Positions 1 to 64,000 of a stretch of 64,000 nucleotides of DNA are shown here, in pieces (positions within the stretch are counted from its first letter, which is position 1; each line of letters starts with the position of its first letter). The notes under the pieces were generated by a model, which saw only the letters and a list, made by a program, of their open reading frames with translations, was not told where the DNA came from and ran no database searches. The translations under genes and the position numbers were made by a program. Source of the DNA: Chloroflexota bacterium (GTDB taxonomy: Bacteria > Chloroflexota > Anaerolineae > UBA4142); the NCBI GenBank assembly GCA_037440365.1, contig JBBIUF010000006.1:10134-74133 (forward strand), read 5' to 3'.

Positions 1-925
1 CGGCAACGGATTGAATAATCTCCAACACGCCTTCGTTCTCCGCAATCGGCACCGCCGTCACCGTCACATCCGCGCCCGGCGATAACGCTTGCACCGTGTG
101 ACGAATCTGGTGGGTGACCTCGTGGCTTTCTTCAAACGACAGGTGGCGCGGCACGGCGACTCGCAATTCAACAAAGACCAGCGCGCCCGAACCGCGCACG
201 CGAATTTGGATCACACGCTGAACCCCGGTGACACCTTCCACCGCTTGCGTAATGCGATCCGCCAACCCGCGCGGCGCGGTATCGAGCAAGCCATCAATCG
301 TGCGCTTGCCCAGTTGCGCGCTGACATAGATTACGATGAGCGCAACGACCAACGCGGCCATCGCGTCCGCGCGCATGAACGTTGCTTCCTGTCCAGTCAG
401 TTTGCCGAACAACACAAAACCCAAGCCAATGATGACAACGGACGATGACCACACGTCGGTGCTAAAATGAAGCGCGTCCGCTTCCAACGCCTGGCTATTA
501 TATTTTTTCGCCGCGCGCGCCAACATCCGCGACCGCGACACATCCACCACAATCGAAATGCCCATCGTCAGGAACGCCCAGAGACTGGGGTCCACTTCCA
601 CGCTCACGGCGATCAAGCGACTGACGGCTTCGTAAATAATCCACGCGCACGTGATAAACAGCAAAATCGTTTCCGCGAGCGCGCTCAAGTTTTCGACTTT
701 GCCATGCCCGTAGAGATGGGTTTCGTCGGCAGGGCGATCACTCACGCGCACCGCGAAAAAGGTGATAATCGCGGCAACAAGATCGAGCGCCGAGTGCGCG
801 GCTTCGGCAAGGATACCGAGACTACCGGTCATGACCCCGATCACCAGTTTCATCGAGGTCAAGAAGATAGCGGCTAAAACCGAACTTGCCGCCGCGATTC
901 CTTTTTCACGCGCCTGAGTTTCCAT
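1..925 (-). CDS. Cation diffusion facilitator (CDF) family metal efflux transporter; C-terminus cut by the left window edge
   Basis: The frame runs off the edge, so it is absent from the ORF track. My reverse-strand translation from the ATG (CAT at 923-925) reads METQAREKGIAAASSVLAAIFLTSMKLVIGVMTGSLGILAEAAHSALDLVAAIITFFAVRVSDRPADETHLYGHGKVENLSALAE...EADALHFSTDVWSSSVVIIGL.... These are CDF-type TM helices with the HxxxD and H/D metal-site motifs, followed by a cytoplasmic domain. The + strand track ORFs at 89..877 are Arg-rich shadows. Confidence 0.8.
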   Translation of the reverse strand, partial: METQAREKGIAAASSVLAAIFLTSMKLVIGVMTGSLGILAEAAHSALDLVAAIITFFAVRVSDRPADETHLYGHGKVENLSALAETILLFITCAWIIYEAVSRLIAVSVEVDPSLWAFLTMGISIVVDVSRSRMLARAAKKYNSQALEADALHFSTDVWSSSVVIIGLGFVLFGKLTGQEATFMRADAMAALVVALIVIYVSAQLGKRTIDGLLDTAPRGLADRITQAVEGVTGVQRVIQIRVRGSGALVFVELRVAVPRHLSFEESHEVTHQIRHTVQALSPGADVTVTAVPIAENEGVLEIIQSVA

Positions 926-939
926 CGTGGTTGTCGTGG

Positions 940-1839
940 TCAAACCATCCTCCCGCAATAGATTTTTATCCGTTTTTGCAAACGTTCCCACACCGATGGC
1001 GCGCGCAACGCCAGAATGCTCGGCAGAGCGGCACGCAACGCGGCTGTGCCTGCGGCGCGCGCTTGGTCAAGCAGATCAAAATCAATCAAACCGATTGATT
1101 GCACAGCGGGACGGACGATCACATCCGGCGCATCGCGCGTCAGTTTGAGCGCGCGCGCGGGCTGGGTCATAATGCTGATGGCGCGCGCCGCCACGCGGAA
1201 AATTTTTTGTTGCTCTGCCGTAAAGATAAATTGAAACAATAACTCTTCAGGACGCTTGACCGAATCGCGTGCGGAAAAGATCGGTTCGTCGGCGGCCAGG
1301 TCTACCGCGATCACGCGGTCAGCGCCGAGCGCGCGCGCCACATCAAATGGAACCTGGTTGAGCAAGCCGCCATCGAGATAATGCAGACCGCCGATTAGCG
1401 TTGGCGCGAGAATAGCTGGGAAGGAACAACTTGCGCACACGGCGTCGGCAACCAAGCCGGACGTAAATACCACTTCGCGTTGCGATTCCATTTCAACGGC
1501 AACTGCGGCGAATGGGCGCGGTAAATTTTCAATGCGCGCGTGCGCGCCCAGTTCCGCTTCGATCACGCGACGAATCCCATCGGTGCTAAACAAACCCATG
1601 CCCGTGCGATCGCGCGCGAGCCATTGGCGCAAACCCGTCTGCCGCATCCGTCGTTCGATTTGGTCTGACGTTTTGCCCGCCGCAGACAGCGCGCCGATGA
1701 TCGCGCCCGCGCTGGTTCCTGCGATCACAGCCACGTCAATCTGCGCGTGTTCGAGCGCGTGCAAAACGCCAAGATGTGCGAATCCTTTTGCCCCACCGCC
1801 GCCGAGTGCAATACCCAGTTTCATCATCATGGTCCGCAA
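940..1839 (-). CDS. Patatin-like phospholipase family protein
   Basis: 299-aa track ORF. It carries GGGGAKG (oxyanion hole), GTSAG (GxSxG nucleophile) and YLDGG (catalytic Asp). The true start may be the MKLG Met at 1824. Confidence 0.85.
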   Translation of the reverse strand: MRTMMMKLGIALGGGGAKGFAHLGVLHALEHAQIDVAVIAGTSAGAIIGALSAAGKTSDQIERRMRQTGLRQWLARDRTGMGLFSTDGIRRVIEAELGAHARIENLPRPFAAVAVEMESQREVVFTSGLVADAVCASCSFPAILAPTLIGGLHYLDGGLLNQVPFDVARALGADRVIAVDLAADEPIFSARDSVKRPEELLFQFIFTAEQQKIFRVAARAISIMTQPARALKLTRDAPDVIVRPAVQSIGLIDFDLLDQARAAGTAALRAALPSILALRAPSVWERLQKRIKIYCGRMV

Positions 1840-1943
1840 GAAAAAGACCTCCTCCGCGAGTCATCGCGAAAGAGGCCCCCCTCGTGATCAAGAGCCGCAC
1901 TCATTCTATCCTGTTCGGCGTGTTTCGTCAAAAAACATTTGGG

Positions 1944-2777
1944 TCAATGATACGCCCACACAATCACCAATGCGAACACCAGCGTCAAACCCAGTTCGAT
2001 TAAACCAAGGCGTGGCAAATTGACGCGCGCCGGGCGCGTGAGGACGCCGCCGATCACTTTGCCCAGCGGCAATACAAACGCGATGGGTGCGAGCAAGGGC
2101 AGAAAACCGAGGACAGCCGCCAGCGTCAGCAAGGTGATCACGATCAGGTGATACGCTAGCGTGACCCGCCCAGCCCACACGCGCGCGCGCATTGTGGTTG
2201 ATGCGGTGGTCATGCGTGGTTGTTCGCGCACTTTGAATTTGATGTACGAGATCGTGCCGCCGAAATATAAAATGTTCAGCCCATACAACGCAAACGCGGT
2301 AGCATCCAGCGCGCGTGTGGCAACCAGGTATGCGCCAGGCGCGCCCAACGCCAAGCCCGCCACGCCAATCCATTCGCCGAGGGTGGACATTTCCGCGCGT
2401 TGTAATGTCAGCACCAAATAGAGCGTCAGCAAAACAAATCCGAGCGCGGCAAAAAAGTAAAGCGCGACGAGTTGCGTCATCACGAGCAAGACAATTCCAC
2501 ACACCCCCGTGAACAACGCATAAACTACGCTCCATTGCAACGCAGTCGTCCGCGTACTCGGCGCGCGCGCTCTCAGCGCCAACATGAGCGGATAGCGCAA
2601 GAGGAAAAAGCCAAACGCGGTCAGCGCAAACAACGCCACGTCAAGCTTGACCGTGCGCGCCGCACTGACGCCCACGATCAGCGGCACAGCGAACATTGCC
2701 CATGCGCCATGCTCGCGCGGAAATGGCGGATGTAGCTTTTGCGACAAACGTTTGAACATTCCAACCTCCACACACAA
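1944..2777 (-). CDS. Polytopic membrane protein, YwiC-like family (tentative)
   Basis: 277 aa and hydrophobic throughout (about 8 TM helices). The N-terminal PREHGAWAMF motif resembles the YwiC-like family as I remember it. Confidence 0.55.
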   Translation of the reverse strand: MCVEVGMFKRLSQKLHPPFPREHGAWAMFAVPLIVGVSAARTVKLDVALFALTAFGFFLLRYPLMLALRARAPSTRTTALQWSVVYALFTGVCGIVLLVMTQLVALYFFAALGFVLLTLYLVLTLQRAEMSTLGEWIGVAGLALGAPGAYLVATRALDATAFALYGLNILYFGGTISYIKFKVREQPRMTTASTTMRARVWAGRVTLAYHLIVITLLTLAAVLGFLPLLAPIAFVLPLGKVIGGVLTRPARVNLPRLGLIELGLTLVFALVIVWAYH

Positions 2778-2862
2778 TTTCCTGTGACACTAGTTGTATG
2801 CAAGGCAGAGCGCTCTGGCAATGACAATTGTCACACAAACATGCGCCTGCCCTTTGCCCCCG

Positions 2863-2891
2863 TTGACGAACCTGCCACTTTCGGCTATAAC
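2863..2891 (+). promoter_or_regulatory. Candidate sigma70-type promoter for the 2946 gene
   Basis: TTGACG (2863-2868), a 17-nt spacer, then TATAAC (2886-2891), about 55 nt upstream of the ATG. Confidence 0.35.
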
Positions 2892-2945
2892 ATTGGCGTT
2901 GGGGGTTTGTTCAACCCAACTCATTTATACCACAAGGAGTAACCA

Positions 2946-3323
2946 ATGGGCATTATCATCGTGTTGCACTCGGTCGTGCGGTTTGTGCTTTTGCTGGTCG
3001 CCGTAGTGGGCATCGTCAAAGTCTTGCTCGCCGTCGCGCAGAAAAACACAGCAGACAAGCTCGACGCCACGCTCGCGTCCGCGTTCACGGGGCTGTATGA
3101 TTTGCAAGCCCTGCTCGGCATCCTGATCATTTTTCTCGGTGGGCTGGGAAATCCTTTGCACCCAATTGTCATGTTTATTGGCGTGTTTGCCGCGCATGGT
3201 TTGCAAATGATGGTCAAACGCGCGCAAGGTTCACAAGCACAGTGGCTGCGCTTGGCGCTTTACATCGTGCCGCTCGCGATTATTCTTGTTGGGCTTGCCG
3301 CCATCAATCATTTGCCTGTGTAA
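2946..3323 (+). CDS. Small integral membrane protein (about 4 TM), unknown function
   Basis: 125-aa ORF with AAGGAG 6 nt upstream of the ATG and alternating hydrophobic helices. I recognise no family. Confidence 0.55.
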   Translation: MGIIIVLHSVVRFVLLLVAVVGIVKVLLAVAQKNTADKLDATLASAFTGLYDLQALLGILIIFLGGLGNPLHPIVMFIGVFAAHGLQMMVKRAQGSQAQWLRLALYIVPLAIILVGLAAINHLPV

Positions 3324-3385
3324 AATTCTCCAACTGCAACGGCGCGTCAAAACGCTCACACAATTTCAAATGCGCTGGAAATTAA

Positions 3386-3419
3386 AGACTGCTGACCGAT
3401 TAAACTTGGTCAGCAGTCT
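3386..3419. terminator. Hairpin between convergent genes (bidirectional terminator candidate)
   Basis: AGACTGCTGACC (3386-3397) pairs with GGTCAGCAGTCT (3408-3419), a 12-bp perfect stem with a 10-nt loop. The flanks are A/T-rich, and it lies between the 2946..3323 (+) and 3440..3676 (-) genes. Confidence 0.55.
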
Positions 3420-3439
3420 TGTCGTCACCGCGCGAAAAA

Positions 3440-3676
3440 TCAACTCGTCTGGTTGTCCGCCGCCGGATCAACCGTGTGCCGCAAATACGGCGGCAACTCG
3501 GTACCGGTGCTCAATTCCCACAGCGACGCTTTGAGCTTGCTAATCTCGCGCAACAACTCACGGCGCTCATGCTGATAATCTTCCATGATCACTTCTAAAT
3601 CGGACAACTGGACTGATTTTTCTTGAATCTGGTGGATCAGGTCTTGGATTCCCTGTTTCGTTTCGTCGTCAACCAT
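3440..3676 (-). CDS. Small coiled-coil protein, last gene of the ccm transcription unit (hypothetical)
   Basis: 78-aa ORF with heptad-like charged sequence (IQDLIHQIQEKSVQLSDLEVIMEDYQHERRELLREISKLKASL). An AGGGGG-like RBS precedes the ATG. It lies 35 nt downstream of ccmD. Confidence 0.4.
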   Translation of the reverse strand: MVDDETKQGIQDLIHQIQEKSVQLSDLEVIMEDYQHERRELLREISKLKASLWELSTGTELPPYLRHTVDPAADNQTS

Positions 3677-3711
3677 CGGCGATACCCCCTAAAATAGATC
3701 GCAACACCCCG

Positions 3712-3840
3712 TCACTCGTCTTGTTTCGAATCCAGCCGTGCGCGCTCACGTTCAATCGTTCGCATCCGTTGCCAGATATTGAGGCTATAGCCAACCAGGA
3801 CAACCGCGATCAACACATAGGCAATGATCATATAATCCAT
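3712..3840 (-). CDS. ccmD: CcmD-like small heme exporter protein
   Basis: Too short for the track. My reverse-strand translation is MDYMIIAYVLIAVVLVGYSLNIWQRMRTIERERARLDSKQDE (42 aa), a single TM helix with a charged tail. It starts 4 nt after the ccmC stop, which is the canonical position and architecture for CcmD. Confidence 0.55.
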   Translation of the reverse strand: MDYMIIAYVLIAVVLVGYSLNIWQRMRTIERERARLDSKQDE

Positions 3841-3844
3841 CGCG

Positions 3845-4597
3845 TTATCCTCCTGACTCGCGCAAGAAATTCACTTGATCGCGTGCTTGCTCCAAACGCA
3901 CGCGTTGAATCAGTAGCGCGATGAACAAGAATGTGAATGATAACAGGCAGACCATCAGCGTTTGCGTCATCGCCGGAGCGAGCCCCCCTTCACTGCCAAT
4001 CAGCAACGTCGGGTGCATGGTGCGCCACAACTCAACTGACAAGTAAATGATCGGCACGTCAAGAAAGCCGACAATGGCAAGCACTGCCGCAAAACGCATC
4101 CGTCGTTCGCCATCCGCCGAGCGCCGTAACATTAAATAACCGACGTAGATCATCCATAGAATCAATGTCGTCGTGAGGCGCGCATCCCAGACCCAGAACG
4201 CGCCCCAGGCTTTTTTCGCCCACAATGGACCGGTGAGCAAAACCAGCGTCGTAAACACCACGCCGATTTCCGCTGACGCGAGGGCAAGCGCATCCCATTT
4301 GCGTTCGCGTTTCCACAGGTACAGCAAACTCGCGACGAAGACAACGCCGAACGCGAGAAAGCCGATCCATGCCGACGGCACGTGAAAATAAAAAATTCGT
4401 TGCGCGTCGCCCATCGTTTTTTCCATCGGGGCGTACCACATCGCCATGTAAAATCCAATGGCAATGTTGACGATCGCTACCAGACTGATCCCATAAGCCC
4501 AGGGCGTGATTTTTTTATCGTCGAGAAATTGCCAATACAAACCGACTGGTTTTTTCGCCGGTTCGTCATGGGTTGTTGCAATTAAACTGGAGGCCAT
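3845..4597 (-). CDS. ccmC: Heme exporter protein CcmC
   Basis: 250 aa. It has RIFYFHVPSAW and the tryptophan-rich WGAFWVWDARLT (WWD) motif characteristic of CcmC. Confidence 0.9.
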   Translation of the reverse strand: MASSLIATTHDEPAKKPVGLYWQFLDDKKITPWAYGISLVAIVNIAIGFYMAMWYAPMEKTMGDAQRIFYFHVPSAWIGFLAFGVVFVASLLYLWKRERKWDALALASAEIGVVFTTLVLLTGPLWAKKAWGAFWVWDARLTTTLILWMIYVGYLMLRRSADGERRMRFAAVLAIVGFLDVPIIYLSVELWRTMHPTLLIGSEGGLAPAMTQTLMVCLLSFTFLFIALLIQRVRLEQARDQVNFLRESGG

Positions 4598-4610
4598 ATC
4601 ATTTCATCCT

Positions 4611-5171
4611 CTATTTGATTGTCGCGCCGCATTTGGCACAAAATTGATCGCCGAGCGAGGCGCGTTTGCCACAGGCAGGGCAACGCACGCCGCGCAACGA
4701 CGTGCCACACTTGGCGCAAAATACATCGCCGACCGCGTGTGGCGTGCCGCATTTGGGACACGCAGACGAGGCATTGCGGCGCAACTCGCCCACTTCGCGC
4801 TCGATCGAGTCATCCGTGCGCGCGATGCGTCCGCTGGCTTTTTGCGACGCGCCCAGGTTGTCGAGTTCTTGCAATAACACGACGGCTTTGGTTTCATATT
4901 TGGCGCGCATCATTTTATAATCCGCGTCAGACAGTTTGCCCATCGTGTGATCAAATTCCAAGTCCTTGATCGCCGCGTAGGTCGCGTCGCGTTGCCCAAT
5001 GAGATTATCCACCACCGGATCGGTCAAGCCCACAAACGTGACATCTAAATCGCGCGTGGATTTGAAGAGCGGATACGCAACGACCGCAACCGATGCGATG
5101 ATGACAAACGCAATGACCACAGTTATCATTGAATCACCCAGGAAATACATGGTGCGAATGCGGAGCGGCAA
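4611..5171 (-). CDS. Membrane-anchored double zinc-ribbon protein embedded in the ccm cluster (possible CcmI/CcmH-like accessory)
   Basis: 186 aa. It has an N-terminal TM helix (the likely true start is MITVVIAF at 5129). The central helical segment KDLEFDHTMGKLSDADYKMMRAKYE is reminiscent of CcmI N-terminal regions. The C-terminus has CPKCG..FCAKCG and CPACG..FCAKCG zinc ribbons. Confidence 0.6.
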   Translation of the reverse strand: MPLRIRTMYFLGDSMITVVIAFVIIASVAVVAYPLFKSTRDLDVTFVGLTDPVVDNLIGQRDATYAAIKDLEFDHTMGKLSDADYKMMRAKYETKAVVLLQELDNLGASQKASGRIARTDDSIEREVGELRRNASSACPKCGTPHAVGDVFCAKCGTSLRGVRCPACGKRASLGDQFCAKCGATIK

Positions 5172-5209
5172 CCGTCACACGCACCATTCCACATTCGCTC
5201 AATTAGCCG

Positions 5210-7294
5210 TTAGGCTTGCGCCAACGCTTCTTTGACGCGCGAGCGCACCAACGCGCGCGCTTCGCGCGGATCGGGCCACGCGGCGATCAGCGTGCCAACA
5301 ACCAGCACTCCAAAGCCGACCCACAACCACACCACCAGGGGGTTGATGATCACCTTGATTGTCGCCGTGCCGGCTGTGGCGTCAAAGCCAGCCAGAATAA
5401 TGTACAAGTCTTCTAGCGGAGTGGTGCGCACGGCAACCTCAGTTGTCCACTGCGACTGATCAGGATTGGGGCTAGCATAGAAATCTTTTTCTGGCACTAA
5501 CGTTGCAACCCGCACACCGTTTTGCAAAATCGTCAAGCGCGCGGTCACGGCTTGGTGGTTTTCAGTCGGGAAAATTTGCAAGCCGTCGTACTGAATTGTA
5601 TATTGTTTGAGCTGGGTCGTTTCACCCGCTTTCAAGTTCGCTTGGGTGTCCACCTGGTAAAACGATGATCCCGCAATACCGATCACGCCCAGCACCACGC
5701 CCACATGCACAATATAACCACCGTAACGGCGGCGGTTTTGCGTGACTAGGTTCAACGCCGCGGTGGCATAGTTTTCATTATACTGGCGATGTCGCGCGAC
5801 GATGCCGCGATAAAATTCTGAGACAATCGTCGCCAACACAAATGTCGCCGCGCTATAAGCGACAAAACCGTACCATTCGCGCACGCCGAGAGCGAACAGC
5901 ACAATCACAGAAATGACCGCCGCGGCAAACGGGCGCAAGAAATTACGCAACAAATTTTCGGCGGTCGCGCGCCGCCAACCGATCAACGGGCAAATCCCCA
6001 TCAAGACGATGAGCGCAAAAAAGATTGGGCCGTTGACTTGATTAAAGAACGGCGCGCCCACGGTAACTTTTTTCGCCGTGATCGCTTCACTGACCATCGG
6101 GAATATGGTGCCCCAGAGGGTTGCAAACGCCGCGCCAACCAGGATCAAGTTATTCAGCAGAAACGAGGATTCGCGCGAAATAAGCGAATCTAGTTCGTTT
6201 TCTTCTTTTAGATCGTTCACGCGATTGAACAACAGATACAAGAACGATAACAACGTGAGCGCCAGGAATACCAGAAACCAGGGACCCAAACTCGATACAC
6301 CAAACGCATGCACCGATTGAATGATGCCACTGCGCGTGATGAACGTTCCCAGGATCGACAGGATGAACGTTAGCATCACCAAGACCAGGTTCCAAATTTT
6401 CAGCATCCCGCGCCGTTCCTGGATCATGACGCTATGCAAAAATGCGGTGCCGGTCAGCCAGGGCATCAGACTGGCGTTTTCCACCGCGTCCCAGCCCCAG
6501 TAACCGCCCCAGCCCAATTCTTGATACGCCCACACCATCCCAAATAGCAAACCGAGCGAGAGGAACAACCACGAGATCAACGTCCAGCGGCGGGTCGTGC
6601 GAATCCACACATCGCTCAAGCGGCGCGTGAACAACGCCGCCATGGCAAACGCAAAGGGAATCGTAAAGCCGACATAGCCCAGATATTGCGTGACGGGGTG
6701 AATAAACATGCCGGGGTTTTGCAACAAGGGGTTCAAACCATTGCCATCGGGCGGCGTGAAATCAAGCATCCGGAATGGACTGCCAACCAACGCCGCCGTC
6801 CCGCCTGCCGTGAAGGGAGTGATGATGAAAAAGCCCGCCTTGGCGGGATCCACCGCGATCGTGATCAAAGCCAGGAAGAAGGCTTCGGCAAACGCCAAAC
6901 CGGCGGCGACATAGGGAATCAACTCTTGATTCTTGTCGTGATTTTGCACGAGCGCAATTGCGGTAAACACGGAAAGCAACCACGCCCAGAACAAGAGCGA
7001 ACCTTCCTGTCCGCCCCACAACGCCGAGATATTGTAAAGCAAAGGCTGAGCGATACTCGTTTGAATGGCAACGTACTCAAAACGAAATTGATGCGTGATG
7101 AGCGCCCATTCGAGAATACCAACCGCGAGAGTAGTCAGTGCGGCAGTCACAAAAATTGCATTGCGGGCACTGGCAAAAAGTTCGAGGCGATTACGGCGGG
7201 CGGCGATGAATGCCGCGCCCGCCGCATAGAGGGAAAGAAATAATCCGATCAGCAGTGACGCGTAGCCGAGGTCGGCCATTGCGAAGTCTGCCAT
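5210..7294 (-). CDS. ccmF: Cytochrome c-type biogenesis protein CcmF (heme lyase component)
   Basis: 694 aa and polytopic. It carries the WGGYWGWDAVENASLMPWL WWD motif. Confidence 0.92.
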   Translation of the reverse strand: MADFAMADLGYASLLIGLFLSLYAAGAAFIAARRNRLELFASARNAIFVTAALTTLAVGILEWALITHQFRFEYVAIQTSIAQPLLYNISALWGGQEGSLLFWAWLLSVFTAIALVQNHDKNQELIPYVAAGLAFAEAFFLALITIAVDPAKAGFFIITPFTAGGTAALVGSPFRMLDFTPPDGNGLNPLLQNPGMFIHPVTQYLGYVGFTIPFAFAMAALFTRRLSDVWIRTTRRWTLISWLFLSLGLLFGMVWAYQELGWGGYWGWDAVENASLMPWLTGTAFLHSVMIQERRGMLKIWNLVLVMLTFILSILGTFITRSGIIQSVHAFGVSSLGPWFLVFLALTLLSFLYLLFNRVNDLKEENELDSLISRESSFLLNNLILVGAAFATLWGTIFPMVSEAITAKKVTVGAPFFNQVNGPIFFALIVLMGICPLIGWRRATAENLLRNFLRPFAAAVISVIVLFALGVREWYGFVAYSAATFVLATIVSEFYRGIVARHRQYNENYATAALNLVTQNRRRYGGYIVHVGVVLGVIGIAGSSFYQVDTQANLKAGETTQLKQYTIQYDGLQIFPTENHQAVTARLTILQNGVRVATLVPEKDFYASPNPDQSQWTTEVAVRTTPLEDLYIILAGFDATAGTATIKVIINPLVVWLWVGFGVLVVGTLIAAWPDPREARALVRSRVKEALAQA

Positions 7295-7364
7295 AGCTTC
7301 GTCTCCTTCGTCAGTCAGACAGACGTACCCGGTTCAAACCACTGGGTGCGTTTTGAACGACCGA

Positions 7365-7817
7365 TTATTGTGTAGGTTGTGTCACTTGGGATTCGTACTT
7401 GGAGGGACATTTGACCAGCAAGGTGCTGGCAACAAACACGCCATCTGCACCCAGCTTGCCTTCGGCAACCACGCTTTCGCCTTGTTCAAACGTATCCGGC
7501 TTGACGCCTTTGTAAACAACCGGTTGAACCAGGTTGCCATCTTTGAGGTCGAATTTCAAAACCAGGGATTTATCATCAAACTGGATAGAGGTTTTGTCGA
7601 GCGGCGCATTCAAGCGCAACGGTTGATTGATCATCGCCGCGCGTTGCGCGTTCAACTCGGGCAACGTCAAATAGTAAATCGCGTTCGATTGAAACGACGA
7701 GACAGTGACATACACAATCACGCCGAGGATAATCAAACCACCAATCAAAAATTTTAGTTTGCCGCCAACCTTGACGGTCGCTTTCTGCTCCAACGCAGGG
7801 GCAGTCATAGTACTCAT
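7365..7817 (-). CDS. ccmE: Heme chaperone CcmE, Cys-type (CxxxY) variant
   Basis: 150 aa with an N-terminal TM anchor and an OB-fold-like body (VVYKGVKPDTFEQGESVVAEGKL). The C-terminal LLVKCPSKYES occupies the place of the canonical LAKHDENY. Confidence 0.85.
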   Translation of the reverse strand: MSTMTAPALEQKATVKVGGKLKFLIGGLIILGVIVYVTVSSFQSNAIYYLTLPELNAQRAAMINQPLRLNAPLDKTSIQFDDKSLVLKFDLKDGNLVQPVVYKGVKPDTFEQGESVVAEGKLGADGVFVASTLLVKCPSKYESQVTQPTQ

Positions 7818-8021
7818 GGCTTTCTCCTTGAATGGGTGTGTGACCTTGACTATGTTCAGAATATCACCAACAAGTCAAAAAGCGGTCAGAGAGCAGTCCA
7901 ATGCAAGTCCAAGTTTGTTTTAGGTTGCCCAACGGGATTGTGCTATAATACCAGCATAACCTTGCGTGGATGGGGCAAGTCGCGCAAGGTTACGTTGTGT
8001 CTCTGAGGAGTATGTGTTCGA

Positions 8022-9080
8022 GTGAATCGCATGCGTAAAATTATTCTCGCCGGCGTGTTTTTATTCGCATCGTTGTTGATCGTTCAATGTCGCGCAACGC
8101 CGATCTTGAATGTCAGCACAACCCAACCACCATTACCCGTCGCCACAGTGACGCCGGTCTCGACCGTGACGCCAACCGGAACGCAGACTCCAAATATCGC
8201 GGTTGAACCAGCGCCCGTTCCGCCGACCCCAACACCCCGTCCAACCCCAACGCCGATCCCCTGGTCTCAGTATGCCAGCATCGAACACAATATCACGTAT
8301 TGCACTGTGGACGGCGAAGCACTAAAACTCGATCTCTATTTTCCAAAAACGCCAAGCACGCAACCCATGCCTGTATTGATCAACATTCATGGCGGTTCGT
8401 GGAGTTTTGGCAGTAAGACCGATAGCGAAACGCGCGTGGATATTCCCAGTCTCGTCGAGCAAGGTTTCGTCGTCGCCGGCATTGACTATCGGCTTGCGCC
8501 CGCGCACAAATTTCCAGCGCAGATCGAAGATGTGAAATGCGCCATCCGATTTTTGCGCGCGCATGCGGCGCAATACCATCTCGATGTCAATCACTTTGGC
8601 GCGTGGGGTTGTAGCGCAGGCGGACACCTCGTCGCGCTCGCCGCCGTCGCGGATCAACGCGCTGGTTTTGATGTGGGCGAGTACGCCAATCAATCAAGCC
8701 GACTCCAAGCCGTGGTCCCCATTTCCGCCCCAGAAGACCTTGCGCTCTACAATGCCACCGCACGCGCCGATATGTTGCTCCGCGTGTTCAATATCCAGAC
8801 CACGCCCAACCCAATGCTCGCCGATGCAAGTCCCATCCACTATGTCACAAAAGACGCCCCACCGTTTCTCATCATCCAAGGCGATCATGACAACATCGTC
8901 ATTCCCGCCCACGCGGAATCCATGCTCACCCGCTTGAACGCAGTCCATGTTCCGGCACAATTGGTTCTCGTCAAAAACGGGCATCACTGTTTACCCACGG
9001 GCAATCCACCTCCCGAACCCAGCCGTAGCGAGATTACGAAAAAGATCGTCGACTTTTTTGATCAGACCTTGCGCCATTAA
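8022..9080 (+). CDS. Secreted alpha/beta hydrolase (esterase/lipase-like)
   Basis: 352 aa with a signal-like N-terminus and a Pro/Thr-rich linker. It has HGGSW (oxyanion), GCSAGGH (GxSxG), and later D and H residues. GAGGAG lies upstream of the GTG start. Confidence 0.8.
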   Translation: MNRMRKIILAGVFLFASLLIVQCRATPILNVSTTQPPLPVATVTPVSTVTPTGTQTPNIAVEPAPVPPTPTPRPTPTPIPWSQYASIEHNITYCTVDGEALKLDLYFPKTPSTQPMPVLINIHGGSWSFGSKTDSETRVDIPSLVEQGFVVAGIDYRLAPAHKFPAQIEDVKCAIRFLRAHAAQYHLDVNHFGAWGCSAGGHLVALAAVADQRAGFDVGEYANQSSRLQAVVPISAPEDLALYNATARADMLLRVFNIQTTPNPMLADASPIHYVTKDAPPFLIIQGDHDNIVIPAHAESMLTRLNAVHVPAQLVLVKNGHHCLPTGNPPPEPSRSEITKKIVDFFDQTLRH

Positions 9081-9185
9081 AAACAGGCCACACCCATATC
9101 CCTTAATCCAATTCTCATTCGTGTTTAATCCACAAGCCGCATACTCAATTTAACCAAGTTTACTTGTCTCGAAAGGACTGTTCTC

Positions 9186-10583
9186 ATGAAACGAAACACA
9201 ATTATTATTGGTGCTGTCGTCATTGTGATTGTCATTGCCCTCGTGATCTTTGGCGTAAATCAATTCACCGCCAGCGCGGCGACAACGGTCCGCGTGCAAA
9301 CCGCGACTGTCACGCGCGGCAACATCGTCGCTACAGTGAGCGCGGCTGGCAATGTCAGCGCGCCCGATGATGCCGTTATGGCATTTCAACAATCCGGGCG
9401 CGTCGCCAAAGTCAACGTCCAGGTCGGCGACTTGGTGAAAAAAGATCAGGTGCTGATGGAACTCGATACCACGGACTTGGACCTCGCCCTCAAAACCGCC
9501 AAATCGAACCTAGCAAGCCAGCAAGCCAATTTTGATGCGTCGAAAGCCAATCTCCAATTTGCGCTTCGCACGGCGCAATCAAACCTCGCCAATTCGCAAG
9601 CCGCCTTAGATGCCGCCAAAGCCAAAACGGCGCAAAACCCCAATCAGTTAATTGTTTCCAAGGTTGCGCTGGACAAGGCAAGCATCGCTCTGCAAACAGC
9701 GCAAGCCAATTACAACACCGTCGCATGGCGGCCCGATGTTGGAATGACGACGCAAGCACAAGCCTTGCAAAGCGCGACCATTGATTACAATTCCGCACTC
9801 GCCAACTATAACATCACTGTCAGCAGTCTCAACGATACTAGTGCGTTAAAATCCGCGCAAACCCAGGTGGATCGAGATCAAGTGTCGCTGGAACAAGCGC
9901 AGAAAAACCTAGATACCTCCGCGCGCACCGCGCAAGCCCAGCTCGATTCCGCCCAAGTGGCACTTGATCAAGCCCAGCGCAATTTGGATAAAGCGCGCAT
10001 CACCGCACCCTTTGATGGCGTGGTCGCCGCCGTGAATTATAGCGTGGGCGATACAGCCTCCGGCACCGCGGTCACTATCGTGGACATGAAGAACCTGCAA
10101 ATCAAAGTTACGATTGCCGAAGTGGATGTCGCGAAAATTGCCGCTGGGCAAACCGCGCAGTTGACCATGGACGCACTGACCGGTAAAACCTATAACGCCA
10201 AAGTCCTTTCGATCGGACCGGTCGCCACCGTCACCCAGGGTGTCGTCAACTATCCCGTAACCCTGGCTGTCACCGATGCGGACAGCGCAGTGAAACCTGG
10301 TATGACGGCGAATGTTGCGATCGCCGTTGAACAACGCAACAATGTCCTGCTCGTCCCTATTCGCGCCGTTCGAACGCAAGGCACCAATAAAACCGTGAGT
10401 GTGCAATACAAGGGGCAAACGATTGCCGCGCCCGTCATCACCGGTTTGTCCAATGACACGAACATTGAAATCACCAACGGCTTGAATGAAGGCGATCAAG
10501 TCGTCCTCACTCAAACGACGACACGGCAAACTGGCGGCGGCGGCGGCTTTTTATTTGGCGGTGGTGGACCAGGAGGACGTTAA
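9186..10583 (+). CDS. Efflux transporter periplasmic adaptor (HlyD/MacA family)
   Basis: 465 aa with an N-terminal TM helix and a biotinyl/lipoyl-like [16 protein letters not shown] long coiled-coil region has repeated LxxAQxNL segments. It also has a beta-barrel domain and a Gly-rich tail. Confidence 0.85.
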
Positions 10584-11254
10584 TGTCTGCTGTGATCGAA
10601 ATCAAAGACATCAAGAAAATTTATAAAATGGGCGAAGTGGAAGTGCCAGCCCTGAATGGCGTTTCCTTGAACGTGGAATTGGGCGAGATGGTTGCAATTA
10701 CAGGGCCATCGGGTTCAGGCAAGTCAACGCTGATGAACATTATCGGCTGTCTGGATACGCCTACCAGCGGCTCGTACGTTTTGGATAGCGTGGACGTTTC
10801 CAAACTTAGCGATGACGAGCAAGCGGTCATCCGCAACCGCAAAATTGGTTTCGTGTTTCAACAATTCAATTTGCTCCCGCGCACCACAGCATTGGATCAA
10901 GTGGAATTGCCGATGGTTTATGCGGGCGCGCCGGATCGCAAACAACGCGCCATTGATTCGCTGACGGCGGTGGGCTTGGGCGATCGGTTGCACCATCGCC
11001 CGAACGAATTGTCCGGCGGTCAGCAACAACGCGTGGCGATTGCGCGCTCGCTCGTCAACAACCCCAGCATCATTCTCGCCGACGAACCAACGGGTAACCT
11101 GGATTCAAAATCAGGTAAAGAAATCATGGACATCTTTCATCACCTGAATAAAGACAAGGGCTTGACGATTGTATTGGTCACCCACGATCCAACCGTCGCC
11201 GCGCAGGCGCAACGCACAATTCGCATGCGTGACGGCGTGGTCGTGGAAAGTTGA
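10583..11254 (+). CDS. ABC transporter ATP-binding protein (MacB/LolD type)
   Basis: 223 aa with Walker [10 protein letters not shown], the signature [13 protein letters not shown] and Walker B ILADEPT. Its start overlaps the adaptor gene stop. Confidence 0.92.
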
Positions 11255-11261
11255 GGTTTGA

Positions 11262-12494
11262 ATGAATTTCATGCAAAGCGTGCGCGTGGCTCTGCGGAGC
11301 CTGACGGCGAATAAATTGCGTTCTGGGTTGACGATGCTCGGCATCATCATCGGCGTCATGGCGGTAATCTCGATGCTGTCCATTGGACGCGGTGCGCAAT
11401 CTGCGATTACAGCCCAGATCAACGCGATTGGCACCAACTTGTTGTTTATTCGCCCTGGCGGAACGCAACAAAACGGCGTGCGTCAGCAAGAAAGCCAAGC
11501 CACCTTGACGCTGGCGGATGCAGATGCGCTTGCCAATGTCAGCAATGTCGTTGCCGTCGCGCCCGAAGTAGACGGCTTTGGCCAAGTGGCCTATCTCGGC
11601 AATAACGCGGTCGGCCGCATCATCGGCGTCACGCCGGATTATCAGAACACACTGAACGCCAATATTGCAGATGGCGAGTTTGTCAACGCGACCCAAGTCA
11701 CGGGACGCTCAGCCGTCGTAGTGCTAGGCGCGCAAATTGCCACCACCTTGTTCGATACCGCGAGCCCCGTCGGACAATCAATTCGCATCAACGGACAAAC
11801 GTTTCGGGTGATCGGCGTGATGGAAGCCAAAGGCGGAACCGGGTTTAACAACACCGATACGCAAATTTATGTGCCGATTACGACCGCCGCAAGCCGCTTG
11901 ATCGGCAATGCACGGTTTCGCGGTGGCGACGTAGTTTCGACCATTAACGTCAAGATTACAGATACCAGCGTGCAAGATGGTGTGATTCAAGATATTAGCC
12001 AGATTTTGCGCGAGCGACATCATACGCCATTGCAAGATGATTTTACGGTGCAAAGCCAGCAGGATATTTTGAATACCGCAAACCAGGTCACGGGCATTCT
12101 TACAATCTTTCTTGGCGGCGTGGCGGGCGTTTCCTTGCTCGTCGGCGGCATTGGCATTATGAACATTATGCTCGTGTCCGTCACCGAACGTACGCGCGAA
12201 ATCGGTATTCGTAAAGCCGTTGGCGCGCGCAAACGCGACATCCTCACCCAGTTTCTGACCGAAGCGACGATCCTGAGTTTGTCCGGAGGGGTCATCGGCA
12301 TTCTGCTTGGCGCGCTGATCGCGCGCCTGATCTCCGGGGTCAACTTTGGGAGCGGCACACTCAACACGGTGGTTGATCTTGATTCGATTCTACTCGCGGT
12401 GGTCTTTTCTCTCGGCGTTGGGTTGTTCTTCGGCAGTTACCCGGCAAGCCGCGCGGCAGGCTTGCATCCAATTGATGCATTGCGCTACGAGTAA
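11262..12494 (+). CDS. ABC transporter permease, MacB/FtsX family
   Basis: 410 aa with an N-terminal TM helix, a large extracytoplasmic domain and a C-terminal FtsX-type 3-TM bundle (TEATILSLSGGVIGILLG...). Confidence 0.88.
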   Translation: MNFMQSVRVALRSLTANKLRSGLTMLGIIIGVMAVISMLSIGRGAQSAITAQINAIGTNLLFIRPGGTQQNGVRQQESQATLTLADADALANVSNVVAVAPEVDGFGQVAYLGNNAVGRIIGVTPDYQNTLNANIADGEFVNATQVTGRSAVVVLGAQIATTLFDTASPVGQSIRINGQTFRVIGVMEAKGGTGFNNTDTQIYVPITTAASRLIGNARFRGGDVVSTINVKITDTSVQDGVIQDISQILRERHHTPLQDDFTVQSQQDILNTANQVTGILTIFLGGVAGVSLLVGGIGIMNIMLVSVTERTREIGIRKAVGARKRDILTQFLTEATILSLSGGVIGILLGALIARLISGVNFGSGTLNTVVDLDSILLAVVFSLGVGLFFGSYPASRAAGLHPIDALRYE

Positions 12495-12555
12495 CAACGG
12501 AAATCCAAAGGCAGACGGATTCATCCTGGTCGCGCTCCGTCTACCTTGTTGACCC

Positions 12556-13140
12556 ATGCGAAAAATCGTTTGGGTCAGCGGTTGGGTTTGCGTCAGTCTC
12601 CTGGTCCTGGCTTTCGGTAGCGTAGGTGTTTCGCTCGCTCTCGAAAACCAGGATACCTTTTGTGCGGTGTGCCACACCGAGCCGGAAAGCCAGTATGTCA
12701 ATCAAGCCGCACAAGCAACCGCGACAACGCTCGCCGCGTTTCACTCGTCCAAGCACATTGCGTGCATTGATTGTCACAGCGGCAGTGGCACGTTCGGACG
12801 CTTGGAAGGATTAACTCAAGGATTTAACGATCTCGCCATGTTCTTGTCCGGCAATTATCACAAGCCCGCCATCACGACTAGTCCGTTAAATGATGCGGCT
12901 TGTGGCAAGTGCCACGCGGATGTCGTCAATCCCAAAAACACTCGCGGCAACAATGGGTCGAACGGACACTATCATCTCTACTTGCCCCAATGGCAAGCGA
13001 GCGATCCAAAAGCGGCACATTGTGCCACCTGTCACACCGCACATACTAGCGGGCTAGCGAGTTTACAATTCATGGCACAAGGCAAAGTAGGTCAACTGTG
13101 CGAAGCTTGCCACACTGCATTGAGCGGCCGAGTTCAATGA
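12556..13140 (+). CDS. Membrane-anchored pentaheme c-type cytochrome (NapC/NirT/NrfH-like), paralog 1
   Basis: 194 aa with an N-terminal TM helix. It has five CxxCH motifs: CAVCH, CIDCH, CGKCH, CATCH and CEACH. Confidence 0.85.
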   Translation: MRKIVWVSGWVCVSLLVLAFGSVGVSLALENQDTFCAVCHTEPESQYVNQAAQATATTLAAFHSSKHIACIDCHSGSGTFGRLEGLTQGFNDLAMFLSGNYHKPAITTSPLNDAACGKCHADVVNPKNTRGNNGSNGHYHLYLPQWQASDPKAAHCATCHTAHTSGLASLQFMAQGKVGQLCEACHTALSGRVQ

Positions 13141-13174
13141 CAGATATAACCATCATCGTATACAGGAGATTGAA

Positions 13175-13759
13175 ATGCGAAAGCGCTTGCCCATCGTCAT
13201 ACTTGTGGCTGTGGTCGTGGTCGTGATCCTCGCCATTAGCGGGATCGGAGTTTCGCTCGCGTTGGAAAATCAAGACTCGTTTTGCGCTTCGTGTCACACC
13301 GAACCCGAAGTCACGTACTGGACTCAATCAACCCAAGCGAATGCACCGACCCTCGCGGCATTTCATACCGGGAAAAAGACTGCGTGCATTGATTGCCATA
13401 GCGGCGGCGGAATTTTTGGGCGGGCTAAAGGATTACAGCAAGGCGCAGTGGATCAGTTAGCATACTGGGGCGGTCATTATCAAGTTCCCGCGGTAACGAC
13501 CAATCCGCTTGGCGATGACTCGTGCACCAAGTGTCATGCTGTAACGAACTTGGTTGTTCAGCGCGGTACCCCGCGTCAAACCAACGGTCACTATCACCAA
13601 TTTTTACCGCGCTGGCAAGCGGCAGACCCAAATGCCGCGCATTGTATCACGTGCCACTCGGCGCATCAACCGAGCAATGCGCAAACCAAATTTATCAATC
13701 AAGCTCAGGTCAATCAAGTATGTAACGCCTGTCACCGCGCACTCGGCGGCGGCGATTAA
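13175..13759 (+). CDS. Membrane-anchored pentaheme c-type cytochrome (NapC/NirT/NrfH-like), paralog 2
   Basis: 194 aa with an N-terminal TM helix. It has five CxxCH motifs (CASCH, CIDCH, CTKCH, CITCH, CNACH) at positions equivalent to paralog 1. The two share blocks such as SLALENQD-FCA-CHTEPE, TLAAFH, ACIDCHSG and NGHYH. Confidence 0.85.
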   Translation: MRKRLPIVILVAVVVVVILAISGIGVSLALENQDSFCASCHTEPEVTYWTQSTQANAPTLAAFHTGKKTACIDCHSGGGIFGRAKGLQQGAVDQLAYWGGHYQVPAVTTNPLGDDSCTKCHAVTNLVVQRGTPRQTNGHYHQFLPRWQAADPNAAHCITCHSAHQPSNAQTKFINQAQVNQVCNACHRALGGGD

Positions 13760-13787
13760 ATAATTTCATTCCAAACAAGAGGGGCTT

Positions 13788-15179
13788 ATGAAAAACTTTA
13801 AACTGGTCGCCTTGGTCTTGCTCGGTTTGCTTGCCATGTTCATCGTGCCGTCCATATTGGCGGGCGCGCCAACCGGCGCGGGACCGAACGATCCACTGAT
13901 GGTTACAGGCACGCCGCAAACGATCGCGCCTAAATCGTCCTTGTGGTTCTATTTTGATTACACCGGCGACAAATCCAAGATTCAAGCCGCGCTGGACGCC
14001 AACGGCGCGAGCGGTATGCAAATGGCAATCTTTACACCACCGCAAGCGCAAGCCTGGCTGTCCGATCAAACCACCGCGCCCATCGCGCTCGGATCGCAAC
14101 CTGGCGCGGCAACAAATATGGCAATCCATGATTTGTACTGGCAAGGTGGCTTTAACTTTCCCGGACGCTTTTTTGTCGTCATCACGAACAGTAATTCCAA
14201 CGCGGTTACATTTCGCTTGAGCGTGACCGGTGACAACGTTGCACTCGCGCCAACACCCACAGCCACACCGCCAATGGCAAATCCCTTCGCCACGCCGATC
14301 CCGACCGCGCAGATTACAGGCACGCTTGTGTTTCAAGATGCCAGCGGCGGTGTTATTTATACCGTCCAAGGCGATGGCACCAATCTCAAGCGCGTCACCA
14401 CCGGACTCGATCCAGCGTTTTCGCCGGACGGCAAACAAATTGCGTTTACGCGTTGGGCGCAACCCGCTGGCGTCTACACCATTAACGCCGATGGCACGAA
14501 CGAACAAACCTTGCTCAACATCGAGCAACCCCTTTCGCCGCAATGGAGTCCCGACGGCAAGCGCATCGTGTTCACCCGTCCTGCCGGTGGACCACAAGGC
14601 GGCGCGCCATTCTGCTTTCGCGGTTTCTGTTTCAGCCCCATGCCCGATCCGCACTGGAAACTCGGCGTAATCGATCTCGGCACAAATGCACTCACGCAAC
14701 CCGAATGTTCGAACCATTGCTTTGCGCCAACCTGGTTCAACGATAATCACACCATCGCGTATGCCGATGGACAATTTGGCGTGCAAGTTGCCGATACGAA
14801 CGGCGGTCCCGCCTGGCCGCTCTATACTCAAAATGTCAGCGTCCAATCAACGCAAGTGAGTCCCGATGGAACCAAGATCGTGTTCATGGTGCGCCAGAAC
14901 GATCATTGGGAAATCAATGTCATGAATGCCGACGGAAGTAATGTCGCGCAAGTGACCCGCGCCGATCCGCTATCGTTTGTGTCAGTCAACAACGTCGCGC
15001 CAACCTGGTCGCCTGACAGCAAGCAAATTCTGTTCCTTTCGGATCGCGGCGGCAAGTGGGAATTTTTCACTGTCAACCCAGAAGGGAGCAATCTCCGCCA
15101 AGTGTTGAAAAGCGTGACTGACAAGACGCCCATTCGCTACAATTTTTCGAACGAACGCGTGATTGACTGGATCAAGTAA
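13788..15179 (+). CDS. Secreted TolB-like beta-propeller (PD40/WD40-like repeat) protein with an N-terminal beta-sandwich domain
   Basis: 463 aa with a signal peptide. It has repeated FSPDGKQIAFTR, WSPDGKRIVFTR, VSPDGTKIVFMV and WSPDSKQILFLSDR motifs. A Pro/Thr linker separates the two domains. Confidence 0.8.
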   Translation: MKNFKLVALVLLGLLAMFIVPSILAGAPTGAGPNDPLMVTGTPQTIAPKSSLWFYFDYTGDKSKIQAALDANGASGMQMAIFTPPQAQAWLSDQTTAPIALGSQPGAATNMAIHDLYWQGGFNFPGRFFVVITNSNSNAVTFRLSVTGDNVALAPTPTATPPMANPFATPIPTAQITGTLVFQDASGGVIYTVQGDGTNLKRVTTGLDPAFSPDGKQIAFTRWAQPAGVYTINADGTNEQTLLNIEQPLSPQWSPDGKRIVFTRPAGGPQGGAPFCFRGFCFSPMPDPHWKLGVIDLGTNALTQPECSNHCFAPTWFNDNHTIAYADGQFGVQVADTNGGPAWPLYTQNVSVQSTQVSPDGTKIVFMVRQNDHWEINVMNADGSNVAQVTRADPLSFVSVNNVAPTWSPDSKQILFLSDRGGKWEFFTVNPEGSNLRQVLKSVTDKTPIRYNFSNERVIDWIK

Positions 15180-15298
15180 CAACCGATTTCAGGTCACCCA
15201 ACCAGACATACGCAACTCGCCCAATCTTGATCATTGATACCATCCCATGGGCAAGCGACCCTTGATCACACGTGACCTGAAACGGTATCGGAGCGAGC

Positions 15299-15502
15299 GT
15301 GTTCAAACGGTTGCGTGAAATTGTCGTGCAAAGCGCGTTCGCCGCGCTGATCGCCTGGTTGTTGATCATTGCGCCAATATCAGCCATCGCGCCGCAAACA
15401 TGGTTTGCCTTCGTCCAAGTCCCAATCGTAATTTTTGGGTTGGTTTGCTATATCGGCAAGTTGCTCATTGATACGCTGTTTTACGATCACTATAAACTTT
15501 AA
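15299..15502 (+). CDS. Small two-TM membrane protein (hypothetical)
   Basis: 67-aa ORF with a GTG start preceded by GGAG. It has two hydrophobic helices and ends 9 nt before the next gene. Confidence 0.35.
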   Translation: MFKRLREIVVQSAFAALIAWLLIIAPISAIAPQTWFAFVQVPIVIFGLVCYIGKLLIDTLFYDHYKL

Positions 15503-15511
15503 GAGGATAAA

Positions 15512-15958
15512 ATGAAAAACGCAATCTTGGCAATCATCGTCATCATCCTGCTTGCCGCCGCTGGCGGTGGCGGATACTACGTGGGTCGCTCGGCGGGCTT
15601 GACCGAAGCAACCAACGTTCGCACCGAATTCTTCGGTCAACGCGCCGGCAATCCGAATGGCGCGCAAGCCAACGGCACACCCGATGCCACCCAAGCCGGA
15701 CGTGGCGGCGGGCAATTTGTCCAAGGGGGCGGTCGCCCCACAGCAAGCGGAAGCGTAAAAAGCGTGCAGGGGAACACCATCACCGTCACACAACAAGACG
15801 GCACAACTGTGAATGTCACCGTAGACGACAAAACCACAATTCAAAAAACCGTCAACGGCGCAATTGCCGACATCCAACCTGGCACGCGCATCACAGTCGT
15901 CGAAGTCACGGCGAACGGCGCAACCACACGCCGCATTCAGTTGACGCCGGGACAATAA
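15512..15958 (+). CDS. Secreted or anchored protein with a DUF5666-like C-terminal beta domain (hypothetical)
   Basis: 148 aa with an N-terminal TM or signal sequence and a Gly/Asn/Gln-rich linker. The C-terminus reads GSVKSVQGNTITVTQQDGTTVNVTVDDKTTIQK...IQPGTRITVV. Confidence 0.6.
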   Translation: MKNAILAIIVIILLAAAGGGGYYVGRSAGLTEATNVRTEFFGQRAGNPNGAQANGTPDATQAGRGGGQFVQGGGRPTASGSVKSVQGNTITVTQQDGTTVNVTVDDKTTIQKTVNGAIADIQPGTRITVVEVTANGATTRRIQLTPGQ

Positions 15959-16023
15959 CTCGCAATCGGCGAGCGCACAAAGCGTTACCGTCACCGTCGC
16001 GCTCTTGGCAGGTCCAATCATTC

Positions 16024-16060
16024 AACGAGACCGTTTCCAAATGGAAGCGGTCTCGTTTTG
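16024..16060 (+). terminator. Rho-independent terminator ending the exporter-cytochrome block
   Basis: AACGAGACCGTTTCC (16024-16038) pairs with GGAAGCGGTCTCGTT (16043-16057). This is a 15-bp stem with one G-U pair and a 4-nt loop, followed by TTTTG. Confidence 0.8.
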
Positions 16061-16100
16061 TGCAATGATCCCAAATAACTCGAAAATGAACCAGAAATTC

Positions 16101-16129
16101 TTGACACTAGACATTATCTCTGCTATACT
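16101..16129 (+). promoter_or_regulatory. Near-consensus sigma70-type promoter
   Basis: TTGACA (16101-16106), a 17-nt spacer, then TATACT (16124-16129). Confidence 0.6.
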
Positions 16130-16154
16130 CTTCGCGCAATCGTACACCAGAGAA

Positions 16155-16191
16155 GGTGATCGCTGTGCAAAGCGATCACCCTTGTTTTTTT
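16155..16191 (+). terminator. Promoter-proximal intrinsic terminator (leader attenuator candidate)
   Basis: GGTGATCGCT (16155-16164) pairs with AGCGATCACC (16171-16180), followed by CTTGTTTTTTT. It lies about 20-55 nt downstream of the predicted start site and 44 nt upstream of the SBP start codon. Confidence 0.6.
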
Positions 16192-16234
16192 CGTGTATGA
16201 TCAGACGCTCATTTTTTCCTGGAGGAGGAGAAGA

Positions 16235-17221
16235 ATGAAACGACTGCTCGTTTTGGGTGTGTTGACTTTGGTCGCCATCGCGTTCGCCGCGTGCGCGCCT
16301 GCCGCAACCCCCACGCCAACGCAAGCGCCAGCACCCACCTCGGCTCCTGCGCCGACAAGTGCGCCAGCCGCGCAACCAACCGCCGCACCTAAACCCACCG
16401 TTGCGCCAACCGCCGTCCCACCCACTGCCGCACCCGCCGCAACCGTTGCGCCAACTGCGGCTCCCGCCGCCTCTGCGTTGCCTGATCTGAAAGGACGCGC
16501 GATCAAGGTTGGCAGTGACACCACGTATCCCCCATTTGAATCCATCAATGACAAGAAAGAAATCGTCGGCTTTGACGTTGATCTCGTCAATGCCATCTGC
16601 AAAAAAGTGAATTGCAAACCAACCTTCTTCACCGCCGATTTCGATGGGTTGCTGATCGCCGTCAACAACAAAACGTATGACATGTCGGCGTCCGGTTGGA
16701 CGATCACGGACGAACGCGCCAAGACCGTGGATTTCTCCCTGCCCTACATGCCGAACAGCAACGTCTTGCTCGTGCGCTCGGACGAAACCCGCATCAAATC
16801 TTCCGCCGACTTGAAAACTCCGACGATCATCGTCGCGGTGCAACTAGGCACCACCAATTCCATCACCGCCAAGAAATTGGTGGCGGATGCGAACAAGCAA
16901 GTCAAGGAATTCCAAGATTTCCCCGCCGCCGTGCAAGCCGTGCTGAACAAGCAAGCCGACGCGGTCGTGATTGACGCCTTTGCCGCATCAGATCTGCTCG
17001 ATCAAAACAAGGGCAAGATCAAATTGACCGGCGATCAATTCGGCGACGAAACGCTCGGCATGGTTTTCCGCAAAGGCGACAAGGAACTGCTAGATGCGTT
17101 TAACGCTGGCTTGAAAGCGAGTTTCCAAGACGGTACCTGGAGCAAGCTCTGCTCGCAATGGTGGAATGGCATAGAGCCAAAACCAGACTGCACCGGTAAA
17201 GGTCTCCCACTCGGCAAATAA
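16235..17221 (+). CDS. Polar amino acid ABC transporter substrate-binding lipoprotein (SBP family 3)
   Basis: Start chosen at MKRLLVLGV, after the GGAGGAGGAG RBS. It has a lipobox-like AFAAC and a long Pro/Ala/Thr tether. The body reads IKVGSDTTYPPFESINDKKEIVGFDVDLVNAIC... Confidence 0.88.
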   Translation: MKRLLVLGVLTLVAIAFAACAPAATPTPTQAPAPTSAPAPTSAPAAQPTAAPKPTVAPTAVPPTAAPAATVAPTAAPAASALPDLKGRAIKVGSDTTYPPFESINDKKEIVGFDVDLVNAICKKVNCKPTFFTADFDGLLIAVNNKTYDMSASGWTITDERAKTVDFSLPYMPNSNVLLVRSDETRIKSSADLKTPTIIVAVQLGTTNSITAKKLVADANKQVKEFQDFPAAVQAVLNKQADAVVIDAFAASDLLDQNKGKIKLTGDQFGDETLGMVFRKGDKELLDAFNAGLKASFQDGTWSKLCSQWWNGIEPKPDCTGKGLPLGK

Positions 17222-17249
17222 CTAGAACGTTCACCACGCACGCTATAGC

Positions 17250-17295
17250 GCGCAGGTCGCGCAATCACAATGTGCGACCTGCGCGTAATTTTTTT
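17250..17295 (+). terminator. Intra-operon hairpin plus T-run directly after the SBP gene
   Basis: GCGCAGGTCGC (17250-17260) pairs with GCGACCTGCGC (17274-17284), followed by GTAATTTTTTT. Confidence 0.65.
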
Positions 17296-17324
17296 CACCC
17301 TCGAACATTGACGCAAGGATTTCA

Positions 17325-18155
17325 ATGCCTGAACCAGACTTACCTGGAGCAAAACCAAAATCGGTTAGTCCTGAACCCACAACAGGACATGCGATTCCCC
17401 TCCCGGGGCTGGATCGCGTGCCGTGGTGGGCGGCGATCATGCTCATCGGCGCGCTTGTTGCGATCGTCGTGGTTTTTTCGAGTGCCGATTACACCAGTAT
17501 TATCACGTTACTCAGTAGCGGCATTGCCCTCACCCTGTATGTCACCTTTGTCGCTTATTTTTTTGCGCTCATTCTTGGTTTGATCGCGGGGTTGATGCGG
17601 GTTTCCCGCAATGAAATTCTTTACACCATCAGCACACTCTACGTCGAAATTGTCCGCGGTATACCTCTGCTCGTCCAAATTTTGTATTTTTTCTATGTCA
17701 TTGCTCCATTCTTTGCCAATCTCGTCCCCGAGCCCTTCGATCAATTATTTCGCAGTGAAGTCAACGAAGGCATCCTTGCCCTCGCCATCGGATATGGCGC
17801 ATACCTCGCCGAGGTCTATCGCGCGGGCATTGAAGCGATTCCGCGCGGACAGATGGAAGCGGCACGTTCACTTGGCCTGAGTTATGTGCAAGCCATGCGC
17901 CACGTCGTTTTGCCACAAGCATTACGCATCATCTTGCCGCCACTGGGCAATGATTTCGTTTCGATGCTGAAAGACTCGGCGCTCACCTCTGCGATCAGCG
18001 TCAAAGAATTGACACTGTGGACGCGCCAACGGAGCGCCAATACCTTTCGCCCGCTCGAACATTGGACGATTGCCGCATTGTTGTATCTCACCATGACGAT
18101 GGGACTATCGTTATTTGTTCGCTATCTTGAACGCAGGTTTGCAATTCCAAAATGA
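17325..18155 (+). CDS. Amino acid ABC transporter permease (His/Glu/Gln/Arg/opine family)
   Basis: 276 aa with the EAA-loop region EAARSLGLSYVQAMRHVVLPQALRIILPPLGN. Confidence 0.9.
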   Translation: MPEPDLPGAKPKSVSPEPTTGHAIPLPGLDRVPWWAAIMLIGALVAIVVVFSSADYTSIITLLSSGIALTLYVTFVAYFFALILGLIAGLMRVSRNEILYTISTLYVEIVRGIPLLVQILYFFYVIAPFFANLVPEPFDQLFRSEVNEGILALAIGYGAYLAEVYRAGIEAIPRGQMEAARSLGLSYVQAMRHVVLPQALRIILPPLGNDFVSMLKDSALTSAISVKELTLWTRQRSANTFRPLEHWTIAALLYLTMTMGLSLFVRYLERRFAIPK

Positions 18156-18895
18156 GCGCCAGTCAACCCTTCATTCAAATCAACAAGGTCTATAAACGTT
18201 TTGGCAAAGTCCAAGCCCTGAACGGCATCACCACGTCCGTTCGGCGCGGCGAAGTGCTTGTGCTGATCGGGCCCAGCGGCTCCGGCAAGTCCACCATGTT
18301 GCGCTGTATCAACGGGTTAGAAACCGCCGACTCGGGGCAAATTTTTGTTGACGGCGCGCAAGTCACGAACGCGGGCAAGAATATCAATTCCGTGCGCGCC
18401 GAAATTGGCATGGTCTTTCAACAATTCAATCTTTTTCCCCACCTGACCGTCTTGCAAAATATCACGCTCGCCCAACAAGTCATCCGCAAACGCTCACCGG
18501 AAGAAAGTAAACAAGTGGCACGCGAACTCTTGGTCAAAGTCGGCATCCCCGAAAAAGCCGATGTCTTTCCGGCGCAATTATCCGGCGGGCAACAACAGCG
18601 CGTCGCGATCGCGCGCGCGTTAGCGATGAATCCCAAGATCATGCTCTTTGACGAACCAACCAGCGCGCTTGACCCAGAAATGATCAAAGAAGTATTGGAC
18701 ACCATGCTCCTCCTCGCCAAAGAAGGCATGACAATGATCGTCGTTTCGCACGAAATGGGCTTTGCGCGCGCGGCGGCGAACCGCATCGTCTTTATGGCAG
18801 AAGGCGCAATCGTCGAAGACACCACACCGGAACAACTCTACACCAATCCCCGCGAAGAACGCACCAAACAATTTTTGGGAAAAATTTTGCACTAG
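18152..18895 (+). CDS. Amino acid ABC transporter ATP-binding protein (GlnQ-like)
   Basis: 247 aa with [24 protein letters not shown] and MLFDEPTSALD. Its start overlaps the permease stop in an ATGA. Confidence 0.92.
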   Translation: MSASQPFIQINKVYKRFGKVQALNGITTSVRRGEVLVLIGPSGSGKSTMLRCINGLETADSGQIFVDGAQVTNAGKNINSVRAEIGMVFQQFNLFPHLTVLQNITLAQQVIRKRSPEESKQVARELLVKVGIPEKADVFPAQLSGGQQQRVAIARALAMNPKIMLFDEPTSALDPEMIKEVLDTMLLLAKEGMTMIVVSHEMGFARAAANRIVFMAEGAIVEDTTPEQLYTNPREERTKQFLGKILH

Positions 18896-18961
18896 CTTGT
18901 TTCAGACCCAGCATCGAGTTTTTCAGGCTTGGGTATTTCTAGATTTAGCGAGGGGGACACT

Positions 18962-19744
18962 ATGGCGTTATTAGACGCCCAACACGTCACCAAACGTTTC
19001 GGCGGCTTGGTCGCCGTGAATAAAGTTACGTTCCAGATCGAGCCCGGGATGATCGCCAGTTTGATCGGACCCAACGGCGCAGGCAAGACAACTTTTTTCA
19101 ATTGCATCACCGGTTTCTACCATCCTGAAGAAGGCACCATTATGTTCAACGGACATGCGCTCGTCGGTTTGTCGCCGGATCGGATCACCGGCTTTGGCAT
19201 TGCGCGAACGTTCCAAAACATTCGCCTATTTTCCAATATGACTGCAATCGAAAACATCATGGTCGGACATCACCCGCGCACGCAAGCCAACCTCTTTGGC
19301 GCAATTGTTCAAAATCGCGGCACGGTTAAGGAAGAAAAATTTGTCTCGTCCCACGCGCACGAATTATTGGAATTTGTGGGCTTGAAGGGTTACGAAAACG
19401 AGTTGGCGAAAAACCTGGCGTATGGCAGTCAGCGCCGGCTCGAAATTGCGCGCGCGCTCGCCACGCAACCCAAACTCTTGTTGCTCGACGAACCGACCGC
19501 CGGGATGAACCCGCAGGAAACCGCCTCGATGGTTGGCTTTATCCGCAGTCTGCGCGATCAGTTGAAACTATCCATTTTGCTCATCGAACACCAAATGAAA
19601 GTCGTAATGACCATCTCTGACGCCGTGAGTGTGCTAGACTTTGGCGAAAAAATCGCGGAAGGCACGCCGGGCCAAGTGCAAAAAAATCCGCGCGTGCGCG
19701 AGGCCTATCTCGGCAAAGAATACGTCGATCAAGAAACCGCGTAG
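18962..19744 (+). CDS. livG: Branched-chain amino acid ABC transporter ATP-binding protein LivG type
   Basis: Start chosen at MALLDAQHV. It has GPNGAGKTT, a LivG-type insert, YGSQRRLEIARAL and LLLDEPTAG. Confidence 0.88.
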   Translation: MALLDAQHVTKRFGGLVAVNKVTFQIEPGMIASLIGPNGAGKTTFFNCITGFYHPEEGTIMFNGHALVGLSPDRITGFGIARTFQNIRLFSNMTAIENIMVGHHPRTQANLFGAIVQNRGTVKEEKFVSSHAHELLEFVGLKGYENELAKNLAYGSQRRLEIARALATQPKLLLLDEPTAGMNPQETASMVGFIRSLRDQLKLSILLIEHQMKVVMTISDAVSVLDFGEKIAEGTPGQVQKNPRVREAYLGKEYVDQETA

Positions 19745-19759
19745 AGGAGACAGGTAACG

Positions 19760-20473
19760 ATGGCAATGCTCGAAGTCAAAGAGATTCACAGTTACTATGG
19801 ACAAATTCACGCGCTCAAAGGCGTTAGTTTGTCAGTGAACCAAGGCGAAATCGTCACGCTGATCGGCGCGAATGGCGCGGGCAAGACCACGACACTGAAA
19901 ACAATCTCCGGCTTGATCCATCCGCGTCAAGGCGAAATCTGGCTGGAGGGCAAACAGATCGATCATTTGCCCGCGCACGAAATTGTTGGACGCGGAATTG
20001 GGCAATCACCGGAAGGGCGCAAGGTTTTTTCACGGCTCACGGTTCAAGAGAATTTGGAAATGGGCGCATACTCGCGCACCGATAAAGCGGGCATTGCGCA
20101 AGACATGGAAAATATTTTCACCCTGTTCCCGCGCCTCGCCGAGCGACGCACGCAAACAGGCGGCACGCTATCCGGCGGCGAGCAACAAATGCTCGCAATG
20201 GGACGCGCCATGATGTCGCACCCGCGCGTGCTGATGCTCGATGAACCATCCATGGGACTAGCACCCGTTCTCGTCGAAGCAATTTTTGAAACCATCCTCA
20301 AACTCAACCAGAGTGGCACAACCATTTTGTTGATTGAGCAAAACGCCGCCAAAGCCCTCCAAGTCGCCAATCGCGGTTATGTGATCGAAACCGGACAAAT
20401 CGTATTGCAAGACATTGCCGCGAACCTGCGTAAAAACGAAATCGTGCGCAAATCGTATTTAGGCGAATCGTAA
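19760..20473 (+). CDS. livF: Branched-chain amino acid ABC transporter ATP-binding protein LivF type
   Basis: 237 aa with GANGAGKTT, LSGGEQQMLAMGRA and LMLDEPSMGLAP. Confidence 0.88.
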   Translation: MAMLEVKEIHSYYGQIHALKGVSLSVNQGEIVTLIGANGAGKTTTLKTISGLIHPRQGEIWLEGKQIDHLPAHEIVGRGIGQSPEGRKVFSRLTVQENLEMGAYSRTDKAGIAQDMENIFTLFPRLAERRTQTGGTLSGGEQQMLAMGRAMMSHPRVLMLDEPSMGLAPVLVEAIFETILKLNQSGTTILLIEQNAAKALQVANRGYVIETGQIVLQDIAANLRKNEIVRKSYLGES

Positions 20474-20504
20474 CCAACGGCGTGAACAATTTCACGCAAA
20501 TCGC

Positions 20505-20532
20505 TTGACAAAGCACTCGAGTATCATATAAT
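20505..20532 (+). promoter_or_regulatory. Consensus-like sigma70-type promoter upstream of livK
   Basis: TTGACA (20505-20510), a 16-nt spacer, then TATAAT (20527-20532). It leaves a leader of about 225 nt before the livK ATG at 20763. Confidence 0.6.
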
Positions 20533-20762
20533 TGCGCGCACTTGGGCTTCAGCCGCATCTGCGCAAACCCGTCTCAATGCCGAGACTAACCCGATGTGAG
20601 GGAGGTGACAATCGCTATCGTTTGAGGCATAACCACTGATGAAACGGTGGTTGAATTATCCGCCGAGCCAACAAGGTTTGGCACGCCTAAGGAAAGAGGT
20701 AGATACTTTCACCCGCTCGCGGAATTGATTCAGGACGCAATCTCTAGAGGAGGAGAAGTACG

Positions 20763-22013
20763 ATGAACCGACGTATTTGGCTCGTAGTGTTGATGGTGGC
20801 AATTTTAGCATTGGCTATCGCCGCCTGCGCGCCCGCACCCACTGCCGCACCAGCGGCGCAACCGACTTCTGCGCCGGCCGCGCAACCAACCGCCGCCCCT
20901 GCGGCTTCCGGCAAAGGCACGATCAAGATCGCCAGCATGAGCCCGCTCTCCGGCGACCAAGCATCGCTCGGTGAAGGCATCAAGCTCGGCACCCAGCTCG
21001 CCATCAAGCAATTGGGCAAACCGATCACCGATCTCGGCTATAAACTCGAATTCGTCCCGTTTGACGATCAAGCGAAACCGGACGTGGGCGTGGCGAACGC
21101 CAAGAACCTCGTCACCGATCCCGACATCCTGGGCTTGGTTGGCACGCTGAACTCCGGCGTCGCGATCCCGTCGTCTGAAGTGTTCAAGGACACGAGCCTC
21201 GTCATGGTTTCCCCCGCGAACACAAACCCAGCCGTGACCGATCGTTTGTATCCCGCCGTCAACCGCATCTGCGGTCGTGACGATGTGCAAGGTCCCGCTG
21301 GCGCGAACTTTGCAAAAGAATTGGGCGCGAAATCTGTCTACATCTTGCACGACAAGACGACGTATGGTCAAGGCGTTGCCGAGTTCTTCCAAGCCGAATC
21401 GAAAAAATTGGGCTTGAATGTTCTCGGTTTTGAAGGCACGGAAGAAAAAGCAAACTTTGACCCGATCTTGACGCCCATCAAAGCCGCGAATCCTGACCTA
21501 GTCTACTTTGGTGGTCTGTATCCGCAAGCCGCGCCTTTGCTCAAACAAATGCGCGACAAGGGCATCAAAGCCTTGTTCCTCGGTCCCGATGGTTTTGACT
21601 CGTCCGACTTTGCGAAACTCGCAGGCGATGCCGGCGTGGGCGCGTACTATACCAGTGTTGCCGCTCCCGCCGCCGCGTTCCCAGACGCCGCGCAATTCAT
21701 CAAAGATTTCAAAGCCGAATACGGCAAGGAACCCCAGCCGTTCGCCGCGCAAGCGTATGACTCGGCAGGCATCATCCTGAAAGCCATCGCCTCCGTCGCG
21801 AAAGACGCCAAACCTACCCGCGCCGCCGTTGCCGCCGCCGTCCGCGCCACCCAGAATTACAAGGGTATCGCCGGCACGTATTCGTTCAACGCGCAAGGTG
21901 ACGTGACGACCGCCAAGTATTTCTTCATCAAAGTTGCATCCGCCGATCCGGCGAAATGGGGCGACAACCCCATCGCCAAGACGCTCGATGTAGCTCCCCC
22001 GACCAAAAAGTAA
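20763..22013 (+). CDS. livK: Branched-chain amino acid ABC transporter substrate-binding lipoprotein (LivK/Peripla_BP_6 family)
   Basis: 416 aa with the lipobox LAIAAC and a Pro/Ala tether. The body reads IKIASMSPLSGDQASLG...GLVGTLNSGVAIPSS... Confidence 0.88.
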   Translation: MNRRIWLVVLMVAILALAIAACAPAPTAAPAAQPTSAPAAQPTAAPAASGKGTIKIASMSPLSGDQASLGEGIKLGTQLAIKQLGKPITDLGYKLEFVPFDDQAKPDVGVANAKNLVTDPDILGLVGTLNSGVAIPSSEVFKDTSLVMVSPANTNPAVTDRLYPAVNRICGRDDVQGPAGANFAKELGAKSVYILHDKTTYGQGVAEFFQAESKKLGLNVLGFEGTEEKANFDPILTPIKAANPDLVYFGGLYPQAAPLLKQMRDKGIKALFLGPDGFDSSDFAKLAGDAGVGAYYTSVAAPAAAFPDAAQFIKDFKAEYGKEPQPFAAQAYDSAGIILKAIASVAKDAKPTRAAVAAAVRATQNYKGIAGTYSFNAQGDVTTAKYFFIKVASADPAKWGDNPIAKTLDVAPPTKK

Positions 22014-22027
22014 ATCGTGATCAAAAA

Positions 22028-22056
22028 GTAGGGGCGGGAAACGCTCCCGCCCCTAC
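22028..22056 (+). terminator. Strong hairpin directly after livK (partial terminator or mRNA-stabilising stem)
   Basis: GTAGGGGCGGGA pairs with TCCCGCCCCTAC, a 12-bp perfect GC-rich stem with a 5-nt loop. The downstream T tract is weak (TCGAATCTTTGG). Confidence 0.5.
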
Positions 22057-22141
22057 TCGAATCTTTGGTTCGCCGAGGAACAAGTTGAGAACCCTTCAAC
22101 AATCTCGATTTTTCAAGTATCTGATTTTACCCGTCTTGCAA

Positions 22142-23203
22142 ATGATCATGTACGTTGCGGTCACCGTAGCAATCCTTTCTGCAATTGTCTTGATTTTGGC
22201 TTTTCTCCTACGCGGCACCCGCACGGACTATAATCTATTTGACCGAGTGTGGCTTATTCTGCCACAGGTTGCCATTGACGGAATCACCGCCGGTTTTGTG
22301 TATGCCATGATCGCCCTGGGCTATACCATGGTCTATGGAGTCTTGGAATTCATCAACTTTGCCCACAGCGAAATTTTCATGGTCGGCGCATTTGCCGGCG
22401 CCGAAGTCTTGTTGCTTTTGAATTCGGCGGGCATCCTGCTGAGTATTCCGCCCCTGCTCTTGCTGGTACTGGTGATCGCCGTGGGCATGGCAGTCAGCGG
22501 TGGTCTTGCCGTCGCGGTAGAACGGATCGCGTATCGCCCGTTGCGCGGCGCACCCCGGTTGGTTCCGCTCATCTCCGCCATTGGCGTCTCGTTGTTCTTG
22601 CAAGACGCCGTCCGCTTTATTGAAAGCATCTGGCGCAACGAATTTTATCTGCGCTACCCCGACATGCCTTTTTTCTCTCAGCGGATTGCCATTACGGATA
22701 CAATTGATTTTTCCATCAAATCGCTCATCGTCATTCTGGGATCGATGTTAATGCTTGTAGCATTGAACTATATCGTCAATGCCACCAAAGTCGGCACGGC
22801 CATTCGCGCCGTAGCGCAAGACCGCGCGACAGCCAGTTTGATGGGCGTGGACGTGAATCGCATCATCGTCTTGACCTTTTTGATCGGTGGCGCGATGGGC
22901 GGCGCGGCGGGCGTGTTGTTTGGTCTGCAATTCAACGTCGTCAATCCCTTTAGCGGATTCATTCCCGGCTTGAAAGCCTTTACCGCCGCGGTGCTGGGCG
23001 GCATCGGCAACATTAGCGGCGCGATGCTCGGCGGGATTGTGCTTGGCATCATGGAAGCCTTTGGCGCGTCGTACCTGTCCATCTTTACGCAAGGCGCCTT
23101 TGGTGCGGAATATAAAGACATTTTGGCGTTTAGCATTTTGATCATCATCCTGATTTTCCGACCGGCGGGGCTGTTGGGCCAAGCCACACACGAACGAGCG
23201 TAG
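22142..23203 (+). CDS. livH: Branched-chain amino acid ABC transporter permease LivH type
   Basis: Start moved from the track's 21956 to the in-frame ATG at 22142 (MIMYVAVTV). The extension would overlap livK and the hairpin. A TTG near 22084 is an alternative start. It carries AIDGITAGFVYAMIALGYTMVYGVLEFINFAH. Confidence 0.85.
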   Translation: MIMYVAVTVAILSAIVLILAFLLRGTRTDYNLFDRVWLILPQVAIDGITAGFVYAMIALGYTMVYGVLEFINFAHSEIFMVGAFAGAEVLLLLNSAGILLSIPPLLLLVLVIAVGMAVSGGLAVAVERIAYRPLRGAPRLVPLISAIGVSLFLQDAVRFIESIWRNEFYLRYPDMPFFSQRIAITDTIDFSIKSLIVILGSMLMLVALNYIVNATKVGTAIRAVAQDRATASLMGVDVNRIIVLTFLIGGAMGGAAGVLFGLQFNVVNPFSGFIPGLKAFTAAVLGGIGNISGAMLGGIVLGIMEAFGASYLSIFTQGAFGAEYKDILAFSILIIILIFRPAGLLGQATHERA

Positions 23204-23215
23204 AGGGAAATTGCC

Positions 23216-24610
23216 ATGACCAAAAACTCTACGACCAAATCCGGTGCAGTTGGACAATTGCTCAAGCGCGCGATCGCAAACCCGCTCATGGTAGTCGGCT
23301 ATATCCTTGTGTCGAGTTGGCTCGTCCTGGTTACGCCGCGGGATATGGCGTATGGCTTGGCGGCGCAAGGCGCGTTTCTTTTGTTTGTCGGCTCAGTCTT
23401 GATTATTTACCTGTCGCCGATCGCAAACTGGCTTCGCGGCGTGCTGGCGTTTACCGTCCTGCTTGTCTTTGTGCCGCTCATTGGCACCTTCAACCAGTAC
23501 TATATTGAAGTCATCACCCAGGTTTGCATTTACGCCGCACTCGCGCTAGGGCTGAATATCGTGGTCGGGTTTGCCGGTTTGCTCGACCTAGGCTATGTGG
23601 CCTTTTATCTCGTCGGCGCATATACCTGGGCGTTCTTCGGTTCGCCGCAAGGACAAAAAGTCATTCCGGTTGAAATCCTCAAGCTCCCGCTCGATCCCTG
23701 GTGGTTTTTTCCATTCTTGTTTGTCGCGATTTTCCTTGCCGCGATGACCGGCATCATGCTGGGCTTGCCGGTCCTCCGGGTGCGCGGCGACTATTTGGCT
23801 GTCGTGACGCTTGGCTTTGGCGAATTGATTCGCGTGGTGACCAACAATCTCGACAAACCGATCAACATCACGAATGGACCGCAAGGCATCACACCCATCG
23901 AACGCCCACCCCTGTTTTTCCTACCCTGGATCAACGGACTCGGCGCAGCGTTCAAAAGTATCGGCTTGGATGGCATCGGTAGTTGGATGGCGAATGCAAC
24001 ACCCGCCCAGCTATACCCAATCTATTTTTACCTGCTTGTGCTAGCTGTGATCGGCATTGTGATCTTTGTCTCGCGCCGCTTGGTTAACTCGCGCATGGGC
24101 CGCGCGTGGGAAGCCGTCCGCGAAGACGAGGAAGCCGCGCAAGCCATGGGCATCGCGATTGTGCCGACCAAGCTCACGGCATTTGCAACCGGCGCGGCGT
24201 TTGCGGGCGTAATGGGCATGCTGTTCGCGTCCAAGCAGGTGTTCATCAATCCCGAATCGTTTACCTTTTTGGAATCCATCGGCGTTTTGGCGATGGTCAT
24301 CATCGGCGGCATGGGTAGTATCCCCGGCGTAGTTCTAGGCGCAACCGCGTTGACCGTGCTCAATCTGCAAATCCTGCCAAACTTGTCGCTCGCGTTGAAC
24401 AGTATTCGCCAAGCCAACTTTATCATCCCGATCATCAACTACAACCTGGCGAATTTACCGACGCAACTCGAACCTGCCAAATATCAGCGCTTGGTCTTTG
24501 GCATCGTACTGATCGTGATGATGATCGTGCGCCCGGAAGGGTTGTTGCCCGCGCAACGACGGCGCATCGAAATTCATGCGGCGGAAGAACAAACCAAAGA
24601 AACCGAGTGA
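23216..24610 (+). CDS. livM: Branched-chain amino acid ABC transporter permease LivM type
   Basis: 464 aa with LGLNIVVGFAGLLDLGYVAFYLVGAYT and a long N-terminal extension. Confidence 0.85.
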   Translation: MTKNSTTKSGAVGQLLKRAIANPLMVVGYILVSSWLVLVTPRDMAYGLAAQGAFLLFVGSVLIIYLSPIANWLRGVLAFTVLLVFVPLIGTFNQYYIEVITQVCIYAALALGLNIVVGFAGLLDLGYVAFYLVGAYTWAFFGSPQGQKVIPVEILKLPLDPWWFFPFLFVAIFLAAMTGIMLGLPVLRVRGDYLAVVTLGFGELIRVVTNNLDKPINITNGPQGITPIERPPLFFLPWINGLGAAFKSIGLDGIGSWMANATPAQLYPIYFYLLVLAVIGIVIFVSRRLVNSRMGRAWEAVREDEEAAQAMGIAIVPTKLTAFATGAAFAGVMGMLFASKQVFINPESFTFLESIGVLAMVIIGGMGSIPGVVLGATALTVLNLQILPNLSLALNSIRQANFIIPIINYNLANLPTQLEPAKYQRLVFGIVLIVMMIVRPEGLLPAQRRRIEIHAAEEQTKETE

Positions 24611-24690
24611 ACTCAAGCCCCGAAGGAAATTCTTCGGGGCTTTTAGATCGTTTGACACACCACTCTCACAATGGTATGCTGGGATCAACC

Positions 24691-25584
24691 ATGACTCGAT
24701 CATCCACACGCGGCTATGCTTTCGTCATTCTCGCCGCGTGCCTCTGGGGCACGCTGGGTCTATTTTTTCGTGTCCTGCACAATACCTATGGCTTGCCCGC
24801 GCTCACCCTGGCATTTTTGCGCGCCGGACTCGGCACCGTCATTGCACTGGGCGCAATGCTGATCATACAACCGCGCGCGTTGCGGTTACCGCGCCGCGCG
24901 CTCGCGTTCTTTGCGCTCTACGGTTTAATTGGCATTGCCGCGTTCTACTGGGTCTATGCCCAAGCCATCCTCTTGACGAATGTAGCAACTGCCGCGGTGT
25001 TGCTGTACACCGCACCCGCCTTTGTCACGCTGATCGCGTGGCGTGCCTGGGGCGAACCGATTGACCGACACAAAATGATCGCGCTAACGCTGGCGTTTGG
25101 CGGCTGTGTGCTTGTCGCCGACGCGTATGACCCAACGCAGTTGAGTTTGAATCTAGTCGGCATTGCCTTGGGCATTGGCGCAGGTTTCGCCTATGCGCTC
25201 TACACGGTGCTTGGCAAAATTGCCATGCGCCAGTATTCGCCCTCAGTCGCGCTAACCTACGAGTTAATCTTTGGTACGTTTTTTCTTTTGCCCCTGCAAA
25301 CCGCCGATGGGTTTGCGCCGCTCGCGCAACCCGTCACGTGGATTTTTCTCGTCGGCTTGGCGCTCGGCCCCACGCTTGGTGCGGCGTGGCTGTTCAATGC
25401 AGGCTTGCAACGAGTCCCGGCAAGCAACGCCAGCATCATCGCCACCATCGAGCCGGTAGTGGCAAGTGTCCTGGCATTTGTGCTTCTCAACGAACGTTTG
25501 GAGATTTTGCAAATACTGGGCGGGGGAATGGTGATCGCCGGAGCGATCTATTTGAGCGCGGGGCAAAAAAAATCGGCGTCGTAA
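24691..25584 (+). CDS. EamA/DMT superfamily transporter
   Basis: Start chosen at MTRSSTRGYAFVILAACLWG. It has 10 TM helices in two EamA repeats. Confidence 0.8.
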   Translation: MTRSSTRGYAFVILAACLWGTLGLFFRVLHNTYGLPALTLAFLRAGLGTVIALGAMLIIQPRALRLPRRALAFFALYGLIGIAAFYWVYAQAILLTNVATAAVLLYTAPAFVTLIAWRAWGEPIDRHKMIALTLAFGGCVLVADAYDPTQLSLNLVGIALGIGAGFAYALYTVLGKIAMRQYSPSVALTYELIFGTFFLLPLQTADGFAPLAQPVTWIFLVGLALGPTLGAAWLFNAGLQRVPASNASIIATIEPVVASVLAFVLLNERLEILQILGGGMVIAGAIYLSAGQKKSAS

Positions 25585-25594
25585 CGCCAAAGAT

Positions 25595-26485
25595 TTATCG
25601 CGGACGCAACCAGAACAAGAGCGTCATTGCGCCGACGACGATCATGCCAAACTCGACGAACACGATGCGATTGAGACGATTCCAAAGATATTGTTGCGTG
25701 ATGCCAGTGAACGCGTAAAAGAAAACCAGCAACAGCACACCGCCCATCAATGCCGTGAGATTCCAATAGTTCAGCGCCCACACCAGTTCGCCCATCGTCA
25801 AGCCAATCATCGCCGAATAAAGCCAGGTGCGCCAAAAATCAGATTCACTGCCACGCAATAATTCGAGCGCGAGTAAAGCCGAAGCAACCGCAATCGCCGG
25901 TGACGAAAACAGACTCCGGACTTTCCAACTATAGATCGTCGCATATAAAACCAGCGCGATCACATACACCGCCAGATTGACTCCCAGCCGCGCCGCGCTA
26001 TAACGAGGATCATTCAAATCAATCGTCAGATATTCGCCGACGATTGCCGCGACAAGAAACGCACCTGCCAACACAACGCCGAGGAGCGCGTAGCCGCCCG
26101 ACGCGCGCACATCCGCAAACGATAACAACATCGTCGCCGTCACTGCGATTGCCGCGGGCAGAATCCACAAAATAAAAATATAGCGATTGTCGGCGAGATG
26201 CACGCGCGGGTGCTGACGCGCAATCGCGTTCACGCCCGCCGCCGTGAGCGCGGCAAGCAGAATCGCGATCAGCCACGATCCCGAGACCGTGAAACTGGCT
26301 TCCGAACCCAGGAACGAAAAGGCAACGCGGCGAGATGGCAAATCGAGAATGAGCGAGAGCGTCAAACCGACCAACACCAGACTCGTGAGCAAACTCAAAC
26401 GATCCAACGGCGCCATACCACGCGGCGTCTGCGACGAGTTAAACATATGCGCATCATAACTGTCGAAAAGGATTTTGTCAAACAA
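25595..26485 (-). CDS. Polytopic integral membrane protein, unknown function
   Basis: 296-aa ORF opening on TTG. An ATG at 26446 (MFNSSQ) is the more likely start. It has about 8 hydrophobic helices, and I recognise no family. Confidence 0.55.
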   Translation of the reverse strand: MFDKILFDSYDAHMFNSSQTPRGMAPLDRLSLLTSLVLVGLTLSLILDLPSRRVAFSFLGSEASFTVSGSWLIAILLAALTAAGVNAIARQHPRVHLADNRYIFILWILPAAIAVTATMLLSFADVRASGGYALLGVVLAGAFLVAAIVGEYLTIDLNDPRYSAARLGVNLAVYVIALVLYATIYSWKVRSLFSSPAIAVASALLALELLRGSESDFWRTWLYSAMIGLTMGELVWALNYWNLTALMGGVLLLVFFYAFTGITQQYLWNRLNRIVFVEFGMIVVGAMTLLFWLRPR

Positions 26486-27150
26486 TGGAAATTCTAATCC
26501 TTGCCTGCCTCGGTTTCATCGTTGGCATCGGCGTCAATCGCCTCGCCGATTATCTAGTTGCCCACGACCCGGAATTGTCTAACACGCAAGCGCGTGGGCG
26601 CGCGCCGCTCGTGAACCTAACAACCGCGGTTTTGTTCGCCATCCTCTGGCTTCGGTTTGGCGCAACCGTCCAGCTGGGTCTCACCGCGATCGATACCGCC
26701 GTGTTCATGCTCGTCCTCATCACCGACCTGGAACATCGCGCGATATTCCCCGATGTGCTGATCGCGGCAATTGGATTTGCCGCCATCGCCAGCCCGTTCT
26801 CAACGATGCGTTGGCAATTGGCGCTTCTCGGTGGCGCAACGGCGTTTGTGATCGTATTCGGCATCTATGCATTCTCCGGCGTCTACGCGCGCGCGCGCGG
26901 ACTCGCGATCAAGGGCGGCGCGTTCGGGCGCGGTGATGTATTCCTCGCCACATTTGTCGGCGTCGTCACCGGCTTTCCCGCAATCATTTACGCGCTCGTC
27001 TACACCATTCTGCTTGGCGGCATCGGCGCACTTGCCAGCGTATTGTACCAACGCTATCGAACCAAAAAGTTTTCGCTTCAAGCCGTGATCCCTTACGGTC
27101 CGTTTTTTTGCATTGCCGGTTGGGCAATTATGGTGTTTGGACTAGCGTGA
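26485..27150 (+). CDS. A24 family prepilin peptidase-like aspartic membrane protease
   Basis: 221 aa and polytopic. The candidate catalytic Asp contexts are LITDLEHRAI and GRGDVFLATFVG. The C-terminus reads IPYGPFFCIAGW. Confidence 0.7.
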   Translation: MEILILACLGFIVGIGVNRLADYLVAHDPELSNTQARGRAPLVNLTTAVLFAILWLRFGATVQLGLTAIDTAVFMLVLITDLEHRAIFPDVLIAAIGFAAIASPFSTMRWQLALLGGATAFVIVFGIYAFSGVYARARGLAIKGGAFGRGDVFLATFVGVVTGFPAIIYALVYTILLGGIGALASVLYQRYRTKKFSLQAVIPYGPFFCIAGWAIMVFGLA

Positions 27151-27222
27151 TCTTTTTGCGGTCTTGCGTGCCGCGGGAATCATGTTAAAATAGCACCCGA
27201 AAATTTGTTCGCAGAGAAACCC

Positions 27223-27771
27223 ATGTCAACCAATCCACCTATTTTTTGCACCAACCATCCCAAGACCGAAACGCTTTTGCGTTGCAACAAATGCGGCAGA
27301 CCGTTTTGCATTCGCTGTCTGGAACGAATGCCGGTCGGCTATCGGTGCAAAGAATGTTTGAATGTGCAACAAGCCGGTTTTTACAATGCCACCTCGGCAG
27401 ACTATGTGGTCGCCGCGCTCGTCGGCATTGTCGTTTCTATTGTCGGCGGCGTGTTCGCCGCGGTGATCAGCGGCTTTTGGCTATTCGCAATTTTTTACGC
27501 GCCGTTTGCCGGAGGCATCATCGCCGAGGTGATTCGCCGCGCAACCCAAAAACGACGCGGCCGGTATCTCTGGCTGGTTGCTTGCGCAACCGTTGTCCTG
27601 GGCGCATTCATCGGCGCAAGCGCGTTCCCGCTATTTGCCCTCCTTGTCAGCGGACGCCTCGATGTATTATTCTTCAACTTGCCCCGTTTGGCAGTTTCAA
27701 CTTTATTCAATCTCGGCTTTGCGATCTATCTCGCCCTCGCGGTGAGTACCGTTTACGCGCGCTTGCGCTGA
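27223..27771 (+). CDS. B-box-type zinc-finger membrane protein
   Basis: The ATG at 27223 (MSTNPPIF) is preferred over the TTG at 27205. The N-terminus reads CTNHPKTETLLRCNKCGRPFCIRCLERMPVGYRCKEC and is followed by 4 TM helices. Confidence 0.65.
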   Translation: MSTNPPIFCTNHPKTETLLRCNKCGRPFCIRCLERMPVGYRCKECLNVQQAGFYNATSADYVVAALVGIVVSIVGGVFAAVISGFWLFAIFYAPFAGGIIAEVIRRATQKRRGRYLWLVACATVVLGAFIGASAFPLFALLVSGRLDVLFFNLPRLAVSTLFNLGFAIYLALAVSTVYARLR

Positions 27772-27783
27772 TCGAGGAGAATT

Positions 27784-29550
27784 ATGCTTGCCGAAATAGA
27801 CATTACCAATTTTGCGATCATCGAGCATTTGCATTTGCAATTCCATCGCGGGTTTAACGTCCTGACCGGCGAAACGGGCGCGGGCAAATCCATCATCATT
27901 GATGCCGTCGGTACCTTGCTCGGCGGACGCGCCCAAGCAGAATTTCTGCGCGCGGGCGCGGACAAGACCCGGGTCGAAGCAACATTCGCGCTCAGCCCAG
28001 TCACCCGCGACAGCCTGTTTCCGATCCTCGACGAAATCGGCATTGAGCATGATGATAGTTCGCTCATCGTCGCGCGCGAAATCAACCGCGAGGGACGCAA
28101 CACCTGCCGCGTGAATGGACGCGCAGTCACGCTCCATGTTTTGCAACGTATCGGCGAGCGGCTGATTGATATTCACGGTCAGAGTGAACACCTATCGCTC
28201 CTGCGCGTGCGCGAACACGTGGATTTTTTGGATCGCTATGGCAATTTGTGGGAACAACGCGCGCGCGTCGCCGAAAAAGTGAAAGCGTTGCGCGCCGCGC
28301 GCTCTGAGATCAAGGGCCTGCTCACCGACGAGCGCGAAATTGCGCGGCGCGTCGATCGGCTGACCTATGTCGTGGACGAAATTCTCGCGGCGGGTTTACA
28401 ACCCGGCGAAGAACAAGCACTCAAGCAAGAACGCGAATTGCTCGGCAACGCGGAATTGCGCGCGAACCTTGCCGACCATGCGTATCACGCACTCTACGGC
28501 GAAGGCGAAGACGAGAAAAGCGCACTCGATTTATTGAGCGATGCATTGCAAGCGATCACCGGCTTGGAAAAGTATGATCCCGCCGTCAAAGAATTGCGCG
28601 ACGAAGCCGAAAGCGCGGCGGCGCAAGCCGACGATTTGGCGCGCGCGCTTCGCAACTATCGCGATGGCGTGGATCACAATCCAGCGCGGCTCGCGCAAAT
28701 TGACGAGCGCACCGACTTGATTTTTCGGCTCAAGCGCAAATACGGCGACACAATTCAAGACATTTTGACTTATGGCGAAAACGCGGCGGCAGAACTCGCG
28801 ACGATTTCGCACAGCGAAGAGCGGCTGGGTGAATTGCGTGCGCAAGAAACGCAACTCCTCACAGCGATCGCCAAACTTGCCGGTGAATTATCGCGCGCGC
28901 GCAAGAGCGCAGGCGAGAAGCTTGCGCGCGAAATCGAAACGCAATTGCAAGACCTGGGTATGGCGAAAGCCAAATTCGGCGTTGCGCTTGAACGCGCCGA
29001 TGATCCCAACGGCGTTGACGATGCCGAACGCGGCAAGCGCGTGGCAGTGGATGCCACCGGCATTGATCGCGTCGAGTTTATGGTGTCGCCGAATCCGGGC
29101 GAGCCGTTAAAGCCACTGGCAAAAATCGCGTCGGGCGGCGAAACTTCGCGCTTGATGCTCGCAATGAAGTCTGTCCTCGCCGTCGCGGATAACACGCCCA
29201 CGCTCATCTTTGACGAAATCGATCAAGGGATTGGCGGGCGCACCGGCGGCATCGTGGGCAACAAATTGTGGGCGCTGACACCAACCGCGCATCAAACCAA
29301 CCAAGCGCCCCAGCATCAAGTCATTTGCATCACCCACTTGCCGCAGATCGCCGCGTATGGCGACGCGCACTATAACATTCGCAAAGACATCGTCGGCGAG
29401 CGCACGCTCACGCAGATTCGCCAATTGAGCGAAACCGAACGCATTGACGAAATCGCCAATATGCTTGGCACGGCAACCGCAACAACCCGGCAGAATGCGG
29501 AGGAGTTGCTGGGCGAAGTGAAAAATCAAAAAAAGAAAATGAGCCAATGA
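27784..29550 (+). CDS. recN: DNA repair protein RecN
   Basis: 588 aa. The N-terminus is MLAEIDITNFAIIEHLHLQFHRGFNVLTGETGAGKSIIIDAVG. It has a long coiled coil and a C-terminal ASGGETSRLMLA...LIFDEIDQGIGG. Confidence 0.93.
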   Translation: MLAEIDITNFAIIEHLHLQFHRGFNVLTGETGAGKSIIIDAVGTLLGGRAQAEFLRAGADKTRVEATFALSPVTRDSLFPILDEIGIEHDDSSLIVAREINREGRNTCRVNGRAVTLHVLQRIGERLIDIHGQSEHLSLLRVREHVDFLDRYGNLWEQRARVAEKVKALRAARSEIKGLLTDEREIARRVDRLTYVVDEILAAGLQPGEEQALKQERELLGNAELRANLADHAYHALYGEGEDEKSALDLLSDALQAITGLEKYDPAVKELRDEAESAAAQADDLARALRNYRDGVDHNPARLAQIDERTDLIFRLKRKYGDTIQDILTYGENAAAELATISHSEERLGELRAQETQLLTAIAKLAGELSRARKSAGEKLAREIETQLQDLGMAKAKFGVALERADDPNGVDDAERGKRVAVDATGIDRVEFMVSPNPGEPLKPLAKIASGGETSRLMLAMKSVLAVADNTPTLIFDEIDQGIGGRTGGIVGNKLWALTPTAHQTNQAPQHQVICITHLPQIAAYGDAHYNIRKDIVGERTLTQIRQLSETERIDEIANMLGTATATTRQNAEELLGEVKNQKKKMSQ

Positions 29551-29596
29551 GCCAATCCATTTGGCTCACACCTGCACTTGCGTGCGGTGCAAGTGT
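29549..29596. repeat. Two-hairpin repeat unit, copy 1 (just after the recN stop)
   Basis: Hairpin 1 is GAGCCAA-tccat-TTGGCTC (29549-29567). Hairpin 2 is CACTTGC-gtgcggt-GCAAGTG, inside the 22-mer CACTTGCGTGCGGTGCAAGTGT (29575-29596). That 22-mer recurs identically at 31576-31597. Confidence 0.8.
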
Positions 29597-29636
29597 TGGA
29601 AATTGAATAATTGACTCTTGCAACAACGGAGGTCTC

Positions 29637-30515
29637 ATGGACGGCTTGATTCAATGGGGATTACAAATCGTTCAATGGATTCAAACTTTTCGTAATCCTT
29701 TGCTCGACCCGATCATGGGGACAACGTATTACCTCGGCGCGGAAGATTTTTTCATCCTCTTTCTTCCGCTCATTTTTTGGTGCGTCCGCAAGTCACTCGG
29801 CATCCGGCTGAGTTTCGTCTTGATTTTTTCCAACTATGTGAATCTAGTCAGTAAAGATTTTTTTGCCGCGCCGCGTCCCTGGCAAACGGAGGGCAAACTC
29901 TACGCGCCGTTCAAGACGGAGGGCTTTGGCCTGCCGAGCGGTCATTCGCAAGGCGCGGTGACATTCTGGGGCTATCTCGCCACGCAGATGAAAACGCGCG
30001 GCTGGTGGGTGCTGGCAATTTTCATGTCGCTCTTTATCGGCATTGGGCGAATGTACGTCGGCGATCATTTTCCGCAAGATGTTCTGCTCGGCTGGACACT
30101 CGGCATTGTGATCGTCGCCGCGTATGCGTGGATTCAACCGCGCGTCGGTGCGTGGATTGGCAAACAATCGTTAGCGATGCAAATCGGTTTAGCGATTGTT
30201 GTGCCACTGCTCTTCATCGCCTTGCACCCAACCAGCGACGCGGTAAAATCAATGGGCGTGATCCTGGGCATGTTTGCGTTCTTGCCCATCGAAGAAAAAT
30301 ACGTTCGCTTTGACGAACACGCCACGTGGTTGAAGCAAATTCTCAAATTCGCGATTGGCGCGGCGGTAATTATGGCGTTGCGCTTGGGGCTGAAAGCGAT
30401 CTTGCCCGAGCAAATGATCTTTGATCTGATTCGGTACGCCGCGATGGGCGCATGGGCAGTCCTCGGCGCGCCGTGGGTGTTTGTGAAAACCAAGTTGGCG
30501 GCGAGCAGTCAATAG
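29637..30515 (+). CDS. PAP2 superfamily phosphatase (membrane)
   Basis: 292 aa with the three PAP2 motifs KDFFAAPRP, PSGHS and GRMYVGDHFPQDV. Confidence 0.85.
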   Translation: MDGLIQWGLQIVQWIQTFRNPLLDPIMGTTYYLGAEDFFILFLPLIFWCVRKSLGIRLSFVLIFSNYVNLVSKDFFAAPRPWQTEGKLYAPFKTEGFGLPSGHSQGAVTFWGYLATQMKTRGWWVLAIFMSLFIGIGRMYVGDHFPQDVLLGWTLGIVIVAAYAWIQPRVGAWIGKQSLAMQIGLAIVVPLLFIALHPTSDAVKSMGVILGMFAFLPIEEKYVRFDEHATWLKQILKFAIGAAVIMALRLGLKAILPEQMIFDLIRYAAMGAWAVLGAPWVFVKTKLAASSQ

Positions 30516-30932
30516 TTATTTGACTATCTACTCGGTTTATCCCAACTCTTTGTCAAGACGATCAAGGCAAACCCAGATCGTGAAACCATTTGCTTGAAAC
30601 GAAGGCAAGAATCGTCAACTACAAACTGATCGCGGTGCCGCGTTTGAAAAAGCGATCGCCGCCATTAGTTGATCCGAGCCGAATTTACGCTCGTCGGCGC
30701 GGATGGTAATTCCGTTGGAATGCTAACAGGTAACGAGATACACGCGCGTTATGCCGTTGATGCCGCCAAGCCAATGGAATTTTCCATCGCCGTACCCGCC
30801 GACACTATCGCGGCAGGCAAAATCGTGCAAGCATACAAAGCGTACTATGGAATAACGTAGGGGCATGGTCATCCCGCCAGGCAACATGGCGACATGACAT
30901 CGTTTCTATCCGCCCGTCGCTCACACAAAAAA

Positions 30933-30958
30933 GCAGAGCAACCGTCCCAGGTCTCTGC
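30933..30958. terminator. Terminator hairpin downstream of mvk (T-runs on both strands)
   Basis: GCAGAG (30933-30938) pairs with CTCTGC (30953-30958). It is preceded by ACAAAAAA (TTTTTTGT on the minus strand) and followed by CTTTTGCTTTCTTT. Confidence 0.5.
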
Positions 30959-31000
30959 CTTTTGCTTTCTTTAGATTACCCGAACTGCGGCGAGCGTTCG

Positions 31001-31981
31001 CTACTGTCTCCCGCCCACCATCGTCACAATCACGCGCTTTGCGCCTGCCTTCAGCAACGCACGCACTACTGCGTCTTGGGTAACCTCAGTCACCAATGCA
31101 ATCATATTACCGCCGCGCCCGCCGCCGGACAATTTCGCACCCAACGCGCCTGCGCCTAACGCCGCATCCACCAAGCGTTGAATCTCTAACGACGAGACAC
31201 CCATCGTCGCCAGCAAAATTTGGTTCGCGGTCATCAGCCCGCCAAGTCCCTCGATCGCGCCCTGCTCGATCAGCACGCGCGCATTGTGCGCCAGCGTGCC
31301 AACGTTGTCAAACAATTTTTCAAATAATTCCCGATCCGCTTCCCATTGACTGCGCACATCGCCGACCGCAATTTTTGTCGGTGCGGCAATCCCCGTGTCC
31401 GCGATCGCCAGCGTGAACGGCTTGGCAACGCGAAAAGATTCGATTGGCTTGCCGCGCACAAAATAAACCGGCTGTTCAAACGCAATCACAGTATTATCAA
31501 TGCCGCTTGGCGTGCCGTGATGCAGTTTCTCAACCTCGTATGCCAAATCAGAAATATCTGCATTTGGCATACCAACACTTGCGTGCGGTGCAAGTGTGAC
31601 AGACGCAAAATATTTCCCCAGCGCGCGCGCCACCGCCACCGATACCGCCGCGCCGCTTCCCAACCCACTCGCGACCGGGATCGTTGAACGAATCCGCACT
31701 GTAAATTTTTCCGGTGGCACGCCCAATCGCGCGCACGTCAAACGAATGATCGTCGCCAACGGATCGTCGGCAGGCGCATCGCGCAACGTACTCATCCGCG
31801 CAATGTCCGGCGCATCAATCACCACCGCATCATCAGCGCGCGATTCGATCGTTGCGCTTGCGCGCACTTGGATCACCGGCACGGCAATCGCCGGTCGTCC
31901 ATAAACAACCGCGTGTTCGCCGAACAGAATAATTTTACCGGGCGCGTCTGCGGTTACCGTAAAGCGTGAGTTGTCTGGCAT
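31001..31981 (-). CDS. mvk: Mevalonate kinase (GHMP kinase family)
   Basis: Start chosen at MPDNSRFTV (31981) to avoid overlap with the divergent gene. It has GKIILFGEHAVVYGRPAIAVPV, the GHMP motif PVASGLGSGAAVSVA, and HGTPSGIDN. Confidence 0.85.
   Translation of the reverse strand: MPDNSRFTVTADAPGKIILFGEHAVVYGRPAIAVPVIQVRASATIESRADDAVVIDAPDIARMSTLRDAPADDPLATIIRLTCARLGVPPEKFTVRIRSTIPVASGLGSGAAVSVAVARALGKYFASVTLAPHASVGMPNADISDLAYEVEKLHHGTPSGIDNTVIAFEQPVYFVRGKPIESFRVAKPFTLAIADTGIAAPTKIAVGDVRSQWEADRELFEKLFDNVGTLAHNARVLIEQGAIEGLGGLMTANQILLATMGVSSLEIQRLVDAALGAGALGAKLSGGGRGGNMIALVTEVTQDAVVRALLKAGAKRVIVTMVGGRQ
31540..31597. repeat. Two-hairpin repeat unit, copy 2 (inside the mvk coding sequence)
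   Basis: Hairpin 1 is ATGCCAAAT-13 nt-ATTTGGCAT (31540-31570). It is followed by the identical 22-mer CACTTGCGTGCGGTGCAAGTGT (31576-31597). CATTTGGC is also shared with copy 1. Confidence 0.8.
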
Positions 31982-32013
31982 TTGTGTTATAATTGCGAAA
32001 AGGGGTGTGTGCG

Positions 32014-33339
32014 ATGAATTCAGAAATCGCATTATTGATCTTGCAACTGCTCGCCGTTGCCGTACTCTTGTTCCTCAATGGCTTTTTCGTGTCCGTCGAA
32101 TTTGCCTATGTCACCGTGCCGCGCCCGCGCATCGATCAGCTGACTGCCAAAGGCAATGCGAATGCCGCGTTGGTGCAACACTTGCTCGCCGACACGGATC
32201 GCGTGCTTGCCGCGTCACAGATCGGCATTACGATGGCGTCGCTGGGCATTGGCTGGGTCGGCGAAAGCGCGGCGAATAATCTCATTCGCTTTATGTTTCA
32301 AGCGCTCTTTCACATTGATTTTGACGGCACCATTTTTCACGGCATCGGCTTGGTGTTCGCCTTTGCATTGATCACTCTGCTCCACGTCGTCATCGGCGAA
32401 CAAGTGCCTAAAACCGTAGCCATTCGCGCGGCGGATCATTTCGCCCTGGTATCGGCGCGGATTGTTGCCGCAATTGATTTTGCATTGCGTCCGTTCGTCG
32501 TCTTGCTCGACAATGCAACTGGCGCTGTGCTCCAATTGCTCGGCGTGAAATCGCTGGGCGCGCATCATGTCATTTATAGCGTAGACGAATTAAAGCAACT
32601 GGTCGCCGAAACCCAGCAAAGCGGCGAACTCGAGCCGCGCGAAAAAGAAATGCTCCACAATGTATTCGAGTTTGAAGACAAGCTGGTGCGCGAAGTGATG
32701 ATTCCGCGTCCTGAAATCGCCGCTGTTGCCGAGGATACCACCATCGCCGACTTTTTGCAAACATTTCGCGACGCAAGCCACGCGCGCTTTCCAATTTACG
32801 CTGGGACAATTGATAACATTACCGGTTTGATCGTCATCAAAGATGTTTTGCGCGCTATCGCCACCCAGGGCGCGCCCGCGCTCGATCAACCCGTGCGCAC
32901 CCTCGCGCGCCCCGCGATCTTTGTGCCGGAATCGAAACGCATCGGGCATTTGTTTACCGAGATGCAAGCGCAGAAAATTCAACTCGCGATTGTCATTGAC
33001 GAATTCGGCGGGACGGCTGGCATGGCACCGCTGGAAGAATTGCTCGAAGAAATCGTCGGGCGTTTGAGTGATGAGCTGACACACGAACCGCCCCAGATGC
33101 AAACAATTGACGAGCGGACGACCCAGATTGACGCGCAACTGCGCGTTGAAGAAGTAAACGAACAATTGCACCTGCATTTGCCAGAAGGCGCGGATTATGA
33201 AACGATTGCCGGCTTGGTGCTGTATGTGTTGCGCCACATTCCTACAGAAGGCGAGTATGTACAAATGGACGACATGCGTTTAACCATCACGCGCATGGCA
33301 GGACCCAAGATTGAAAAAATTCTCATCACCCGCTTGTAA
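32014..33339 (+). CDS. CNNM/CorC-HlyC family protein (DUF21 TM domain + CBS pair + CorC_HlyC)
   Basis: Start chosen at MNSEIALLIL. It has 4 TM helices, then EKEMLHNVFEFEDKLVREVMIPR (entry to the CBS pair), and a C-terminal transporter-associated domain. Confidence 0.85.
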   Translation: MNSEIALLILQLLAVAVLLFLNGFFVSVEFAYVTVPRPRIDQLTAKGNANAALVQHLLADTDRVLAASQIGITMASLGIGWVGESAANNLIRFMFQALFHIDFDGTIFHGIGLVFAFALITLLHVVIGEQVPKTVAIRAADHFALVSARIVAAIDFALRPFVVLLDNATGAVLQLLGVKSLGAHHVIYSVDELKQLVAETQQSGELEPREKEMLHNVFEFEDKLVREVMIPRPEIAAVAEDTTIADFLQTFRDASHARFPIYAGTIDNITGLIVIKDVLRAIATQGAPALDQPVRTLARPAIFVPESKRIGHLFTEMQAQKIQLAIVIDEFGGTAGMAPLEELLEEIVGRLSDELTHEPPQMQTIDERTTQIDAQLRVEEVNEQLHLHLPEGADYETIAGLVLYVLRHIPTEGEYVQMDDMRLTITRMAGPKIEKILITRL

Positions 33340-33350
33340 CGGAGAAACCG

Positions 33351-35684
33351 ATGCCTCAAGAACCGGAAAAGACCCCCAAAGTTCTCGCGCTGTATCTTGA
33401 ACTTTCGCAATATCCCATTCTTGCGCCGACGATTCGCGCGCGCATGCGGCAAGAACTTTTTTCGCGCGGCGTCATTGCCCGCGCCGCATTCGAAGCCGAA
33501 GCGGAGGACAAGGCGCGGCGCTCGCAAGAACTCGAAGGACTCGTTGACCCCATCGCGCAAGAATCCGCCGAGGTGTGGGAACGCCGCGTGCAACAAACGC
33601 GCGACAATCTCACCGAATTTTATTTTGCCTATAACTTGTCACACGATATCTTTAAAGAGATCGTGCAATCGGTCGTCGCACAACGCAACCCCAATCAAAA
33701 AGTGATCCTGGCGTTCAACCCAGAACTCGCGCCGATTGACATGGTCTTGGCGCAAGGTGAACAATACGAAGCCTTGCCGCCCGCCGAACGCCAATTGGTC
33801 CACCACCACTTGCGCGAAACCATCGTGGTGCTGACCAAAGCCATCATCAGCGATCAACTCTCCTTTATTCGCGTCGCCAAAGAATGGTTCACGGTTGCCG
33901 ATATCCGCGAAATTCGCGCGCGCAAAATCGGCGAAGGGAAAATCGGCGGCAAAGCGGCGGGCATGTTGCTGGCGTGGAAAATTCTCCAACAGCAAGCCAC
34001 CGATGAAGGCATTGACGTTGCCGCGCATATCGCCCTACCCGATTCGTACTATATCGGCGCGAATGTGCTGTATGATTTTAATTTGCAAAATGGTTTATGG
34101 TTCTCGGTCGATCAAAAATATAAATCGCGCGAAGAAATCATCGAAGATTATCCCGAGATCCATCAAGCCTACCTTGCCGCGCACTTTCCCGAAGATATCA
34201 CAGCGCAATTGCGCGAATTGCTGGCGCGGCTAGGCAACCAACCGATCATCGTGCGCTCGTCGAGTTTGCTCGAAGACAGTTTCGGCACGTCGTTCGCGGG
34301 CAAGTACGATAGTTTCTTTTGCGCGAATCAAGGCACGCTGGATGAAAATCTTACCGCGCTGATCCACGCGATCAAATCCGTTTACGCCTGCGTGCTCACG
34401 CCCGATGCGCTCGAATATCGGCGGCGCATGGGCTTGCTGGACTATGACGAACGCATGGCAATTTTGCTTCAAACTGTGCAAGGCAATCAACATGGTCAAT
34501 ATCTATACCCCACGCTCGCGGGCGTTGGCTATAGCCATAATCCCTTCCGTTGGAATCCACAAATTCGGCGCGAAGATGGTTTCGTGCGCCTTGTCTGGGG
34601 CCTTGGCACACGCGCCGTCGAACGGGTCGGCAGTGATTTTCCGCGCATGGTTGCGCTCAGTCACCCCAACCTGCGTCCCGAATCTAGCGCAAATGAAATT
34701 CGCCGCCACTCGCAACGGTATGTTGATGTGATCGATCTGAACGCCAACGAATTTACAACCCAGCCACTAGCGTCCGTCATTTCACCCGACGATCCCGCGT
34801 TGCCTTACCTGGTTTCCGAAGACAAGGGCGATTACATTCAACCACTGTTTTCAAATCCCCGGCTGGCACAACCAGAGAACCTTGTTCTCACTTTTGAGAG
34901 TTTGCTTAAAAAGACACGCTTTGTGCCATTGATGAAAACCTTGTTGCAACGTTTGGAAAAAAATTATAATTTCCCGGTGGACATTGAATTTACCGCCGAT
35001 CTCGTGCGCGACGGCACAAATCCGCCGGACGTTCGCGTGCATCTCTTGCAATGCCGACCGCACACGCAATACCAAGTCGTCGGCGAAAAGATCGAACTAC
35101 CGGCCGCCGTACCGCCAGCCGATATATTCATTTACACGCAGAACCGCTTGATCCCGCAAGGCATTGTCCCGCAAATTAGTCACATTGTCTATGTCAGCCC
35201 GGAAAAATATAGCCAAGCCGCAAACCCCACGACCAAGCTTGAACTCGCGCGCGTCGTCGGACGCTTGAACAAAGCACTCGAAGGCAAAACGTTTATCCTG
35301 ATGGGCCCAGGACGCTGGGGTAGCGCCAACGCCGACCTCGGTGTGCGAGTTGGATACGCCGATATTAACAATACACGCGTGTTGGTGGAAATCGCCTTGC
35401 CGCGCGGCGAAGGCATCCCCGATGTTTCCTATGGCACGCACTTTTTCCAAGACCTGGTTGAAGCGCACATTTATCCCTTGCCACTCTTCCCTTCCGAACG
35501 CGGCACCGTGTTCAACCGCGCGTTCATCCTGAATGCGCCAAACCAACTCGCCGTATTTTCACCCAACGATACCGCCTACGCCGATTACGTGCGCGTGGTT
35601 GATATCCCTGCGGTCATGCAAGGCCGCCATCTCGAAATGATCATGGACGAAGACAAGAGCGAAGCACTCGCCTATTTCAAATAA
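33351..35684 (+). CDS. PEP/pyruvate-binding (PPDK_N ATP-grasp-like) domain protein
   Basis: 777 aa with GGKAAGMLLA and IIVRSSSLLEDSFGTSFAGKYDSF, typical of pyruvate phosphate dikinase or PEP synthase nucleotide-binding domains. I cannot find a phosphohistidine swivel motif by eye. Confidence 0.7.
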   Translation: MPQEPEKTPKVLALYLELSQYPILAPTIRARMRQELFSRGVIARAAFEAEAEDKARRSQELEGLVDPIAQESAEVWERRVQQTRDNLTEFYFAYNLSHDIFKEIVQSVVAQRNPNQKVILAFNPELAPIDMVLAQGEQYEALPPAERQLVHHHLRETIVVLTKAIISDQLSFIRVAKEWFTVADIREIRARKIGEGKIGGKAAGMLLAWKILQQQATDEGIDVAAHIALPDSYYIGANVLYDFNLQNGLWFSVDQKYKSREEIIEDYPEIHQAYLAAHFPEDITAQLRELLARLGNQPIIVRSSSLLEDSFGTSFAGKYDSFFCANQGTLDENLTALIHAIKSVYACVLTPDALEYRRRMGLLDYDERMAILLQTVQGNQHGQYLYPTLAGVGYSHNPFRWNPQIRREDGFVRLVWGLGTRAVERVGSDFPRMVALSHPNLRPESSANEIRRHSQRYVDVIDLNANEFTTQPLASVISPDDPALPYLVSEDKGDYIQPLFSNPRLAQPENLVLTFESLLKKTRFVPLMKTLLQRLEKNYNFPVDIEFTADLVRDGTNPPDVRVHLLQCRPHTQYQVVGEKIELPAAVPPADIFIYTQNRLIPQGIVPQISHIVYVSPEKYSQAANPTTKLELARVVGRLNKALEGKTFILMGPGRWGSANADLGVRVGYADINNTRVLVEIALPRGEGIPDVSYGTHFFQDLVEAHIYPLPLFPSERGTVFNRAFILNAPNQLAVFSPNDTAYADYVRVVDIPAVMQGRHLEMIMDEDKSEALAYFK

Positions 35685-35686
35685 AA

Positions 35687-35718
35687 AATCAGGGCGACTC
35701 GAGTCGCCCTGATTTTTT
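35687..35718 (+). terminator. Rho-independent terminator
   Basis: AATCAGGGCGACTC pairs with GAGTCGCCCTGATT, a 28-nt perfect palindrome, followed by TTTTTT and preceded by an A-run. Confidence 0.85.
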
Positions 35719-35739
35719 GCTCATGCCTAGATCAATCCC

Positions 35740-36816
35740 GTGCCTTTCTCATTCCCAAATCTCAATCTGCTAGACAGCCGCGAATTTATGCAGACATCCT
35801 CTCGTCGAATCAAACGCCGACAGTTGCTTTATCTCGGTGTGCTTGGACTGGCTGTGTTTCTGCTTCTGCCACACCTGCTCGGCTTTCACCGCGTCCTGAA
35901 CATTCTGCGCGGGGCGCAACCTGTCTATGTCATTCTCAGCTTGCTTGCCGAAGTCTCGCGCTATTTTATCAGCGCCGCGTCAACGCTCATCCTCGCCCGC
36001 TTGTTTGATCGCCGCGTACCGTTTCTACCGATGACCGAAGCGTTCTTTGCCAGTTCTGCGGCGAACCGCATCTTTTCAACTGGCGGCGCGCCCGGTATGC
36101 TCATCCGCTTGCTCTTTCTCGGCAAGCACAATGTCTCGGCAGGCGCAGTCGCCACAATCTATCTCATTGAGGATATCGCCGGGTTAGCCGTCGGCAGTAT
36201 CGTCTTCTTTGCCGGCATCTGGACCTTGGCGACGAAACAAACGTCCGCCAACGTTGCCACCAATACCGCTCTGATTGCTTCGTTTGCCTCGCTCGCGCTC
36301 ACTGCCGGTTTGCTTTACGCCTTGCGTTATCGCGCTACCATCGAACGCATCGCGCATTGGCTGGCGCTCAAACTCGACGCTCTTGCCGCGCGAATTACCC
36401 GCCGTCCCTTTTACTCACCCGCGCGCGTGCAACACCTCCTTGATGATTTCTACGCTGGCTTGGCGCTCGCCCGCCGCGCACCGCGCACAGTTGCTCTTGT
36501 TTTTATCCTCAACGTGGTGCGCCATGCCGCCGGGCTCGCTGTGTGGTACTTTGCATTTTTCGCTTTGGGACAAACCATCGCACCCGGCATTCTGATCTTG
36601 ATCTATACGCTGGCAAGTGTGCTCTCCACCACCAGTGCCGTACCTGGCGAGGTCGCGATTATGGGCACTGGCTCTGCCATCCTATTCCTTTCGTTCGGCG
36701 TCTCGCCGGATGCCGCCTTGCTCGCGTTGCTGTTATCCCGCGCCATCGCCTTCTGGCTTCCCCTGCCGATCGGCTTGCTCGCGCTCTGGCGCTTGCGCCG
36801 GCAACACGATTTGTGA
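35740..36816 (+). CDS. Flippase-like / lysylphosphatidylglycerol synthase TM-region family membrane protein (UPF0104)
   Basis: 358 aa from a GTG start; the alternative ATG is at 35788 (MQTSS). It begins RRIKRRQLLYLGVLGLAVFLLLPHLLG and has about 8 TM helices typical of this family. Confidence 0.65.
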   Translation: MPFSFPNLNLLDSREFMQTSSRRIKRRQLLYLGVLGLAVFLLLPHLLGFHRVLNILRGAQPVYVILSLLAEVSRYFISAASTLILARLFDRRVPFLPMTEAFFASSAANRIFSTGGAPGMLIRLLFLGKHNVSAGAVATIYLIEDIAGLAVGSIVFFAGIWTLATKQTSANVATNTALIASFASLALTAGLLYALRYRATIERIAHWLALKLDALAARITRRPFYSPARVQHLLDDFYAGLALARRAPRTVALVFILNVVRHAAGLAVWYFAFFALGQTIAPGILILIYTLASVLSTTSAVPGEVAIMGTGSAILFLSFGVSPDAALLALLLSRAIAFWLPLPIGLLALWRLRRQHDL

Positions 36817-36872
36817 TCCCAGGTCATTGATCCAACACTGGCATTCATCCGCGCGCGTTCAAACAAAAAAAA

Positions 36873-36906
36873 CGGCGGATTTCGCTCGATTATGCGAAAT
36901 CCGCCG
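36873..36906 (-). terminator. Rho-independent terminator ending the minus-strand rha-aor operon
   Basis: CGGCGGATTTCGC pairs with GCGAAATCCGCCG, a 13-bp stem with an 8-nt loop. The A-run at 36864-36872 on the + strand gives the T-run on the minus strand. Confidence 0.8.
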
Positions 36907-36923
36907 CAGGTGTTCTTATGCGC

Positions 36924-37535
36924 TCACCATTTTTTATAACCGTCGCTCATGCCGCGATATTCAATAAATGGCTCGTTGATCAATTTTGCCTTGAGCGCAA
37001 TCTCGCATGATTCTTCCAGCGTGGACGACCAGTGAAAGGCTTCGTCCAGCGTTTGCCCAATGGCGAAACTGCCATGCCCGCGCAACATGACGATTTTGTA
37101 CTGCGCAAGCGTGTGCGCCAAATTGTTTGCCATCTCCGGCGAACCCGACGCAAACTCTTCCCAGATGACCGGCACTTTTTTCAGCAAATACGATGCTTCA
37201 TTGTCAATCGGCACAATCTCATCCCGCGACAACGAATACGCAATCGCGGTGCGCGGGTGGCAATGCACAATCGCGAGCGCGGGCGTTTTCAGATAAATGA
37301 TGCGGTGCACGAGTAATTCGGACGACGCCAGCGCCACGCCGCTATCATTTTTATCAAGCCGGGTCTCGATCAGATCGTGCGGTTTGAGTCTTCCCAGCAT
37401 CGCGCCGCGCCGTTTGATGATCAGATGATCGCCAAGACGAATGCTAATGTTGCCGCCATGCGAACTGACCATATCCGCGTCATACAAGTCGCGCCCAATT
37501 TCTTGGAATTGTTGAACGATGCGTTCATCAATCAT
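36924..37535 (-). CDS. Class II aldolase/adducin family protein
   Basis: 203 aa with SSHGGNISIRL and a His cluster (HCHP...GHG). Its ATG overlaps the aor stop in an ATGA. Confidence 0.8.
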   Translation of the reverse strand: MIDERIVQQFQEIGRDLYDADMVSSHGGNISIRLGDHLIIKRRGAMLGRLKPHDLIETRLDKNDSGVALASSELLVHRIIYLKTPALAIVHCHPRTAIAYSLSRDEIVPIDNEASYLLKKVPVIWEEFASGSPEMANNLAHTLAQYKIVMLRGHGSFAIGQTLDEAFHWSSTLEESCEIALKAKLINEPFIEYRGMSDGYKKW

Positions 37536-39325
37536 CGCGCCGCCTCCATCAAATTCTCAATCTGCAATTCTTTCAATTTCGCCGGTTTGGGCACGCCGTT
37601 TTCGTCCCAGCCGCGCACGCGATAGTATTCGACCAGCATCGGCTCCAACTTGTTGACCCAGCCCTTGCTCGGTCCGGCCACAATGGGCTCGTTCAAAATG
37701 CGCGCTGGCAAGGTGTCATCCGCTTGCGTAAATCCTTCGCGCAAGTTATACAAGCGTTCCATGTTATAAATACGCTCGCCCGCGCGAACCAGATCGCCGG
37801 TAGCGTACTGCACGCCCGTGACCGCCGACAAGGTGCGCGCAAAATATTCTTCAGCCACGCCCATATTGGTGAACTTGCATAGCACAAGCGAATCAATCGC
37901 CGCTGAGACGTTTTGATGCAACGCGACAAATGAGGATTTGCCTTGCACCTGAAAACGATCAATCAGTTTCGGCAAGCCCAGCACTTCCAAGCCGAGCATA
38001 TTGCCGCGCATGTGACACGCGCCGCGATTGGAGGTAGCGAACAAGAGTCCTTGCCCCTGCATACCGCGTGGATCGTAAGCCGGCATTTCCATCCCTTTAA
38101 CACTCATCGAAAGTTCCGGCGCGCCATACTTTTGCGCAAGCCGCAGACTACCGTCCGCCAGTTCCGCGCCAAGATCGCGGCGCATCGCCATCGCTTCCAG
38201 GGTCGCGGCAAACAAATCCGCGCGCCCAAACCGCAGATCGGATTGGAGCAAACCGCGTTCGGTCAATTCCATCGCGCATCCAATCGTCGAACCGGCGGAA
38301 ATCGTATCGAATCCCAGGTCATTACAAATTGAGTTGGCTTCAATGATCGCGGCAAGATCATCACTGCCGCACTGCGCGCCGAACGACCACGCCGTTTCAA
38401 ATTCGGGACCTTCGCCTTCCACCTTGTCAGTTTTGCTGATGCGCGTGCAACCAATCGGACACGCCCAGCACGCCGCATTTTTGACGAGATATTTTTCGGT
38501 GAGGGTTTCGCCAGAAATTGCTTCCGCGCCTTCAAACTGGCTTTGCTGAAAATTGCGCGTGGGCAATGCGCCTGCTGTGTTGATAATGTTCATCATCACA
38601 ACCGTGCCAAATTCAGGCAATGCCTGGCTCGTGAGCGGACTCTGGCGCAACATTTTGCGCGCTTCATACAGCATGAACTTGAATTGTTCCTGCTCCAGAA
38701 TCTCCGGACGCGCTTTGCCTTCGACGACAATCGCCTTGAGATTTTTACTGCCCATGACTGCGCCCGCGCCGCCACGCGCCAACGCGCGTTCGCCATCGTT
38801 CATGATCGCCGCAATGCGGCTCTGATTTTCACCCGCTGGTCCAATGCACAACACGTTCCGTTTGTTATTATTCTGCCCCAACGCCTTCGTCGTTGCGCGC
38901 ACCCGTTGTCCCCACAAGTGCGCCGCATCCTGGATCGTAATGCCGCTCGGTTTGATTTCGATGTACACTGGCTTGACCGCTTTGCCACGCACAATCAGCG
39001 CGTCATAGCCAGTCTTTTTGAACTGCATCCCCCAGAACCCACCCGAGTTGGCATCGAGCACCGTACCGGTCAGCGGACTCTTCGTCGTCACCGAAAAACG
39101 ATTGCTGGTTTGATATCCAGTTGCCGTGAGCGGACCGTTCGCAAAGATCAACACATTATCCGGCGACAATGGATCGACTTTTGGTCCAACCAAGTCCCAC
39201 AACAAGCGCGCGCCCAAACCGCGGCCGCCCAGAAACAGCCGCGCCATCGCTTCGTCAAGTGGATAATTTTTGACCACGCCCGTGCTCAAATCCACATCCA
39301 GAATTTTTCCTGCCCATCCGTGCAT
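37532..39325 (-). CDS. aor: Aldehyde:ferredoxin oxidoreductase (tungstopterin AOR family)
   Basis: 597 aa. The N-terminus is MHGWAGKILDVDLSTGVVKNYPLDEAMARLFLGGRGLGARLLWD. The 4Fe-4S ligand motif is CWACPIGC. Confidence 0.9.
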   Translation of the reverse strand: MHGWAGKILDVDLSTGVVKNYPLDEAMARLFLGGRGLGARLLWDLVGPKVDPLSPDNVLIFANGPLTATGYQTSNRFSVTTKSPLTGTVLDANSGGFWGMQFKKTGYDALIVRGKAVKPVYIEIKPSGITIQDAAHLWGQRVRATTKALGQNNNKRNVLCIGPAGENQSRIAAIMNDGERALARGGAGAVMGSKNLKAIVVEGKARPEILEQEQFKFMLYEARKMLRQSPLTSQALPEFGTVVMMNIINTAGALPTRNFQQSQFEGAEAISGETLTEKYLVKNAACWACPIGCTRISKTDKVEGEGPEFETAWSFGAQCGSDDLAAIIEANSICNDLGFDTISAGSTIGCAMELTERGLLQSDLRFGRADLFAATLEAMAMRRDLGAELADGSLRLAQKYGAPELSMSVKGMEMPAYDPRGMQGQGLLFATSNRGACHMRGNMLGLEVLGLPKLIDRFQVQGKSSFVALHQNVSAAIDSLVLCKFTNMGVAEEYFARTLSAVTGVQYATGDLVRAGERIYNMERLYNLREGFTQADDTLPARILNEPIVAGPSKGWVNKLEPMLVEYYRVRGWDENGVPKPAKLKELQIENLMEAAR

Positions 39326-39355
39326 GATAACTTCCTTTCCGATCAGTTATTTTGT

Positions 39356-40424
39356 CTAGCCACGCTGAGCTAGTTCGTTTTTTTCGTACGCTTTGATTTC
39401 ATTCACGAGCGCCATGCCCACTGGAACATTTTGCCCGACGCAATAATAATCCCAGACAGCGCCAAACGGAAACGCTTTTAATTCTTCGAGCAATACCAGA
39501 CGTTGCGTGTAATCGCCGATAATTTCCAAATGCCGCAACTGTGCCGTCGGCTCAACCAAAGCCATGAGCAAAGCCCGCAACGTATTGCGCGCGCCGATCA
39601 CCCACGCCGCGATGCGGTTAATGCTGGCGTCAAAATAATCCAAACCAATATGCGTGCGGCTAAGATAATCGCCCCGCACCAGTTCTTGCGCGATGGCTTG
39701 CAAATCGTCATTAAACGCAACCACATGATCACTGTCCCAGCGCACACCGCGGCTGACATGCAACAAAATTTCATTCACGTACAAGAATGTAGCAGATAAT
39801 TTATCGGCAATTGTTTCAGTCGGATGAAAATGTCCCGTGTCGATCGGGGATCCAAATGTTCGTCACACAGGGCGTGCCCAAATGCTTGCCAAACGCTTCG
39901 CCGATCTTGCGGCTCGCAATGCCATGTTCAATCCAAAATTGTCGCGTCCCCGCGTCATAGCTTGCGAGTGTAAACCCGGCATCGGCTTTGGGATGCGAAA
40001 AATACGATGGATTGAAATCCAATCCGTGCCGATTCGCTTTTGCCCAAGCGAGCCAATTCGCAAAATGTTCCGGGCGCAATTCGTTGCGTTCAACGCGCTT
40101 GTCGCCAGTTTCAGCGTAGAGCGCGTGCAGGTTCAAACGATGCGTACCGGGGATCAGCCGATATGCTTGATCGAGATCGCGGCGCAGTTCGTCGCCCGTG
40201 CGCGCGCGCCCGGGATAATTCCCAGTTGCCGCAATCCCACCAGTCAGTTCAACGTCGGGCGCTTCAAAGCCACGCACATCATCGCCTTGCCAGCAATGTA
40301 AACTCAGCGCCAGAGTCGCCAGTGCGGCCAGCGCGCGATCCGTGTCCACGCCAATTTGCGCGTAACGTTCTCGGGCAAGTTGATACGCATTCTGAATTTG
40401 TAAATCACTCGGAGGATTATGCAT
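39356..40424 (-). pseudogene. rhaA: L-rhamnose isomerase (RhaA) disrupted by an internal deletion and frameshift
   Basis: The N-terminal ORF (40424..39816) runs MHNPP...[13 protein letters not shown]...[12 protein letters not shown] and then reads RHGTFSSD-stop. A different frame from 39862 reads [42 protein letters not shown]...[16 protein letters not shown]...[10 protein letters not shown]. The segment that separates NIWIPDG from LDxGHFHPTE in E. coli RhaA (about 65-70 aa, from memory) is missing. Confidence 0.8.
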
Positions 40425-40433
40425 AATTGACCT

Positions 40434-41258
40434 TTAGAAGATGGTTTGTTGCACGCCAAACGCTTGACAGATCGCGCGAATTTCTTCGGCGGATAACCCT
40501 TCGCCCGCTTCGCCATTCGCAAGGTTCAGATATTCGTATTTCGCCCCAGTTTCAGCGTATTCAACCCGATCTGCCGCCCGCTTGACGGATTGATCGGAAC
40601 GTGCCATCACCCCATGCTTGCCCCACAGTACAACCCGATGCGCCCGCAGTGATTCGACCGTCGCCATCATCAATTCAGCAGACCCAGGAAGTAAAAACGG
40701 CAGACAGCCAATCCCCTCTGGCAATTGCACAATCATTTCCGGTTGCCATTGCAATAAATGACGATTCAAAAATGTTTCGTTTTGGTACCGCGGAATGTGG
40801 CTAAGGTAGGTGAGATGCGGCGGTTGCGCGTGAATGACCGCATGAAAGTTTGTGCCGGTCACGCGCACTTGATCACGATGCACGGCGAGATGCGAATTGA
40901 ATTCGCTCGTCAATTTTTGAAACAAACGGCGCGGCGAGGTATAAAGTGTCCCAGTCACACCACCCGCATCCACTCTAACAAAACCCAGGTTCGCCGCTGG
41001 GTCTTGGATAATTTCGCGCAAGCGGCGACCCGACCCGGTAACGAGAAACGAACGCCCTTCGAGTTCGGGCAGGGGTTCGGGCAACACAATGATTTCGGTA
41101 TTGGGAAACCGGCGGCGTGGATCAATGTCCCAGCCGATATACACTGAGATATTACCCGCCGCGCCTTCGCTCGCTTCAATCTCGGACAAGCGTTGTCCCG
41201 CTTCACCGATCAGCGATGCGAGTTCGTCTAATTCTGGATAAGGGGCTTGGATGCTCAT
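40434..41258 (-). CDS. rhaD: Rhamnulose-1-phosphate aldolase
   Basis: 274 aa, the same length as E. coli RhaD. It has EGAAGNISV, FLVTGSGRRLREIIQDPAANLGFVRVD and class II aldolase His residues. Confidence 0.8.
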   Translation of the reverse strand: MSIQAPYPELDELASLIGEAGQRLSEIEASEGAAGNISVYIGWDIDPRRRFPNTEIIVLPEPLPELEGRSFLVTGSGRRLREIIQDPAANLGFVRVDAGGVTGTLYTSPRRLFQKLTSEFNSHLAVHRDQVRVTGTNFHAVIHAQPPHLTYLSHIPRYQNETFLNRHLLQWQPEMIVQLPEGIGCLPFLLPGSAELMMATVESLRAHRVVLWGKHGVMARSDQSVKRAADRVEYAETGAKYEYLNLANGEAGEGLSAEEIRAICQAFGVQQTIF

Positions 41259-41285
41259 GGTTTACCTCAACTCTAGAAAATAAAA

Positions 41286-42758
41286 TCAGGTTCCGATCAA
41301 TTGATTGAATCGCGTATACGCGCGATCCCAGCCCGCGCTCTGCGCCGGTTCAAACGTCTGCATCTCAAACGAGTGAGCGACGATGGCGCGTGCGGCTTGA
41401 ATCGATTCGATGTGACCGAGCGCGAGGGCTTGCCCCAATATATTCCCAATCGCGGTTGCCTCGATGGGACCCGTGATCACGCGCCGCCCGGTTGCATCCG
41501 CCGCAAACTGGCTCAGCAAGCGATTCTGCGTTCCGCCACCGACAATGTGCAACGGTTCAAGCGGATGACCGATCATCGCTTCGAGATGTTCCAACACCCA
41601 GCGATATTTGAGCGCGAGTCCTTCGAGCGCGCACCGTACAATTTCGCCGCGCGTTTCCGGCGCGCGCTGTCCAGTGCGTTCGCAATACACGCGAATGCGC
41701 GCAGGCATATCGCCGGGTTTCAAGAAATCGTCGGCGTCCACGTCAATCACCGCGCAGAACGGTTCGGCTTGCGCCGCCATTTGCGTGAGTTCGGCGTAGG
41801 ATAAATCATTGCCTTGCCGCGCCCACGTGCGCCGACATTCTTGCACCAACCACAATCCCGCAATATTTTTGGAGAAACGGAATGTGCCACCGACGCCGCC
41901 TTCGTTCGTAAAATTATTTTTCAAACTCACAGCATTGATCACCGGCTCGCGCAATTCCGCGCCCATGATCGACCAGGTGCCGGAACTGATCCACGCAAAG
42001 TTGTCATTTTGCGCCGGTACCGCCGCGACCGCCGAGCCGGTATCGTGACACGCGGGCGCAATCCCCACAAGGTGATTCGCGCCGATCTCGTCAGTCACAG
42101 AAGGCAACAACGATCCCAGGACAGTTCCGGATGGAATCACGCGCGGAAAAATTCGGCGCGGAATGTTGAGCGTGGCAAGCAAGGCATCCGCCCACGCGCG
42201 CGTGCGTGGATTATAGCATTGCGTCGTCGTCGCAATACTAAACTCGGACGCCACTTGCCCGGTCAGCCAATAATTGAACAAATCCGGCATGGTCAAAAAT
42301 GTTTGCGCGTGCGCCAACGCCGGCGCGTGCGCCTCAACCAGGGAGAGCAATTGATACAAGGTGTTCAGTTGCATAAACTGAATCCCGGTGCAATCAAAAA
42401 TATGTTCGCGCGGCATTTTGGCAAACGCGGCCTCCACCATGCCATCGGTGCGGCTGTCGCGATAATGAAACGGGTTACCGATTAGCGCGCCCTGCTCGTC
42501 GAGCAAGCCGTAATCCACGCCCCAGGTGTCCACCCCAACGCTCGCCAAATCCGTGCCATGTTGCTTGGTGGCAAGCACAAGCCCGGTTTTAATTTCGTGC
42601 CACAAACGCAACACGTCCCAATGCAACCCATCGGGCAAACGCACCGGCGTATTTACAAAACGATGGCTTTCGGCGAGCGCAAGTTTGCCGTTTGCCAGCG
42701 CGCCGACGATCGCCCGGCCGCTTTCCGCTCCAAGATCGAGTGCCAGGTAATGCGACAT
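41286..42758 (-). CDS. rhaB: Rhamnulokinase (FGGY family)
   Basis: 490 aa. The N-terminus is MSHYLALDLGAESGRAIVGAL...RFVNTPVRLPDGLHWDVLRLWHEI. The FGGY C-terminal motif is HIVGGGTQN. Confidence 0.85.
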   Translation of the reverse strand: MSHYLALDLGAESGRAIVGALANGKLALAESHRFVNTPVRLPDGLHWDVLRLWHEIKTGLVLATKQHGTDLASVGVDTWGVDYGLLDEQGALIGNPFHYRDSRTDGMVEAAFAKMPREHIFDCTGIQFMQLNTLYQLLSLVEAHAPALAHAQTFLTMPDLFNYWLTGQVASEFSIATTTQCYNPRTRAWADALLATLNIPRRIFPRVIPSGTVLGSLLPSVTDEIGANHLVGIAPACHDTGSAVAAVPAQNDNFAWISSGTWSIMGAELREPVINAVSLKNNFTNEGGVGGTFRFSKNIAGLWLVQECRRTWARQGNDLSYAELTQMAAQAEPFCAVIDVDADDFLKPGDMPARIRVYCERTGQRAPETRGEIVRCALEGLALKYRWVLEHLEAMIGHPLEPLHIVGGGTQNRLLSQFAADATGRRVITGPIEATAIGNILGQALALGHIESIQAARAIVAHSFEMQTFEPAQSAGWDRAYTRFNQLIGT

Positions 42759-42768
42759 ACGTATACCC

Positions 42769-43563
42769 CTAGTCTAGCGCATCGTTCGCGCGCTCAGCGC
42801 CACAGAGTGTCAACGCGACACCGAATTGTTTGAGTTGGTTAATCCATTGCGGCGCTAGATCGCTGTCGGCATAAAACCGCGAAACTTGGTCCGTGCGCGC
42901 GAACGGGATCAGCGTCACTTTGCCGAATTTGGTTGCATCAATCAACGCGATGACAGAATCCGCCGCCGCGATCATTTTATTTTTGAGTTGGGCTTCTTGA
43001 AGATCCACTTCGGTCAAACCAGCTTCGGGGGTAAATCCAAAACATGAAACGAACGCGGTTTTGACATGCAAATCTTTTAGAATGGATTCGCTGAGGGAGC
43101 CGCGCACGGAAATCCCATCGGGATGCAAGACCCCGCCGAGGAGAATCACGGTGTTCGATAAATCTTGCGCGAGCGCGCGCGCAACTTCGATCCCGTTCGT
43201 GATGACAGTGAGATTATGCCGATCTTGGAGAAACTGTGCAATCGAGTAAACGGTTGTGCTAGCATCAAAGAGGAGTGAGTCGCCATCCGAAACTAGAGTA
43301 GCGGCACGGCGAGCCATACATTGTTTCGCAGAGACATTCACATATGCGCGCGTGGTAAAAGCAGAAATGCGCGGTTCACGATTGTCTGTGACCACGGCAC
43401 CGCCATGCACGCGCTCCAACGCCCCGGCTTGCGCGAGCGCGGTCAAGTCGTTGCGAATCGTGCCTTCGGAAACATTCAACCGTTTGGCAAGGTCAGGCAC
43501 GCGAATTCCAGGTTGTTCGCGAAGCAGATCAAGAATTCTTTGGCGACGTTCAAATGTGGTCAT
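42769..43563 (-). CDS. DeoR family transcriptional regulator
   Basis: 264 aa with an N-terminal HTH (RRQRILDLLREQPGIRVPDLAKRLNVSEGTIRNDL) and a DeoR C-terminal sugar-phosphate sensor domain. Confidence 0.88.
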   Translation of the reverse strand: MTTFERRQRILDLLREQPGIRVPDLAKRLNVSEGTIRNDLTALAQAGALERVHGGAVVTDNREPRISAFTTRAYVNVSAKQCMARRAATLVSDGDSLLFDASTTVYSIAQFLQDRHNLTVITNGIEVARALAQDLSNTVILLGGVLHPDGISVRGSLSESILKDLHVKTAFVSCFGFTPEAGLTEVDLQEAQLKNKMIAAADSVIALIDATKFGKVTLIPFARTDQVSRFYADSDLAPQWINQLKQFGVALTLCGAERANDALD

Positions 43564-43823
43564 CGGTTCATCCTTGAAACCAGATTGATCAACCTATTTG
43601 CCTTGATTAGATCAAGTGAAGCAAATCGCGCCACAACAACCATTACTTGCGATATTTTTTCGTTTAGTTGTTGATATTTATATATTTTTGTTGATTTTTA
43701 CGAAATTATAATACTCTGATTGTTGTTTTTTGTCAATAATTGTGTTATTCAATCAATCCAACGCGTTGTGAATGTGCAAATTCGAATTCGAGCGAAATGT
43801 GGAAATTAGCGCGCTGACGTGGT

Positions 43824-43845
43824 ATGGTTATAATATGGTTATAAT
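43824..43845. repeat. Perfect tandem 11-mer (ATGGTTATAAT x2) creating two -10-like boxes
   Basis: The two copies are at 43824-43834 and 43835-43845, read directly. They lie 25 nt upstream of the 43870 start codon. Confidence 0.7.
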
Positions 43846-43869
43846 TCGAGGCATCGCAAAGGAGAATGA

Positions 43870-44433
43870 ATGTTAGACAAAGTAACAACGATGGTCCGGC
43901 ATTGGTTGCCGTTGGCGCTTGTGATCACTGCCATGTGCGGTTTGGTCTATCTGGTTGCGCAACAAACTCTGCGCATCGGCGCCAACGATCCGCAAATTCA
44001 AATTGCCGAAGACGCGGCAAACGCTTTGGCGCGCGGAGCCAGCGCCCAAGCGGTGCTTCCAACAAACCCGGTTGATGTGGCATCCAGTCTTGCGCCGTTT
44101 GTGGTTATCTTGAACGCGAGTAAGGAACCCATGGCAACATCTGGTTTGTTGCACGGGCAAACACCAACATTACCTGCTGGAGTATTGGATGCCGCCAAAG
44201 CCCAAATCGAAAATCGCGTGACCTGGCAACCGGAACCAGGCGTGCGGATCGCGCTAGTCGTGGTCAGTTACGCCGGTGCCAACCCAGGATTCGTCGTCGC
44301 CGGTCGCTCATTGCGTGAAATCGAAAAACGCATTGACCTGCTTGGCTTGATCGTTGGCGCGGCATGGCTTGCCACGATGTCCGCTTCTGGAATCGTCGTG
44401 GCATTTGCAGAATTCGCGCTCGCAAAACACTAA
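43870..44433 (+). CDS. Membrane-anchored protein with N- and C-terminal TM helices, unknown function
   Basis: 187-aa ORF with AAGGAG upstream. I recognise no motif. Confidence 0.55.
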   Translation: MLDKVTTMVRHWLPLALVITAMCGLVYLVAQQTLRIGANDPQIQIAEDAANALARGASAQAVLPTNPVDVASSLAPFVVILNASKEPMATSGLLHGQTPTLPAGVLDAAKAQIENRVTWQPEPGVRIALVVVSYAGANPGFVVAGRSLREIEKRIDLLGLIVGAAWLATMSASGIVVAFAEFALAKH

Positions 44434-44445
44434 GAGAAATCAACG

Positions 44446-45162
44446 ATGAGTGAAAAACAAAAATGGTACGTGGTTGTGTTATATGCCATAGCGATGGCGT
44501 GGGTCGAAGCGGCAGTCGTGGTTTATTTGCGCACACTGATCAATCGGCTTGTGCCGTACCAACCTGATCCACTGCCCAACTTGGGCGCGTTTGGCGGCAT
44601 TGAGTTGGTGCGCGAATTTGCAACGCTCGTCATGTTGCTAACGGTGGGCGGGCTGGCGGGACGTACCTGGCGCAGTCGCGCGGGCTATGCGGTGATCGCG
44701 TTCGGCATTTGGGATATTTTCTATTACCTCTTTCTCGTGCCGACGAGCGGCTGGCCCGCCTCAGTTTGGGATTGGGATATTTTATTTCTGATTCCCCTGC
44801 CGTGGTGGGGTCCGGTGATCGCGCCAATCAGTATTTCGCTGTTGCTGATCCTAGGTGGCACACTCGTTTCGCAATATGATACGCCAACGCGCCCAGTCTT
44901 ACCGGGACGCTGGACAATCCTCACGGCAACACTAGGCGCGTTGTGCGCGCTGTACGCATTCATGCAAGATGCCCTTCGCGTTTCAAGCGCAGGCACGCAA
45001 GCAGTCCTCAACACCTTGCCCACTTCATTCAACTGGATCGCATTTTTGCTGGGGCTTGCCTTGATGGCGTTGCCAGTGATCGATGTGGCACGGCGCGTGT
45101 TTTGGGCTAGTCCACCAAGCTTTCTACAAATTGCATCAACCGATACACATCGGCAAAATTAG
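44446..45162 (+). CDS. Polytopic membrane protein, unknown function
   Basis: 238 aa with 6-7 TM helices. It is Trp-rich (SGWPASVWDWDILFLIPLPWWGP). Its 3' end overlaps the convergent gene by 56 nt. Confidence 0.55.
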   Translation: MSEKQKWYVVVLYAIAMAWVEAAVVVYLRTLINRLVPYQPDPLPNLGAFGGIELVREFATLVMLLTVGGLAGRTWRSRAGYAVIAFGIWDIFYYLFLVPTSGWPASVWDWDILFLIPLPWWGPVIAPISISLLLILGGTLVSQYDTPTRPVLPGRWTILTATLGALCALYAFMQDALRVSSAGTQAVLNTLPTSFNWIAFLLGLALMALPVIDVARRVFWASPPSFLQIASTDTHRQN

Positions 45163-46528
45163 AAACCACGCCAACCGAGATTCGCACTGCGCCGGTGCTT
45201 TGACTATCAAAACACACGCGGAAATCGTCCAGCGTCAAATGCTCGTTGGGCTGATTGAAACAGGCAATCAGCTCGGGCTGGGACAAGCCCAGCGCAAGTT
45301 CACCGGCACCTGGGTTGCAAAAACAACCGGTCCGCAGAGAAATTTTGGCTTGGTTGGCTTGGTGTTCGATCAGACGGTGATCCAGGGCGCGCCCCGTGTG
45401 ATCATAGAAATTCATCGTCAGCGTGCCGCCCCGTTGTTCGGTGTTGGCAGGGCCGAATAAGCGTACCAGCGGCGTCCCATTCGTGTGCTTGAGCGCCAGT
45501 AAATTTTCGATCAACCAACCCGTGAGACAACGCACGCGCTCGTGAATCATTTCGAGCCCAATGGACTTGAGATAGCGCAAACCAATTTCAACCGCTGGCA
45601 ATTCGAGATAGTTCACGGTGCCATCTTCAAACGCGGCTTCGCTAGCCGCCAAATAATAGCGATCCCCTTGCACCGAGGCAACCGTGATCGTGCCACCGGC
45701 AAACCAGGGGCGACGGAGTTGCGCCAACGACTCGCGGCGCGCCAACAGACAACCAATCCCCGTTGGATAACCAAACATTTTGTAGAACGAGAGCGGCACA
45801 AAATCGGGATGCCAGCGACTCAGGTCTAACCGATTGGTGGGCGCAAACGCCGCCGCATCCAGCAAGACCTGCCACCCGTGCGCCTGCGCGCGCGCGATCC
45901 ATTCCAGCGAATGTTGCGCGCCGGAAAAGTTCGATTGCGCGGGAAACGCGAATAAATTGTGTCCGCCTAACTTTGCTTGGTTGAGGTAATTAACCAGCTG
46001 GGTTTCGTCCACGCGCATCTCCGGCAACACCAATGGCACATACGTCACTTGCGCGCCGCGATGACGCGCAAACTCACGGATGCCATTCACTGAATTGTGG
46101 TTGTCAAACGTCAGCAAATAATGATCCCCAGTTTCAAATGGAAACGCCTCGCCGACTAACTTGAGCGCACCGCTCGCATTCGGCGTAAAGATCGCGACAT
46201 ATTCTTCGGGCGCGGCGTTAAAGAATTCTAGCACCGCACGCCGCGCGCGTTCAATCAAGGTCGTCATCGCAAGGGACGTGGGGTTGGATGAATGGGGATT
46301 GCCATAGACCTCGCCGCGAAGCAACTCCATGTGTTGATCCAATTGCGAAATGGCGTAGAGACCACCGCCGGTATAATCGAGGTAGACATGCCCGCCTGCA
46401 TCCAGCCGCGCATAGTCCGTTGCGCGCAATGCGTCGAGTTGGCGCGTGGTTTCAAACGTTGGATACGCTTGACGAAACGCGCGCTCCGCTTGCTCAATCC
46501 GATTGGAGGGAAATAAATCCATCATCAC
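45107..46528 (-). CDS. Class V aminotransferase-fold PLP enzyme, molybdenum cofactor sulfurase (NifS-like domain) type
   Basis: 473 aa with YLDYTGGGLY...GNPHSSNPTS and SFYKMFGYPTGIGCLLAR (PLP-Lys context), typical of MoCo-sulfurase-like desulfurases. Confidence 0.75.
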   Translation of the reverse strand: MMMDLFPSNRIEQAERAFRQAYPTFETTRQLDALRATDYARLDAGGHVYLDYTGGGLYAISQLDQHMELLRGEVYGNPHSSNPTSLAMTTLIERARRAVLEFFNAAPEEYVAIFTPNASGALKLVGEAFPFETGDHYLLTFDNHNSVNGIREFARHRGAQVTYVPLVLPEMRVDETQLVNYLNQAKLGGHNLFAFPAQSNFSGAQHSLEWIARAQAHGWQVLLDAAAFAPTNRLDLSRWHPDFVPLSFYKMFGYPTGIGCLLARRESLAQLRRPWFAGGTITVASVQGDRYYLAASEAAFEDGTVNYLELPAVEIGLRYLKSIGLEMIHERVRCLTGWLIENLLALKHTNGTPLVRLFGPANTEQRGGTLTMNFYDHTGRALDHRLIEHQANQAKISLRTGCFCNPGAGELALGLSQPELIACFNQPNEHLTLDDFRVCFDSQSTGAVRISVGVVSNFADVYRLMQFVESLVD

Positions 46529-46609
46529 ATTGCTCCTGAAATAAAATTGTCTAGCCGGGCCGTGGCTGTCAGACGCGTAGCGCGAGATCGAACCATCCAG
46601 CCCTTGCCG

Positions 46610-47356
46610 TTACTGCCCAAACCGCAACCGTCGCCTCAAGCGGCTGGGCAATTGCGCTAACTTCATCAACGCCTGCGTCGCATTGACATCATATTGCACA
46701 CGCCGCTGAGTGAACGTCATGGTCGAAAGATCAATCAGAGCATATGCCGCGCGCGGATCATCGTCACGCGGTTGCCCCACACTGCCGGGGTTGATCAACA
46801 AGCGGTCGCGCGTCAGCGTAATAGCCAGATTAACTTCAAGCCGCTCCACCGTAAGGCCTACTTCATACGTCGGTTTGCGAAAAACAATCGGCACGTGCGT
46901 GTGTCCGTTCAATCCAATTCGAGTCGGCATCAACTCTAGCCCCGCATTTGCAATCGCGGGCGTCATGACATATTCCCAGGTCGGATCGCGCGGACTGCCA
47001 TGCACCAGCGTAATGCCATGCTCCGCCCGCACCGCCACCGTCGGCAGAGAGGTTAACCAATCATGATTCGCAATGCTCAATCGATCGTGGGTCCAAAAAA
47101 TTACCTCGCGCGCTTCAGGTCCAAAATCAACGGGGCTCAGTTTACCCACCGCCGCTAAATCATGGTTGCCCGCCAGACACACGAGATCGAACGCGCGCAA
47201 ACGGGCGATACATTCGTTGGGTTCTGGTCCATAGCCAACCACATCGCCCAGGCACCATACCTGGTCAAACGCACCCGCATCTTGAATCACCGCGTTTAGC
47301 GCGGCGAGGTTTGAATGCACATCTGAGATCACCAGAATTTTCATGTCGGTTTCCAA
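46610..47356 (-). CDS. Metallophosphoesterase (YfcE/MJ0936-like)
   Basis: 248 aa with MKILVISDVHSN, GDVVGYGP, GNHD and GHTH motifs. The start may be the MKIL Met at 47344. Confidence 0.85.
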   Translation of the reverse strand: METDMKILVISDVHSNLAALNAVIQDAGAFDQVWCLGDVVGYGPEPNECIARLRAFDLVCLAGNHDLAAVGKLSPVDFGPEAREVIFWTHDRLSIANHDWLTSLPTVAVRAEHGITLVHGSPRDPTWEYVMTPAIANAGLELMPTRIGLNGHTHVPIVFRKPTYEVGLTVERLEVNLAITLTRDRLLINPGSVGQPRDDDPRAAYALIDLSTMTFTQRRVQYDVNATQALMKLAQLPSRLRRRLRFGQ

Positions 47357-47466
47357 AGTATTCTACTACAATTGACTCGGAAAAGAAATGTGAACGCGAC
47401 ACGAAAAAATATTTTTCTGCTTCAAAAGGACTTGCAATAACCCGCACCCCGGCTATAATAATTACG

Positions 47467-50400
47467 ATGGCATCAAGAATCCTGACCCGTCTCACGCGCG
47501 CGCTGGGGCGGGGAAAATCCAGTCCCACCCACTCGGCAGGTTCGCCGAATCCAGCGAATGCCCCCACGCCTCCGTCCCAAACCATCCTGGATGTTGGCGC
47601 GTTGATCGCGCAACGCTATCGCTTGGACGCTGAACTCGGCAGAGGCGGGATGGGCATTGTGTATCGCGCGCACGACATGCTCAACGATCGAGATGTGGCG
47701 CTCAAGATCATCCTTCCCGACGAAACCAACCGTCAAACACGCGAGCAATTTTTGCACGAAGCGCACACCACAGCCCAGCTCATCCATCCTCATATCATCA
47801 CCGTTTACGAAACTGGCGCAGTGGATACAGGCGCAACGGAGCCGGTACCCTTTATCGTGATGGAATTGGTTCGCGGGCCAAGCCTGGGCGACATGCGCGG
47901 TCTGTCCTTTGCCCAGATCATCGATCTCGGACAACAAATCTGTGACGCACTCGAATACGCACACGCGCAAGGCTTGATCCATCGCGATCTCAAGCCGGAA
48001 AATGTCCTCGTCGAAAAAAACGGCTACCGCTATATTGCCAAACTCGTAGATTTTGGTTTGGCGCGTTTGCGCGGCGAGTCCAACCTCTCCGATAACCGTA
48101 GCGTCGCCGGGACAGTATATTACCTCGCGCCTGAAGTGATCGCCGGTGAACCTGCCAACATTGGCGCAGATTTGTATGCGCTCGGCGTGATGCTGTACGA
48201 GCTGGTCACTGGACATGTGCCATTTTCCGATTGGGATGCCGAGACGATTCTCTCCCAACATGTGCAAGACGCGGTCATCCCGCCCAGCCATACGCGCAAC
48301 GCCGTGCCACCCGCGCTCGAAGCGATCATTCTGCGCCTGCTCGCCAAAGACCCGCGCGAACGGTTTGCTTCTGCGCGCCAAGTGTGCGAGGCACTCGGTC
48401 AAATCGCGATTGGCGCGGAACAGATCGCCGTGCATACCAATTTGCCGCGCCACGCAACTCGCATGATCGGGCGCGCTAACGAGATCGCGCAAGTGCGCGC
48501 GTTGCTCGAAGCCAACCCGGTCGTCACACTTCTAGGTTGCAGTGGCATTGGCAAAACGCGCTTGGCGTTGGCAACCGGTGACACATTGTTCGATCAATTT
48601 GCGGATGGCGTTTGGCTGGTGGAACTTGAACCCTGGCGCGATCCCGCGCTGGTGCCGCAACTGATCGCCTCCGTCCTGGGTATCCGCGAAGAATCACAAC
48701 GCGCGTTGATGGTCTTGCTTGCGGAACATCTGCGCGAAAAAAATTTGCTCCTCATCCTCGATCACTGCGATCACGTGATCGGCGCGTGTGCGCAACTCAT
48801 CGCCACGCTCGTCCGCACCAGTCCCCAAGTCCGCATCCTGGCAACCAGTCACACCGCACTCAACCTCGCGACCGAAACCAGTTATCGCGTCCCACCGCTG
48901 ACGTTATCGCGTCCTGATGAAACAGAGCCAAGTGAAATTGCGCGCGCCGCCGCCGTGCAGTTGATGACTGAACGCATTCGCGCCAGAGCGCCCCAATTTG
49001 AAATTAGCGCCGCGCACGCTACCTTGCTCGCCCAAATTTGCCGGCGCATTGACGGCATCCCGCTCGCGATTGAACTCGTCGCGGCGCGTGTCCCTGGTTT
49101 GACCCTCGACCCAGTCGCCGCACAACTCGATCAATTGCCGACAGCACAAACCCAGGAACAAACCATGCGCGCCGTGATAGAGTGGAGCTATCACCGGCTC
49201 ACCGTGCCACAGCAAACGCTGTTCGCGCGATTGTCTGTCTTTATCGGCAGTTGCACATTTGCTGACCTCGAAGCATTCTCCGGCGCTGGCACGCTGGATG
49301 TGATGTCGCAATTAACGCAGTTGGCGCATCATGCGCTAGTAAAGACTAGCCCAACAAACGGCGGTGAATTGCGCTATCATTTGCCTGAGCCGATCCGCGA
49401 ATTTGCGCTAGCCCAATTGCGCGCATCCGGCACAGAAGAAATCACACGCCGAAATTATCGCAATGGCTATTTGAACCTGGCACACCAAGCCCAACTGCAT
49501 CTTCATCGTGTTGACCAAGGCATCTGGCGTCAGCGCTTGGAAGCAGAATACGCCAACTTGCTCGCCGCACTCGATTGGACGATGGAGCGGCCGCAGGAAG
49601 CCAACCTGGCAATCCGTTTTGGTGGCGCGCTCTGGCAATTCTGGGATGGACGCGGCTATCGCAAAGATGGCTATGCGCGCCTGACCAAAATTTTGGCGTT
49701 ACCGCACACGCTGGCGGATGCGCCAGCACGCGTTGACGTAATGATTGGCGCGGGCTATCTCGCCATTGTGCAAACCGATTATGCCGCCGCCGCGGAATGG
49801 CTGACTGCCAGTTTGGATATCGCGCGCGCACAGGATAATCAACTTGCAATTGCTTACGCGCTGTGCGGACTAGGCGCACTGGCGCAAGCGCGGCGCGACT
49901 ATGCTCAAGCCGCGCTCCGCTACCATGATGGCTGGGGATATTTTCAAGCCACTGGCGATTCCTGGGAAACCGCCAACGCACTCTTGAACCTGGGTCTTGT
50001 GAATTTGAAACAAGGCAAGCTGTGGGACGCGCGCACGCATTTGCTTACCAGTTTGAACCTCTATCGCCAATTCGGTGACCGGCGCAAGACCGCTCACGTG
50101 CAGAGTTTTCTCGGCGCGATCGAGTACGCGCGCAAGCAATACGCCGAAGCGCAGGCATATTTTATGGCGAGCTTGGCACTGTGGCGCAAACTCGCCGATC
50201 CCTTTGAGATCGCGCAACAGCTTGATCACTTGGGCTATGTGGCTTTGCACGAGAACCAGTTGACCCAAGCGCATCAATTTTTTAACGAGAGTTTGGCACT
50301 GTTCAAAGACTTGAACCGGCGGCGAGCAATTGCCGATGGCTTGTATGGCATCGCTGGCGTGATCGCGCAACGGCAACCCGAACGCGCCGCCCAATTGATC

Positions 50401-50586
50401 GGCGCGGCAAATGCTTTGCTCCAAGCGCCCGGCACGCCCGTCGAAACGACGCGGCAAGTTGAAACGGATCAGGCATGGATCCTTGCCCGCATCACATTGA
50501 ACGCGGAAATATTCCAAGCCGCCTACGCGCAAGGGCAAACGTGGAGTCTTGATCACGCTATTGCCGTTGCGCGCGAAAACGCATAA
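47467..50586 (+). CDS. Ser/Thr protein kinase fused to a STAND-type P-loop NTPase and TPR repeats
   Basis: Start moved to MASRILTRL (47467) to avoid overlapping the divergent gene. The kinase motifs are VALKI, HRDLKPENVLV, DFGLAR and APE. The P-loop is LLGCSGIGKTRLA. The C-terminal roughly 400 aa are TPR-like. Confidence 0.85.
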   Translation: MASRILTRLTRALGRGKSSPTHSAGSPNPANAPTPPSQTILDVGALIAQRYRLDAELGRGGMGIVYRAHDMLNDRDVALKIILPDETNRQTREQFLHEAHTTAQLIHPHIITVYETGAVDTGATEPVPFIVMELVRGPSLGDMRGLSFAQIIDLGQQICDALEYAHAQGLIHRDLKPENVLVEKNGYRYIAKLVDFGLARLRGESNLSDNRSVAGTVYYLAPEVIAGEPANIGADLYALGVMLYELVTGHVPFSDWDAETILSQHVQDAVIPPSHTRNAVPPALEAIILRLLAKDPRERFASARQVCEALGQIAIGAEQIAVHTNLPRHATRMIGRANEIAQVRALLEANPVVTLLGCSGIGKTRLALATGDTLFDQFADGVWLVELEPWRDPALVPQLIASVLGIREESQRALMVLLAEHLREKNLLLILDHCDHVIGACAQLIATLVRTSPQVRILATSHTALNLATETSYRVPPLTLSRPDETEPSEIARAAAVQLMTERIRARAPQFEISAAHATLLAQICRRIDGIPLAIELVAARVPGLTLDPVAAQLDQLPTAQTQEQTMRAVIEWSYHRLTVPQQTLFARLSVFIGSCTFADLEAFSGAGTLDVMSQLTQLAHHALVKTSPTNGGELRYHLPEPIREFALAQLRASGTEEITRRNYRNGYLNLAHQAQLHLHRVDQGIWRQRLEAEYANLLAALDWTMERPQEANLAIRFGGALWQFWDGRGYRKDGYARLTKILALPHTLADAPARVDVMIGAGYLAIVQTDYAAAAEWLTASLDIARAQDNQLAIAYALCGLGALAQARRDYAQAALRYHDGWGYFQATGDSWETANALLNLGLVNLKQGKLWDARTHLLTSLNLYRQFGDRRKTAHVQSFLGAIEYARKQYAEAQAYFMASLALWRKLADPFEIAQQLDHLGYVALHENQLTQAHQFFNESLALFKDLNRRRAIADGLYGIAGVIAQRQPERAAQLIGAANALLQAPGTPVETTRQVETDQAWILARITLNAEIFQAAYAQGQTWSLDHAIAVARENA

Positions 50587-50610
50587 AACAAAATCCCTCG
50601 ATAAAAAAAA

Positions 50611-50640
50611 TGACGGGCGAAAATTTCTCCGCGCCCGTCA
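50611..50640. terminator. Bidirectional rho-independent terminator between convergent genes
   Basis: TGACGGGCG pairs with CGCCCGTCA. It is flanked by AAAAAAAA (50603-50610) and TTTTTTT (50641-50647). Confidence 0.85.
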
Positions 50641-50673
50641 TTTTTTTCTGCGTCATTCCGATCCGTGCAATGG

Positions 50674-52854
50674 CTAGATGAAGAGCGGTGCCAACACTAA
50701 CGTAATCGTCGCTAGCAATTTGATCAAGACGTGAAGCGATGGTCCAGCGGTGTCCTTGAACGGATCGCCGACCGTGTCGCCCACGACCGCCGCTTTGTGC
50801 GCGTCGCTACCCTTTTTGTGAACCTTGCCCTTTTCGTCATGGAACTCGCCGGACTCGATGTATTTTTTCGCATTGTCCCACGCGCCGCCGCCGTTATTCA
50901 TCACCGTGGCGAGCAAAATCCCGGCAATTGTGCCAACCATCAACAACGCGGCTTCGGCTTCTGATTTCAAAATGATACCGACGATAATCGGCACGCCAAC
51001 CGCGAGCAAACCCGGAGCGATCATAGCGCGTTGCGCGCCTTGCGCGGTAATATCAACGGCGCGCGCATAATCCGGCTTGTTCTTTCTTTCCATGATCCCA
51101 GGAATTTCGCGGAACTGGCGGCGCACTTCATCCACGATCTTTTCCGCCACTTCGCTGACCGCGCGCATAGCAAACGACGAGAAGAGAAAGATCAACGCCG
51201 CGCCGAGCAGTGCGCCGACAAAGACATCCACCTTACCCAGGTTCACGACGTGCGCGTCGTTCCAAATTTTTAATGCGTCCGCAGAACCCGCGGCAACTTT
51301 GGCAATCGCTATTTTCACTGCCGCCACTTTGTCGAGATACGCGCTAAAGAGCAAGAACGCCGCGAGCGCCGCCGAACCAATGGCGTACCCTTTCGTCAAG
51401 GCTTTGGTCGTGTTGCCCGCCGCATCCAGCGCATCCGTGCCTTTGCGAATTTCTTCCGGCGCGCCAGACATTTCGACAATACCACCGGCATTGTCCACGA
51501 TCGGACCAAACGTATCCATCGCCAAGATAAACGCGGCGGGCATCAACATCCCCATCGTCGCCACGGCCGTGCCGAACACCCCCGCAACATACAGATCAAC
51601 TTTGAGCGCGGCGGCGGCTTGCGAGCCAAGATAGTACGACGCGATCAACGCAATGCCAACTGCAATCGCAGGAGCCGCCGTATTTTCCAAACCAACGGCG
51701 AGACCCGTGATAATGTTTGGTCCCGAGCCGCGCAGAGACGATTTGGCAATGCTTTGCACCGGACGCCACCGCGATTCGGTGTAATACATGGTAATGAGGA
51801 AGAAGGCGACGCTCGTGAGCAAACCAACGCAACCCGCATAAAAGAAAAACATGTTGCCGAGCAAGGTAGTGACGACAAAATACATCGCCGCCGCCGCAAG
51901 CACCACCGTGAGCGCAAACCCGCGAAACATCGGGTTCATTGGCGATTCGCCCTGGTTCAATTTCATACCCGGAAGCGCAGTTGTTGCCCACACGCCCACA
52001 ATTGACGCGATCAAGCCAAGCGCGCGAACGACGAGTGGGAAGAAAATCCAATCAGGATTTTTTGTCACCGAGAAAATCGCGACACCCAGGATCATCGCGC
52101 CGATATTTTCAGCAACCGTGGATTCAAACAAGTCCGCGCCACGTCCCGCGCAATCGCCCACGTTATCGCCAACCAGGTCGGCGATGACACCGGCATTGCG
52201 TGGATCGTCTTCGGGAATGCCCGCTTCCACTTTGCCCACCAAGTCCGAGCCCACATCGGCGGCTTTGGTATAGATACCACCGCCGAGTTGCGCGAACAAT
52301 GCGACAAAGCTCGCGCCGAAACCCATGCCGACGATCAGAAAGGGCGCGTTCTGCGGTTCGGCGAAACCGTTATACAGCATGAACATCAAAAAGACACCGA
52401 TGAGCGAAAGACCTACCACCAGGAAACCGCTCACCGCGCCGCCGCGTAACGCGACCGCCAATGCTGGCTCAACCCCCTTGCGCGCTGCGCCCGCCACGCG
52501 CACATTCGACTGCACCGCCACATACATACCGATAATCCCACTCAATGCGCTCGCCGCCGCGCCAACGAGGAATGCCACCGCAGTCATAATGCCTAATTGG
52601 CTACCCTTGATCGCTGTTTCGGTGAAAGTTTCCATCGAAACCAGCACACCAATAATGACAGCGGCAACAATCGCCAGGATCGCGATGGTGAAATACTGGC
52701 GTTTGATAAACGCCACCGCGCCTTCAAAAATCGTTGCGGCAACTTCTTGCATCGCCGGCGTGCCCTTGTCCCGCTTGAGCACGTCCCAGGCAAGATAGGC
52801 GACAAACAATAATGCCAGCACGCCTGACACGGGAACCATCCAGATCAAACTCAT
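50674..52854 (-). CDS. hppA: Membrane-bound proton-translocating pyrophosphatase, K+-independent type
   Basis: 726 aa with DNVGDCAGRGADLFES and DAAGNTTKALTKGYAIGSA. The Lys in GNTTKA, rather than Ala, is the known marker of the K+-independent class. Confidence 0.92.
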   Translation of the reverse strand: MSLIWMVPVSGVLALLFVAYLAWDVLKRDKGTPAMQEVAATIFEGAVAFIKRQYFTIAILAIVAAVIIGVLVSMETFTETAIKGSQLGIMTAVAFLVGAAASALSGIIGMYVAVQSNVRVAGAARKGVEPALAVALRGGAVSGFLVVGLSLIGVFLMFMLYNGFAEPQNAPFLIVGMGFGASFVALFAQLGGGIYTKAADVGSDLVGKVEAGIPEDDPRNAGVIADLVGDNVGDCAGRGADLFESTVAENIGAMILGVAIFSVTKNPDWIFFPLVVRALGLIASIVGVWATTALPGMKLNQGESPMNPMFRGFALTVVLAAAAMYFVVTTLLGNMFFFYAGCVGLLTSVAFFLITMYYTESRWRPVQSIAKSSLRGSGPNIITGLAVGLENTAAPAIAVGIALIASYYLGSQAAAALKVDLYVAGVFGTAVATMGMLMPAAFILAMDTFGPIVDNAGGIVEMSGAPEEIRKGTDALDAAGNTTKALTKGYAIGSAALAAFLLFSAYLDKVAAVKIAIAKVAAGSADALKIWNDAHVVNLGKVDVFVGALLGAALIFLFSSFAMRAVSEVAEKIVDEVRRQFREIPGIMERKNKPDYARAVDITAQGAQRAMIAPGLLAVGVPIIVGIILKSEAEAALLMVGTIAGILLATVMNNGGGAWDNAKKYIESGEFHDEKGKVHKKGSDAHKAAVVGDTVGDPFKDTAGPSLHVLIKLLATITLVLAPLFI

Positions 52855-53145
52855 TGTGCGCTCCTCCTCTTTGAGATTTTTTCCATACAGAAATATAAAT
52901 GCGGTCGAACAACATTGTTCGGCCGGTCAAGTGAGCATCACCATTGCGCATCTATTCAAAAATGCCAGTCACCCTATCAGTAGGTTAAGCCAATTCTAGC
53001 ACAGGTTTGTGCGAAATGCAAAAGCGCCGCGCAATTTTCGGTGCGCCCCAAAAATACTAGCTAGTCCAGTTTGTATCCAAATCCGTTTTGGGATATACTA
53101 TTTCTGCATGGATCTGTTTCGCAAATTTTCAGATTGGAGGCAAGG

Positions 53146-53517
53146 GTGCCAACCATCATCCCAAGTTTTCTCCTCAAGAAATTGTACGTGCCAGGCAGTT
53201 TCAAAAATACCCCGACCGGATTCCAACTCTCACTGCGCAACACGCTTGCCCCAGGGACATTACTCGGAGTTAGCCCGCTCCAAATTGATGGACGCGATAT
53301 TCCCCTTGAGCACGTTTGGTTTGTCGTTGGCGCTCAAGCGCCGGTGCGTGCCAGTGAGATCGCGCCAACCGCACCGAGTACATTCCCGCTGAACCTTGTC
53401 GTGACCTTTCAGGTAGACGATCAACCGCTCGCCCCCGGCAGACATCGTGTGAGTGTCGTCTTTAACACGAAAGAAGCCGGTGAACTCAAGATTGACGCGG
53501 AGGATTCAATCGAATGA
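53146..53517 (+). CDS. Small uncharacterised protein translationally coupled to gcvT
   Basis: GTG start 5 nt after GGAGG, preferred over the track's TTG at 53071. It is 123 aa and predicted to be beta-rich (LSLRNTLAPGTLLGVSPLQIDGRDIP...RHRVSVVFNTKEAGELKIDAEDSIE). Its stop overlaps the gcvT ATG in an ATGA. Confidence 0.55.
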   Translation: MPTIIPSFLLKKLYVPGSFKNTPTGFQLSLRNTLAPGTLLGVSPLQIDGRDIPLEHVWFVVGAQAPVRASEIAPTAPSTFPLNLVVTFQVDDQPLAPGRHRVSVVFNTKEAGELKIDAEDSIE

Positions 53518-54635
53518 ACACCTTGAAACGAACGCCGCTGTACGAAACCCATCTCGCGCTCGGCGGCCGCATGGTCGAGTTTGGTGGCTGGGAAATGCCG
53601 GTGCAATACAGCGGCATTCTCGACGAACATCAAACCGTGCGCAACGCCGCCGGATTGTTCGACATTGATCACATGGGTCAATTTGAAGTGACCGGCAAAG
53701 ACGCCTTGCCGTATCTGCAACATTTACTCACTGCCGACATTGCTAAACTCGCGTTGAATGAAGCCGGCTATGCGCTCATGTGTTACGCCGATGGCACCGT
53801 CGTGGACGATACGTTTGTGTATCATCTGCCCGGCAAGACCACAAGCGCGCCGCCCAAATTCATGGTCGTCGTCAACGCCTCAAACCGCGACAAGGATTTT
53901 ACCTGGATGCGCGCGCACCTCGGCGGATTCCGCGCGGAACTGCGCGACATTTCCGAAGAGTTGTACATGCTCGCGTTCCAGGGACCGCAAGCCGAACACG
54001 TGTTGCAGAAAATCGTCAAAACCAATCTAGCCAAAATCAAGTATCACCGCGCCAGCACCTTCAAATTCCAAAAACGCTTCGGTCTGCTTGCGCGCACCGG
54101 CTATACTGGCGAAGACGGCTTTGAAATGTTCGTCCCGGTCAAGCTGGGTCCGGCGCTGTGGAACGTAATCTTGGAGGCAGGTCAAGCCCAAGGCGTCAAG
54201 CCAATTGGCTTGGGCGCGCGCGACTCGCTTCGGTTTGAAGCCAAGATGGCGCTCTACGGTCACGAGATTGACGCGCATACCACACCGATGGAAGCCGCAC
54301 TCTCGTGGGCGTGCGACTTGGACAAAATGTTCATCGGCCGCGATTGCCTGCTCAAGCGCAAACTCGAAGGCGTCGCAAAAAAACTCGTCGGCTTTGAAAT
54401 GATCGAACCTGGGATCGCACGCAAGGATTACGAAATTACCAAAGACGGCGCAACCGTTGGCATCGTCACGACCGGAATGCCCTCGCCAACACTCGGCAAA
54501 AATATCGGGCTCGCGTTCGTCAGCCCAATGCTCACTGCTATCGGCACCGAGTTTGAAATTAGCGTGCGCGGCAAGCCCGTAAAAGCTCGCGTAATCAAAA
54601 CACCGTTTTACGCCAACCGCGCCAAAAACAAATAA
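53514..54635 (+). CDS. gcvT: Glycine cleavage system aminomethyltransferase (T protein)
   Basis: 373 aa, starting MNTLKRTPLYETHLALGGRMVEFGGWEMPVQYSGILDEHQTVRNAAGLFDIDHMG. Confidence 0.93.
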   Translation: MNTLKRTPLYETHLALGGRMVEFGGWEMPVQYSGILDEHQTVRNAAGLFDIDHMGQFEVTGKDALPYLQHLLTADIAKLALNEAGYALMCYADGTVVDDTFVYHLPGKTTSAPPKFMVVVNASNRDKDFTWMRAHLGGFRAELRDISEELYMLAFQGPQAEHVLQKIVKTNLAKIKYHRASTFKFQKRFGLLARTGYTGEDGFEMFVPVKLGPALWNVILEAGQAQGVKPIGLGARDSLRFEAKMALYGHEIDAHTTPMEAALSWACDLDKMFIGRDCLLKRKLEGVAKKLVGFEMIEPGIARKDYEITKDGATVGIVTTGMPSPTLGKNIGLAFVSPMLTAIGTEFEISVRGKPVKARVIKTPFYANRAKNK

Positions 54636-54721
54636 ATTCATTCCGCTTTGTGATTTCAGGTTTTGAATTCAATGTCACTTGCAGAATCTGAAATCATCAA
54701 TCTAAAACAAGGAGATCCAAA

Positions 54722-55138
54722 ATGTCTGACAAGCCCGTGCAAGCCATTACGTATGCCGCCGACCGCAAATATGCCGAATCGCACGAATGGGCAAAGCTCG
54801 AAGGCGACCTCGTCGTAATCGGCGTGTCCGATTACGCGCAAGATCAACTCGGCGATGTCGTGTTCATTGAATTACCCGCGGTAGGCGCAGTGTTGGAAGC
54901 AGGCAAAGCCTTTGGCGTCGTCGAATCCGTCAAAGCCGCCAGCGATGTGTTTGCGCCAATCAGCGGCACGGTTACCGCCGTCAACGAAAAACTCGCCGCC
55001 GATCCCGCGCTTGTGAACAAGGATGCCTTCGGCGCGGGCTGGTTTATCAAAGTCAAACTCGGCAACCCCGCCGATCTCGATAAACTGATGAGCGTCGCCA
55101 CGTATCAAAAGAAAATTGAAGCGGGCGAAATCCACTAA
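54722..55138 (+). CDS. gcvH: Glycine cleavage system H protein
   Basis: 138 aa with YAESHEWAK and the lipoyl-lysine context GVVESVKAASDV. Confidence 0.93.
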   Translation: MSDKPVQAITYAADRKYAESHEWAKLEGDLVVIGVSDYAQDQLGDVVFIELPAVGAVLEAGKAFGVVESVKAASDVFAPISGTVTAVNEKLAADPALVNKDAFGAGWFIKVKLGNPADLDKLMSVATYQKKIEAGEIH

Positions 55139-55230
55139 GCCAATAGGAGCAACCATCCCAATGTGCCAAACCGACTCGTTGTATCTTGAGCCGATTTGGC
55201 ACATTGGGCGTGTTTGATTTTGGAGAAACC

Positions 55231-56604
55231 ATGAGCCATCGATTCATTCCCAATACCGACGCCGATCGCGCCGAGATGCTCAAAACGATTGGCGTTCCAT
55301 CCGTCAAGGATTTATTTGTGGATGTGCCAGCGGACGCGCAATATCCCAAACTGAAACTGCCCGCCGCGCTATCCGAGCTTGAGCTTTCGCGCGACATTGC
55401 CCTAATGGCCTTGCGCGACGCGAACCTGGTAGAGAATGCGTGCTTTCTTGGCGCGGGCGCATACAATCACTTTATTCCCGCGACCGTGCCGCACTTGATC
55501 TTTCGCTCCGAGTTTTACACCGCCTACACGCCCTACCAAGCCGAGATCAGTCAAGGCACACTGCAAACAATTTTTGAATATCAATCCATGATTTGTGCGT
55601 TGACCGGTATGGATGCGGCAAACGCCTCGCACTATGATGGCGCAACCGCCGCCGCCGAAGCCGCAATCCTCGCGATCAACCAATTCCCCAGTCGTAACAA
55701 AATTCTCGTTTGTCCCACGTTGCATCCCGAATATCGCGCCACCATGCGCACCTATCTTGCCGGTCACGCCATTGAGATTGTGGGCGATGAGGACACGAGC
55801 AAGACGTTCGAACAAGTGCTGGATCAACATCTCGACGACCAGACCGCGTGCGTGATTGTAGCAAACCCGGACTTTCTGGGTCAGATGCGCGATCTCAAAT
55901 CCGCCGCCGAGCGCGTGCATGTGGCAGGCGCATTGTTCATCGTCGCCGCGTATCCGATCTCGCTCGGTCTGTACGAACCACCTGCCGCGTATGGCGCGGA
56001 CGTGGTGGTCGCCGAAGGCCAAGCGCTCGGCAATCCCATTGCGTTCGGCGGTCCATACCTTGGCGTATTTGCGACGAAAGAAAAATATCTGCGCCGCATG
56101 GCTGGTCGCTTGGTTGGGCAAACCACTGATACGAAAGGACGGCGCGGTTTTACGCTGACGCTCCAAGCGCGCGAGCAACACATTCGCCGCGAAAAAGCCT
56201 CGTCGAATATCTGCTCGAATCAAGCGTTGAACGCGCTGGCCGCGTGCGTTTATCTTTCGACGTTGGGCAAAACCGGCTTGCGCCAGGTCGCCGAATTGTG
56301 CTACCATAAAGCGCATTACGCCGCGCGCAAGATCAATCACTTGGTTGGTTATCGCGTCAACCTCAAGCAAGAATTCTTCAACGAGTTTGTCGTCGAATGT
56401 CCGCGCCCCGTCGCCGAAATCAACGCCATCCTGCGCGAGCAAAAAATTATCGGCGGTTACGATCTCGCCACCGAGTACCCGCACCTCGGTAATGCGATGC
56501 TCGTCGCGGTAACCGAGATGAACACGAAAGAACAAATTGATCAATTCGCAAACGCACTTGGCGAAATCAAGCCGAGCAAAAAAGCGAAAGCGAAGCGAGG
56601 TTGA
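55231..56604 (+). CDS. gcvPA: Glycine dehydrogenase (decarboxylating) subunit 1
   Basis: Start chosen at MSHRFIPNTDADRAEML. It has TAYTPYQAEISQGTLQ. Confidence 0.9.
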   Translation: MSHRFIPNTDADRAEMLKTIGVPSVKDLFVDVPADAQYPKLKLPAALSELELSRDIALMALRDANLVENACFLGAGAYNHFIPATVPHLIFRSEFYTAYTPYQAEISQGTLQTIFEYQSMICALTGMDAANASHYDGATAAAEAAILAINQFPSRNKILVCPTLHPEYRATMRTYLAGHAIEIVGDEDTSKTFEQVLDQHLDDQTACVIVANPDFLGQMRDLKSAAERVHVAGALFIVAAYPISLGLYEPPAAYGADVVVAEGQALGNPIAFGGPYLGVFATKEKYLRRMAGRLVGQTTDTKGRRGFTLTLQAREQHIRREKASSNICSNQALNALAACVYLSTLGKTGLRQVAELCYHKAHYAARKINHLVGYRVNLKQEFFNEFVVECPRPVAEINAILREQKIIGGYDLATEYPHLGNAMLVAVTEMNTKEQIDQFANALGEIKPSKKAKAKRG

Positions 56605-56605
56605 A

Positions 56606-58057
56606 ATGAGTATCGTAGCCAATCAGCCCGAACCATTAATTTTTGAAATCAGCGCACCCGGTCGCATCGGCGCAGAATTGCCAGCGTGTGACGTGCCGCT
56701 AACGGACTTGCCCAAGAATGTGCGCGCCGAATTGAAATTACCCGAAGTCTCTGAACCCGATGTCGTACGCCATTTTACGCGGCTCTCGCAAAAAAATTAC
56801 TGCGTCGATCTCGGCATCTATCCGCTCGGCTCTTGCACGATGAAATACAATCCCAAGATGAACGAAGAGGCCGTCAAACTGCGCGGGTTTTCGCTCATCC
56901 ATCCGTATCAAGATGTCTCGCAAGTGCAAGGCGCAATGCAGTTGCTGTTCGAGTTGCAAACGATGCTCGGCGAAATTACCGGCTTGCCGGCGACGACGCT
57001 GCAACCGGCGGCGGGCGCGCAAGGCGAGCTTGCCGGGATCTTGATCATTCGCGCATACCACGTAGCGCACAAAGACAAAAAACGCATCAAGGTCATCGTT
57101 CCCGATTCGGCGCACGGCACAAATCCGGCAACCTCGTCCATGTCCGGCTTTCAAGTTGTCCAAGTCAAATCGGACGCGCGCGGCAATATCGATCTAAACG
57201 AATTGCGCGCGCTCGCCGACGAGACCACCGTGGGCTTGATGATCACCAATCCCAACACGCTGGGTCTGTTTGAAGAGAACGTCCGCGAAGCGTGCCAGAT
57301 CATTCACGATGCGGGCGGCTTGGTTTATGGCGACGGCGCCAACCTCAACGCAATCGTCGGCGTCGCACGTCCCGGCGATCTCGGCATTGATGTATTGCAC
57401 AGCAACTTGCACAAGACGTTTAGTGTGCCACACGGCGGCGGCGGTCCCGGCGCCGGCGCGGTGATGGTGCGCCAAGACCTCGCGCAATTTTTGCCGGGTC
57501 CCAATGTTGTAAAAAAAGGCAAACAGTACGCATTTGCCATGCCGAAAAAATCCATCGGGCGCGTCAAAGCGTTCTATGGCAATTTTCTCGCGCTCGTCCG
57601 CGCGTATGTGTACATCCGCTCGTTCGGCAAAGAGCATTTGCACGAAATTGCCGAGAACGCGGTGCTCAACGCCAATTATTTGCTGGCGAAACTCAAGGAC
57701 ACGTACAGCGCGCCGTATGGCAATCGTCCATGCAAACACGAGTTTGTGTTGACGGGCACGCCGTTCGTCGAAAAGTATGGCGTGCATACGCTCGACATTG
57801 CCAAACGAATCGAAGATTATGGGTTCTATCCACCGACGATCTACTTTCCGTTGATCGTGCCTGAATGTATCATGATCGAGCCAACGGAAACGCAATCGAA
57901 AGCGAGTCTCGATGAATTTGCGGACGCGCTGATCAAGATCGCAGAAGAGGCGGCGACCGATCCGCAACTGCTCCACGATGCGCCGCACAATGCGCCGATC
58001 ACGCGCCTGGATGATGTCAAAGCCGCGCGCGAGCCGGTGCTGTGTTACAAAGATTAG
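56606..58057 (+). CDS. gcvPB: Glycine dehydrogenase (decarboxylating) subunit 2
   Basis: Start chosen at MSIVANQPEPLIFE, 1 nt after the gcvPA stop. It has LGSCTMKYNPK and the PLP-Lys context NLHKTFSVPHGGGGPG. Confidence 0.9.
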   Translation: MSIVANQPEPLIFEISAPGRIGAELPACDVPLTDLPKNVRAELKLPEVSEPDVVRHFTRLSQKNYCVDLGIYPLGSCTMKYNPKMNEEAVKLRGFSLIHPYQDVSQVQGAMQLLFELQTMLGEITGLPATTLQPAAGAQGELAGILIIRAYHVAHKDKKRIKVIVPDSAHGTNPATSSMSGFQVVQVKSDARGNIDLNELRALADETTVGLMITNPNTLGLFEENVREACQIIHDAGGLVYGDGANLNAIVGVARPGDLGIDVLHSNLHKTFSVPHGGGGPGAGAVMVRQDLAQFLPGPNVVKKGKQYAFAMPKKSIGRVKAFYGNFLALVRAYVYIRSFGKEHLHEIAENAVLNANYLLAKLKDTYSAPYGNRPCKHEFVLTGTPFVEKYGVHTLDIAKRIEDYGFYPPTIYFPLIVPECIMIEPTETQSKASLDEFADALIKIAEEAATDPQLLHDAPHNAPITRLDDVKAAREPVLCYKD

Positions 58058-58071
58058 GGTTCTGAAGAATG

Positions 58072-58107
58072 GAGCCGCGATGATGATTCGTCGCGGCTCT
58101 TTTGTTT
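58072..58107 (+). terminator. Rho-independent terminator of the gcv operon
   Basis: GAGCCGCGA (58072-58080) pairs with TCGCGGCTC (58091-58099), followed by TTTTGTTTC. Confidence 0.8.
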
Positions 58108-58146
58108 CTGAGCAGTGAAATCTGGGCTTGACATTCAAGGAGCAAC

Positions 58147-58749
58147 ATGGAAGACCATCTTCGTAAATTGTTCTGGTATCTCAATCGCTATTTCATGGTC
58201 CCAATGTTTCGGCTGGGCTTGGGACAATGGCTTGGCACACCATTCGGCGGATACATCATGGTCTTGAAAGTGATCGGCAGAAAAACCGGCAAGACTCGGT
58301 TCGTGCCAGTGAACTATGCCATTGAAAATGGACTTGTCTATTGTATTGCCGGCTTTGGCAAGATCAGCGATTGGTATCGCAACGTGATCGCGCGCCCCAG
58401 CATTGAAGCGATATTGCCGAGCGGGACCATCGCCGGTGGCGCGGAAATCGTTACCGACGCGGCAGAACGATTACGCCTGATGCGCCAAGTGTTGATCAAT
58501 GGCGGCTTTGCCGGGTTTGCGTATGGCTATGATCCGCGCACCGTTTCGGCGGAACAATTGCTCGAAACGACGCGCGATGTGCCGCTCATTCGGATTCGTC
58601 CAATCGGCATCGGCAATGGCGCAGGCGATCCCGGCGGCTGGATGTGGATCGTGAGTATCGCCGTGAACGTGGCATTATTTGTTTGGCTTGGACGCAACTT
58701 GCAAAAACGTAAACCAGGTTGCGACTGCTATCAGGCTCCAGCTAAATGA
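58147..58749 (+). CDS. Deazaflavin-dependent nitroreductase family protein (DDN/DUF385-like) with a C-terminal TM helix
   Basis: 200 aa with LNRYFMVPMFRLGLG...VLKVIGRKTGKTRFVPVNY...ISDWYRNVIARPSIEA, matching the F420H2-dependent oxidoreductase family pattern. Confidence 0.7.
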   Translation: MEDHLRKLFWYLNRYFMVPMFRLGLGQWLGTPFGGYIMVLKVIGRKTGKTRFVPVNYAIENGLVYCIAGFGKISDWYRNVIARPSIEAILPSGTIAGGAEIVTDAAERLRLMRQVLINGGFAGFAYGYDPRTVSAEQLLETTRDVPLIRIRPIGIGNGAGDPGGWMWIVSIAVNVALFVWLGRNLQKRKPGCDCYQAPAK

Positions 58750-58979
58750 TCCACCAACCACTTGGCATGCCCGTTGCCGTTGGTCGCACCGCCGAAATTT
58801 TTGCGTGGGACGCTGGGCACGTTTTGAAATTGGATCACACTTGGTGTCCGGCAAATTGGGTTGAGTATGAATCGAAAATCGGATGCATCGTGCATGCCGC
58901 TGGCTTGCCCGTACCTGCCATCGGCGAAATCGTCGAGCACGCTGGCCGACGCGGCATCCTCTATCTTTTGCACGACTAA
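58746..58979 (+). pseudogene. Truncated N-terminal fragment of a phosphotransferase (APH/choline-kinase fold) family gene
   Basis: Only 77 aa: VGRTAEIFAWDAGHVLKL...VEYESKIGCIVHAAGLPVPAIGEIVEHAGRRGILY. This matches the N-lobe of the family, and the ORF then stops. No catalytic HxDxxxxN or DxD region follows. The sequence downstream turns AT-rich. Confidence 0.6.
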
Positions 58980-59164
58980 AACCGGCGCTGCCACAGATAT
59001 GTAAATTTATTCCTTACTCGCAATTGAAAAAGAAGGTAACGGAAATCGCTGGATTGATCAAATACATGAAACCAGAGTTTATTGACGAAATTGCTGAAAG
59101 TTGCGAACCTGATGAATTGTAGTTTGCTTGGCGTGAATAGAATATTTCAGGCACAAATTTCAAT

Positions 59165-59193
59165 TTGACCAACGCGTCAACCCGTGCTATAAA
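59165..59193 (+). promoter_or_regulatory. Candidate sigma70-type promoter of the aspS T-box leader
   Basis: TTGACC (59165-59170), a 17-nt spacer, then TATAAA (59188-59193). Confidence 0.5.
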
Positions 59194-59199
59194 CGATGC

Positions 59200-59409
59200 A
59201 ACGCGGTGATGGACAGAGTACGCGAATCTTCAAGTTTAGAGAGTCGTCCTTGGCTGAAACGACGACCTTGAACTTCGCCGAACGACACTCCGGAGCGTTA
59301 CGGTTTGCTCCCGTTATCAAGCCGCAAGGCGATAGAAAATCTATCGCGAAAAAAGGTGGCACCACGAGAAATCCTCTCGTCCTTTTACGGGCGAGAGGAT
59401 TTTTATTTT
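59200..59409 (+). promoter_or_regulatory. T-box riboswitch leader (probable Asp specifier) with terminator
   Basis: Stem I base: AACGC (59200-59204) pairs with GCGTT (59295-59299). It has a GA/K-turn-like GGUGAUGGA, AGAGUA, an AGAGA bulge (59238-59242) and a distal GCUGAAA loop. The specifier-loop 3' side is GAA-C-GAC-A (GAC at 59284-59286, purine at 59287). The T-box sequence is AAAAAGGUGGCACCACGAG (59355-59366 core). The terminator is AATCCTCTCG pairing with CGAGAGGATT (59370-59401), followed by TTTTATTTT. Confidence 0.8.
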
Positions 59410-59503
59410 GTAACCGTTCGCTAGGACCCCGGCGAGCGCAGAAAATATTTTTCTATTCACGTTCATCCGCGTTCATCTGCGTCCGCTATCACTGGAGGTT
59501 GTC

Positions 59504-60886
59504 ATGGGACAAATTCGCACCACCCAACTGCATGAACACATCGGCGAGCGCGTCACAGTACATGGCTGGCTCCATCAACTCCGCGCGCTTGGCAAAATCA
59601 ATTTCGTGATCGTGCGCGATGGTTATGGAACCGCGCAAGCAATGACGCAAGACGCAACCCTCGTTGCGCCTCTGCGCGGTGTGCAAAATGAAAGCATCAT
59701 CGAGATCACCGGCTCCGTCATGGCAGAAGCACAAGCGCCGGGCGGCATCGAATTGCACGACATTGTCGTGAGCGTGATTACGCCAGTCAATGACTCACTC
59801 CCTTTTCCGATCAACAAACCCGTCATTGCCGCATCGCTCGATGTGTTTCTCGATCACGCCACGGTCGCACTGCGTCAGCCACGCCGGCGCGCGCTCTTGC
59901 GTATTTCAGCCAGCGTCATGGCCGCGTTCCGCGAATATCTCGGCGCCGCCGGCTTTACCGAAATTCAATCGCCCAAACTCGTCGCCTCGGCAACGGAAAG
60001 CGGTGCAAATGTTTTTGCTGTGGATTATTTCGGCACGCGCGCCTATCTCGCACAATCGCCGCAATTTTATAAACAGATCATGGTCGGCGTGTTCGAGCGC
60101 GTGTTTGAAGTGGGTCCCGTATTTCGCGCCGAGCCGCATGACACAACGCGCCACGTGAATGAATATGTAAGCCTGGACGCCGAGTTTGGCTTTGTCGAAA
60201 ATCATTTCACGGTGATGGCGATGCTGTCAGGCGTGATTCGGCACATCATCAACACCCTCGCTGAAAAAAATAAATTCGAAATAGAAATGCTTGGCGTGAA
60301 ATTGCCGGAATTGAATGTCATTGCGAGCGAAGCGCAGCAATCCCCAACTTCCAACGCGGAGATTGCTGCATCGCAAACACCGCTCCTCGCAATGACAAAC
60401 CTTTTTCCGCACATTCATTTCCGCGACGCGCAACAATGGATCTATGAAACCCACGGCGACGATTGTCGCAACGAGCCGGACCTGGCTCCGCAACACGAAC
60501 GTTGGCTGGGCGCTTGGGCGCGCGAAAAATTCAATTCCGATTTTCTCTTCGTCACCGGCTATCCGATGGTCAAGCGACCATTTTACACACACGCCGATCC
60601 AAACGATCCGAAATATTCCAATTCGTTCGACCTGATCTTTCGCGGGACTGAACTGGTGACCGGGGGACAACGCTTGCATCGCTACGAGGATTATCTCGCC
60701 GCGCTCGCTCGCGCCAACCTGCCGGTTGAACCCTTTGCGTATTATCTCGAAACGATGAAATTCGGAATGCCGCCGCACGGTGGTTTTGCAATTGGTCTCG
60801 AACGGTTCGTGATGCAACTCTGCGGCTTGCCAAATTTGCGCGAGGCAACCATGTTCCCGCGCGATACGCACCGCCTTGCTCCATAA
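59504..60886 (+). CDS. aspS: Aspartate--tRNA ligase, archaeal/type-2 (class IIb)
   Basis: 460 aa with an OB-fold N-terminus (RVTVHGWLHQLRALGKINFVIVRDGYG), motif 2 FRAEPHDTTRHVNEYVSLDAEF and motif 3 GGFAIGLERFVMQLCGLPNLREATMFPRDTHRLAP. It carries an 81-nt palindromic insert (see 60316..60397). Confidence 0.88.
   Translation: MGQIRTTQLHEHIGERVTVHGWLHQLRALGKINFVIVRDGYGTAQAMTQDATLVAPLRGVQNESIIEITGSVMAEAQAPGGIELHDIVVSVITPVNDSLPFPINKPVIAASLDVFLDHATVALRQPRRRALLRISASVMAAFREYLGAAGFTEIQSPKLVASATESGANVFAVDYFGTRAYLAQSPQFYKQIMVGVFERVFEVGPVFRAEPHDTTRHVNEYVSLDAEFGFVENHFTVMAMLSGVIRHIINTLAEKNKFEIEMLGVKLPELNVIASEAQQSPTSNAEIAASQTPLLAMTNLFPHIHFRDAQQWIYETHGDDCRNEPDLAPQHERWLGAWAREKFNSDFLFVTGYPMVKRPFYTHADPNDPKYSNSFDLIFRGTELVTGGQRLHRYEDYLAALARANLPVEPFAYYLETMKFGMPPHGGFAIGLERFVMQLCGLPNLREATMFPRDTHRLAP
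60316..60397. mobile_element. MITE-like palindromic element inserted in frame within aspS
   Basis: The terminal inverted repeats are TGTCATTGCGAG (60316-60327) and CTCGCAATGACA (60386-60397), 12/12 bp. An inner pair is GCAGCAATC / GATTGCTGC. It encodes 27 in-frame codons, VIASEAQQSPTSNAEIAASQTPLLAMT. Confidence 0.6.
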
Positions 60887-60897
60887 GGGAATCAAAC

Positions 60898-61347
60898 ATG
60901 GAAAATAAATTTGATCTGCATCCGATCTCGGCTGCCGAAACCCGCGCCTTGCGGCACCGGGTTCTGCGCCCAATGCAACGCCCCGACGAATTGGTTTATC
61001 GCGGCGATGACGCACCCGATGCGTTGCACGCGGGCGCATTCTGCAATGGCGAGTTGATTGGCATCGCATCTGTTTCGCGCGAATCACCACTCGACGAAAC
61101 CAATCCGCGCGCGTGGCGTTTACGCGGCATGGCAACGCTTCCGCAATTTCAACGCCAGGGCGTGGGACGCGCGCTGATCGACCTGTGCCTCGCGCACATT
61201 CTTGCTCACAACGGAAACCTGATTTGGTGCCATGGGCGCACCTCGGCGCGCGCATTCTACGAGTCGCTTGGCTTTTACGCAACCGGCGACGAGTTTATGG
61301 CGCCTTTGAGTGGTCCGCATTTCGTTTTTCGACGCACTCTGCCTTGA
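60898..61347 (+). CDS. GNAT family N-acetyltransferase
   Basis: 149 aa with the acetyl-CoA binding motif RGMATLPQFQRQGVGRALI. Confidence 0.8.
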   Translation: MENKFDLHPISAAETRALRHRVLRPMQRPDELVYRGDDAPDALHAGAFCNGELIGIASVSRESPLDETNPRAWRLRGMATLPQFQRQGVGRALIDLCLAHILAHNGNLIWCHGRTSARAFYESLGFYATGDEFMAPLSGPHFVFRRTLP

Positions 61348-61434
61348 CCGAATCAGTCGTCTTGCATTCGCCGCCCATTTGCCATTGGCGCATAAATCGG
61401 TAGAATAACCGCACCTTAAAAATCGGGAGTATGA

Positions 61435-62892
61435 ATGCACTATCGTTTTACGCCCATTGTTGCAATGATCCTCATGACACTTGCCGCGTGTGGCAACCCG
61501 CCGCAATCCAACAACGATCCAGCACCCACCCCTGCGACAACCAAAATTTTTGTCACGGCAACGCAAATCCCCGTAACCCCCACGCCGTTTTCAATGACAA
61601 TTGTGGATCGCTATACCGTGCGTAACGGCGACACGCTAGGCGGCATCTCGCAACGCTACAACATTGCGCTCGAAGACTTGATGAAGCTCAACGGAATCAC
61701 CAATCCCAATTCACTCCAAGTCGGACAGCAAATTAAAATCACGGTGACGGTCAACCGCCTCGCACCCAATGCAAAATTGATTCCAGATAGCGAAGCCGTT
61801 TACAGCCCCGCATATGAAAAATTCGATGTCGCCGCCGTCGTGAGCCAGTCTAATGGTTATCTGGCTTTATACCGCGAAAAAGTGGAAGGCGAAATGTTGA
61901 CCGGCGCGCAAATCGTCCAACTCGTCGCGGAACGCTTTAGCGTCGGTCCGCGTGTTTTGCTTGCGCTGATCGAATTACAAAGCGGCTGGGTCACGAACGC
62001 GAACCCGGCGCAAACAACATATCCGATGGGCTTGGTGGATGGTTCACGACAAGGTTTGTTTTTGCAAACAAGTTGGGCGGCGAATCATTTGAACGAAGGT
62101 TATTACGGACAGTTGACGGGCCGCCTCGGCGCATACACCTTCAAGGATCGCACCCGCGCGCGGATGAATCCTGGGATCAATCCTGGCACCGCCGCCATTC
62201 AAAATATGCTTGCGCTCACAGCCACCTGGGACACCTGGCAAAATCTGATCGGCAACGATGGATTCAGCGCAACCTACCGCAAATTATTCGGCGATCCAAA
62301 TCAGTTTGCGATTGAACCGCTCATTCCACCCGACTTGAAACAGCCGCCCCTGCGCGTGCCGTGGGGCGACGGCGAAATGTGGTATTACACGGGCGGACCG
62401 CATAGCGGCTGGGGCGATCAAGCCGCGTGGGCGGCGGTAGACTTTTCGCCGCGCGACACGCCGGGCAGTTGCATCGCCTCGCGCTTGTGGACGATTGCAT
62501 CGGCGTCTGGCAAAATCATCCGCGCCGAGCACGGTCGCGTAATCGAGTCGCTGAACAACAATGATTTTCAGGGCAAGGGCTGGACGCTGATGTACATGCA
62601 CATGGCAACCATCGGTCGCGTGACAGCTGGCACATCCGTCAACACCGGAGATCACATTGGACATCCATCCTGCGAAGGCGGCACTGCCGAAGCCAGCCAC
62701 GTGCATTTTGCGCGGCTCTACAACGGTCAATGGATGGATCCAACGACTTTGCCGTTTATCGTTTCTGGCTGGGCGATCACGTCATTGGATCAAGAATATG
62801 AAGGCAACATGACACGCAACACCGAAACGCGCCCAGCGTGCAACTGCCGCGATGATGCCAAGAATGGAATTGTCGCAGACACGGGACAATAA
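61435..62892 (+). CDS. LysM domain-containing M23-like peptidoglycan metallopeptidase (lipoprotein-like N-terminus)
   Basis: 485 aa with the lipobox-like LAAC. The LysM domain is YTVRNGDTLGGISQRYNIALEDLMKLNGITNPNSLQVGQQIKI. The C-terminus has AVDFSP and ASHVHFARLYNGQWMDP (HxH). Confidence 0.65.
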   Translation: MHYRFTPIVAMILMTLAACGNPPQSNNDPAPTPATTKIFVTATQIPVTPTPFSMTIVDRYTVRNGDTLGGISQRYNIALEDLMKLNGITNPNSLQVGQQIKITVTVNRLAPNAKLIPDSEAVYSPAYEKFDVAAVVSQSNGYLALYREKVEGEMLTGAQIVQLVAERFSVGPRVLLALIELQSGWVTNANPAQTTYPMGLVDGSRQGLFLQTSWAANHLNEGYYGQLTGRLGAYTFKDRTRARMNPGINPGTAAIQNMLALTATWDTWQNLIGNDGFSATYRKLFGDPNQFAIEPLIPPDLKQPPLRVPWGDGEMWYYTGGPHSGWGDQAAWAAVDFSPRDTPGSCIASRLWTIASASGKIIRAEHGRVIESLNNNDFQGKGWTLMYMHMATIGRVTAGTSVNTGDHIGHPSCEGGTAEASHVHFARLYNGQWMDPTTLPFIVSGWAITSLDQEYEGNMTRNTETRPACNCRDDAKNGIVADTGQ

Positions 62893-62929
62893 GCCCAACG
62901 CTCAATCCTCCGCCGATTGCATTCCAAAC

Positions 62930-64000
62930 ATGAAACTCTACTACGGTTGGATCGTGGTCACGGTTGCCTTTGCCACACTCCTCGTCTCACTTGGCATCCG
63001 TTTCACCTATTCGATTTTTTTCGTGCCGCTGACCCAGGAATTTGGCTGGGATCGCGCCAGCACCTCGAGCATCTTTTCGATCAGCCTGCTCCTCTTTGCC
63101 GTCGTCGGTCCGTTCCTCGGCAATTTGCTAGATCGCGTTGGGGCGCGCATCGTCTTTACGGGTGGAAGCATTATCCTCGGCGTCGGCTTGATCTTGAGCG
63201 GCACCACGCAATCGTACTGGCAAATGATTGTGTATTACAGTGTGATTGCGTCGCTCGGACTTGCCGCGCTTGCGCTCGGCATGCACGGCATTGTCCTCTC
63301 ACGCTGGTTCATCCGTAAACGCGGCTTGGCAATCGGCATTGCGTTTGCCGGTACCGGCATTGGCACATTTATTTTTTCGCCGCTCGTCGAACAGTTGATC
63401 GCGCAATCGGGCTGGCGCAACACGTATTTTGTTCTTGGCGCGATTGCACTCAGCTTGCTCGTGCCGATCAATGCGATCTGGGCACGCACACGACCGCAAG
63501 ACCTGGGCTTGTTGCCCGACGGCGACACCATCGTCCGCAAGCGCGATCCTCAACACAAACCATCGGCGCACACCGCGCGCACCGTGTTCCGCGATTGGCG
63601 TTTGTGGATGTTGCTCGGCGCGACGTTTCTTGCGCTGACCGCCGCGCGCATGATCGTCGTTCACGCCGTCGCGCATATGGTGGACGTTGGCTTTACGCCG
63701 CTGTTCGCCGCAACGGTGTTCGGCTCGGTCGGCGCAGTGCAAGCGCCCGCAACCGTCGTGTGGGGCTGGGTTTCGGATCGCATTGGGCGCGTGTGGGCTT
63801 TTGCACTCGGCTCGATCTGCGTGATCGCCGCCATTGGCATTTTGTTATTGCTCGAAGGCAATGCCAACCCGGCAATCGCCTGGCTCTTTGCGCTCGCCTT
63901 TGGCTTGGGCGATTCATCGCGCACCTCATTGCTCAACGCGCTCACCGCCGACTTGTTCGAGGGTCCCGATTTTGGCACGATCAATGGATACAACATTACC
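62930..64000 (+). CDS. MFS transporter (oxalate/formate antiporter-like subfamily); 3' end cut by the right window edge
   Basis: Absent from the track because there is no stop in the window. My translation from the ATG at 62930 is MKLYYGWIVVTVAFATLLVSLGIRFTYSIFFVPLTQEFGWDRASTSSIFSISLLLFAVVGPFLGNLLDRVGARIV... It stays open for 357 codons to the edge with MFS-type helices. Confidence 0.8.
   Translation, partial: MKLYYGWIVVTVAFATLLVSLGIRFTYSIFFVPLTQEFGWDRASTSSIFSISLLLFAVVGPFLGNLLDRVGARIVFTGGSIILGVGLILSGTTQSYWQMIVYYSVIASLGLAALALGMHGIVLSRWFIRKRGLAIGIAFAGTGIGTFIFSPLVEQLIAQSGWRNTYFVLGAIALSLLVPINAIWARTRPQDLGLLPDGDTIVRKRDPQHKPSAHTARTVFRDWRLWMLLGATFLALTAARMIVVHAVAHMVDVGFTPLFAATVFGSVGAVQAPATVVWGWVSDRIGRVWAFALGSICVIAAIGILLLLEGNANPAIAWLFALAFGLGDSSRTSLLNALTADLFEGPDFGTINGYNIT

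Follow-up and report, generated by a model that had tools for sequence, protein, structure and literature searches.

Introduction

L-lactaldehyde, a toxic by-product, is the aldehyde common to the rhamnose and fucose pathways. In Escherichia coli, both RhaA-RhaB-RhaD and FucI-FucK-FucA consist of an isomerase, a kinase and a class II aldolase and end in DHAP and L-lactaldehyde, the latter being taken up by either the NAD-dependent AldA or the reductase FucO. Lactate, in turn, is converted to pyruvate by LutABC. Tungstoenzymes of the aldehyde:ferredoxin oxidoreductase (AOR) family are common across anaerobes. Among them, the enzymes of the clade nearest to the one described here (1AOR, 9MQX and 8C0Z) have broad specificity, and to our knowledge the physiological substrate of most members of the family is not known, which is a long-standing puzzle.

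Where the fused aldolase/dehydrogenase RhaEW forms lactate, the genes for lactate oxidation (lldEFG/lutABC) are found within rhamnose regulons (PMC3870299). WOR1 of Eubacterium limosum oxidises lactaldehyde in vitro, among other aldehydes (PMC11725836), and a role of AOR on lactaldehyde has been the subject of speculation in a MAG paper (PMC9324843). A first-pass annotation of the DNA studied here regarded the link between AOR and deoxy-sugar catabolism as not established. This holds for experiment, since no experimental report linking AOR with rhamnose, fucose, lactaldehyde or Anaerolineae was found in the literature, but not for the idea as such, already put forward in the MAG paper.

Results

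Organisation of the operon

The window, i.e., the whole stretch of 64,000 nucleotides analysed, belongs to a Chloroflexota bacterium of the class Anaerolineae, anaerobic and not in culture (GCA_037440365.1, contig JBBIUF010000006.1), and all positions refer to it. Coordinates of the ORFs and family assignments (AFOR_N and AFOR_C, Aldolase_II, FGGY, DeoR) agree with the minus-strand order initially proposed, that is deoR, rhaB, rhaD, rhaA, aor and a 203-aa class II aldolase gene. The features are as follows:

43708-43736, minus strand: promoter-like site TTGACA-17-TATTAT, 5' of deoR, 11/12 consensus matches
42769-43563, minus strand: deoR, DeoR-family regulator of 264 aa (HTH_DeoR and DeoRC), first gene of the unit
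41286-42758, minus strand: rhaB, rhamnulokinase-like FGGY kinase of 490 aa (TIGR02627, 480 bits over positions 1-454, cut-off 528)
40434-41258, minus strand: rhaD, rhamnulose-1-phosphate aldolase-like protein of 274 aa (NF002963, 166 bits, cut-off 170)
39356-40424, minus strand: rhaA pseudogene, N part at 39816-40424 and C part at 39356-39862 in a different frame
37532-39325, minus strand: aor, aldehyde:ferredoxin oxidoreductase of 597 aa, candidate L-lactaldehyde:ferredoxin oxidoreductase
36924-37535, minus strand: short FucA-like class II aldolase of 203 aa, NCBIfam PRK08660 family, its start overlapping the aor stop
36872-36907, minus strand: intrinsic terminator ending the unit, 14-bp stem with 9 GC pairs, 8-nt loop, T8 tail

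The gaps from deoR to aor measure 10, 27, 9 and 30 nt, within the 9-30 nt originally reported, and the predicted ATGA overlap between the aor stop and the aldolase start was found (CGATGATT), with a GGAGG 8 nt upstream of the aldolase start. The single strong terminator, first placed at 36873-36906, was recovered as a stem followed by T8 at 36907-36872. At the other end of the unit, the promoter-like site preceding deoR is the top-scoring one within 36500-44200.

In at least 10 related loci the rha/fuc operon likewise begins with a DeoR gene, and rhaB is conserved across related loci. The rhaD product has E. coli RhaD as best solved relative (E 6e-29, collinear). Both RhaB and RhaD score slightly below their equivalog cut-offs and are here designated RhaB-like and RhaD-like; with these and a broken rhaA, the unit lacks the intact RhaA, RhaB and RhaD set of a canonical rhaBAD operon. 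No ferredoxin gene was found within the operon. Upstream of aor, a search for a Moco/Tuco riboswitch or other RNA element was negative, for the window as well as for four related loci; the sole Moco-type riboswitch of the genome is on a different contig, 5' of FmdE-like and MobB genes. As to FucO and AldA, the absence originally noted applies to the operon, where no homologue occurs, but not to the genome, which carries one Fe-ADH gene, two Aldedh genes and a microcompartment (BMC) fragment elsewhere.

The rhaA gene is broken

Although first listed as one of the operon genes, rhaA is a pseudogene, in which 209 nt have been lost internally and the reading frame is shifted. The two halves correspond to Pfam RhaA positions 2-190 and 257-417, respectively, and alignment with four intact orthologues places the deletion at 39844/39843, thus moving the frame onto a TGA at 39816-39818. 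No second rhaA was found elsewhere in the MAG (93% complete). The deletion is known from one assembly; exact scans of the metagenome contigs retrieved neither its junction (35 nt) nor its left flank (25 nt), while the lack of a long repeat makes a short-read assembly artefact unlikely. The rhamnose branch is interrupted by this deletion in the source genome, the aor-aldolase pair itself being intact, and in annotation rhaA should be treated as a pseudogene.

A frameshifted rhaA with no second copy might indicate that the unit is a decaying remnant, devoid of current function, in which the pair is merely carried along as the rhamnose operon vanishes. We consider this very improbable, as the other five genes are full length and 68-88% identical to their orthologues, neither the promoter-like site nor the terminator is damaged, and the pair occurs alone in other genomes, suggesting that it can work without rhaA; moreover, the deletion itself comes from that one assembly.

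The AOR protein

The AOR shows the two-part architecture of its family, with AFOR_N at residues 6-203 (262 bits) and AFOR_C at residues 220-589 (475 bits), and aligns full-length and collinearly with the solved structures 9MQX (E 1e-184), 1AOR (E 3e-175), 9G7J and 8C0Z, with E values from 1e-184 to 5e-150 overall. The Cys-x2-Cys-x3-Cys motif and the fourth, distal Cys, i.e., the [4Fe-4S] ligands, are kept, as well as the Glu and His near the metal, which we take to be E313 and H448 of 1AOR. The CWACPIGC, GPEFE, GACHMRG and LCKF stretches have the same residues in the aligned 9MQX. By its sequence, the protein is a canonical AOR-family member and presumably a tungstopterin enzyme; a Moco-type riboswitch and MobB are present in the source genome, as mentioned.

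Six AOR paralogues are found in the source genome. Orthologues of the operon AOR are 75-85% identical to it, whereas the nearest paralogue reaches at most 49%, and loci of paralogues are devoid of the aldolase. No FeS or FAD/NAD electron-transfer subunit of the WOR1/AorABC type was detected beside aor in the window or in related loci; in many relatives a MoaD-family gene precedes aor.

The small aldolase

For the last gene of the unit, whose role had been left open, NF006413 (PRK08660) gave 207.5 bits, above the cut-off of 203, and Pfam Aldolase_II 130.8 bits. The protein lies far under the cut-offs of both FucA equivalogs, TIGR01086 and NF005302, and is therefore no curated FucA. Nonetheless, all FucA catalytic residues are retained: across 46 sequences H91, H93, S71, G44 and G28 are invariant and N29, E73 and H154 at least 90% conserved, their counterparts in E. 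coli FucA presumably being the His triad H92, H94 and H155, the acid/base Glu E73 and the phosphate residues N29, S71 and G44. The predicted model (pLDDT 89.6) has a FucA fold, with 2FK5, the FucA of Thermus thermophilus, as best match (TM 0.87/0.90, E 3e-22) and the 5-deoxyribulose-1-P aldolase 6BTD among the others; T. thermophilus HB8 FucA is also the closest solved relative by sequence (E 1e-31, 36% identity). The AOR-linked small aldolases share a conserved C-terminal tail, EYR..Y..W, which is absent from unlinked PRK08660 homologues.

In 8 of 30 rhaA loci rhaD is missing, and neither a RhaD above cut-off nor RhaEW was found in the whole genomes of three such cases (G012, G020 and G002), indicating that the small aldolase, the sole candidate in rha loci without rhaD, can serve as the aldolase of the pathway. 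On the other hand, RhaD, and at times a third aldolase or RhaEW, accompanies it in many loci, so that it may not be needed for this step everywhere. Its role is narrowed by these features to that of a putative FucA-like ketose-1-phosphate aldolase bound to the AOR. A function as AraD-type 4-epimerase was judged less likely, the FucA-type Glu73 being retained. A scheme with one aldolase per sugar, namely the small aldolase as FucA and the RhaD-like aldolase as RhaD, was rejected as a complete explanation because fucose-type loci hold a RhaD-like aldolase too, one locus (L094) contains a third aldolase, and the kinases of fucose-type loci score as rhamnulokinase-like.

Conservation of the aor-aldolase pair

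Comparison of aor synteny with rha/fuc genes, envisaged as a check in the first-pass annotation, revealed a widespread upstream link. In related Anaerolineae, aor lies immediately 5' of the aldolase gene in all 71 loci with sufficient flank; in 33 of 77 loci the stop of aor and the start of the aldolase gene overlap, and a further 16 have at most 30 nt between the two genes. Co-directional rhamnose/fucose genes are located 5' of the pair in 39 of 53 loci (34 of rhamnose type and 8 of fucose type, 4 being both), and lutABC lies 3' of it in 23 of 64, although the relatives are kin and such counts overstate the independent support. One locus (L111) displays the full chain transporter-rhaM-rhaB-rhaD-rhaA-moaD-aor-aldolase-rhaEW-lutABC. 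RhaEW stands beside the pair in 6 loci, and no other lactaldehyde enzyme was found in operons with the pair.

Among 61 relatives, an AOR orthologue was detected in 13, RhaA in 12 and both in 9, leaving four genomes with the AOR orthologue and no detected RhaA, and three with RhaA and no AOR orthologue. Within a sample of 401 genomes of the phylum, aldolase homologues of at least 53% identity adjoin an AOR in all six fetched loci reaching upstream (a seventh locus of this class, at a contig end, is outside the count), while those of 52% identity or less have no neighbouring AOR. A fused AOR-aldolase was not found among longer proteins, which is weak evidence. Overall, aor and the gene for the FucA-like, zinc-type class II aldolase make up a two-gene module conserved in anaerobic Chloroflexota. 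The remaining 14 of the 53 loci, including that of the cultured Anaerolinea thermolimosa, whose rhaA is 1.1 Mb from the pair, lack deoxy-sugar genes in the vicinity, implying that expression of the pair does not depend on them.

The retention of the pair in genomes and loci without rhaA would also fit an activity on a different ketose-1-phosphate, either 5-deoxyribulose-1-P or methylthioribulose-1-P (DHAP shunt, radical-SAM by-products) or D-ribulose-1-P. In that case the AOR substrates would be acetaldehyde, methylthioacetaldehyde or glycolaldehyde, and the proximity to rha genes would merely reflect common DHAP chemistry. The aldolase does belong to the uncharacterised PRK08660 family, unlinked members of which occur without sugar context in 9 of 9 small Dehalococcoidia-like genomes of one family, and 6BTD is among its fold matches. 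We nevertheless hold such an activity to be improbable: no DHAP-shunt kinase or isomerase was seen beside the pair, the directly adjoining lutABC genes point to lactate as product, the rhamnose/fucose genes upstream are frequent, and the rha operons devoid of RhaD require an aldolase.

In the source genome, lutABC lies on a separate contig, not adjacent to the pair. The microcompartment fragment includes a separate class II aldolase, along with an aldehyde dehydrogenase of the acylating type, and thereby offers an alternative lactaldehyde route. A further locus (C18), with a divergent FucI-like isomerase, a PfkB, a class II FBP-type aldolase and two FucU genes, was considered as a fucose pathway feeding the pair and rejected, since it seems to belong to a separate sugar pathway that has an aldolase of its own.

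Discussion

In relatives the pair follows rhamnose/fucose genes and precedes lactate-oxidation genes; on these grounds, it probably consists of an L-lactaldehyde:ferredoxin oxidoreductase and the FucA-like aldolase feeding it, as a conserved module of rhamnose/fucose catabolism. According to this proposal, L-rhamnose (through RhaA and RhaB) or L-fucose (through FucI and a kinase) would yield a 6-deoxy-ketose 1-phosphate, which a class II aldolase (RhaD and/or the small aldolase) would split into DHAP and L-lactaldehyde; the AOR would then oxidise L-lactaldehyde to L-lactate with reduction of ferredoxin, and LutABC, whose genes adjoin the pair in many relatives and sit on a separate contig here, would carry lactate on to pyruvate. 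Comparative genomics lends strong support to the original suggestion of a ferredoxin-linked lactaldehyde oxidoreductase yielding lactate, although sequence cannot prove the substrate nor, AORs being of broad specificity, can synteny fix it.

Indeed, the broad specificity of the nearest AOR-clade enzymes, together with the six paralogues, the microcompartment fragment with its aldolase and aldehyde dehydrogenase, the Fe-ADH and the 14 loci away from deoxy-sugar genes, would be compatible with a general detoxifier of aldehydes escaping from sugar fermentation, lactaldehyde included, rather than a stoichiometric step of catabolism, with the bulk of the lactaldehyde going, e.g., to 1,2-propanediol or the microcompartment; 'detoxification' is also the wording of the MAG paper (PMC9324843). 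This seems to us rather unlikely, since the AOR orthologues form a discrete clade locked to the aldolase, aor is placed between the aldolase step and lutABC, as expected for a catabolic enzyme, and most rha/fuc operons with the pair are without any other lactaldehyde enzyme.

With regard to the organisation of the proposed lactaldehyde oxidoreductase and its aldolase, their tight, often overlapping junction suggests co-translation and may reflect a physical aldolase-oxidoreductase complex that stops the reactive aldehyde from escaping, i.e., a ferredoxin-linked analogue of RhaEW. The stronger form of this idea, in which a complex of AOR and small aldolase would act on 6-deoxy-ketose 1-phosphates to give DHAP, lactate and reduced ferredoxin with no release of free lactaldehyde, as a counterpart of RhaEW/DmpFG, is advanced tentatively, being in our opinion well short of an even chance.

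The gene order ties a discrete AOR clade to L-lactaldehyde and rhamnose/fucose catabolism, with the consumer of the product, LutABC, encoded next door. If the proposed function is correct, anaerobic Chloroflexota, which are abundant in digesters, sediments and aquifers, would ferment deoxy-sugars of plant and algal origin with no 1,2-propanediol excreted, gaining low-potential electrons for H2/syntrophy and pyruvate for ATP by a tungsten-dependent route. Should the complex exist, one AOR clade would acquire a defined substrate and partner, and anaerobic rhamnose/fucose fermentation would be richer in energy, with extra H2 and ATP obtained via pyruvate instead of propanediol. The idea is open to direct testing, the pair being present in a cultured organism, Anaerolinea thermolimosa IMO-1.

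Comparison with known systems

The RhaB-, RhaD- and RhaA-like genes described here are homologous to those of the E. coli rhamnose pathway. In place of AldA or FucO, a pterin/[4Fe-4S] AOR with ferredoxin is proposed to act on lactaldehyde; furthermore, the AOR has a fixed partner in the additional small aldolase, and the regulator is of the DeoR type. RhaEW (YuxG) of Bacillus subtilis and Chloroflexus aurantiacus likewise couples a class II aldolase to a lactaldehyde oxidiser in rha loci, with lactate oxidation genes (lldEFG = lutABC) as part of the regulon (PMC3870299), but its activities are fused and the oxidiser is an NAD-dependent SDR, whereas here two genes, often overlapping, encode the aldolase and an unrelated AOR.

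The solved AORs, i.e., that of Pyrococcus furiosus (1AOR), 9MQX, 9G7J and 8C0Z, are homologous to the AOR of this operon and share with it the cysteines of the [4Fe-4S] cluster as well as Glu and His of the active site. They are described as broad-range, with no sugar-pathway context, while the clade found here is constantly paired with an aldolase and has deoxy-sugar and lactate genes as neighbours, and no AorA/AorC-type electron-transfer subunits beside it. WOR1 of E. limosum is likewise a tungsten enzyme of the AOR family, multisubunit, NAD- and ferredoxin-bifurcating, associated with a Tuco riboswitch and tied to lactate metabolism (PMC11725836); in contrast, neither partner subunits nor a riboswitch accompany aor at the loci scanned here. 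Finally, the metal, acid/base and phosphate residues of the FucA proteins of T. thermophilus HB8 (2FK5/2FLF) and E. coli are identical in the small aldolase; the C-terminal tail of the AOR-linked small aldolases sets these apart from unlinked PRK08660 homologues.

Organisation of the rhamnose unit

By ORF listing and family scans, six co-directional genes were found on the minus strand, forming one unit, and the coordinates given in the first-pass annotation proved exact:

42769-43563, minus strand, deoR
41286-42758, minus strand, rhaB (RhaB-like; FGGY; TIGR02627, 480 bits, cut-off 528)
40434-41258, minus strand, rhaD (RhaD-like; NF002963, 166 bits, cut-off 170; nearest solved relative E. coli RhaD)
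39356-40424, minus strand, rhaA pseudogene (N and C parts in separate frames)
37532-39325, minus strand, aor, aldehyde:ferredoxin oxidoreductase (AOR; AFOR_N and AFOR_C)
36924-37535, minus strand, 203-aa Aldolase_II protein

Intergenic gaps are 10, 27, 9 and 30 nt. At the last junction, aor ends and the aldolase gene begins within a shared ATGA preceded by GGAGG. This overlap had been described before, as had the terminator closing the unit (36907-36872, 14-bp stem and T8 tail), and both were found. Upstream of deoR is TTGACA-17-TATTAT, the site in the region that most resembles a promoter. Convergent to the unit, on the plus strand (33351-36816), are genes for a 777-aa protein with PPDK_N (nucleotide-binding) as sole domain and for an LPG_synthase_TM membrane protein, which may use the same terminator. 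Two plus-strand ORFs (187 and 238 aa, 43870-45162), neither with a Pfam match, diverge from deoR. A T-box leader (plus strand, 59197-59387; RF00230, 102.8 bits) bears no relation to the aor-aldolase pair.

The rhaA gene, previously listed as an ordinary member of the operon, is not intact. Its N and C parts correspond to positions 2-190 and 257-417 of Pfam RhaA in different frames, and DNA alignment with four intact orthologues revealed a 209-nt internal deletion (junction 39844/39843) moving the frame onto a TGA stop at 39816. In one orthologue the missing segment is flanked by a short TGGAC repeat. The deletion is known from one assembly, a search of independent contigs giving no confirmation, and no second rhaA was found in the genome itself (4.06-Mb MAG, 168 contigs, 93% complete). 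The pair, rhaB, rhaD and deoR are all intact despite the broken rhaA.

Conservation of the pair

Among 60 relatives, an AOR orthologue group at 75-85% identity was present in 12 genomes, with next best matches at 49% or less. The small aldolase followed AOR in all 12; no aldolase was found beside the two 49% paralogues. A wider scan, restricted to a single genome for each species, yielded 80 loci, including cultured Anaerolinea thermolimosa IMO-1, and gene contexts were obtained by mapping reference proteins onto them. The AOR gene lay directly upstream of the aldolase gene in 71/71 loci with enough flank, one of them having an alpha-L-fucosidase inserted between the two. Stop and start overlapped in 33 of 77 loci, and gaps of 30 nt or less occurred in 16 more; the overlap suggests that the two genes are co-translated. 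Titles were Anaerolineae or Chloroflexota for 77 of the 80 loci. The other three (L078, L080 and L093, binned as Falkowbacteria, Bacteroidota and Syntrophothermus) are contigs of about 6 kb whose pair is 78-80% identical to that of the window, and are therefore probably mis-binned.

A further check used 401 genomes sampled evenly across Chloroflexota. There, aldolase homologues of at least 53% identity had an adjoining AOR (57-85% identical) in 6/6 fetched loci reaching upstream, a seventh locus being at a contig end. Homologues of 52% identity or less, mostly from small Dehalococcoidia-like genomes, had no AOR alongside.

Deoxy-sugar and lactate genes around the pair

DHAP and L-lactaldehyde are products common to rhamnose and fucose catabolism, and lactate is the substrate of LutABC. 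The synteny of aor with rhamnose and fucose genes, the comparison proposed in the first-pass annotation, was examined upstream in the 53 loci whose sequence extends 4 kb or more before aor and downstream in the 64 with 3 kb or more. Same-strand deoxy-sugar catabolic genes preceded aor in 39/53 loci: 34 were of rhamnose type (RhaA, RhaM or RhaI-like isomerase) and eight of fucose type (FucI and/or FucU), four of the eight carrying both sets. A RhaB-like kinase was usually present, often together with a RhaD-like aldolase, an ABC transporter and a DeoR regulator, and in many loci a MoaD-family gene (TIGR01687) stood before aor. Downstream, lutA, lutB or lutC occurred on the same strand in 23/64 loci and the RhaEW aldolase-SDR fusion in 6/64. 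Complete chains occur, one example being locus L111: transporter-rhaM-rhaB-rhaD-rhaA-moaD-aor-aldolase-rhaEW-lutA-lutB-lutC. No FucO, AldA or RhaZ-type enzyme was found within pair operons. With RhaA as anchor, 61 genomes gave 13 with the AOR orthologue, 12 with RhaA and nine with both, adjacent in five; as these genomes are kin, the figures serve as description and not as a statistical test.

In Aggregatilineaceae-like relatives (L129, L130, L132 and L133, at about 6800-8230, and probably L131 and L135) a xylose-isomerase-like TIM barrel directly precedes aor. It is RhaI-like, with weak similarity to RhaA, and an ABC transporter and a RhaB-like kinase (49-51%) come before it, which looks like a second rhamnose locus type feeding the same pair.

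The two proteins

By sequence, the AOR of the window is a canonical AOR-clade enzyme (9MQX, E 1e-184; 1AOR, E 3e-175; 8C0Z, E 5e-150). It retains the cysteines of the [4Fe-4S] site as well as the active-site Glu and His, and aor has no genes for electron-transfer subunits next to it.

The small aldolase falls in the uncharacterised 'aldolase' family PRK08660 of NCBIfam (207.5 bits, cut-off 203), its nearest solved relative being T. thermophilus FucA (E 1e-31). Across 46 sequences there is little or no variation at the positions of the zinc, phosphate and acid/base residues of E. coli FucA, and the model (pLDDT 89.6) superposes on FucA with TM 0.87-0.90, leaving a flexible C-terminal tail. This tail, EYR..Y..W, is common to AOR-linked aldolases and absent from unlinked ones.

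Of 30 rhaA loci, eight miss rhaD. Whole-genome search of three rhaD-less genomes retrieved neither RhaD above cut-off nor RhaEW, thus making the small aldolase the only candidate for aldol cleavage there. A rule of one aldolase per sugar fails, since other pair loci also hold RhaD and the fucose-type locus L094, with three aldolase-fold genes, has a third class II aldolase (7082-7804, 240 aa) between the RhaD-like aldolase and moaD-aor. The constant feature of the small aldolase is its bond to AOR.

Stand-alone PRK08660 aldolases (L164-L185; 41-52% identical, about 190 aa, no C-terminal tail, no AOR nearby) were present in 9/9 genomes of one small-genome Chloroflexota family of the phylum sample; a DHAP shunt is a candidate function for them.

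Proposed function and other aldehyde routes

L-lactaldehyde released by a ketose-1-phosphate aldolase would be oxidised to L-lactate by AOR, with ferredoxin being reduced, and LutABC would then convert lactate to pyruvate. In a fermenter such a route would stand in for 1,2-propanediol excretion and provide low-potential electrons for H2 and syntrophy; further ATP may come via acetate, judging from what is established about the energetics of AOR and of pyruvate metabolism. The lactaldehyde reading is testable in cultured A. thermolimosa.

In the window's own genome lutABC is on another contig (C4:72386-75181), and searches for RhaEW and for an orthologous FucI found neither. Two Aldedh genes are present, and at C71:9356-12551 the genome's only clear Fe-ADH adjoins an AOR paralogue of about 41% identity, suggesting acid/aldehyde/alcohol interconversion. 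A microcompartment fragment at the end of contig C90 (L155, 6697-15875) encodes a EutN/CcmL vertex protein, a 469-aa acylating-type aldehyde dehydrogenase and a EutJ-like ATPase; between these and a class II aldolase 4-5 kb distant stand a GH1 hydrolase and a signalling gene of GAF/PAS-cyclase type, and the fragment may represent a second deoxy-sugar aldehyde route. Given the Fe-ADH, the Aldedh genes and this fragment, the operon AOR is not the sole conceivable lactaldehyde sink here. A LacI-linked sugar locus on C18 (L154, 2197-18534) holds an ABC transporter, an aldo/keto reductase, an FGGY kinase, a Zn-ADH, a class II FBP-type aldolase, a PfkB kinase, a divergent FucI-like isomerase and two FucU/RbsD genes.

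Comparison with known systems

Rodionova et al. reconstructed rhamnose regulons, Chloroflexales included, describing RhaEW and reporting lldEFG from a subset of the regulons; the word 'ferredoxin' is absent from that paper (PMC3870299). A MAG paper raises the lactaldehyde role of AOR speculatively and speaks of 'detoxification' (PMC9324843). In E. limosum WOR1, lactaldehyde was among the aldehydes oxidised in vitro (PMC11725836). Our literature search found no published demonstration of the pair synteny or functional test.

The first-pass proposal that AOR acts as a ferredoxin-linked lactaldehyde oxidoreductase is supported, as a putative function, by comparative genomics within Chloroflexota. 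More speculatively, the gene overlap may point to a channelling complex of AOR and aldolase; the pair would then be a ferredoxin-linked counterpart to RhaEW, encoded by two overlapping genes instead of one fused gene.

Follow-up and report, generated by a model that had tools for sequence, protein, structure and literature searches.

The 64-kb window analyzed here (the whole 64,000-nt stretch of contig JBBIUF010000006.1 from a Chloroflexota bacterium) contains an aspS gene that carries, in frame, an 82-nt palindromic element belonging to an interspersed repeat family of several bacterial phyla. The best reading of this arrangement, and a probable one, is that a selfish hairpin repeat is tolerated and translated at a permissive, repeatedly occupied aspS site. 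The segment would be a copy of a small, nonautonomous, hairpin-forming repeat that lies where the DNA encodes a very short surface linker of aspartyl-tRNA synthetase (AspRS), after a conserved Pro codon, and it would represent tolerated selfish DNA and not a required part of the enzyme.

The aspS gene and its T-box leader

The host gene of the insert, aspS (positions 59504 to 60886, plus strand), encodes a 460-aa archaeal-type nondiscriminating AspRS, or aspartate--tRNA(Asn) ligase, as identified with NCBIfam, PDB, and Foldseek. The protein scores 519.1 bits against NCBIfam NF003483 (cut-off, 353) and 371.6 bits against TIGR00458 (cut-off, 368.4), and it aligns with PDB entry 1n9w (E = 7e-104) in two blocks with a break at the insert. 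The best Foldseek matches are 1b8a, 3nel, 3kfu, and 1n9w, in agreement with a class IIb fold. All close relatives of this AspRS are from Chloroflexota, in line with the Chloroflexota-like host proposed by the first-pass annotation, which was made from the sequence alone. A T-box leader (59197 to 59387, plus strand), detected with Rfam RF00230 (102.8 bits; gathering threshold, 93) and by leader alignment with relatives, lies 117 nt upstream of the aspS start. Its specifier is GAC (Asp), which fits a gene predicted to encode a working AspRS, and its Stem III is a plain hairpin, GGCGAUAGAAAAUCUAUCGC, at a position where relatives have a copy of the large palindrome family described below.

Structure of the insert and of the encoded loop

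The whole element spans positions 60316 to 60397 without an assigned strand, as delimited by sequence, fold, and nhmmer, and it belongs to the Y-GTCATTGCGAG...CTCGCAATGAC-R repeat family, its outer boxes reading T-GTCATTGCGAG...CTCGCAATGAC-A over 82 nt from end to end. On the plus strand, it consists of a left outer box or terminal inverted repeat, TGTCATTGCGAG (60316 to 60327; family consensus, Y at −1), which encodes (N)VIAS; a left inner box, GCAGCAATCC (60334 to 60343; family consensus, GAAGCAATCC); a variable apical region, CCCAACTTCCAACG (60344 to 60357); a right inner box, GGAGATTGCTGC (60358 to 60369; family consensus, GGATTGCTTC); and a right outer box or terminal inverted repeat, CTCGCAATGACA (60386 to 60397), which encodes LAMT. 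Of 136 family copies, 124 have the left inner box and 127 the right one. Sequence inspection shows that the 12-bp terminal inverted repeats are perfect, and the inner pairing joins GCAGCAATC (60334 to 60342) with GATTGCTGC (60361 to 60369). Each inner box of the window copy differs by one change from GAAGCAATC(C) and (G)GATTGCTTC, and the two changes compensate each other. As RNA, the element folds into a single long hairpin of −37.3 kcal/mol (z = −6.2) that was equaled by none of 200 shuffled sequences, and the DNA fold has −21.9 kcal/mol (z = −5.6). The first-pass description of a palindrome at these positions with 12-bp terminal repeats and an inner pairing is thereby confirmed. By inspection, no direct repeat is present at the ends of the window copy. 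A motif search and an nhmmer profile search detected no second copy of the large palindrome family in the 64-kb window; weak nhmmer matches at window positions 36223 to 36292 and at positions 10839 to 10902 of locus L133 were taken as chance.

The reading frame through the element (GTC ATT GCG ... CTC GCA ATG ACA) is free of stop codons and the net gain is 81 nt, so that the element would be transcribed and translated as a 27-residue disordered loop in an enzyme that, judging from the intact frames, probably remains functional. The 27 extra codons (60317 to 60397, plus strand; residues 272 to 298) encode VIASEAQQSPTSNAEIAASQTPLLAMT, and the translation of the open reading frame (ORF) at 59504 to 60886 (plus strand) reads ...GVKLPELN-VIASEAQQSPTSNAEIAASQTPLLAMT-NLFPHIHF.... 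Subtraction of these codons from the 460-aa protein gives 433 aa, which is the norm in relatives, so the earlier count of exactly 27 codons stands, apart from the trivial omission of the N after LAMT from the peptide. The antisense strings CHCEERCLRCSNL and LLRFARNDI, which had also been pointed out, occur in a spurious ORF at 60227 to 61282 on the minus strand.

In the protein, the insert falls within a very short linker joining two conserved core segments, directly 3' of a conserved Pro codon and between motif 2 and motif 3; in the alignment, the site coincides with a two-residue linker, GD, of Escherichia coli AspRS that joins GVDL to FPVMTF. An overlap with the insertion domain of bacterial-type AspRS was rejected, as the site lies about 20 to 30 residues upstream of it. 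Filled alleles were counted among the best 120 AspRS homologues, and 113 of 119 close homologues (normal length, 433 aa) have a 12-residue segment, versus 39 residues in the window AspRS. The 27-residue loop is rich in Ser, Thr, Ala, Gln, and Pro. AlphaFold2 gives pLDDT values below 50 for residues 273 to 297 and of 90 to 98 for the flanks, and this modeled disorder between confidently folded elements supports the tolerant surface loop that had been presumed.

Probable repeated occupation of the aspS site in relatives

In three other lineages (P0002, P0003, and P0004), the same codon position holds a homologous insert whose inverted repeats are intact, so the 27 residues do not represent a unique indel. 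In addition, P0020 (locus L005) has a decayed remnant without a hairpin, in which only CTCGCGATGCC is left as 6 in-frame codons, and P0012 (locus L004) has an in-frame insert of 14 codons from a different, small palindrome family. The three inserts, the remnant, and the small-family insert all directly follow the same Pro codon. The linker would be a permissive site that has been taken by hairpin repeats probably more than once in related lineages, and inserted copies may later erode through point changes and in-frame deletions. A metagenome scan for the right-repeat/FPHIHF junction returned only the known P0003 contig and one chance intergenic copy.

Interspersed repeats are classic misassembly sites and the source is evidently a metagenome-assembled genome (MAG), which raises the question of an assembly or binning artifact in which repeat read-through wrongly joined two contigs within aspS. 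A contig of an independent NCBI MAG (GCA_034436435.1, contig DAOTVH010000126.1) shows 99.86% identity over 14,497 nt, with 21 single-base mismatches, and it contains the element too, with one synonymous difference. Since the junctions are identical in this independent assembly, the aspS join is not an assembly chimera, a possibility that the first-pass annotation had itself named. The two flanks belong to a single continuous AspRS, which can be aligned over its full length with relatives, and the three other lineages with an insert at the same codon come from different samples. An artifact thus has a negligible probability and is already effectively refuted.

The window AspRS has P0002 as its sister (188 of 200 bootstraps; amino acid identity, about 80%), and the insert is present in both between identical flanks, E-L/I-N ... 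N-L/I-F, which indicates that the insert is old in this lineage and that its frame stayed open. The filled alleles share the same stop-free frame, with insert lengths of 27, 29, 28, and 28 codons, the differences being multiples of 3. The terminal repeats are 100% identical across lineages, whereas fourfold sites are 50 to 60% identical; if the insert is old, something conserves the terminal repeats. The small arm hairpins differ between copies by paired changes (CCCCGCAGGGG versus CCGCGAAGCGG). In addition, the difference between filled and empty alleles is more than a clean insertion: the ancestral A-P-E-T kept in empty alleles is missing from the filled ones, which have 9 to 12 extra nucleotides on the left and replaced A-P codons. 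P0003, P0004, and P0020 share a Gly at the replaced A-P, and (C/T)TG AAT on the left is common to the window and P0003; these shared flanks hint at common descent of some filled alleles together with recombination and not at wholly separate events.

The shared flanks, the conserved terminal repeats, the paired changes, and the age of the insert in the window and P0002 lineage would all be expected from a single ancient insertion that was domesticated, its mRNA hairpin or peptide loop now having a function (such as translational pausing, mRNA stability, or transamidosome contact) and its patchy distribution arising through homologous recombination and occasional loss. We regard this explanation as unlikely. 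The six insert- or remnant-bearing AspRS sequences form a clade in 0 of 200 bootstraps and are interleaved with empty alleles that keep an outgroup-like A-P-E-T, at identities of up to 92.6% (filled P0003 versus empty P0026), and no recombination tract around the insert site is visible in sliding-window identity, a result that by itself is neutral as to recombination. The copies within the coding sequence resemble one another no more closely than they resemble paralogous leader copies, as the window copy is equally similar (0.85) to the nonorthologous leader copy of P0026 and to the coding-sequence copy of P0004. A different palindrome family occupies the site in P0012, one lineage has lost most of the element, and 113 of 119 relatives are without the insert. 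The loop, modeled as disordered, is also less conserved than the enzyme (67% versus 80% identity between the window and P0002). Nothing shows the exaptation of hairpin repeats into proteins that the first-pass annotation had suggested; the P0020 remnant and the relatively weak hairpin of the window copy fit tolerance and slow decay.

The strong hairpin could also belong to a segment that is missing from the mature protein, either through ribosome bypass like that of T4 gene 60 or through removal from the transcript, leaving an enzyme of 433 aa. Asn codons flank the window element (AAT before and AAC after) and ACA stands on both sides in locus L003, loosely like take-off and landing codons, but a matched codon pair is absent in locus L001 and no stop codon follows the putative take-off codon. 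All filled alleles are stop-free in the same frame at each of the four insert lengths, and the hairpin-less 6-codon remnant and the 14-codon insert from a different element are in frame as well, which makes this possibility very improbable. To our knowledge, no bacterial mRNA splicing or religation route would apply to the aspS segment.

The same operon has been entered at a second place. A large-family copy is located at the T-box Stem III position in loci L001, L005, and L127, which belong to one subclade, and the repeat copy in the leader lowers T-box detection below the threshold in the carrier relatives.

A small palindrome family in aspS and mvk

The small family is a 21- to 35-nt CACTTGC...GCAAGTG palindrome that is found alone in genes (mvk and the L004 aspS) and in intergenic DNA; known from four copies only, it is barely characterized. 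In the window, the copy GTCA-CACTTGCACCGCACGCAAGTG (31576 to 31596, minus strand) is in frame in mvk (31001 to 32032, minus strand), where it encodes the peptide SVTLAPHASVG, and an intergenic copy lies at 29575 to 29595 (minus strand). The mvk case to which the first-pass annotation referred is real and directly linked to aspS, as the same small element occupies the aspS insert site of P0012. The right extension of the intergenic copy, GCAAGTGCAGGTGTGA, is common with the L004 aspS copy, and because the L004 palindrome shares this extension with an independent small-family copy, its interpretation as a decayed remnant of the large element was rejected. In locus L127, the small palindrome is nested within the terminal repeat of a larger element, and the large and small families share TGTCA...TGACA termini.

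The large palindrome family

The pattern GTCATTGCGAG-N35-65-CTCGCAATGAC occurs in at least 120 IMG/VR stretches, compared with roughly 0.1 expected by chance. An nhmmer profile built from 108 IMG/VR copies matches the window copy over its full length (49.9 bits, E = 3.3e-13), which places it in a widespread GTCATTGCGAG-type palindromic family, as the first-pass annotation had recognized. Members, 60 to 90 nt long, are built from two stems, the outer one Y-GTCATTGCGAG/CTCGCAATGAC-R and the inner one GAAGCAATCC/GGATTGCTTC, around a variable centre, and some also have small arm hairpins. In the 136 unique copies (60 to 87 nt) on which the family statistics are based, Y is present at −1 in 130 copies and R at +1 in 133. 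Target-site duplications are absent: flanks identical over 1 nt were found in 6 of 136 copies (about 34 expected) and over 3 nt in none, and the flanks are complementary and not direct repeats. Copies would spread without target-site duplication. Pairing runs on into the nonconserved centre, with 2.4 pairs versus 0.36 in shuffled centres. The window copy, at −34.9 kcal/mol in this comparison, forms a weaker hairpin than the family median of −43.4 kcal/mol.

Each element contains the motif ATTGC four times, and in variant families these occurrences change together. Of nine copies with GTCATTCTGAG, eight have the inner box GAAGAATC and none the main-type inner box, and a third variant pairs GTCATTTCGAG with GAGAAATC. 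This fourfold use and concerted change suggest that a sequence-specific protein recognizes the ATTGC motif, and mobility may be mediated by such a protein.

The family is found in Chloroflexota, Proteobacteria, and Cyanobacteria as well as in numerous uncultured and viral contigs. A single replicon of Novosphingobium has copies in at least 40 places, and further hosts are Methylosinus, Methylocystis, Methylobacterium, Legionella, Halomonas, and Aulosira. Related Chloroflexota have few copies, namely 4 in 80 aspS loci (1.15 Mb). ORF interiors hold 27 of the 136 copies versus 77.4 ± 4.1 at random positions, a depletion of about threefold, and many of the open frames that contain copies are spurious; genuine in-frame copies were identified in two phage portal proteins. 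No Rfam family matches the window copy (E values up to 10) or typical copies, and the window copy is unmatched in the INPHARED phages. Literature searches with GTCATTGCGAG, CTCGCAATGAC, GATTGCTTCG, GAAGCAATCC, LLRFARND, and DCFVA returned primers and unrelated matches only, and a keyword search of the literature found no in-frame palindromic insertions in aminoacyl-tRNA synthetase genes. In a protein database whose word index is unsuited to such queries, the concatenated insert peptide gave one irrelevant match and the junction query gave none. We found no published name or paper for the GTCATTGCGAG-type family.

Comparison with known elements

In its behavior, the aspS insert resembles the Rickettsia palindromic elements (RPEs), and this in-frame copy in a Chloroflexota aspS lends support to the analogy drawn in the first-pass annotation. 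Both are short palindromic interspersed repeats that reside in frame within unrelated housekeeping genes and would be translated as additional peptide segments at positions compatible with the protein fold, and other copies of both are located in noncoding RNA or intergenic DNA, here exemplified by the T-box leader copy in relatives. RPEs are about 100 to 150 bp long, AT-rich, restricted to Rickettsia, and frequently intragenic, with nearly half of the copies in some families being so (Ogata et al. 2000, as summarized in PMC10969869), whereas the GTCATTGCGAG-type family is 60 to 90 nt long, GC-rich, present in several phyla, and mostly intergenic. The likeness is claimed for in-frame residence alone, as host phylum, length, and base composition differ.

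In its architecture, the GTCATTGCGAG-type element shares with REPINs two conserved inverted blocks around a poorly conserved yet pairing spacer (definition in PMC3116915), a possible alternative clover fold (each arm has its own ATTGC...GCAAT inverted pair), mainly extragenic copies, the absence of target-site duplication, and conserved blocks that change in concert between variant families. REP sequences and REPINs are mobilized by RAYT (Y1/HUH) transposases (Bertels and Rainey 2011, PMC3116915), whereas no RAYT association was found for the GTCATTGCGAG-type family. Homologues of E. coli RayT are absent from the copy-rich plasmids and chromids searched, although a RAYT could be chromosomal, and each of the three RAYT genes studied from Chloroflexota and cyanobacteria has GTAGG-type REPs, not copies of the large palindrome family, at its flanks; a motif regex for RAYT gave no match but was too crude to count. 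In addition, REPIN families are usually lineage-specific and vertically inherited, whereas the GTCATTGCGAG-type boxes are nearly identical across phyla. No mobilizing enzyme was found for the large family.

The initial label "MITE-like" is only loosely right. Like bacterial MITEs (miniature transposable elements with inverted repeats), such as Correia/NEMIS, ERIC, and Nezha (PMC10969869), the element is small, has terminal inverted repeats (here perfect over 12 bp), has no coding capacity, and is present in dispersed copies with occasional in-frame fusion to host ORFs. Unlike classical MITEs, it lacks a target-site duplication, it is palindromic throughout with a second, inner pair of conserved boxes, and no parent insertion sequence with matching GTCATTGCGAG ends was seen in the loci read.

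Two further comparisons concern architecture only or the small family. The GTCATTGCGAG-type element is similar to integron attC sites in length, in having two box pairs, in its variable centre, and in its presumed action as a folded single strand. An attC site is an imperfect palindrome with outer and inner pairs of protein-binding boxes around a variable centre, would act as a folded single strand, and has the conserved cores R''/R' RYYYAAC/GTTRRRY. These cores are absent from the element, which ends in GTCATTG/CAATGAC, and family copies are dispersed singly and not in cassette arrays beside an integrase. Cyanobacterial SDRs are small dispersed repeats that are nested in other repeats. The nesting of a small palindrome within a larger repeat in L127 is reminiscent of these SDRs (cited in PMC3116915), whereas the small family differs in sequence and its host is from Chloroflexota.

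Implications for repeat spread and protein evolution

The kind of event described here is known from Rickettsia; the repeat family and the host are new. In-frame colonization of housekeeping genes by palindromic repeats is textbook knowledge only for Rickettsia, and the same outcome is now found in a tRNA synthetase of a free-living Chloroflexota lineage and for a different, far more widely distributed family. The family also yields many spurious "hypothetical proteins," with strings such as VIASEAKQS, RHCEERSDEAIQ, SLRGAKRSNP, DCFASLAMT, and LLRFARNDG, and, given these proteins and the lowered T-box detection in leaders, a family model would improve annotation.

A further reading, to which we assign a low probability, is that the family represents a new, cross-phylum class of hairpin elements, without target-site duplication and with four covarying copies of one recognition motif, that is moved by a sequence-specific enzyme into structure-defined targets. 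Both the linker codon in aspS and Stem III of the T-box in the same operon would then be true hot spots, independently occupied several times by two families, and not merely sites where random insertions survive. In a stronger version of this reading, retained copies would modulate aspS expression via the mRNA hairpin.

For the preferred reading of a tolerated selfish repeat, neutrality of the insert would be the expectation. The relatives provide a natural time series at one codon, comprising empty alleles, intact elements, changes in the arm hairpins, a deletion remnant, and a different element, and a riboswitch stem of the same operon holds a parallel insertion. Together, these allow targeted insertion to be tested against filtering by selection and the entry of new loop sequence into an enzyme to be followed.

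Anatomy of the aspS element

The aspS gene of the window (ORF at 59504-60886, plus strand) contains an 82-nt hairpin repeat at 60316-60397. Its left outer box TGTCATTGCGAG (60316-60327) and right outer box CTCGCAATGACA (60386-60397) enclose an inner pair, GCAGCAATC/GATTGCTGC, and the single-stranded element folds into one long hairpin, with predicted energies of -37.3 kcal/mol as RNA (z = -6.2) and -21.9 kcal/mol as DNA (z = -5.6). It encodes VIASEAQQSPTSNAEIAASQTPLLAMT, residues 272-298, between ...KLPELN and NLFPHIHF..., which confirms the sequence, the inverted repeats and the in-frame reading described in the first-pass annotation. A separate NCBI MAG contig (GCA_034436435.1), which differs from window 49504-64000 by 21 mismatches (99.86% identity), carries the same element with one synonymous change (GCA to GCG) that lengthens the inner stem, and a chimeric assembly at aspS is thereby excluded. 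Among the closest 119 full-length AspRS homologues, taken from a collection of 5.8 billion proteins, the stretch that spans 39 residues in the window is only 12 residues long (K-L/M-P-x-V/A-P-E-x-F/I-P-H-I) in 113, and the standard length of 433 aa equals 460 minus 27. The 27 residues are therefore extra relative to 113 homologues, but they are not confined to the window, as homologous inserts occur in three relatives (P0002, P0003, and P0004).

The host gene, presumed to be essential, encodes an archaeal-type nondiscriminating AspRS (NCBIfam NF003483, 519 bits versus a cutoff of 353). Thermus thermophilus AspRS2 (1n9w) aligns (E = 7e-104) in two blocks, query residues 7-269 and 325-460, broken at the insert. 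The AlphaFold2 model matches archaeal-type AspRS structures in fold; with a mean pLDDT of 72.9 and a catalytic core of only moderate confidence, it is usable only for a local statement on the insert. Residues 273-297 have pLDDT values below 50, and the flanks (helices at 234-263, a strand and helix at 303-317) have values of 90 to 98. In the alignment with Escherichia coli AspRS, GVKLPEL...FPHIHFRDA lies opposite GVDLGD-FPVMTFAEA, which places the element in a linker that has two residues in E. coli, some 20 to 30 residues upstream of the start of the bacterial insertion domain. The earlier proposal of a tolerant loop thus agrees with the predicted disorder at this linker, where a Ser/Thr/Ala/Gln/Pro-rich excursion would plausibly be harmless. 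The motif-2 region (residues 153-224, window 59960-60175) also has pLDDT values below 50 despite its highly conserved sequence, probably reflecting the limits of a monomer model and a shallow alignment of close relatives.

A large family of four-box palindromes

A scan of IMG/VR that required only two 11-nt outer boxes 35 to 65 nt apart matched at least 120 stretches, with roughly 0.1 expected by chance. Nearly all of the 136 unique copies obtained (60 to 87 nt, length modulo 3 unbiased) contain inner boxes that were no part of the search pattern: 124 have GCAATC and 127 have GATTGC. Their palindrome extends one base beyond the boxes (Y at -1, R at +1), a rule obeyed by the T and A of the window copy, and the family has no target-site duplication. 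The stem runs 2.4 pairs further into the nonconserved center, versus 0.36 in shuffled centers, and in many copies one arm has a further small hairpin, unrelated in sequence. The window copy matches a profile built from 108 IMG/VR copies with 49.9 bits (E = 3.3e-13), and its hairpin is weaker than the family median (-34.9 versus -43.4 kcal/mol). Neither the window copy nor typical copies matched an Rfam family. The large family occupies at least 40 places on one Novosphingobium replicon and is also present on replicons of Methylosinus, Methylocystis, Methylobacterium, Legionella, Halomonas, and the cyanobacterium Aulosira.

Copies in open frames are rarer than random positions would give (27 of 136, versus 77), and most of the frames that hold them are arginine-rich GC artifacts. 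The two genuine in-frame IMG/VR copies both lie in phage portal proteins, one with Portal_Mu plus Mu F domains (L120, 3129-3203) and one of the SPP1 portal type (L105, 941-1015). In L120, the element separates the portal domain from the Mu-F domain and may have joined two genes into one; a partial second copy (DVIASGEKQSP) comes after it. At L088 (3052-3440), three copies with common flanking sequence repeat in tandem with a 156-nt period, which is a higher-order array rather than dispersed single copies. The left flanks of the 136 copies are pyrimidine rich, and the right flanks are purine rich and often GGAGG-like, so the hairpin may in many cases reach into, or border on, ribosome-binding sites.

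A variant with outer boxes GTCATTCTGAG/CTCAGAATGAC occurs in one Caldilineaceae genome and nine IMG/VR contigs; the inner boxes are GAAGAATC/GATTCTTC in eight of these contigs, and the main-type inner box is absent from all nine. A third variant, in which GTCATTTCGAG pairs with GAGAAATC, is found in L001, the locus of P0003, whose genome holds three family copies within 13 kb. In the variant copies (L149, 2572-2650 and 20833-20921; L217 to L225; L001, 11785-11867), the outer and inner boxes have changed together, from ATTGC to ATTCT or ATTTC. Base pairing accounts for the joint change of the left and right copies of a box but not for that of outer and inner boxes. Most simply, all four would be sites for one sequence-specific protein, and each arm would then be an ATTGC-N-GCAAT inverted pair. 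In its architecture the large family is close to REPINs (PMC3116915), but the association with RAYT transposases that defines REPINs found no support. The copy-rich replicons have no RayT homologues, and the RAYT genes examined, on one plasmid from Chloroflexota and two from cyanobacteria, have GTAGG-type REPs of their own on their flanks. On the Chloroflexota plasmid CP069395.1 (L214, 2750-3000 and 3513-3850), GTAGGGTGCGC...GCGCACCCTAC hairpin doublets flank a RAYT-like transposase gene, which looks like a classical REPIN-RAYT system distinct from the large family. Two perfect A-run/T-run palindromes between genes of the window, at 35683-35718 and 50604-50647 (AAAAAATCAGGGCGACTC/GAGTCGCCCTGATTTTTT and AAAAAAATGACGGGCG/CGCCCGTCATTTTTTT), resemble bidirectional intrinsic terminators and have no relation to the repeat families.

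Repeated occupation of one aspS site

The inserts of P0002 (80% identical to the window protein), P0003 (74%), and P0004 (75%) comprise 29, 30, and 31 extra residues at the same site. At the DNA level, the elements of L001 (P0003) and L003 (P0004) are intact, their outer boxes are perfect, and each has an additional arm hairpin, which differs between the two by paired changes (CCCCGCAGGGG versus CCGCGAAGCGG). In P0020 (L005), just 18 nt are left, among them a degraded right box, CTCGCGATGCC. All extra DNA starts directly 3' of conserved Met/Leu-Pro codons in the codon alignment. The window and P0002 sequences are sisters (188 of 200 bootstraps) with the same flanks, indicating that in this lineage the insert is older than about 20% protein divergence.

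The six filled or remnant sequences formed a clade in 0 of 200 bootstraps. The nearest relative of P0003 is the empty P0026 (92.6%), and those of P0004 are the empty P0030 and P0050 (about 87%). Empty alleles and outgroups keep A-P-E-T, and filled alleles have lost the A-P codons, so that deletion alone could not turn these filled alleles into the empty state. Three lineages with only 50 to 60% identity at fourfold synonymous sites have outer boxes that are 100% identical. The window copy has a similarity of 0.85 both to the nonorthologous copy in the P0026 leader and to the P0004 coding copy, versus a median identity of 0.71 for random large-family pairs. Together, the tree, flank, box, and copy-similarity results favor more than one gain, apparently from a lineage-local subfamily. 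One gain plus recombination is a live rival because of some derived flank states in common: Gly replaces Ala-Pro in P0003, P0004, and P0020, and both the window and P0003 have (C/T)TG AAT on the left. Sliding-window identity revealed no recombination tract.

P0012 (L004) has 14 extra residues at this site, encoded by GTCA-CACTTGCGCCGCACGCAAGTG-CAGGTGTGACA. A remnant of the large element was considered here and rejected; the extension GCAAGTGCAGGTGTGA is also that of an intergenic palindrome in the window (29575-29595, minus strand), which makes the L004 insert (1092-1112) a genuine member of a second, small family with the pattern (GTCA)CACTTGC-N-GCAAGTG(CAGGTGTGA). Another copy, GTCA-CACTTGCACCGCACGCAAGTG (31576-31596, minus strand), lies in frame in the mevalonate kinase-like GHMP kinase gene (31001-32032, minus strand) and encodes SVTLAPHASVG; the mvk case that the first-pass annotation had set beside aspS indeed belongs to the same phenomenon. 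A related palindrome (L127, 204-229) is nested in the left outer box of a large element in the leader of P0026, and both families have TGTCA...TGACA ends. One codon position in aspS has thus received elements of two distinct hairpin families.

Occupation of the T-box leader

A T-box leader precedes aspS in the window (59197-59387; 102.8 bits versus an Rfam gathering score of 93), with GAC (Asp) as its specifier in the Rfam register. In the P0003/P0020/P0026 subclade, a large-family copy stands at the Stem III position, flanked by ...GAGGCGA... and GTCGCGCAGAAAGGTGGCACCACGAG; L001 (1384-1465) has an intact copy, L005 (812-893) a decayed one, and L127 (about 190-307), where the coding site is empty, an intact one with the nested palindrome. 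The window has an ordinary Stem III at the counterpart position (about 59330-59360). In none of the relatives' loci searched did a T-box reach the Rfam gathering score, whether or not the leader held a copy. A hairpin element in place of a hairpin stem is to the RNA what a disordered loop in a linker at the surface is to the protein. In the aspS leader of a "Ca. Aquidulcis" MAG (L133, about 9750-9870), the Stem III position is taken up by another insert of about 110 nt, which forms hairpins of its own and has no sequence relationship to the large or the small family. The specifier is GAC in the window (59280-59300 region), L003, L128, L134, and L135 and AAC (Asn, within GAAC) in L001, L005, L127, L133, and L004, which suggests that leader regulation of this AspRS may switch between tRNA-Asp and tRNA-Asn sensing.

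Interpretation and significance

In-frame palindromic repeats in genes are established for Rickettsia, with occasional cases for other small repeats (PMC10969869). What is new here is a cross-phylum repeat family with four covarying boxes and no duplication, for which no published match was found (a literature search with incomplete coverage of subscription journals returned no paper printing the core sequence). The host is also new, as is the finding that one codon site and one riboswitch stem have been occupied repeatedly. The description of these repeats as exapted is unsupported, as nothing shows an acquired function of the loop or the mRNA hairpin. The best-supported interpretation is a selfish repeat that forms hairpins and survives at sites where harm is small. 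The element would have inserted into a permissive AspRS linker, would be translated in the single frame that stays open across both outer boxes, and would have been retained for long in some lineages and eroded in others. The points of interest are whether the aspS site acts as an insertion hot spot or as a survivorship filter, and what moves the large family.
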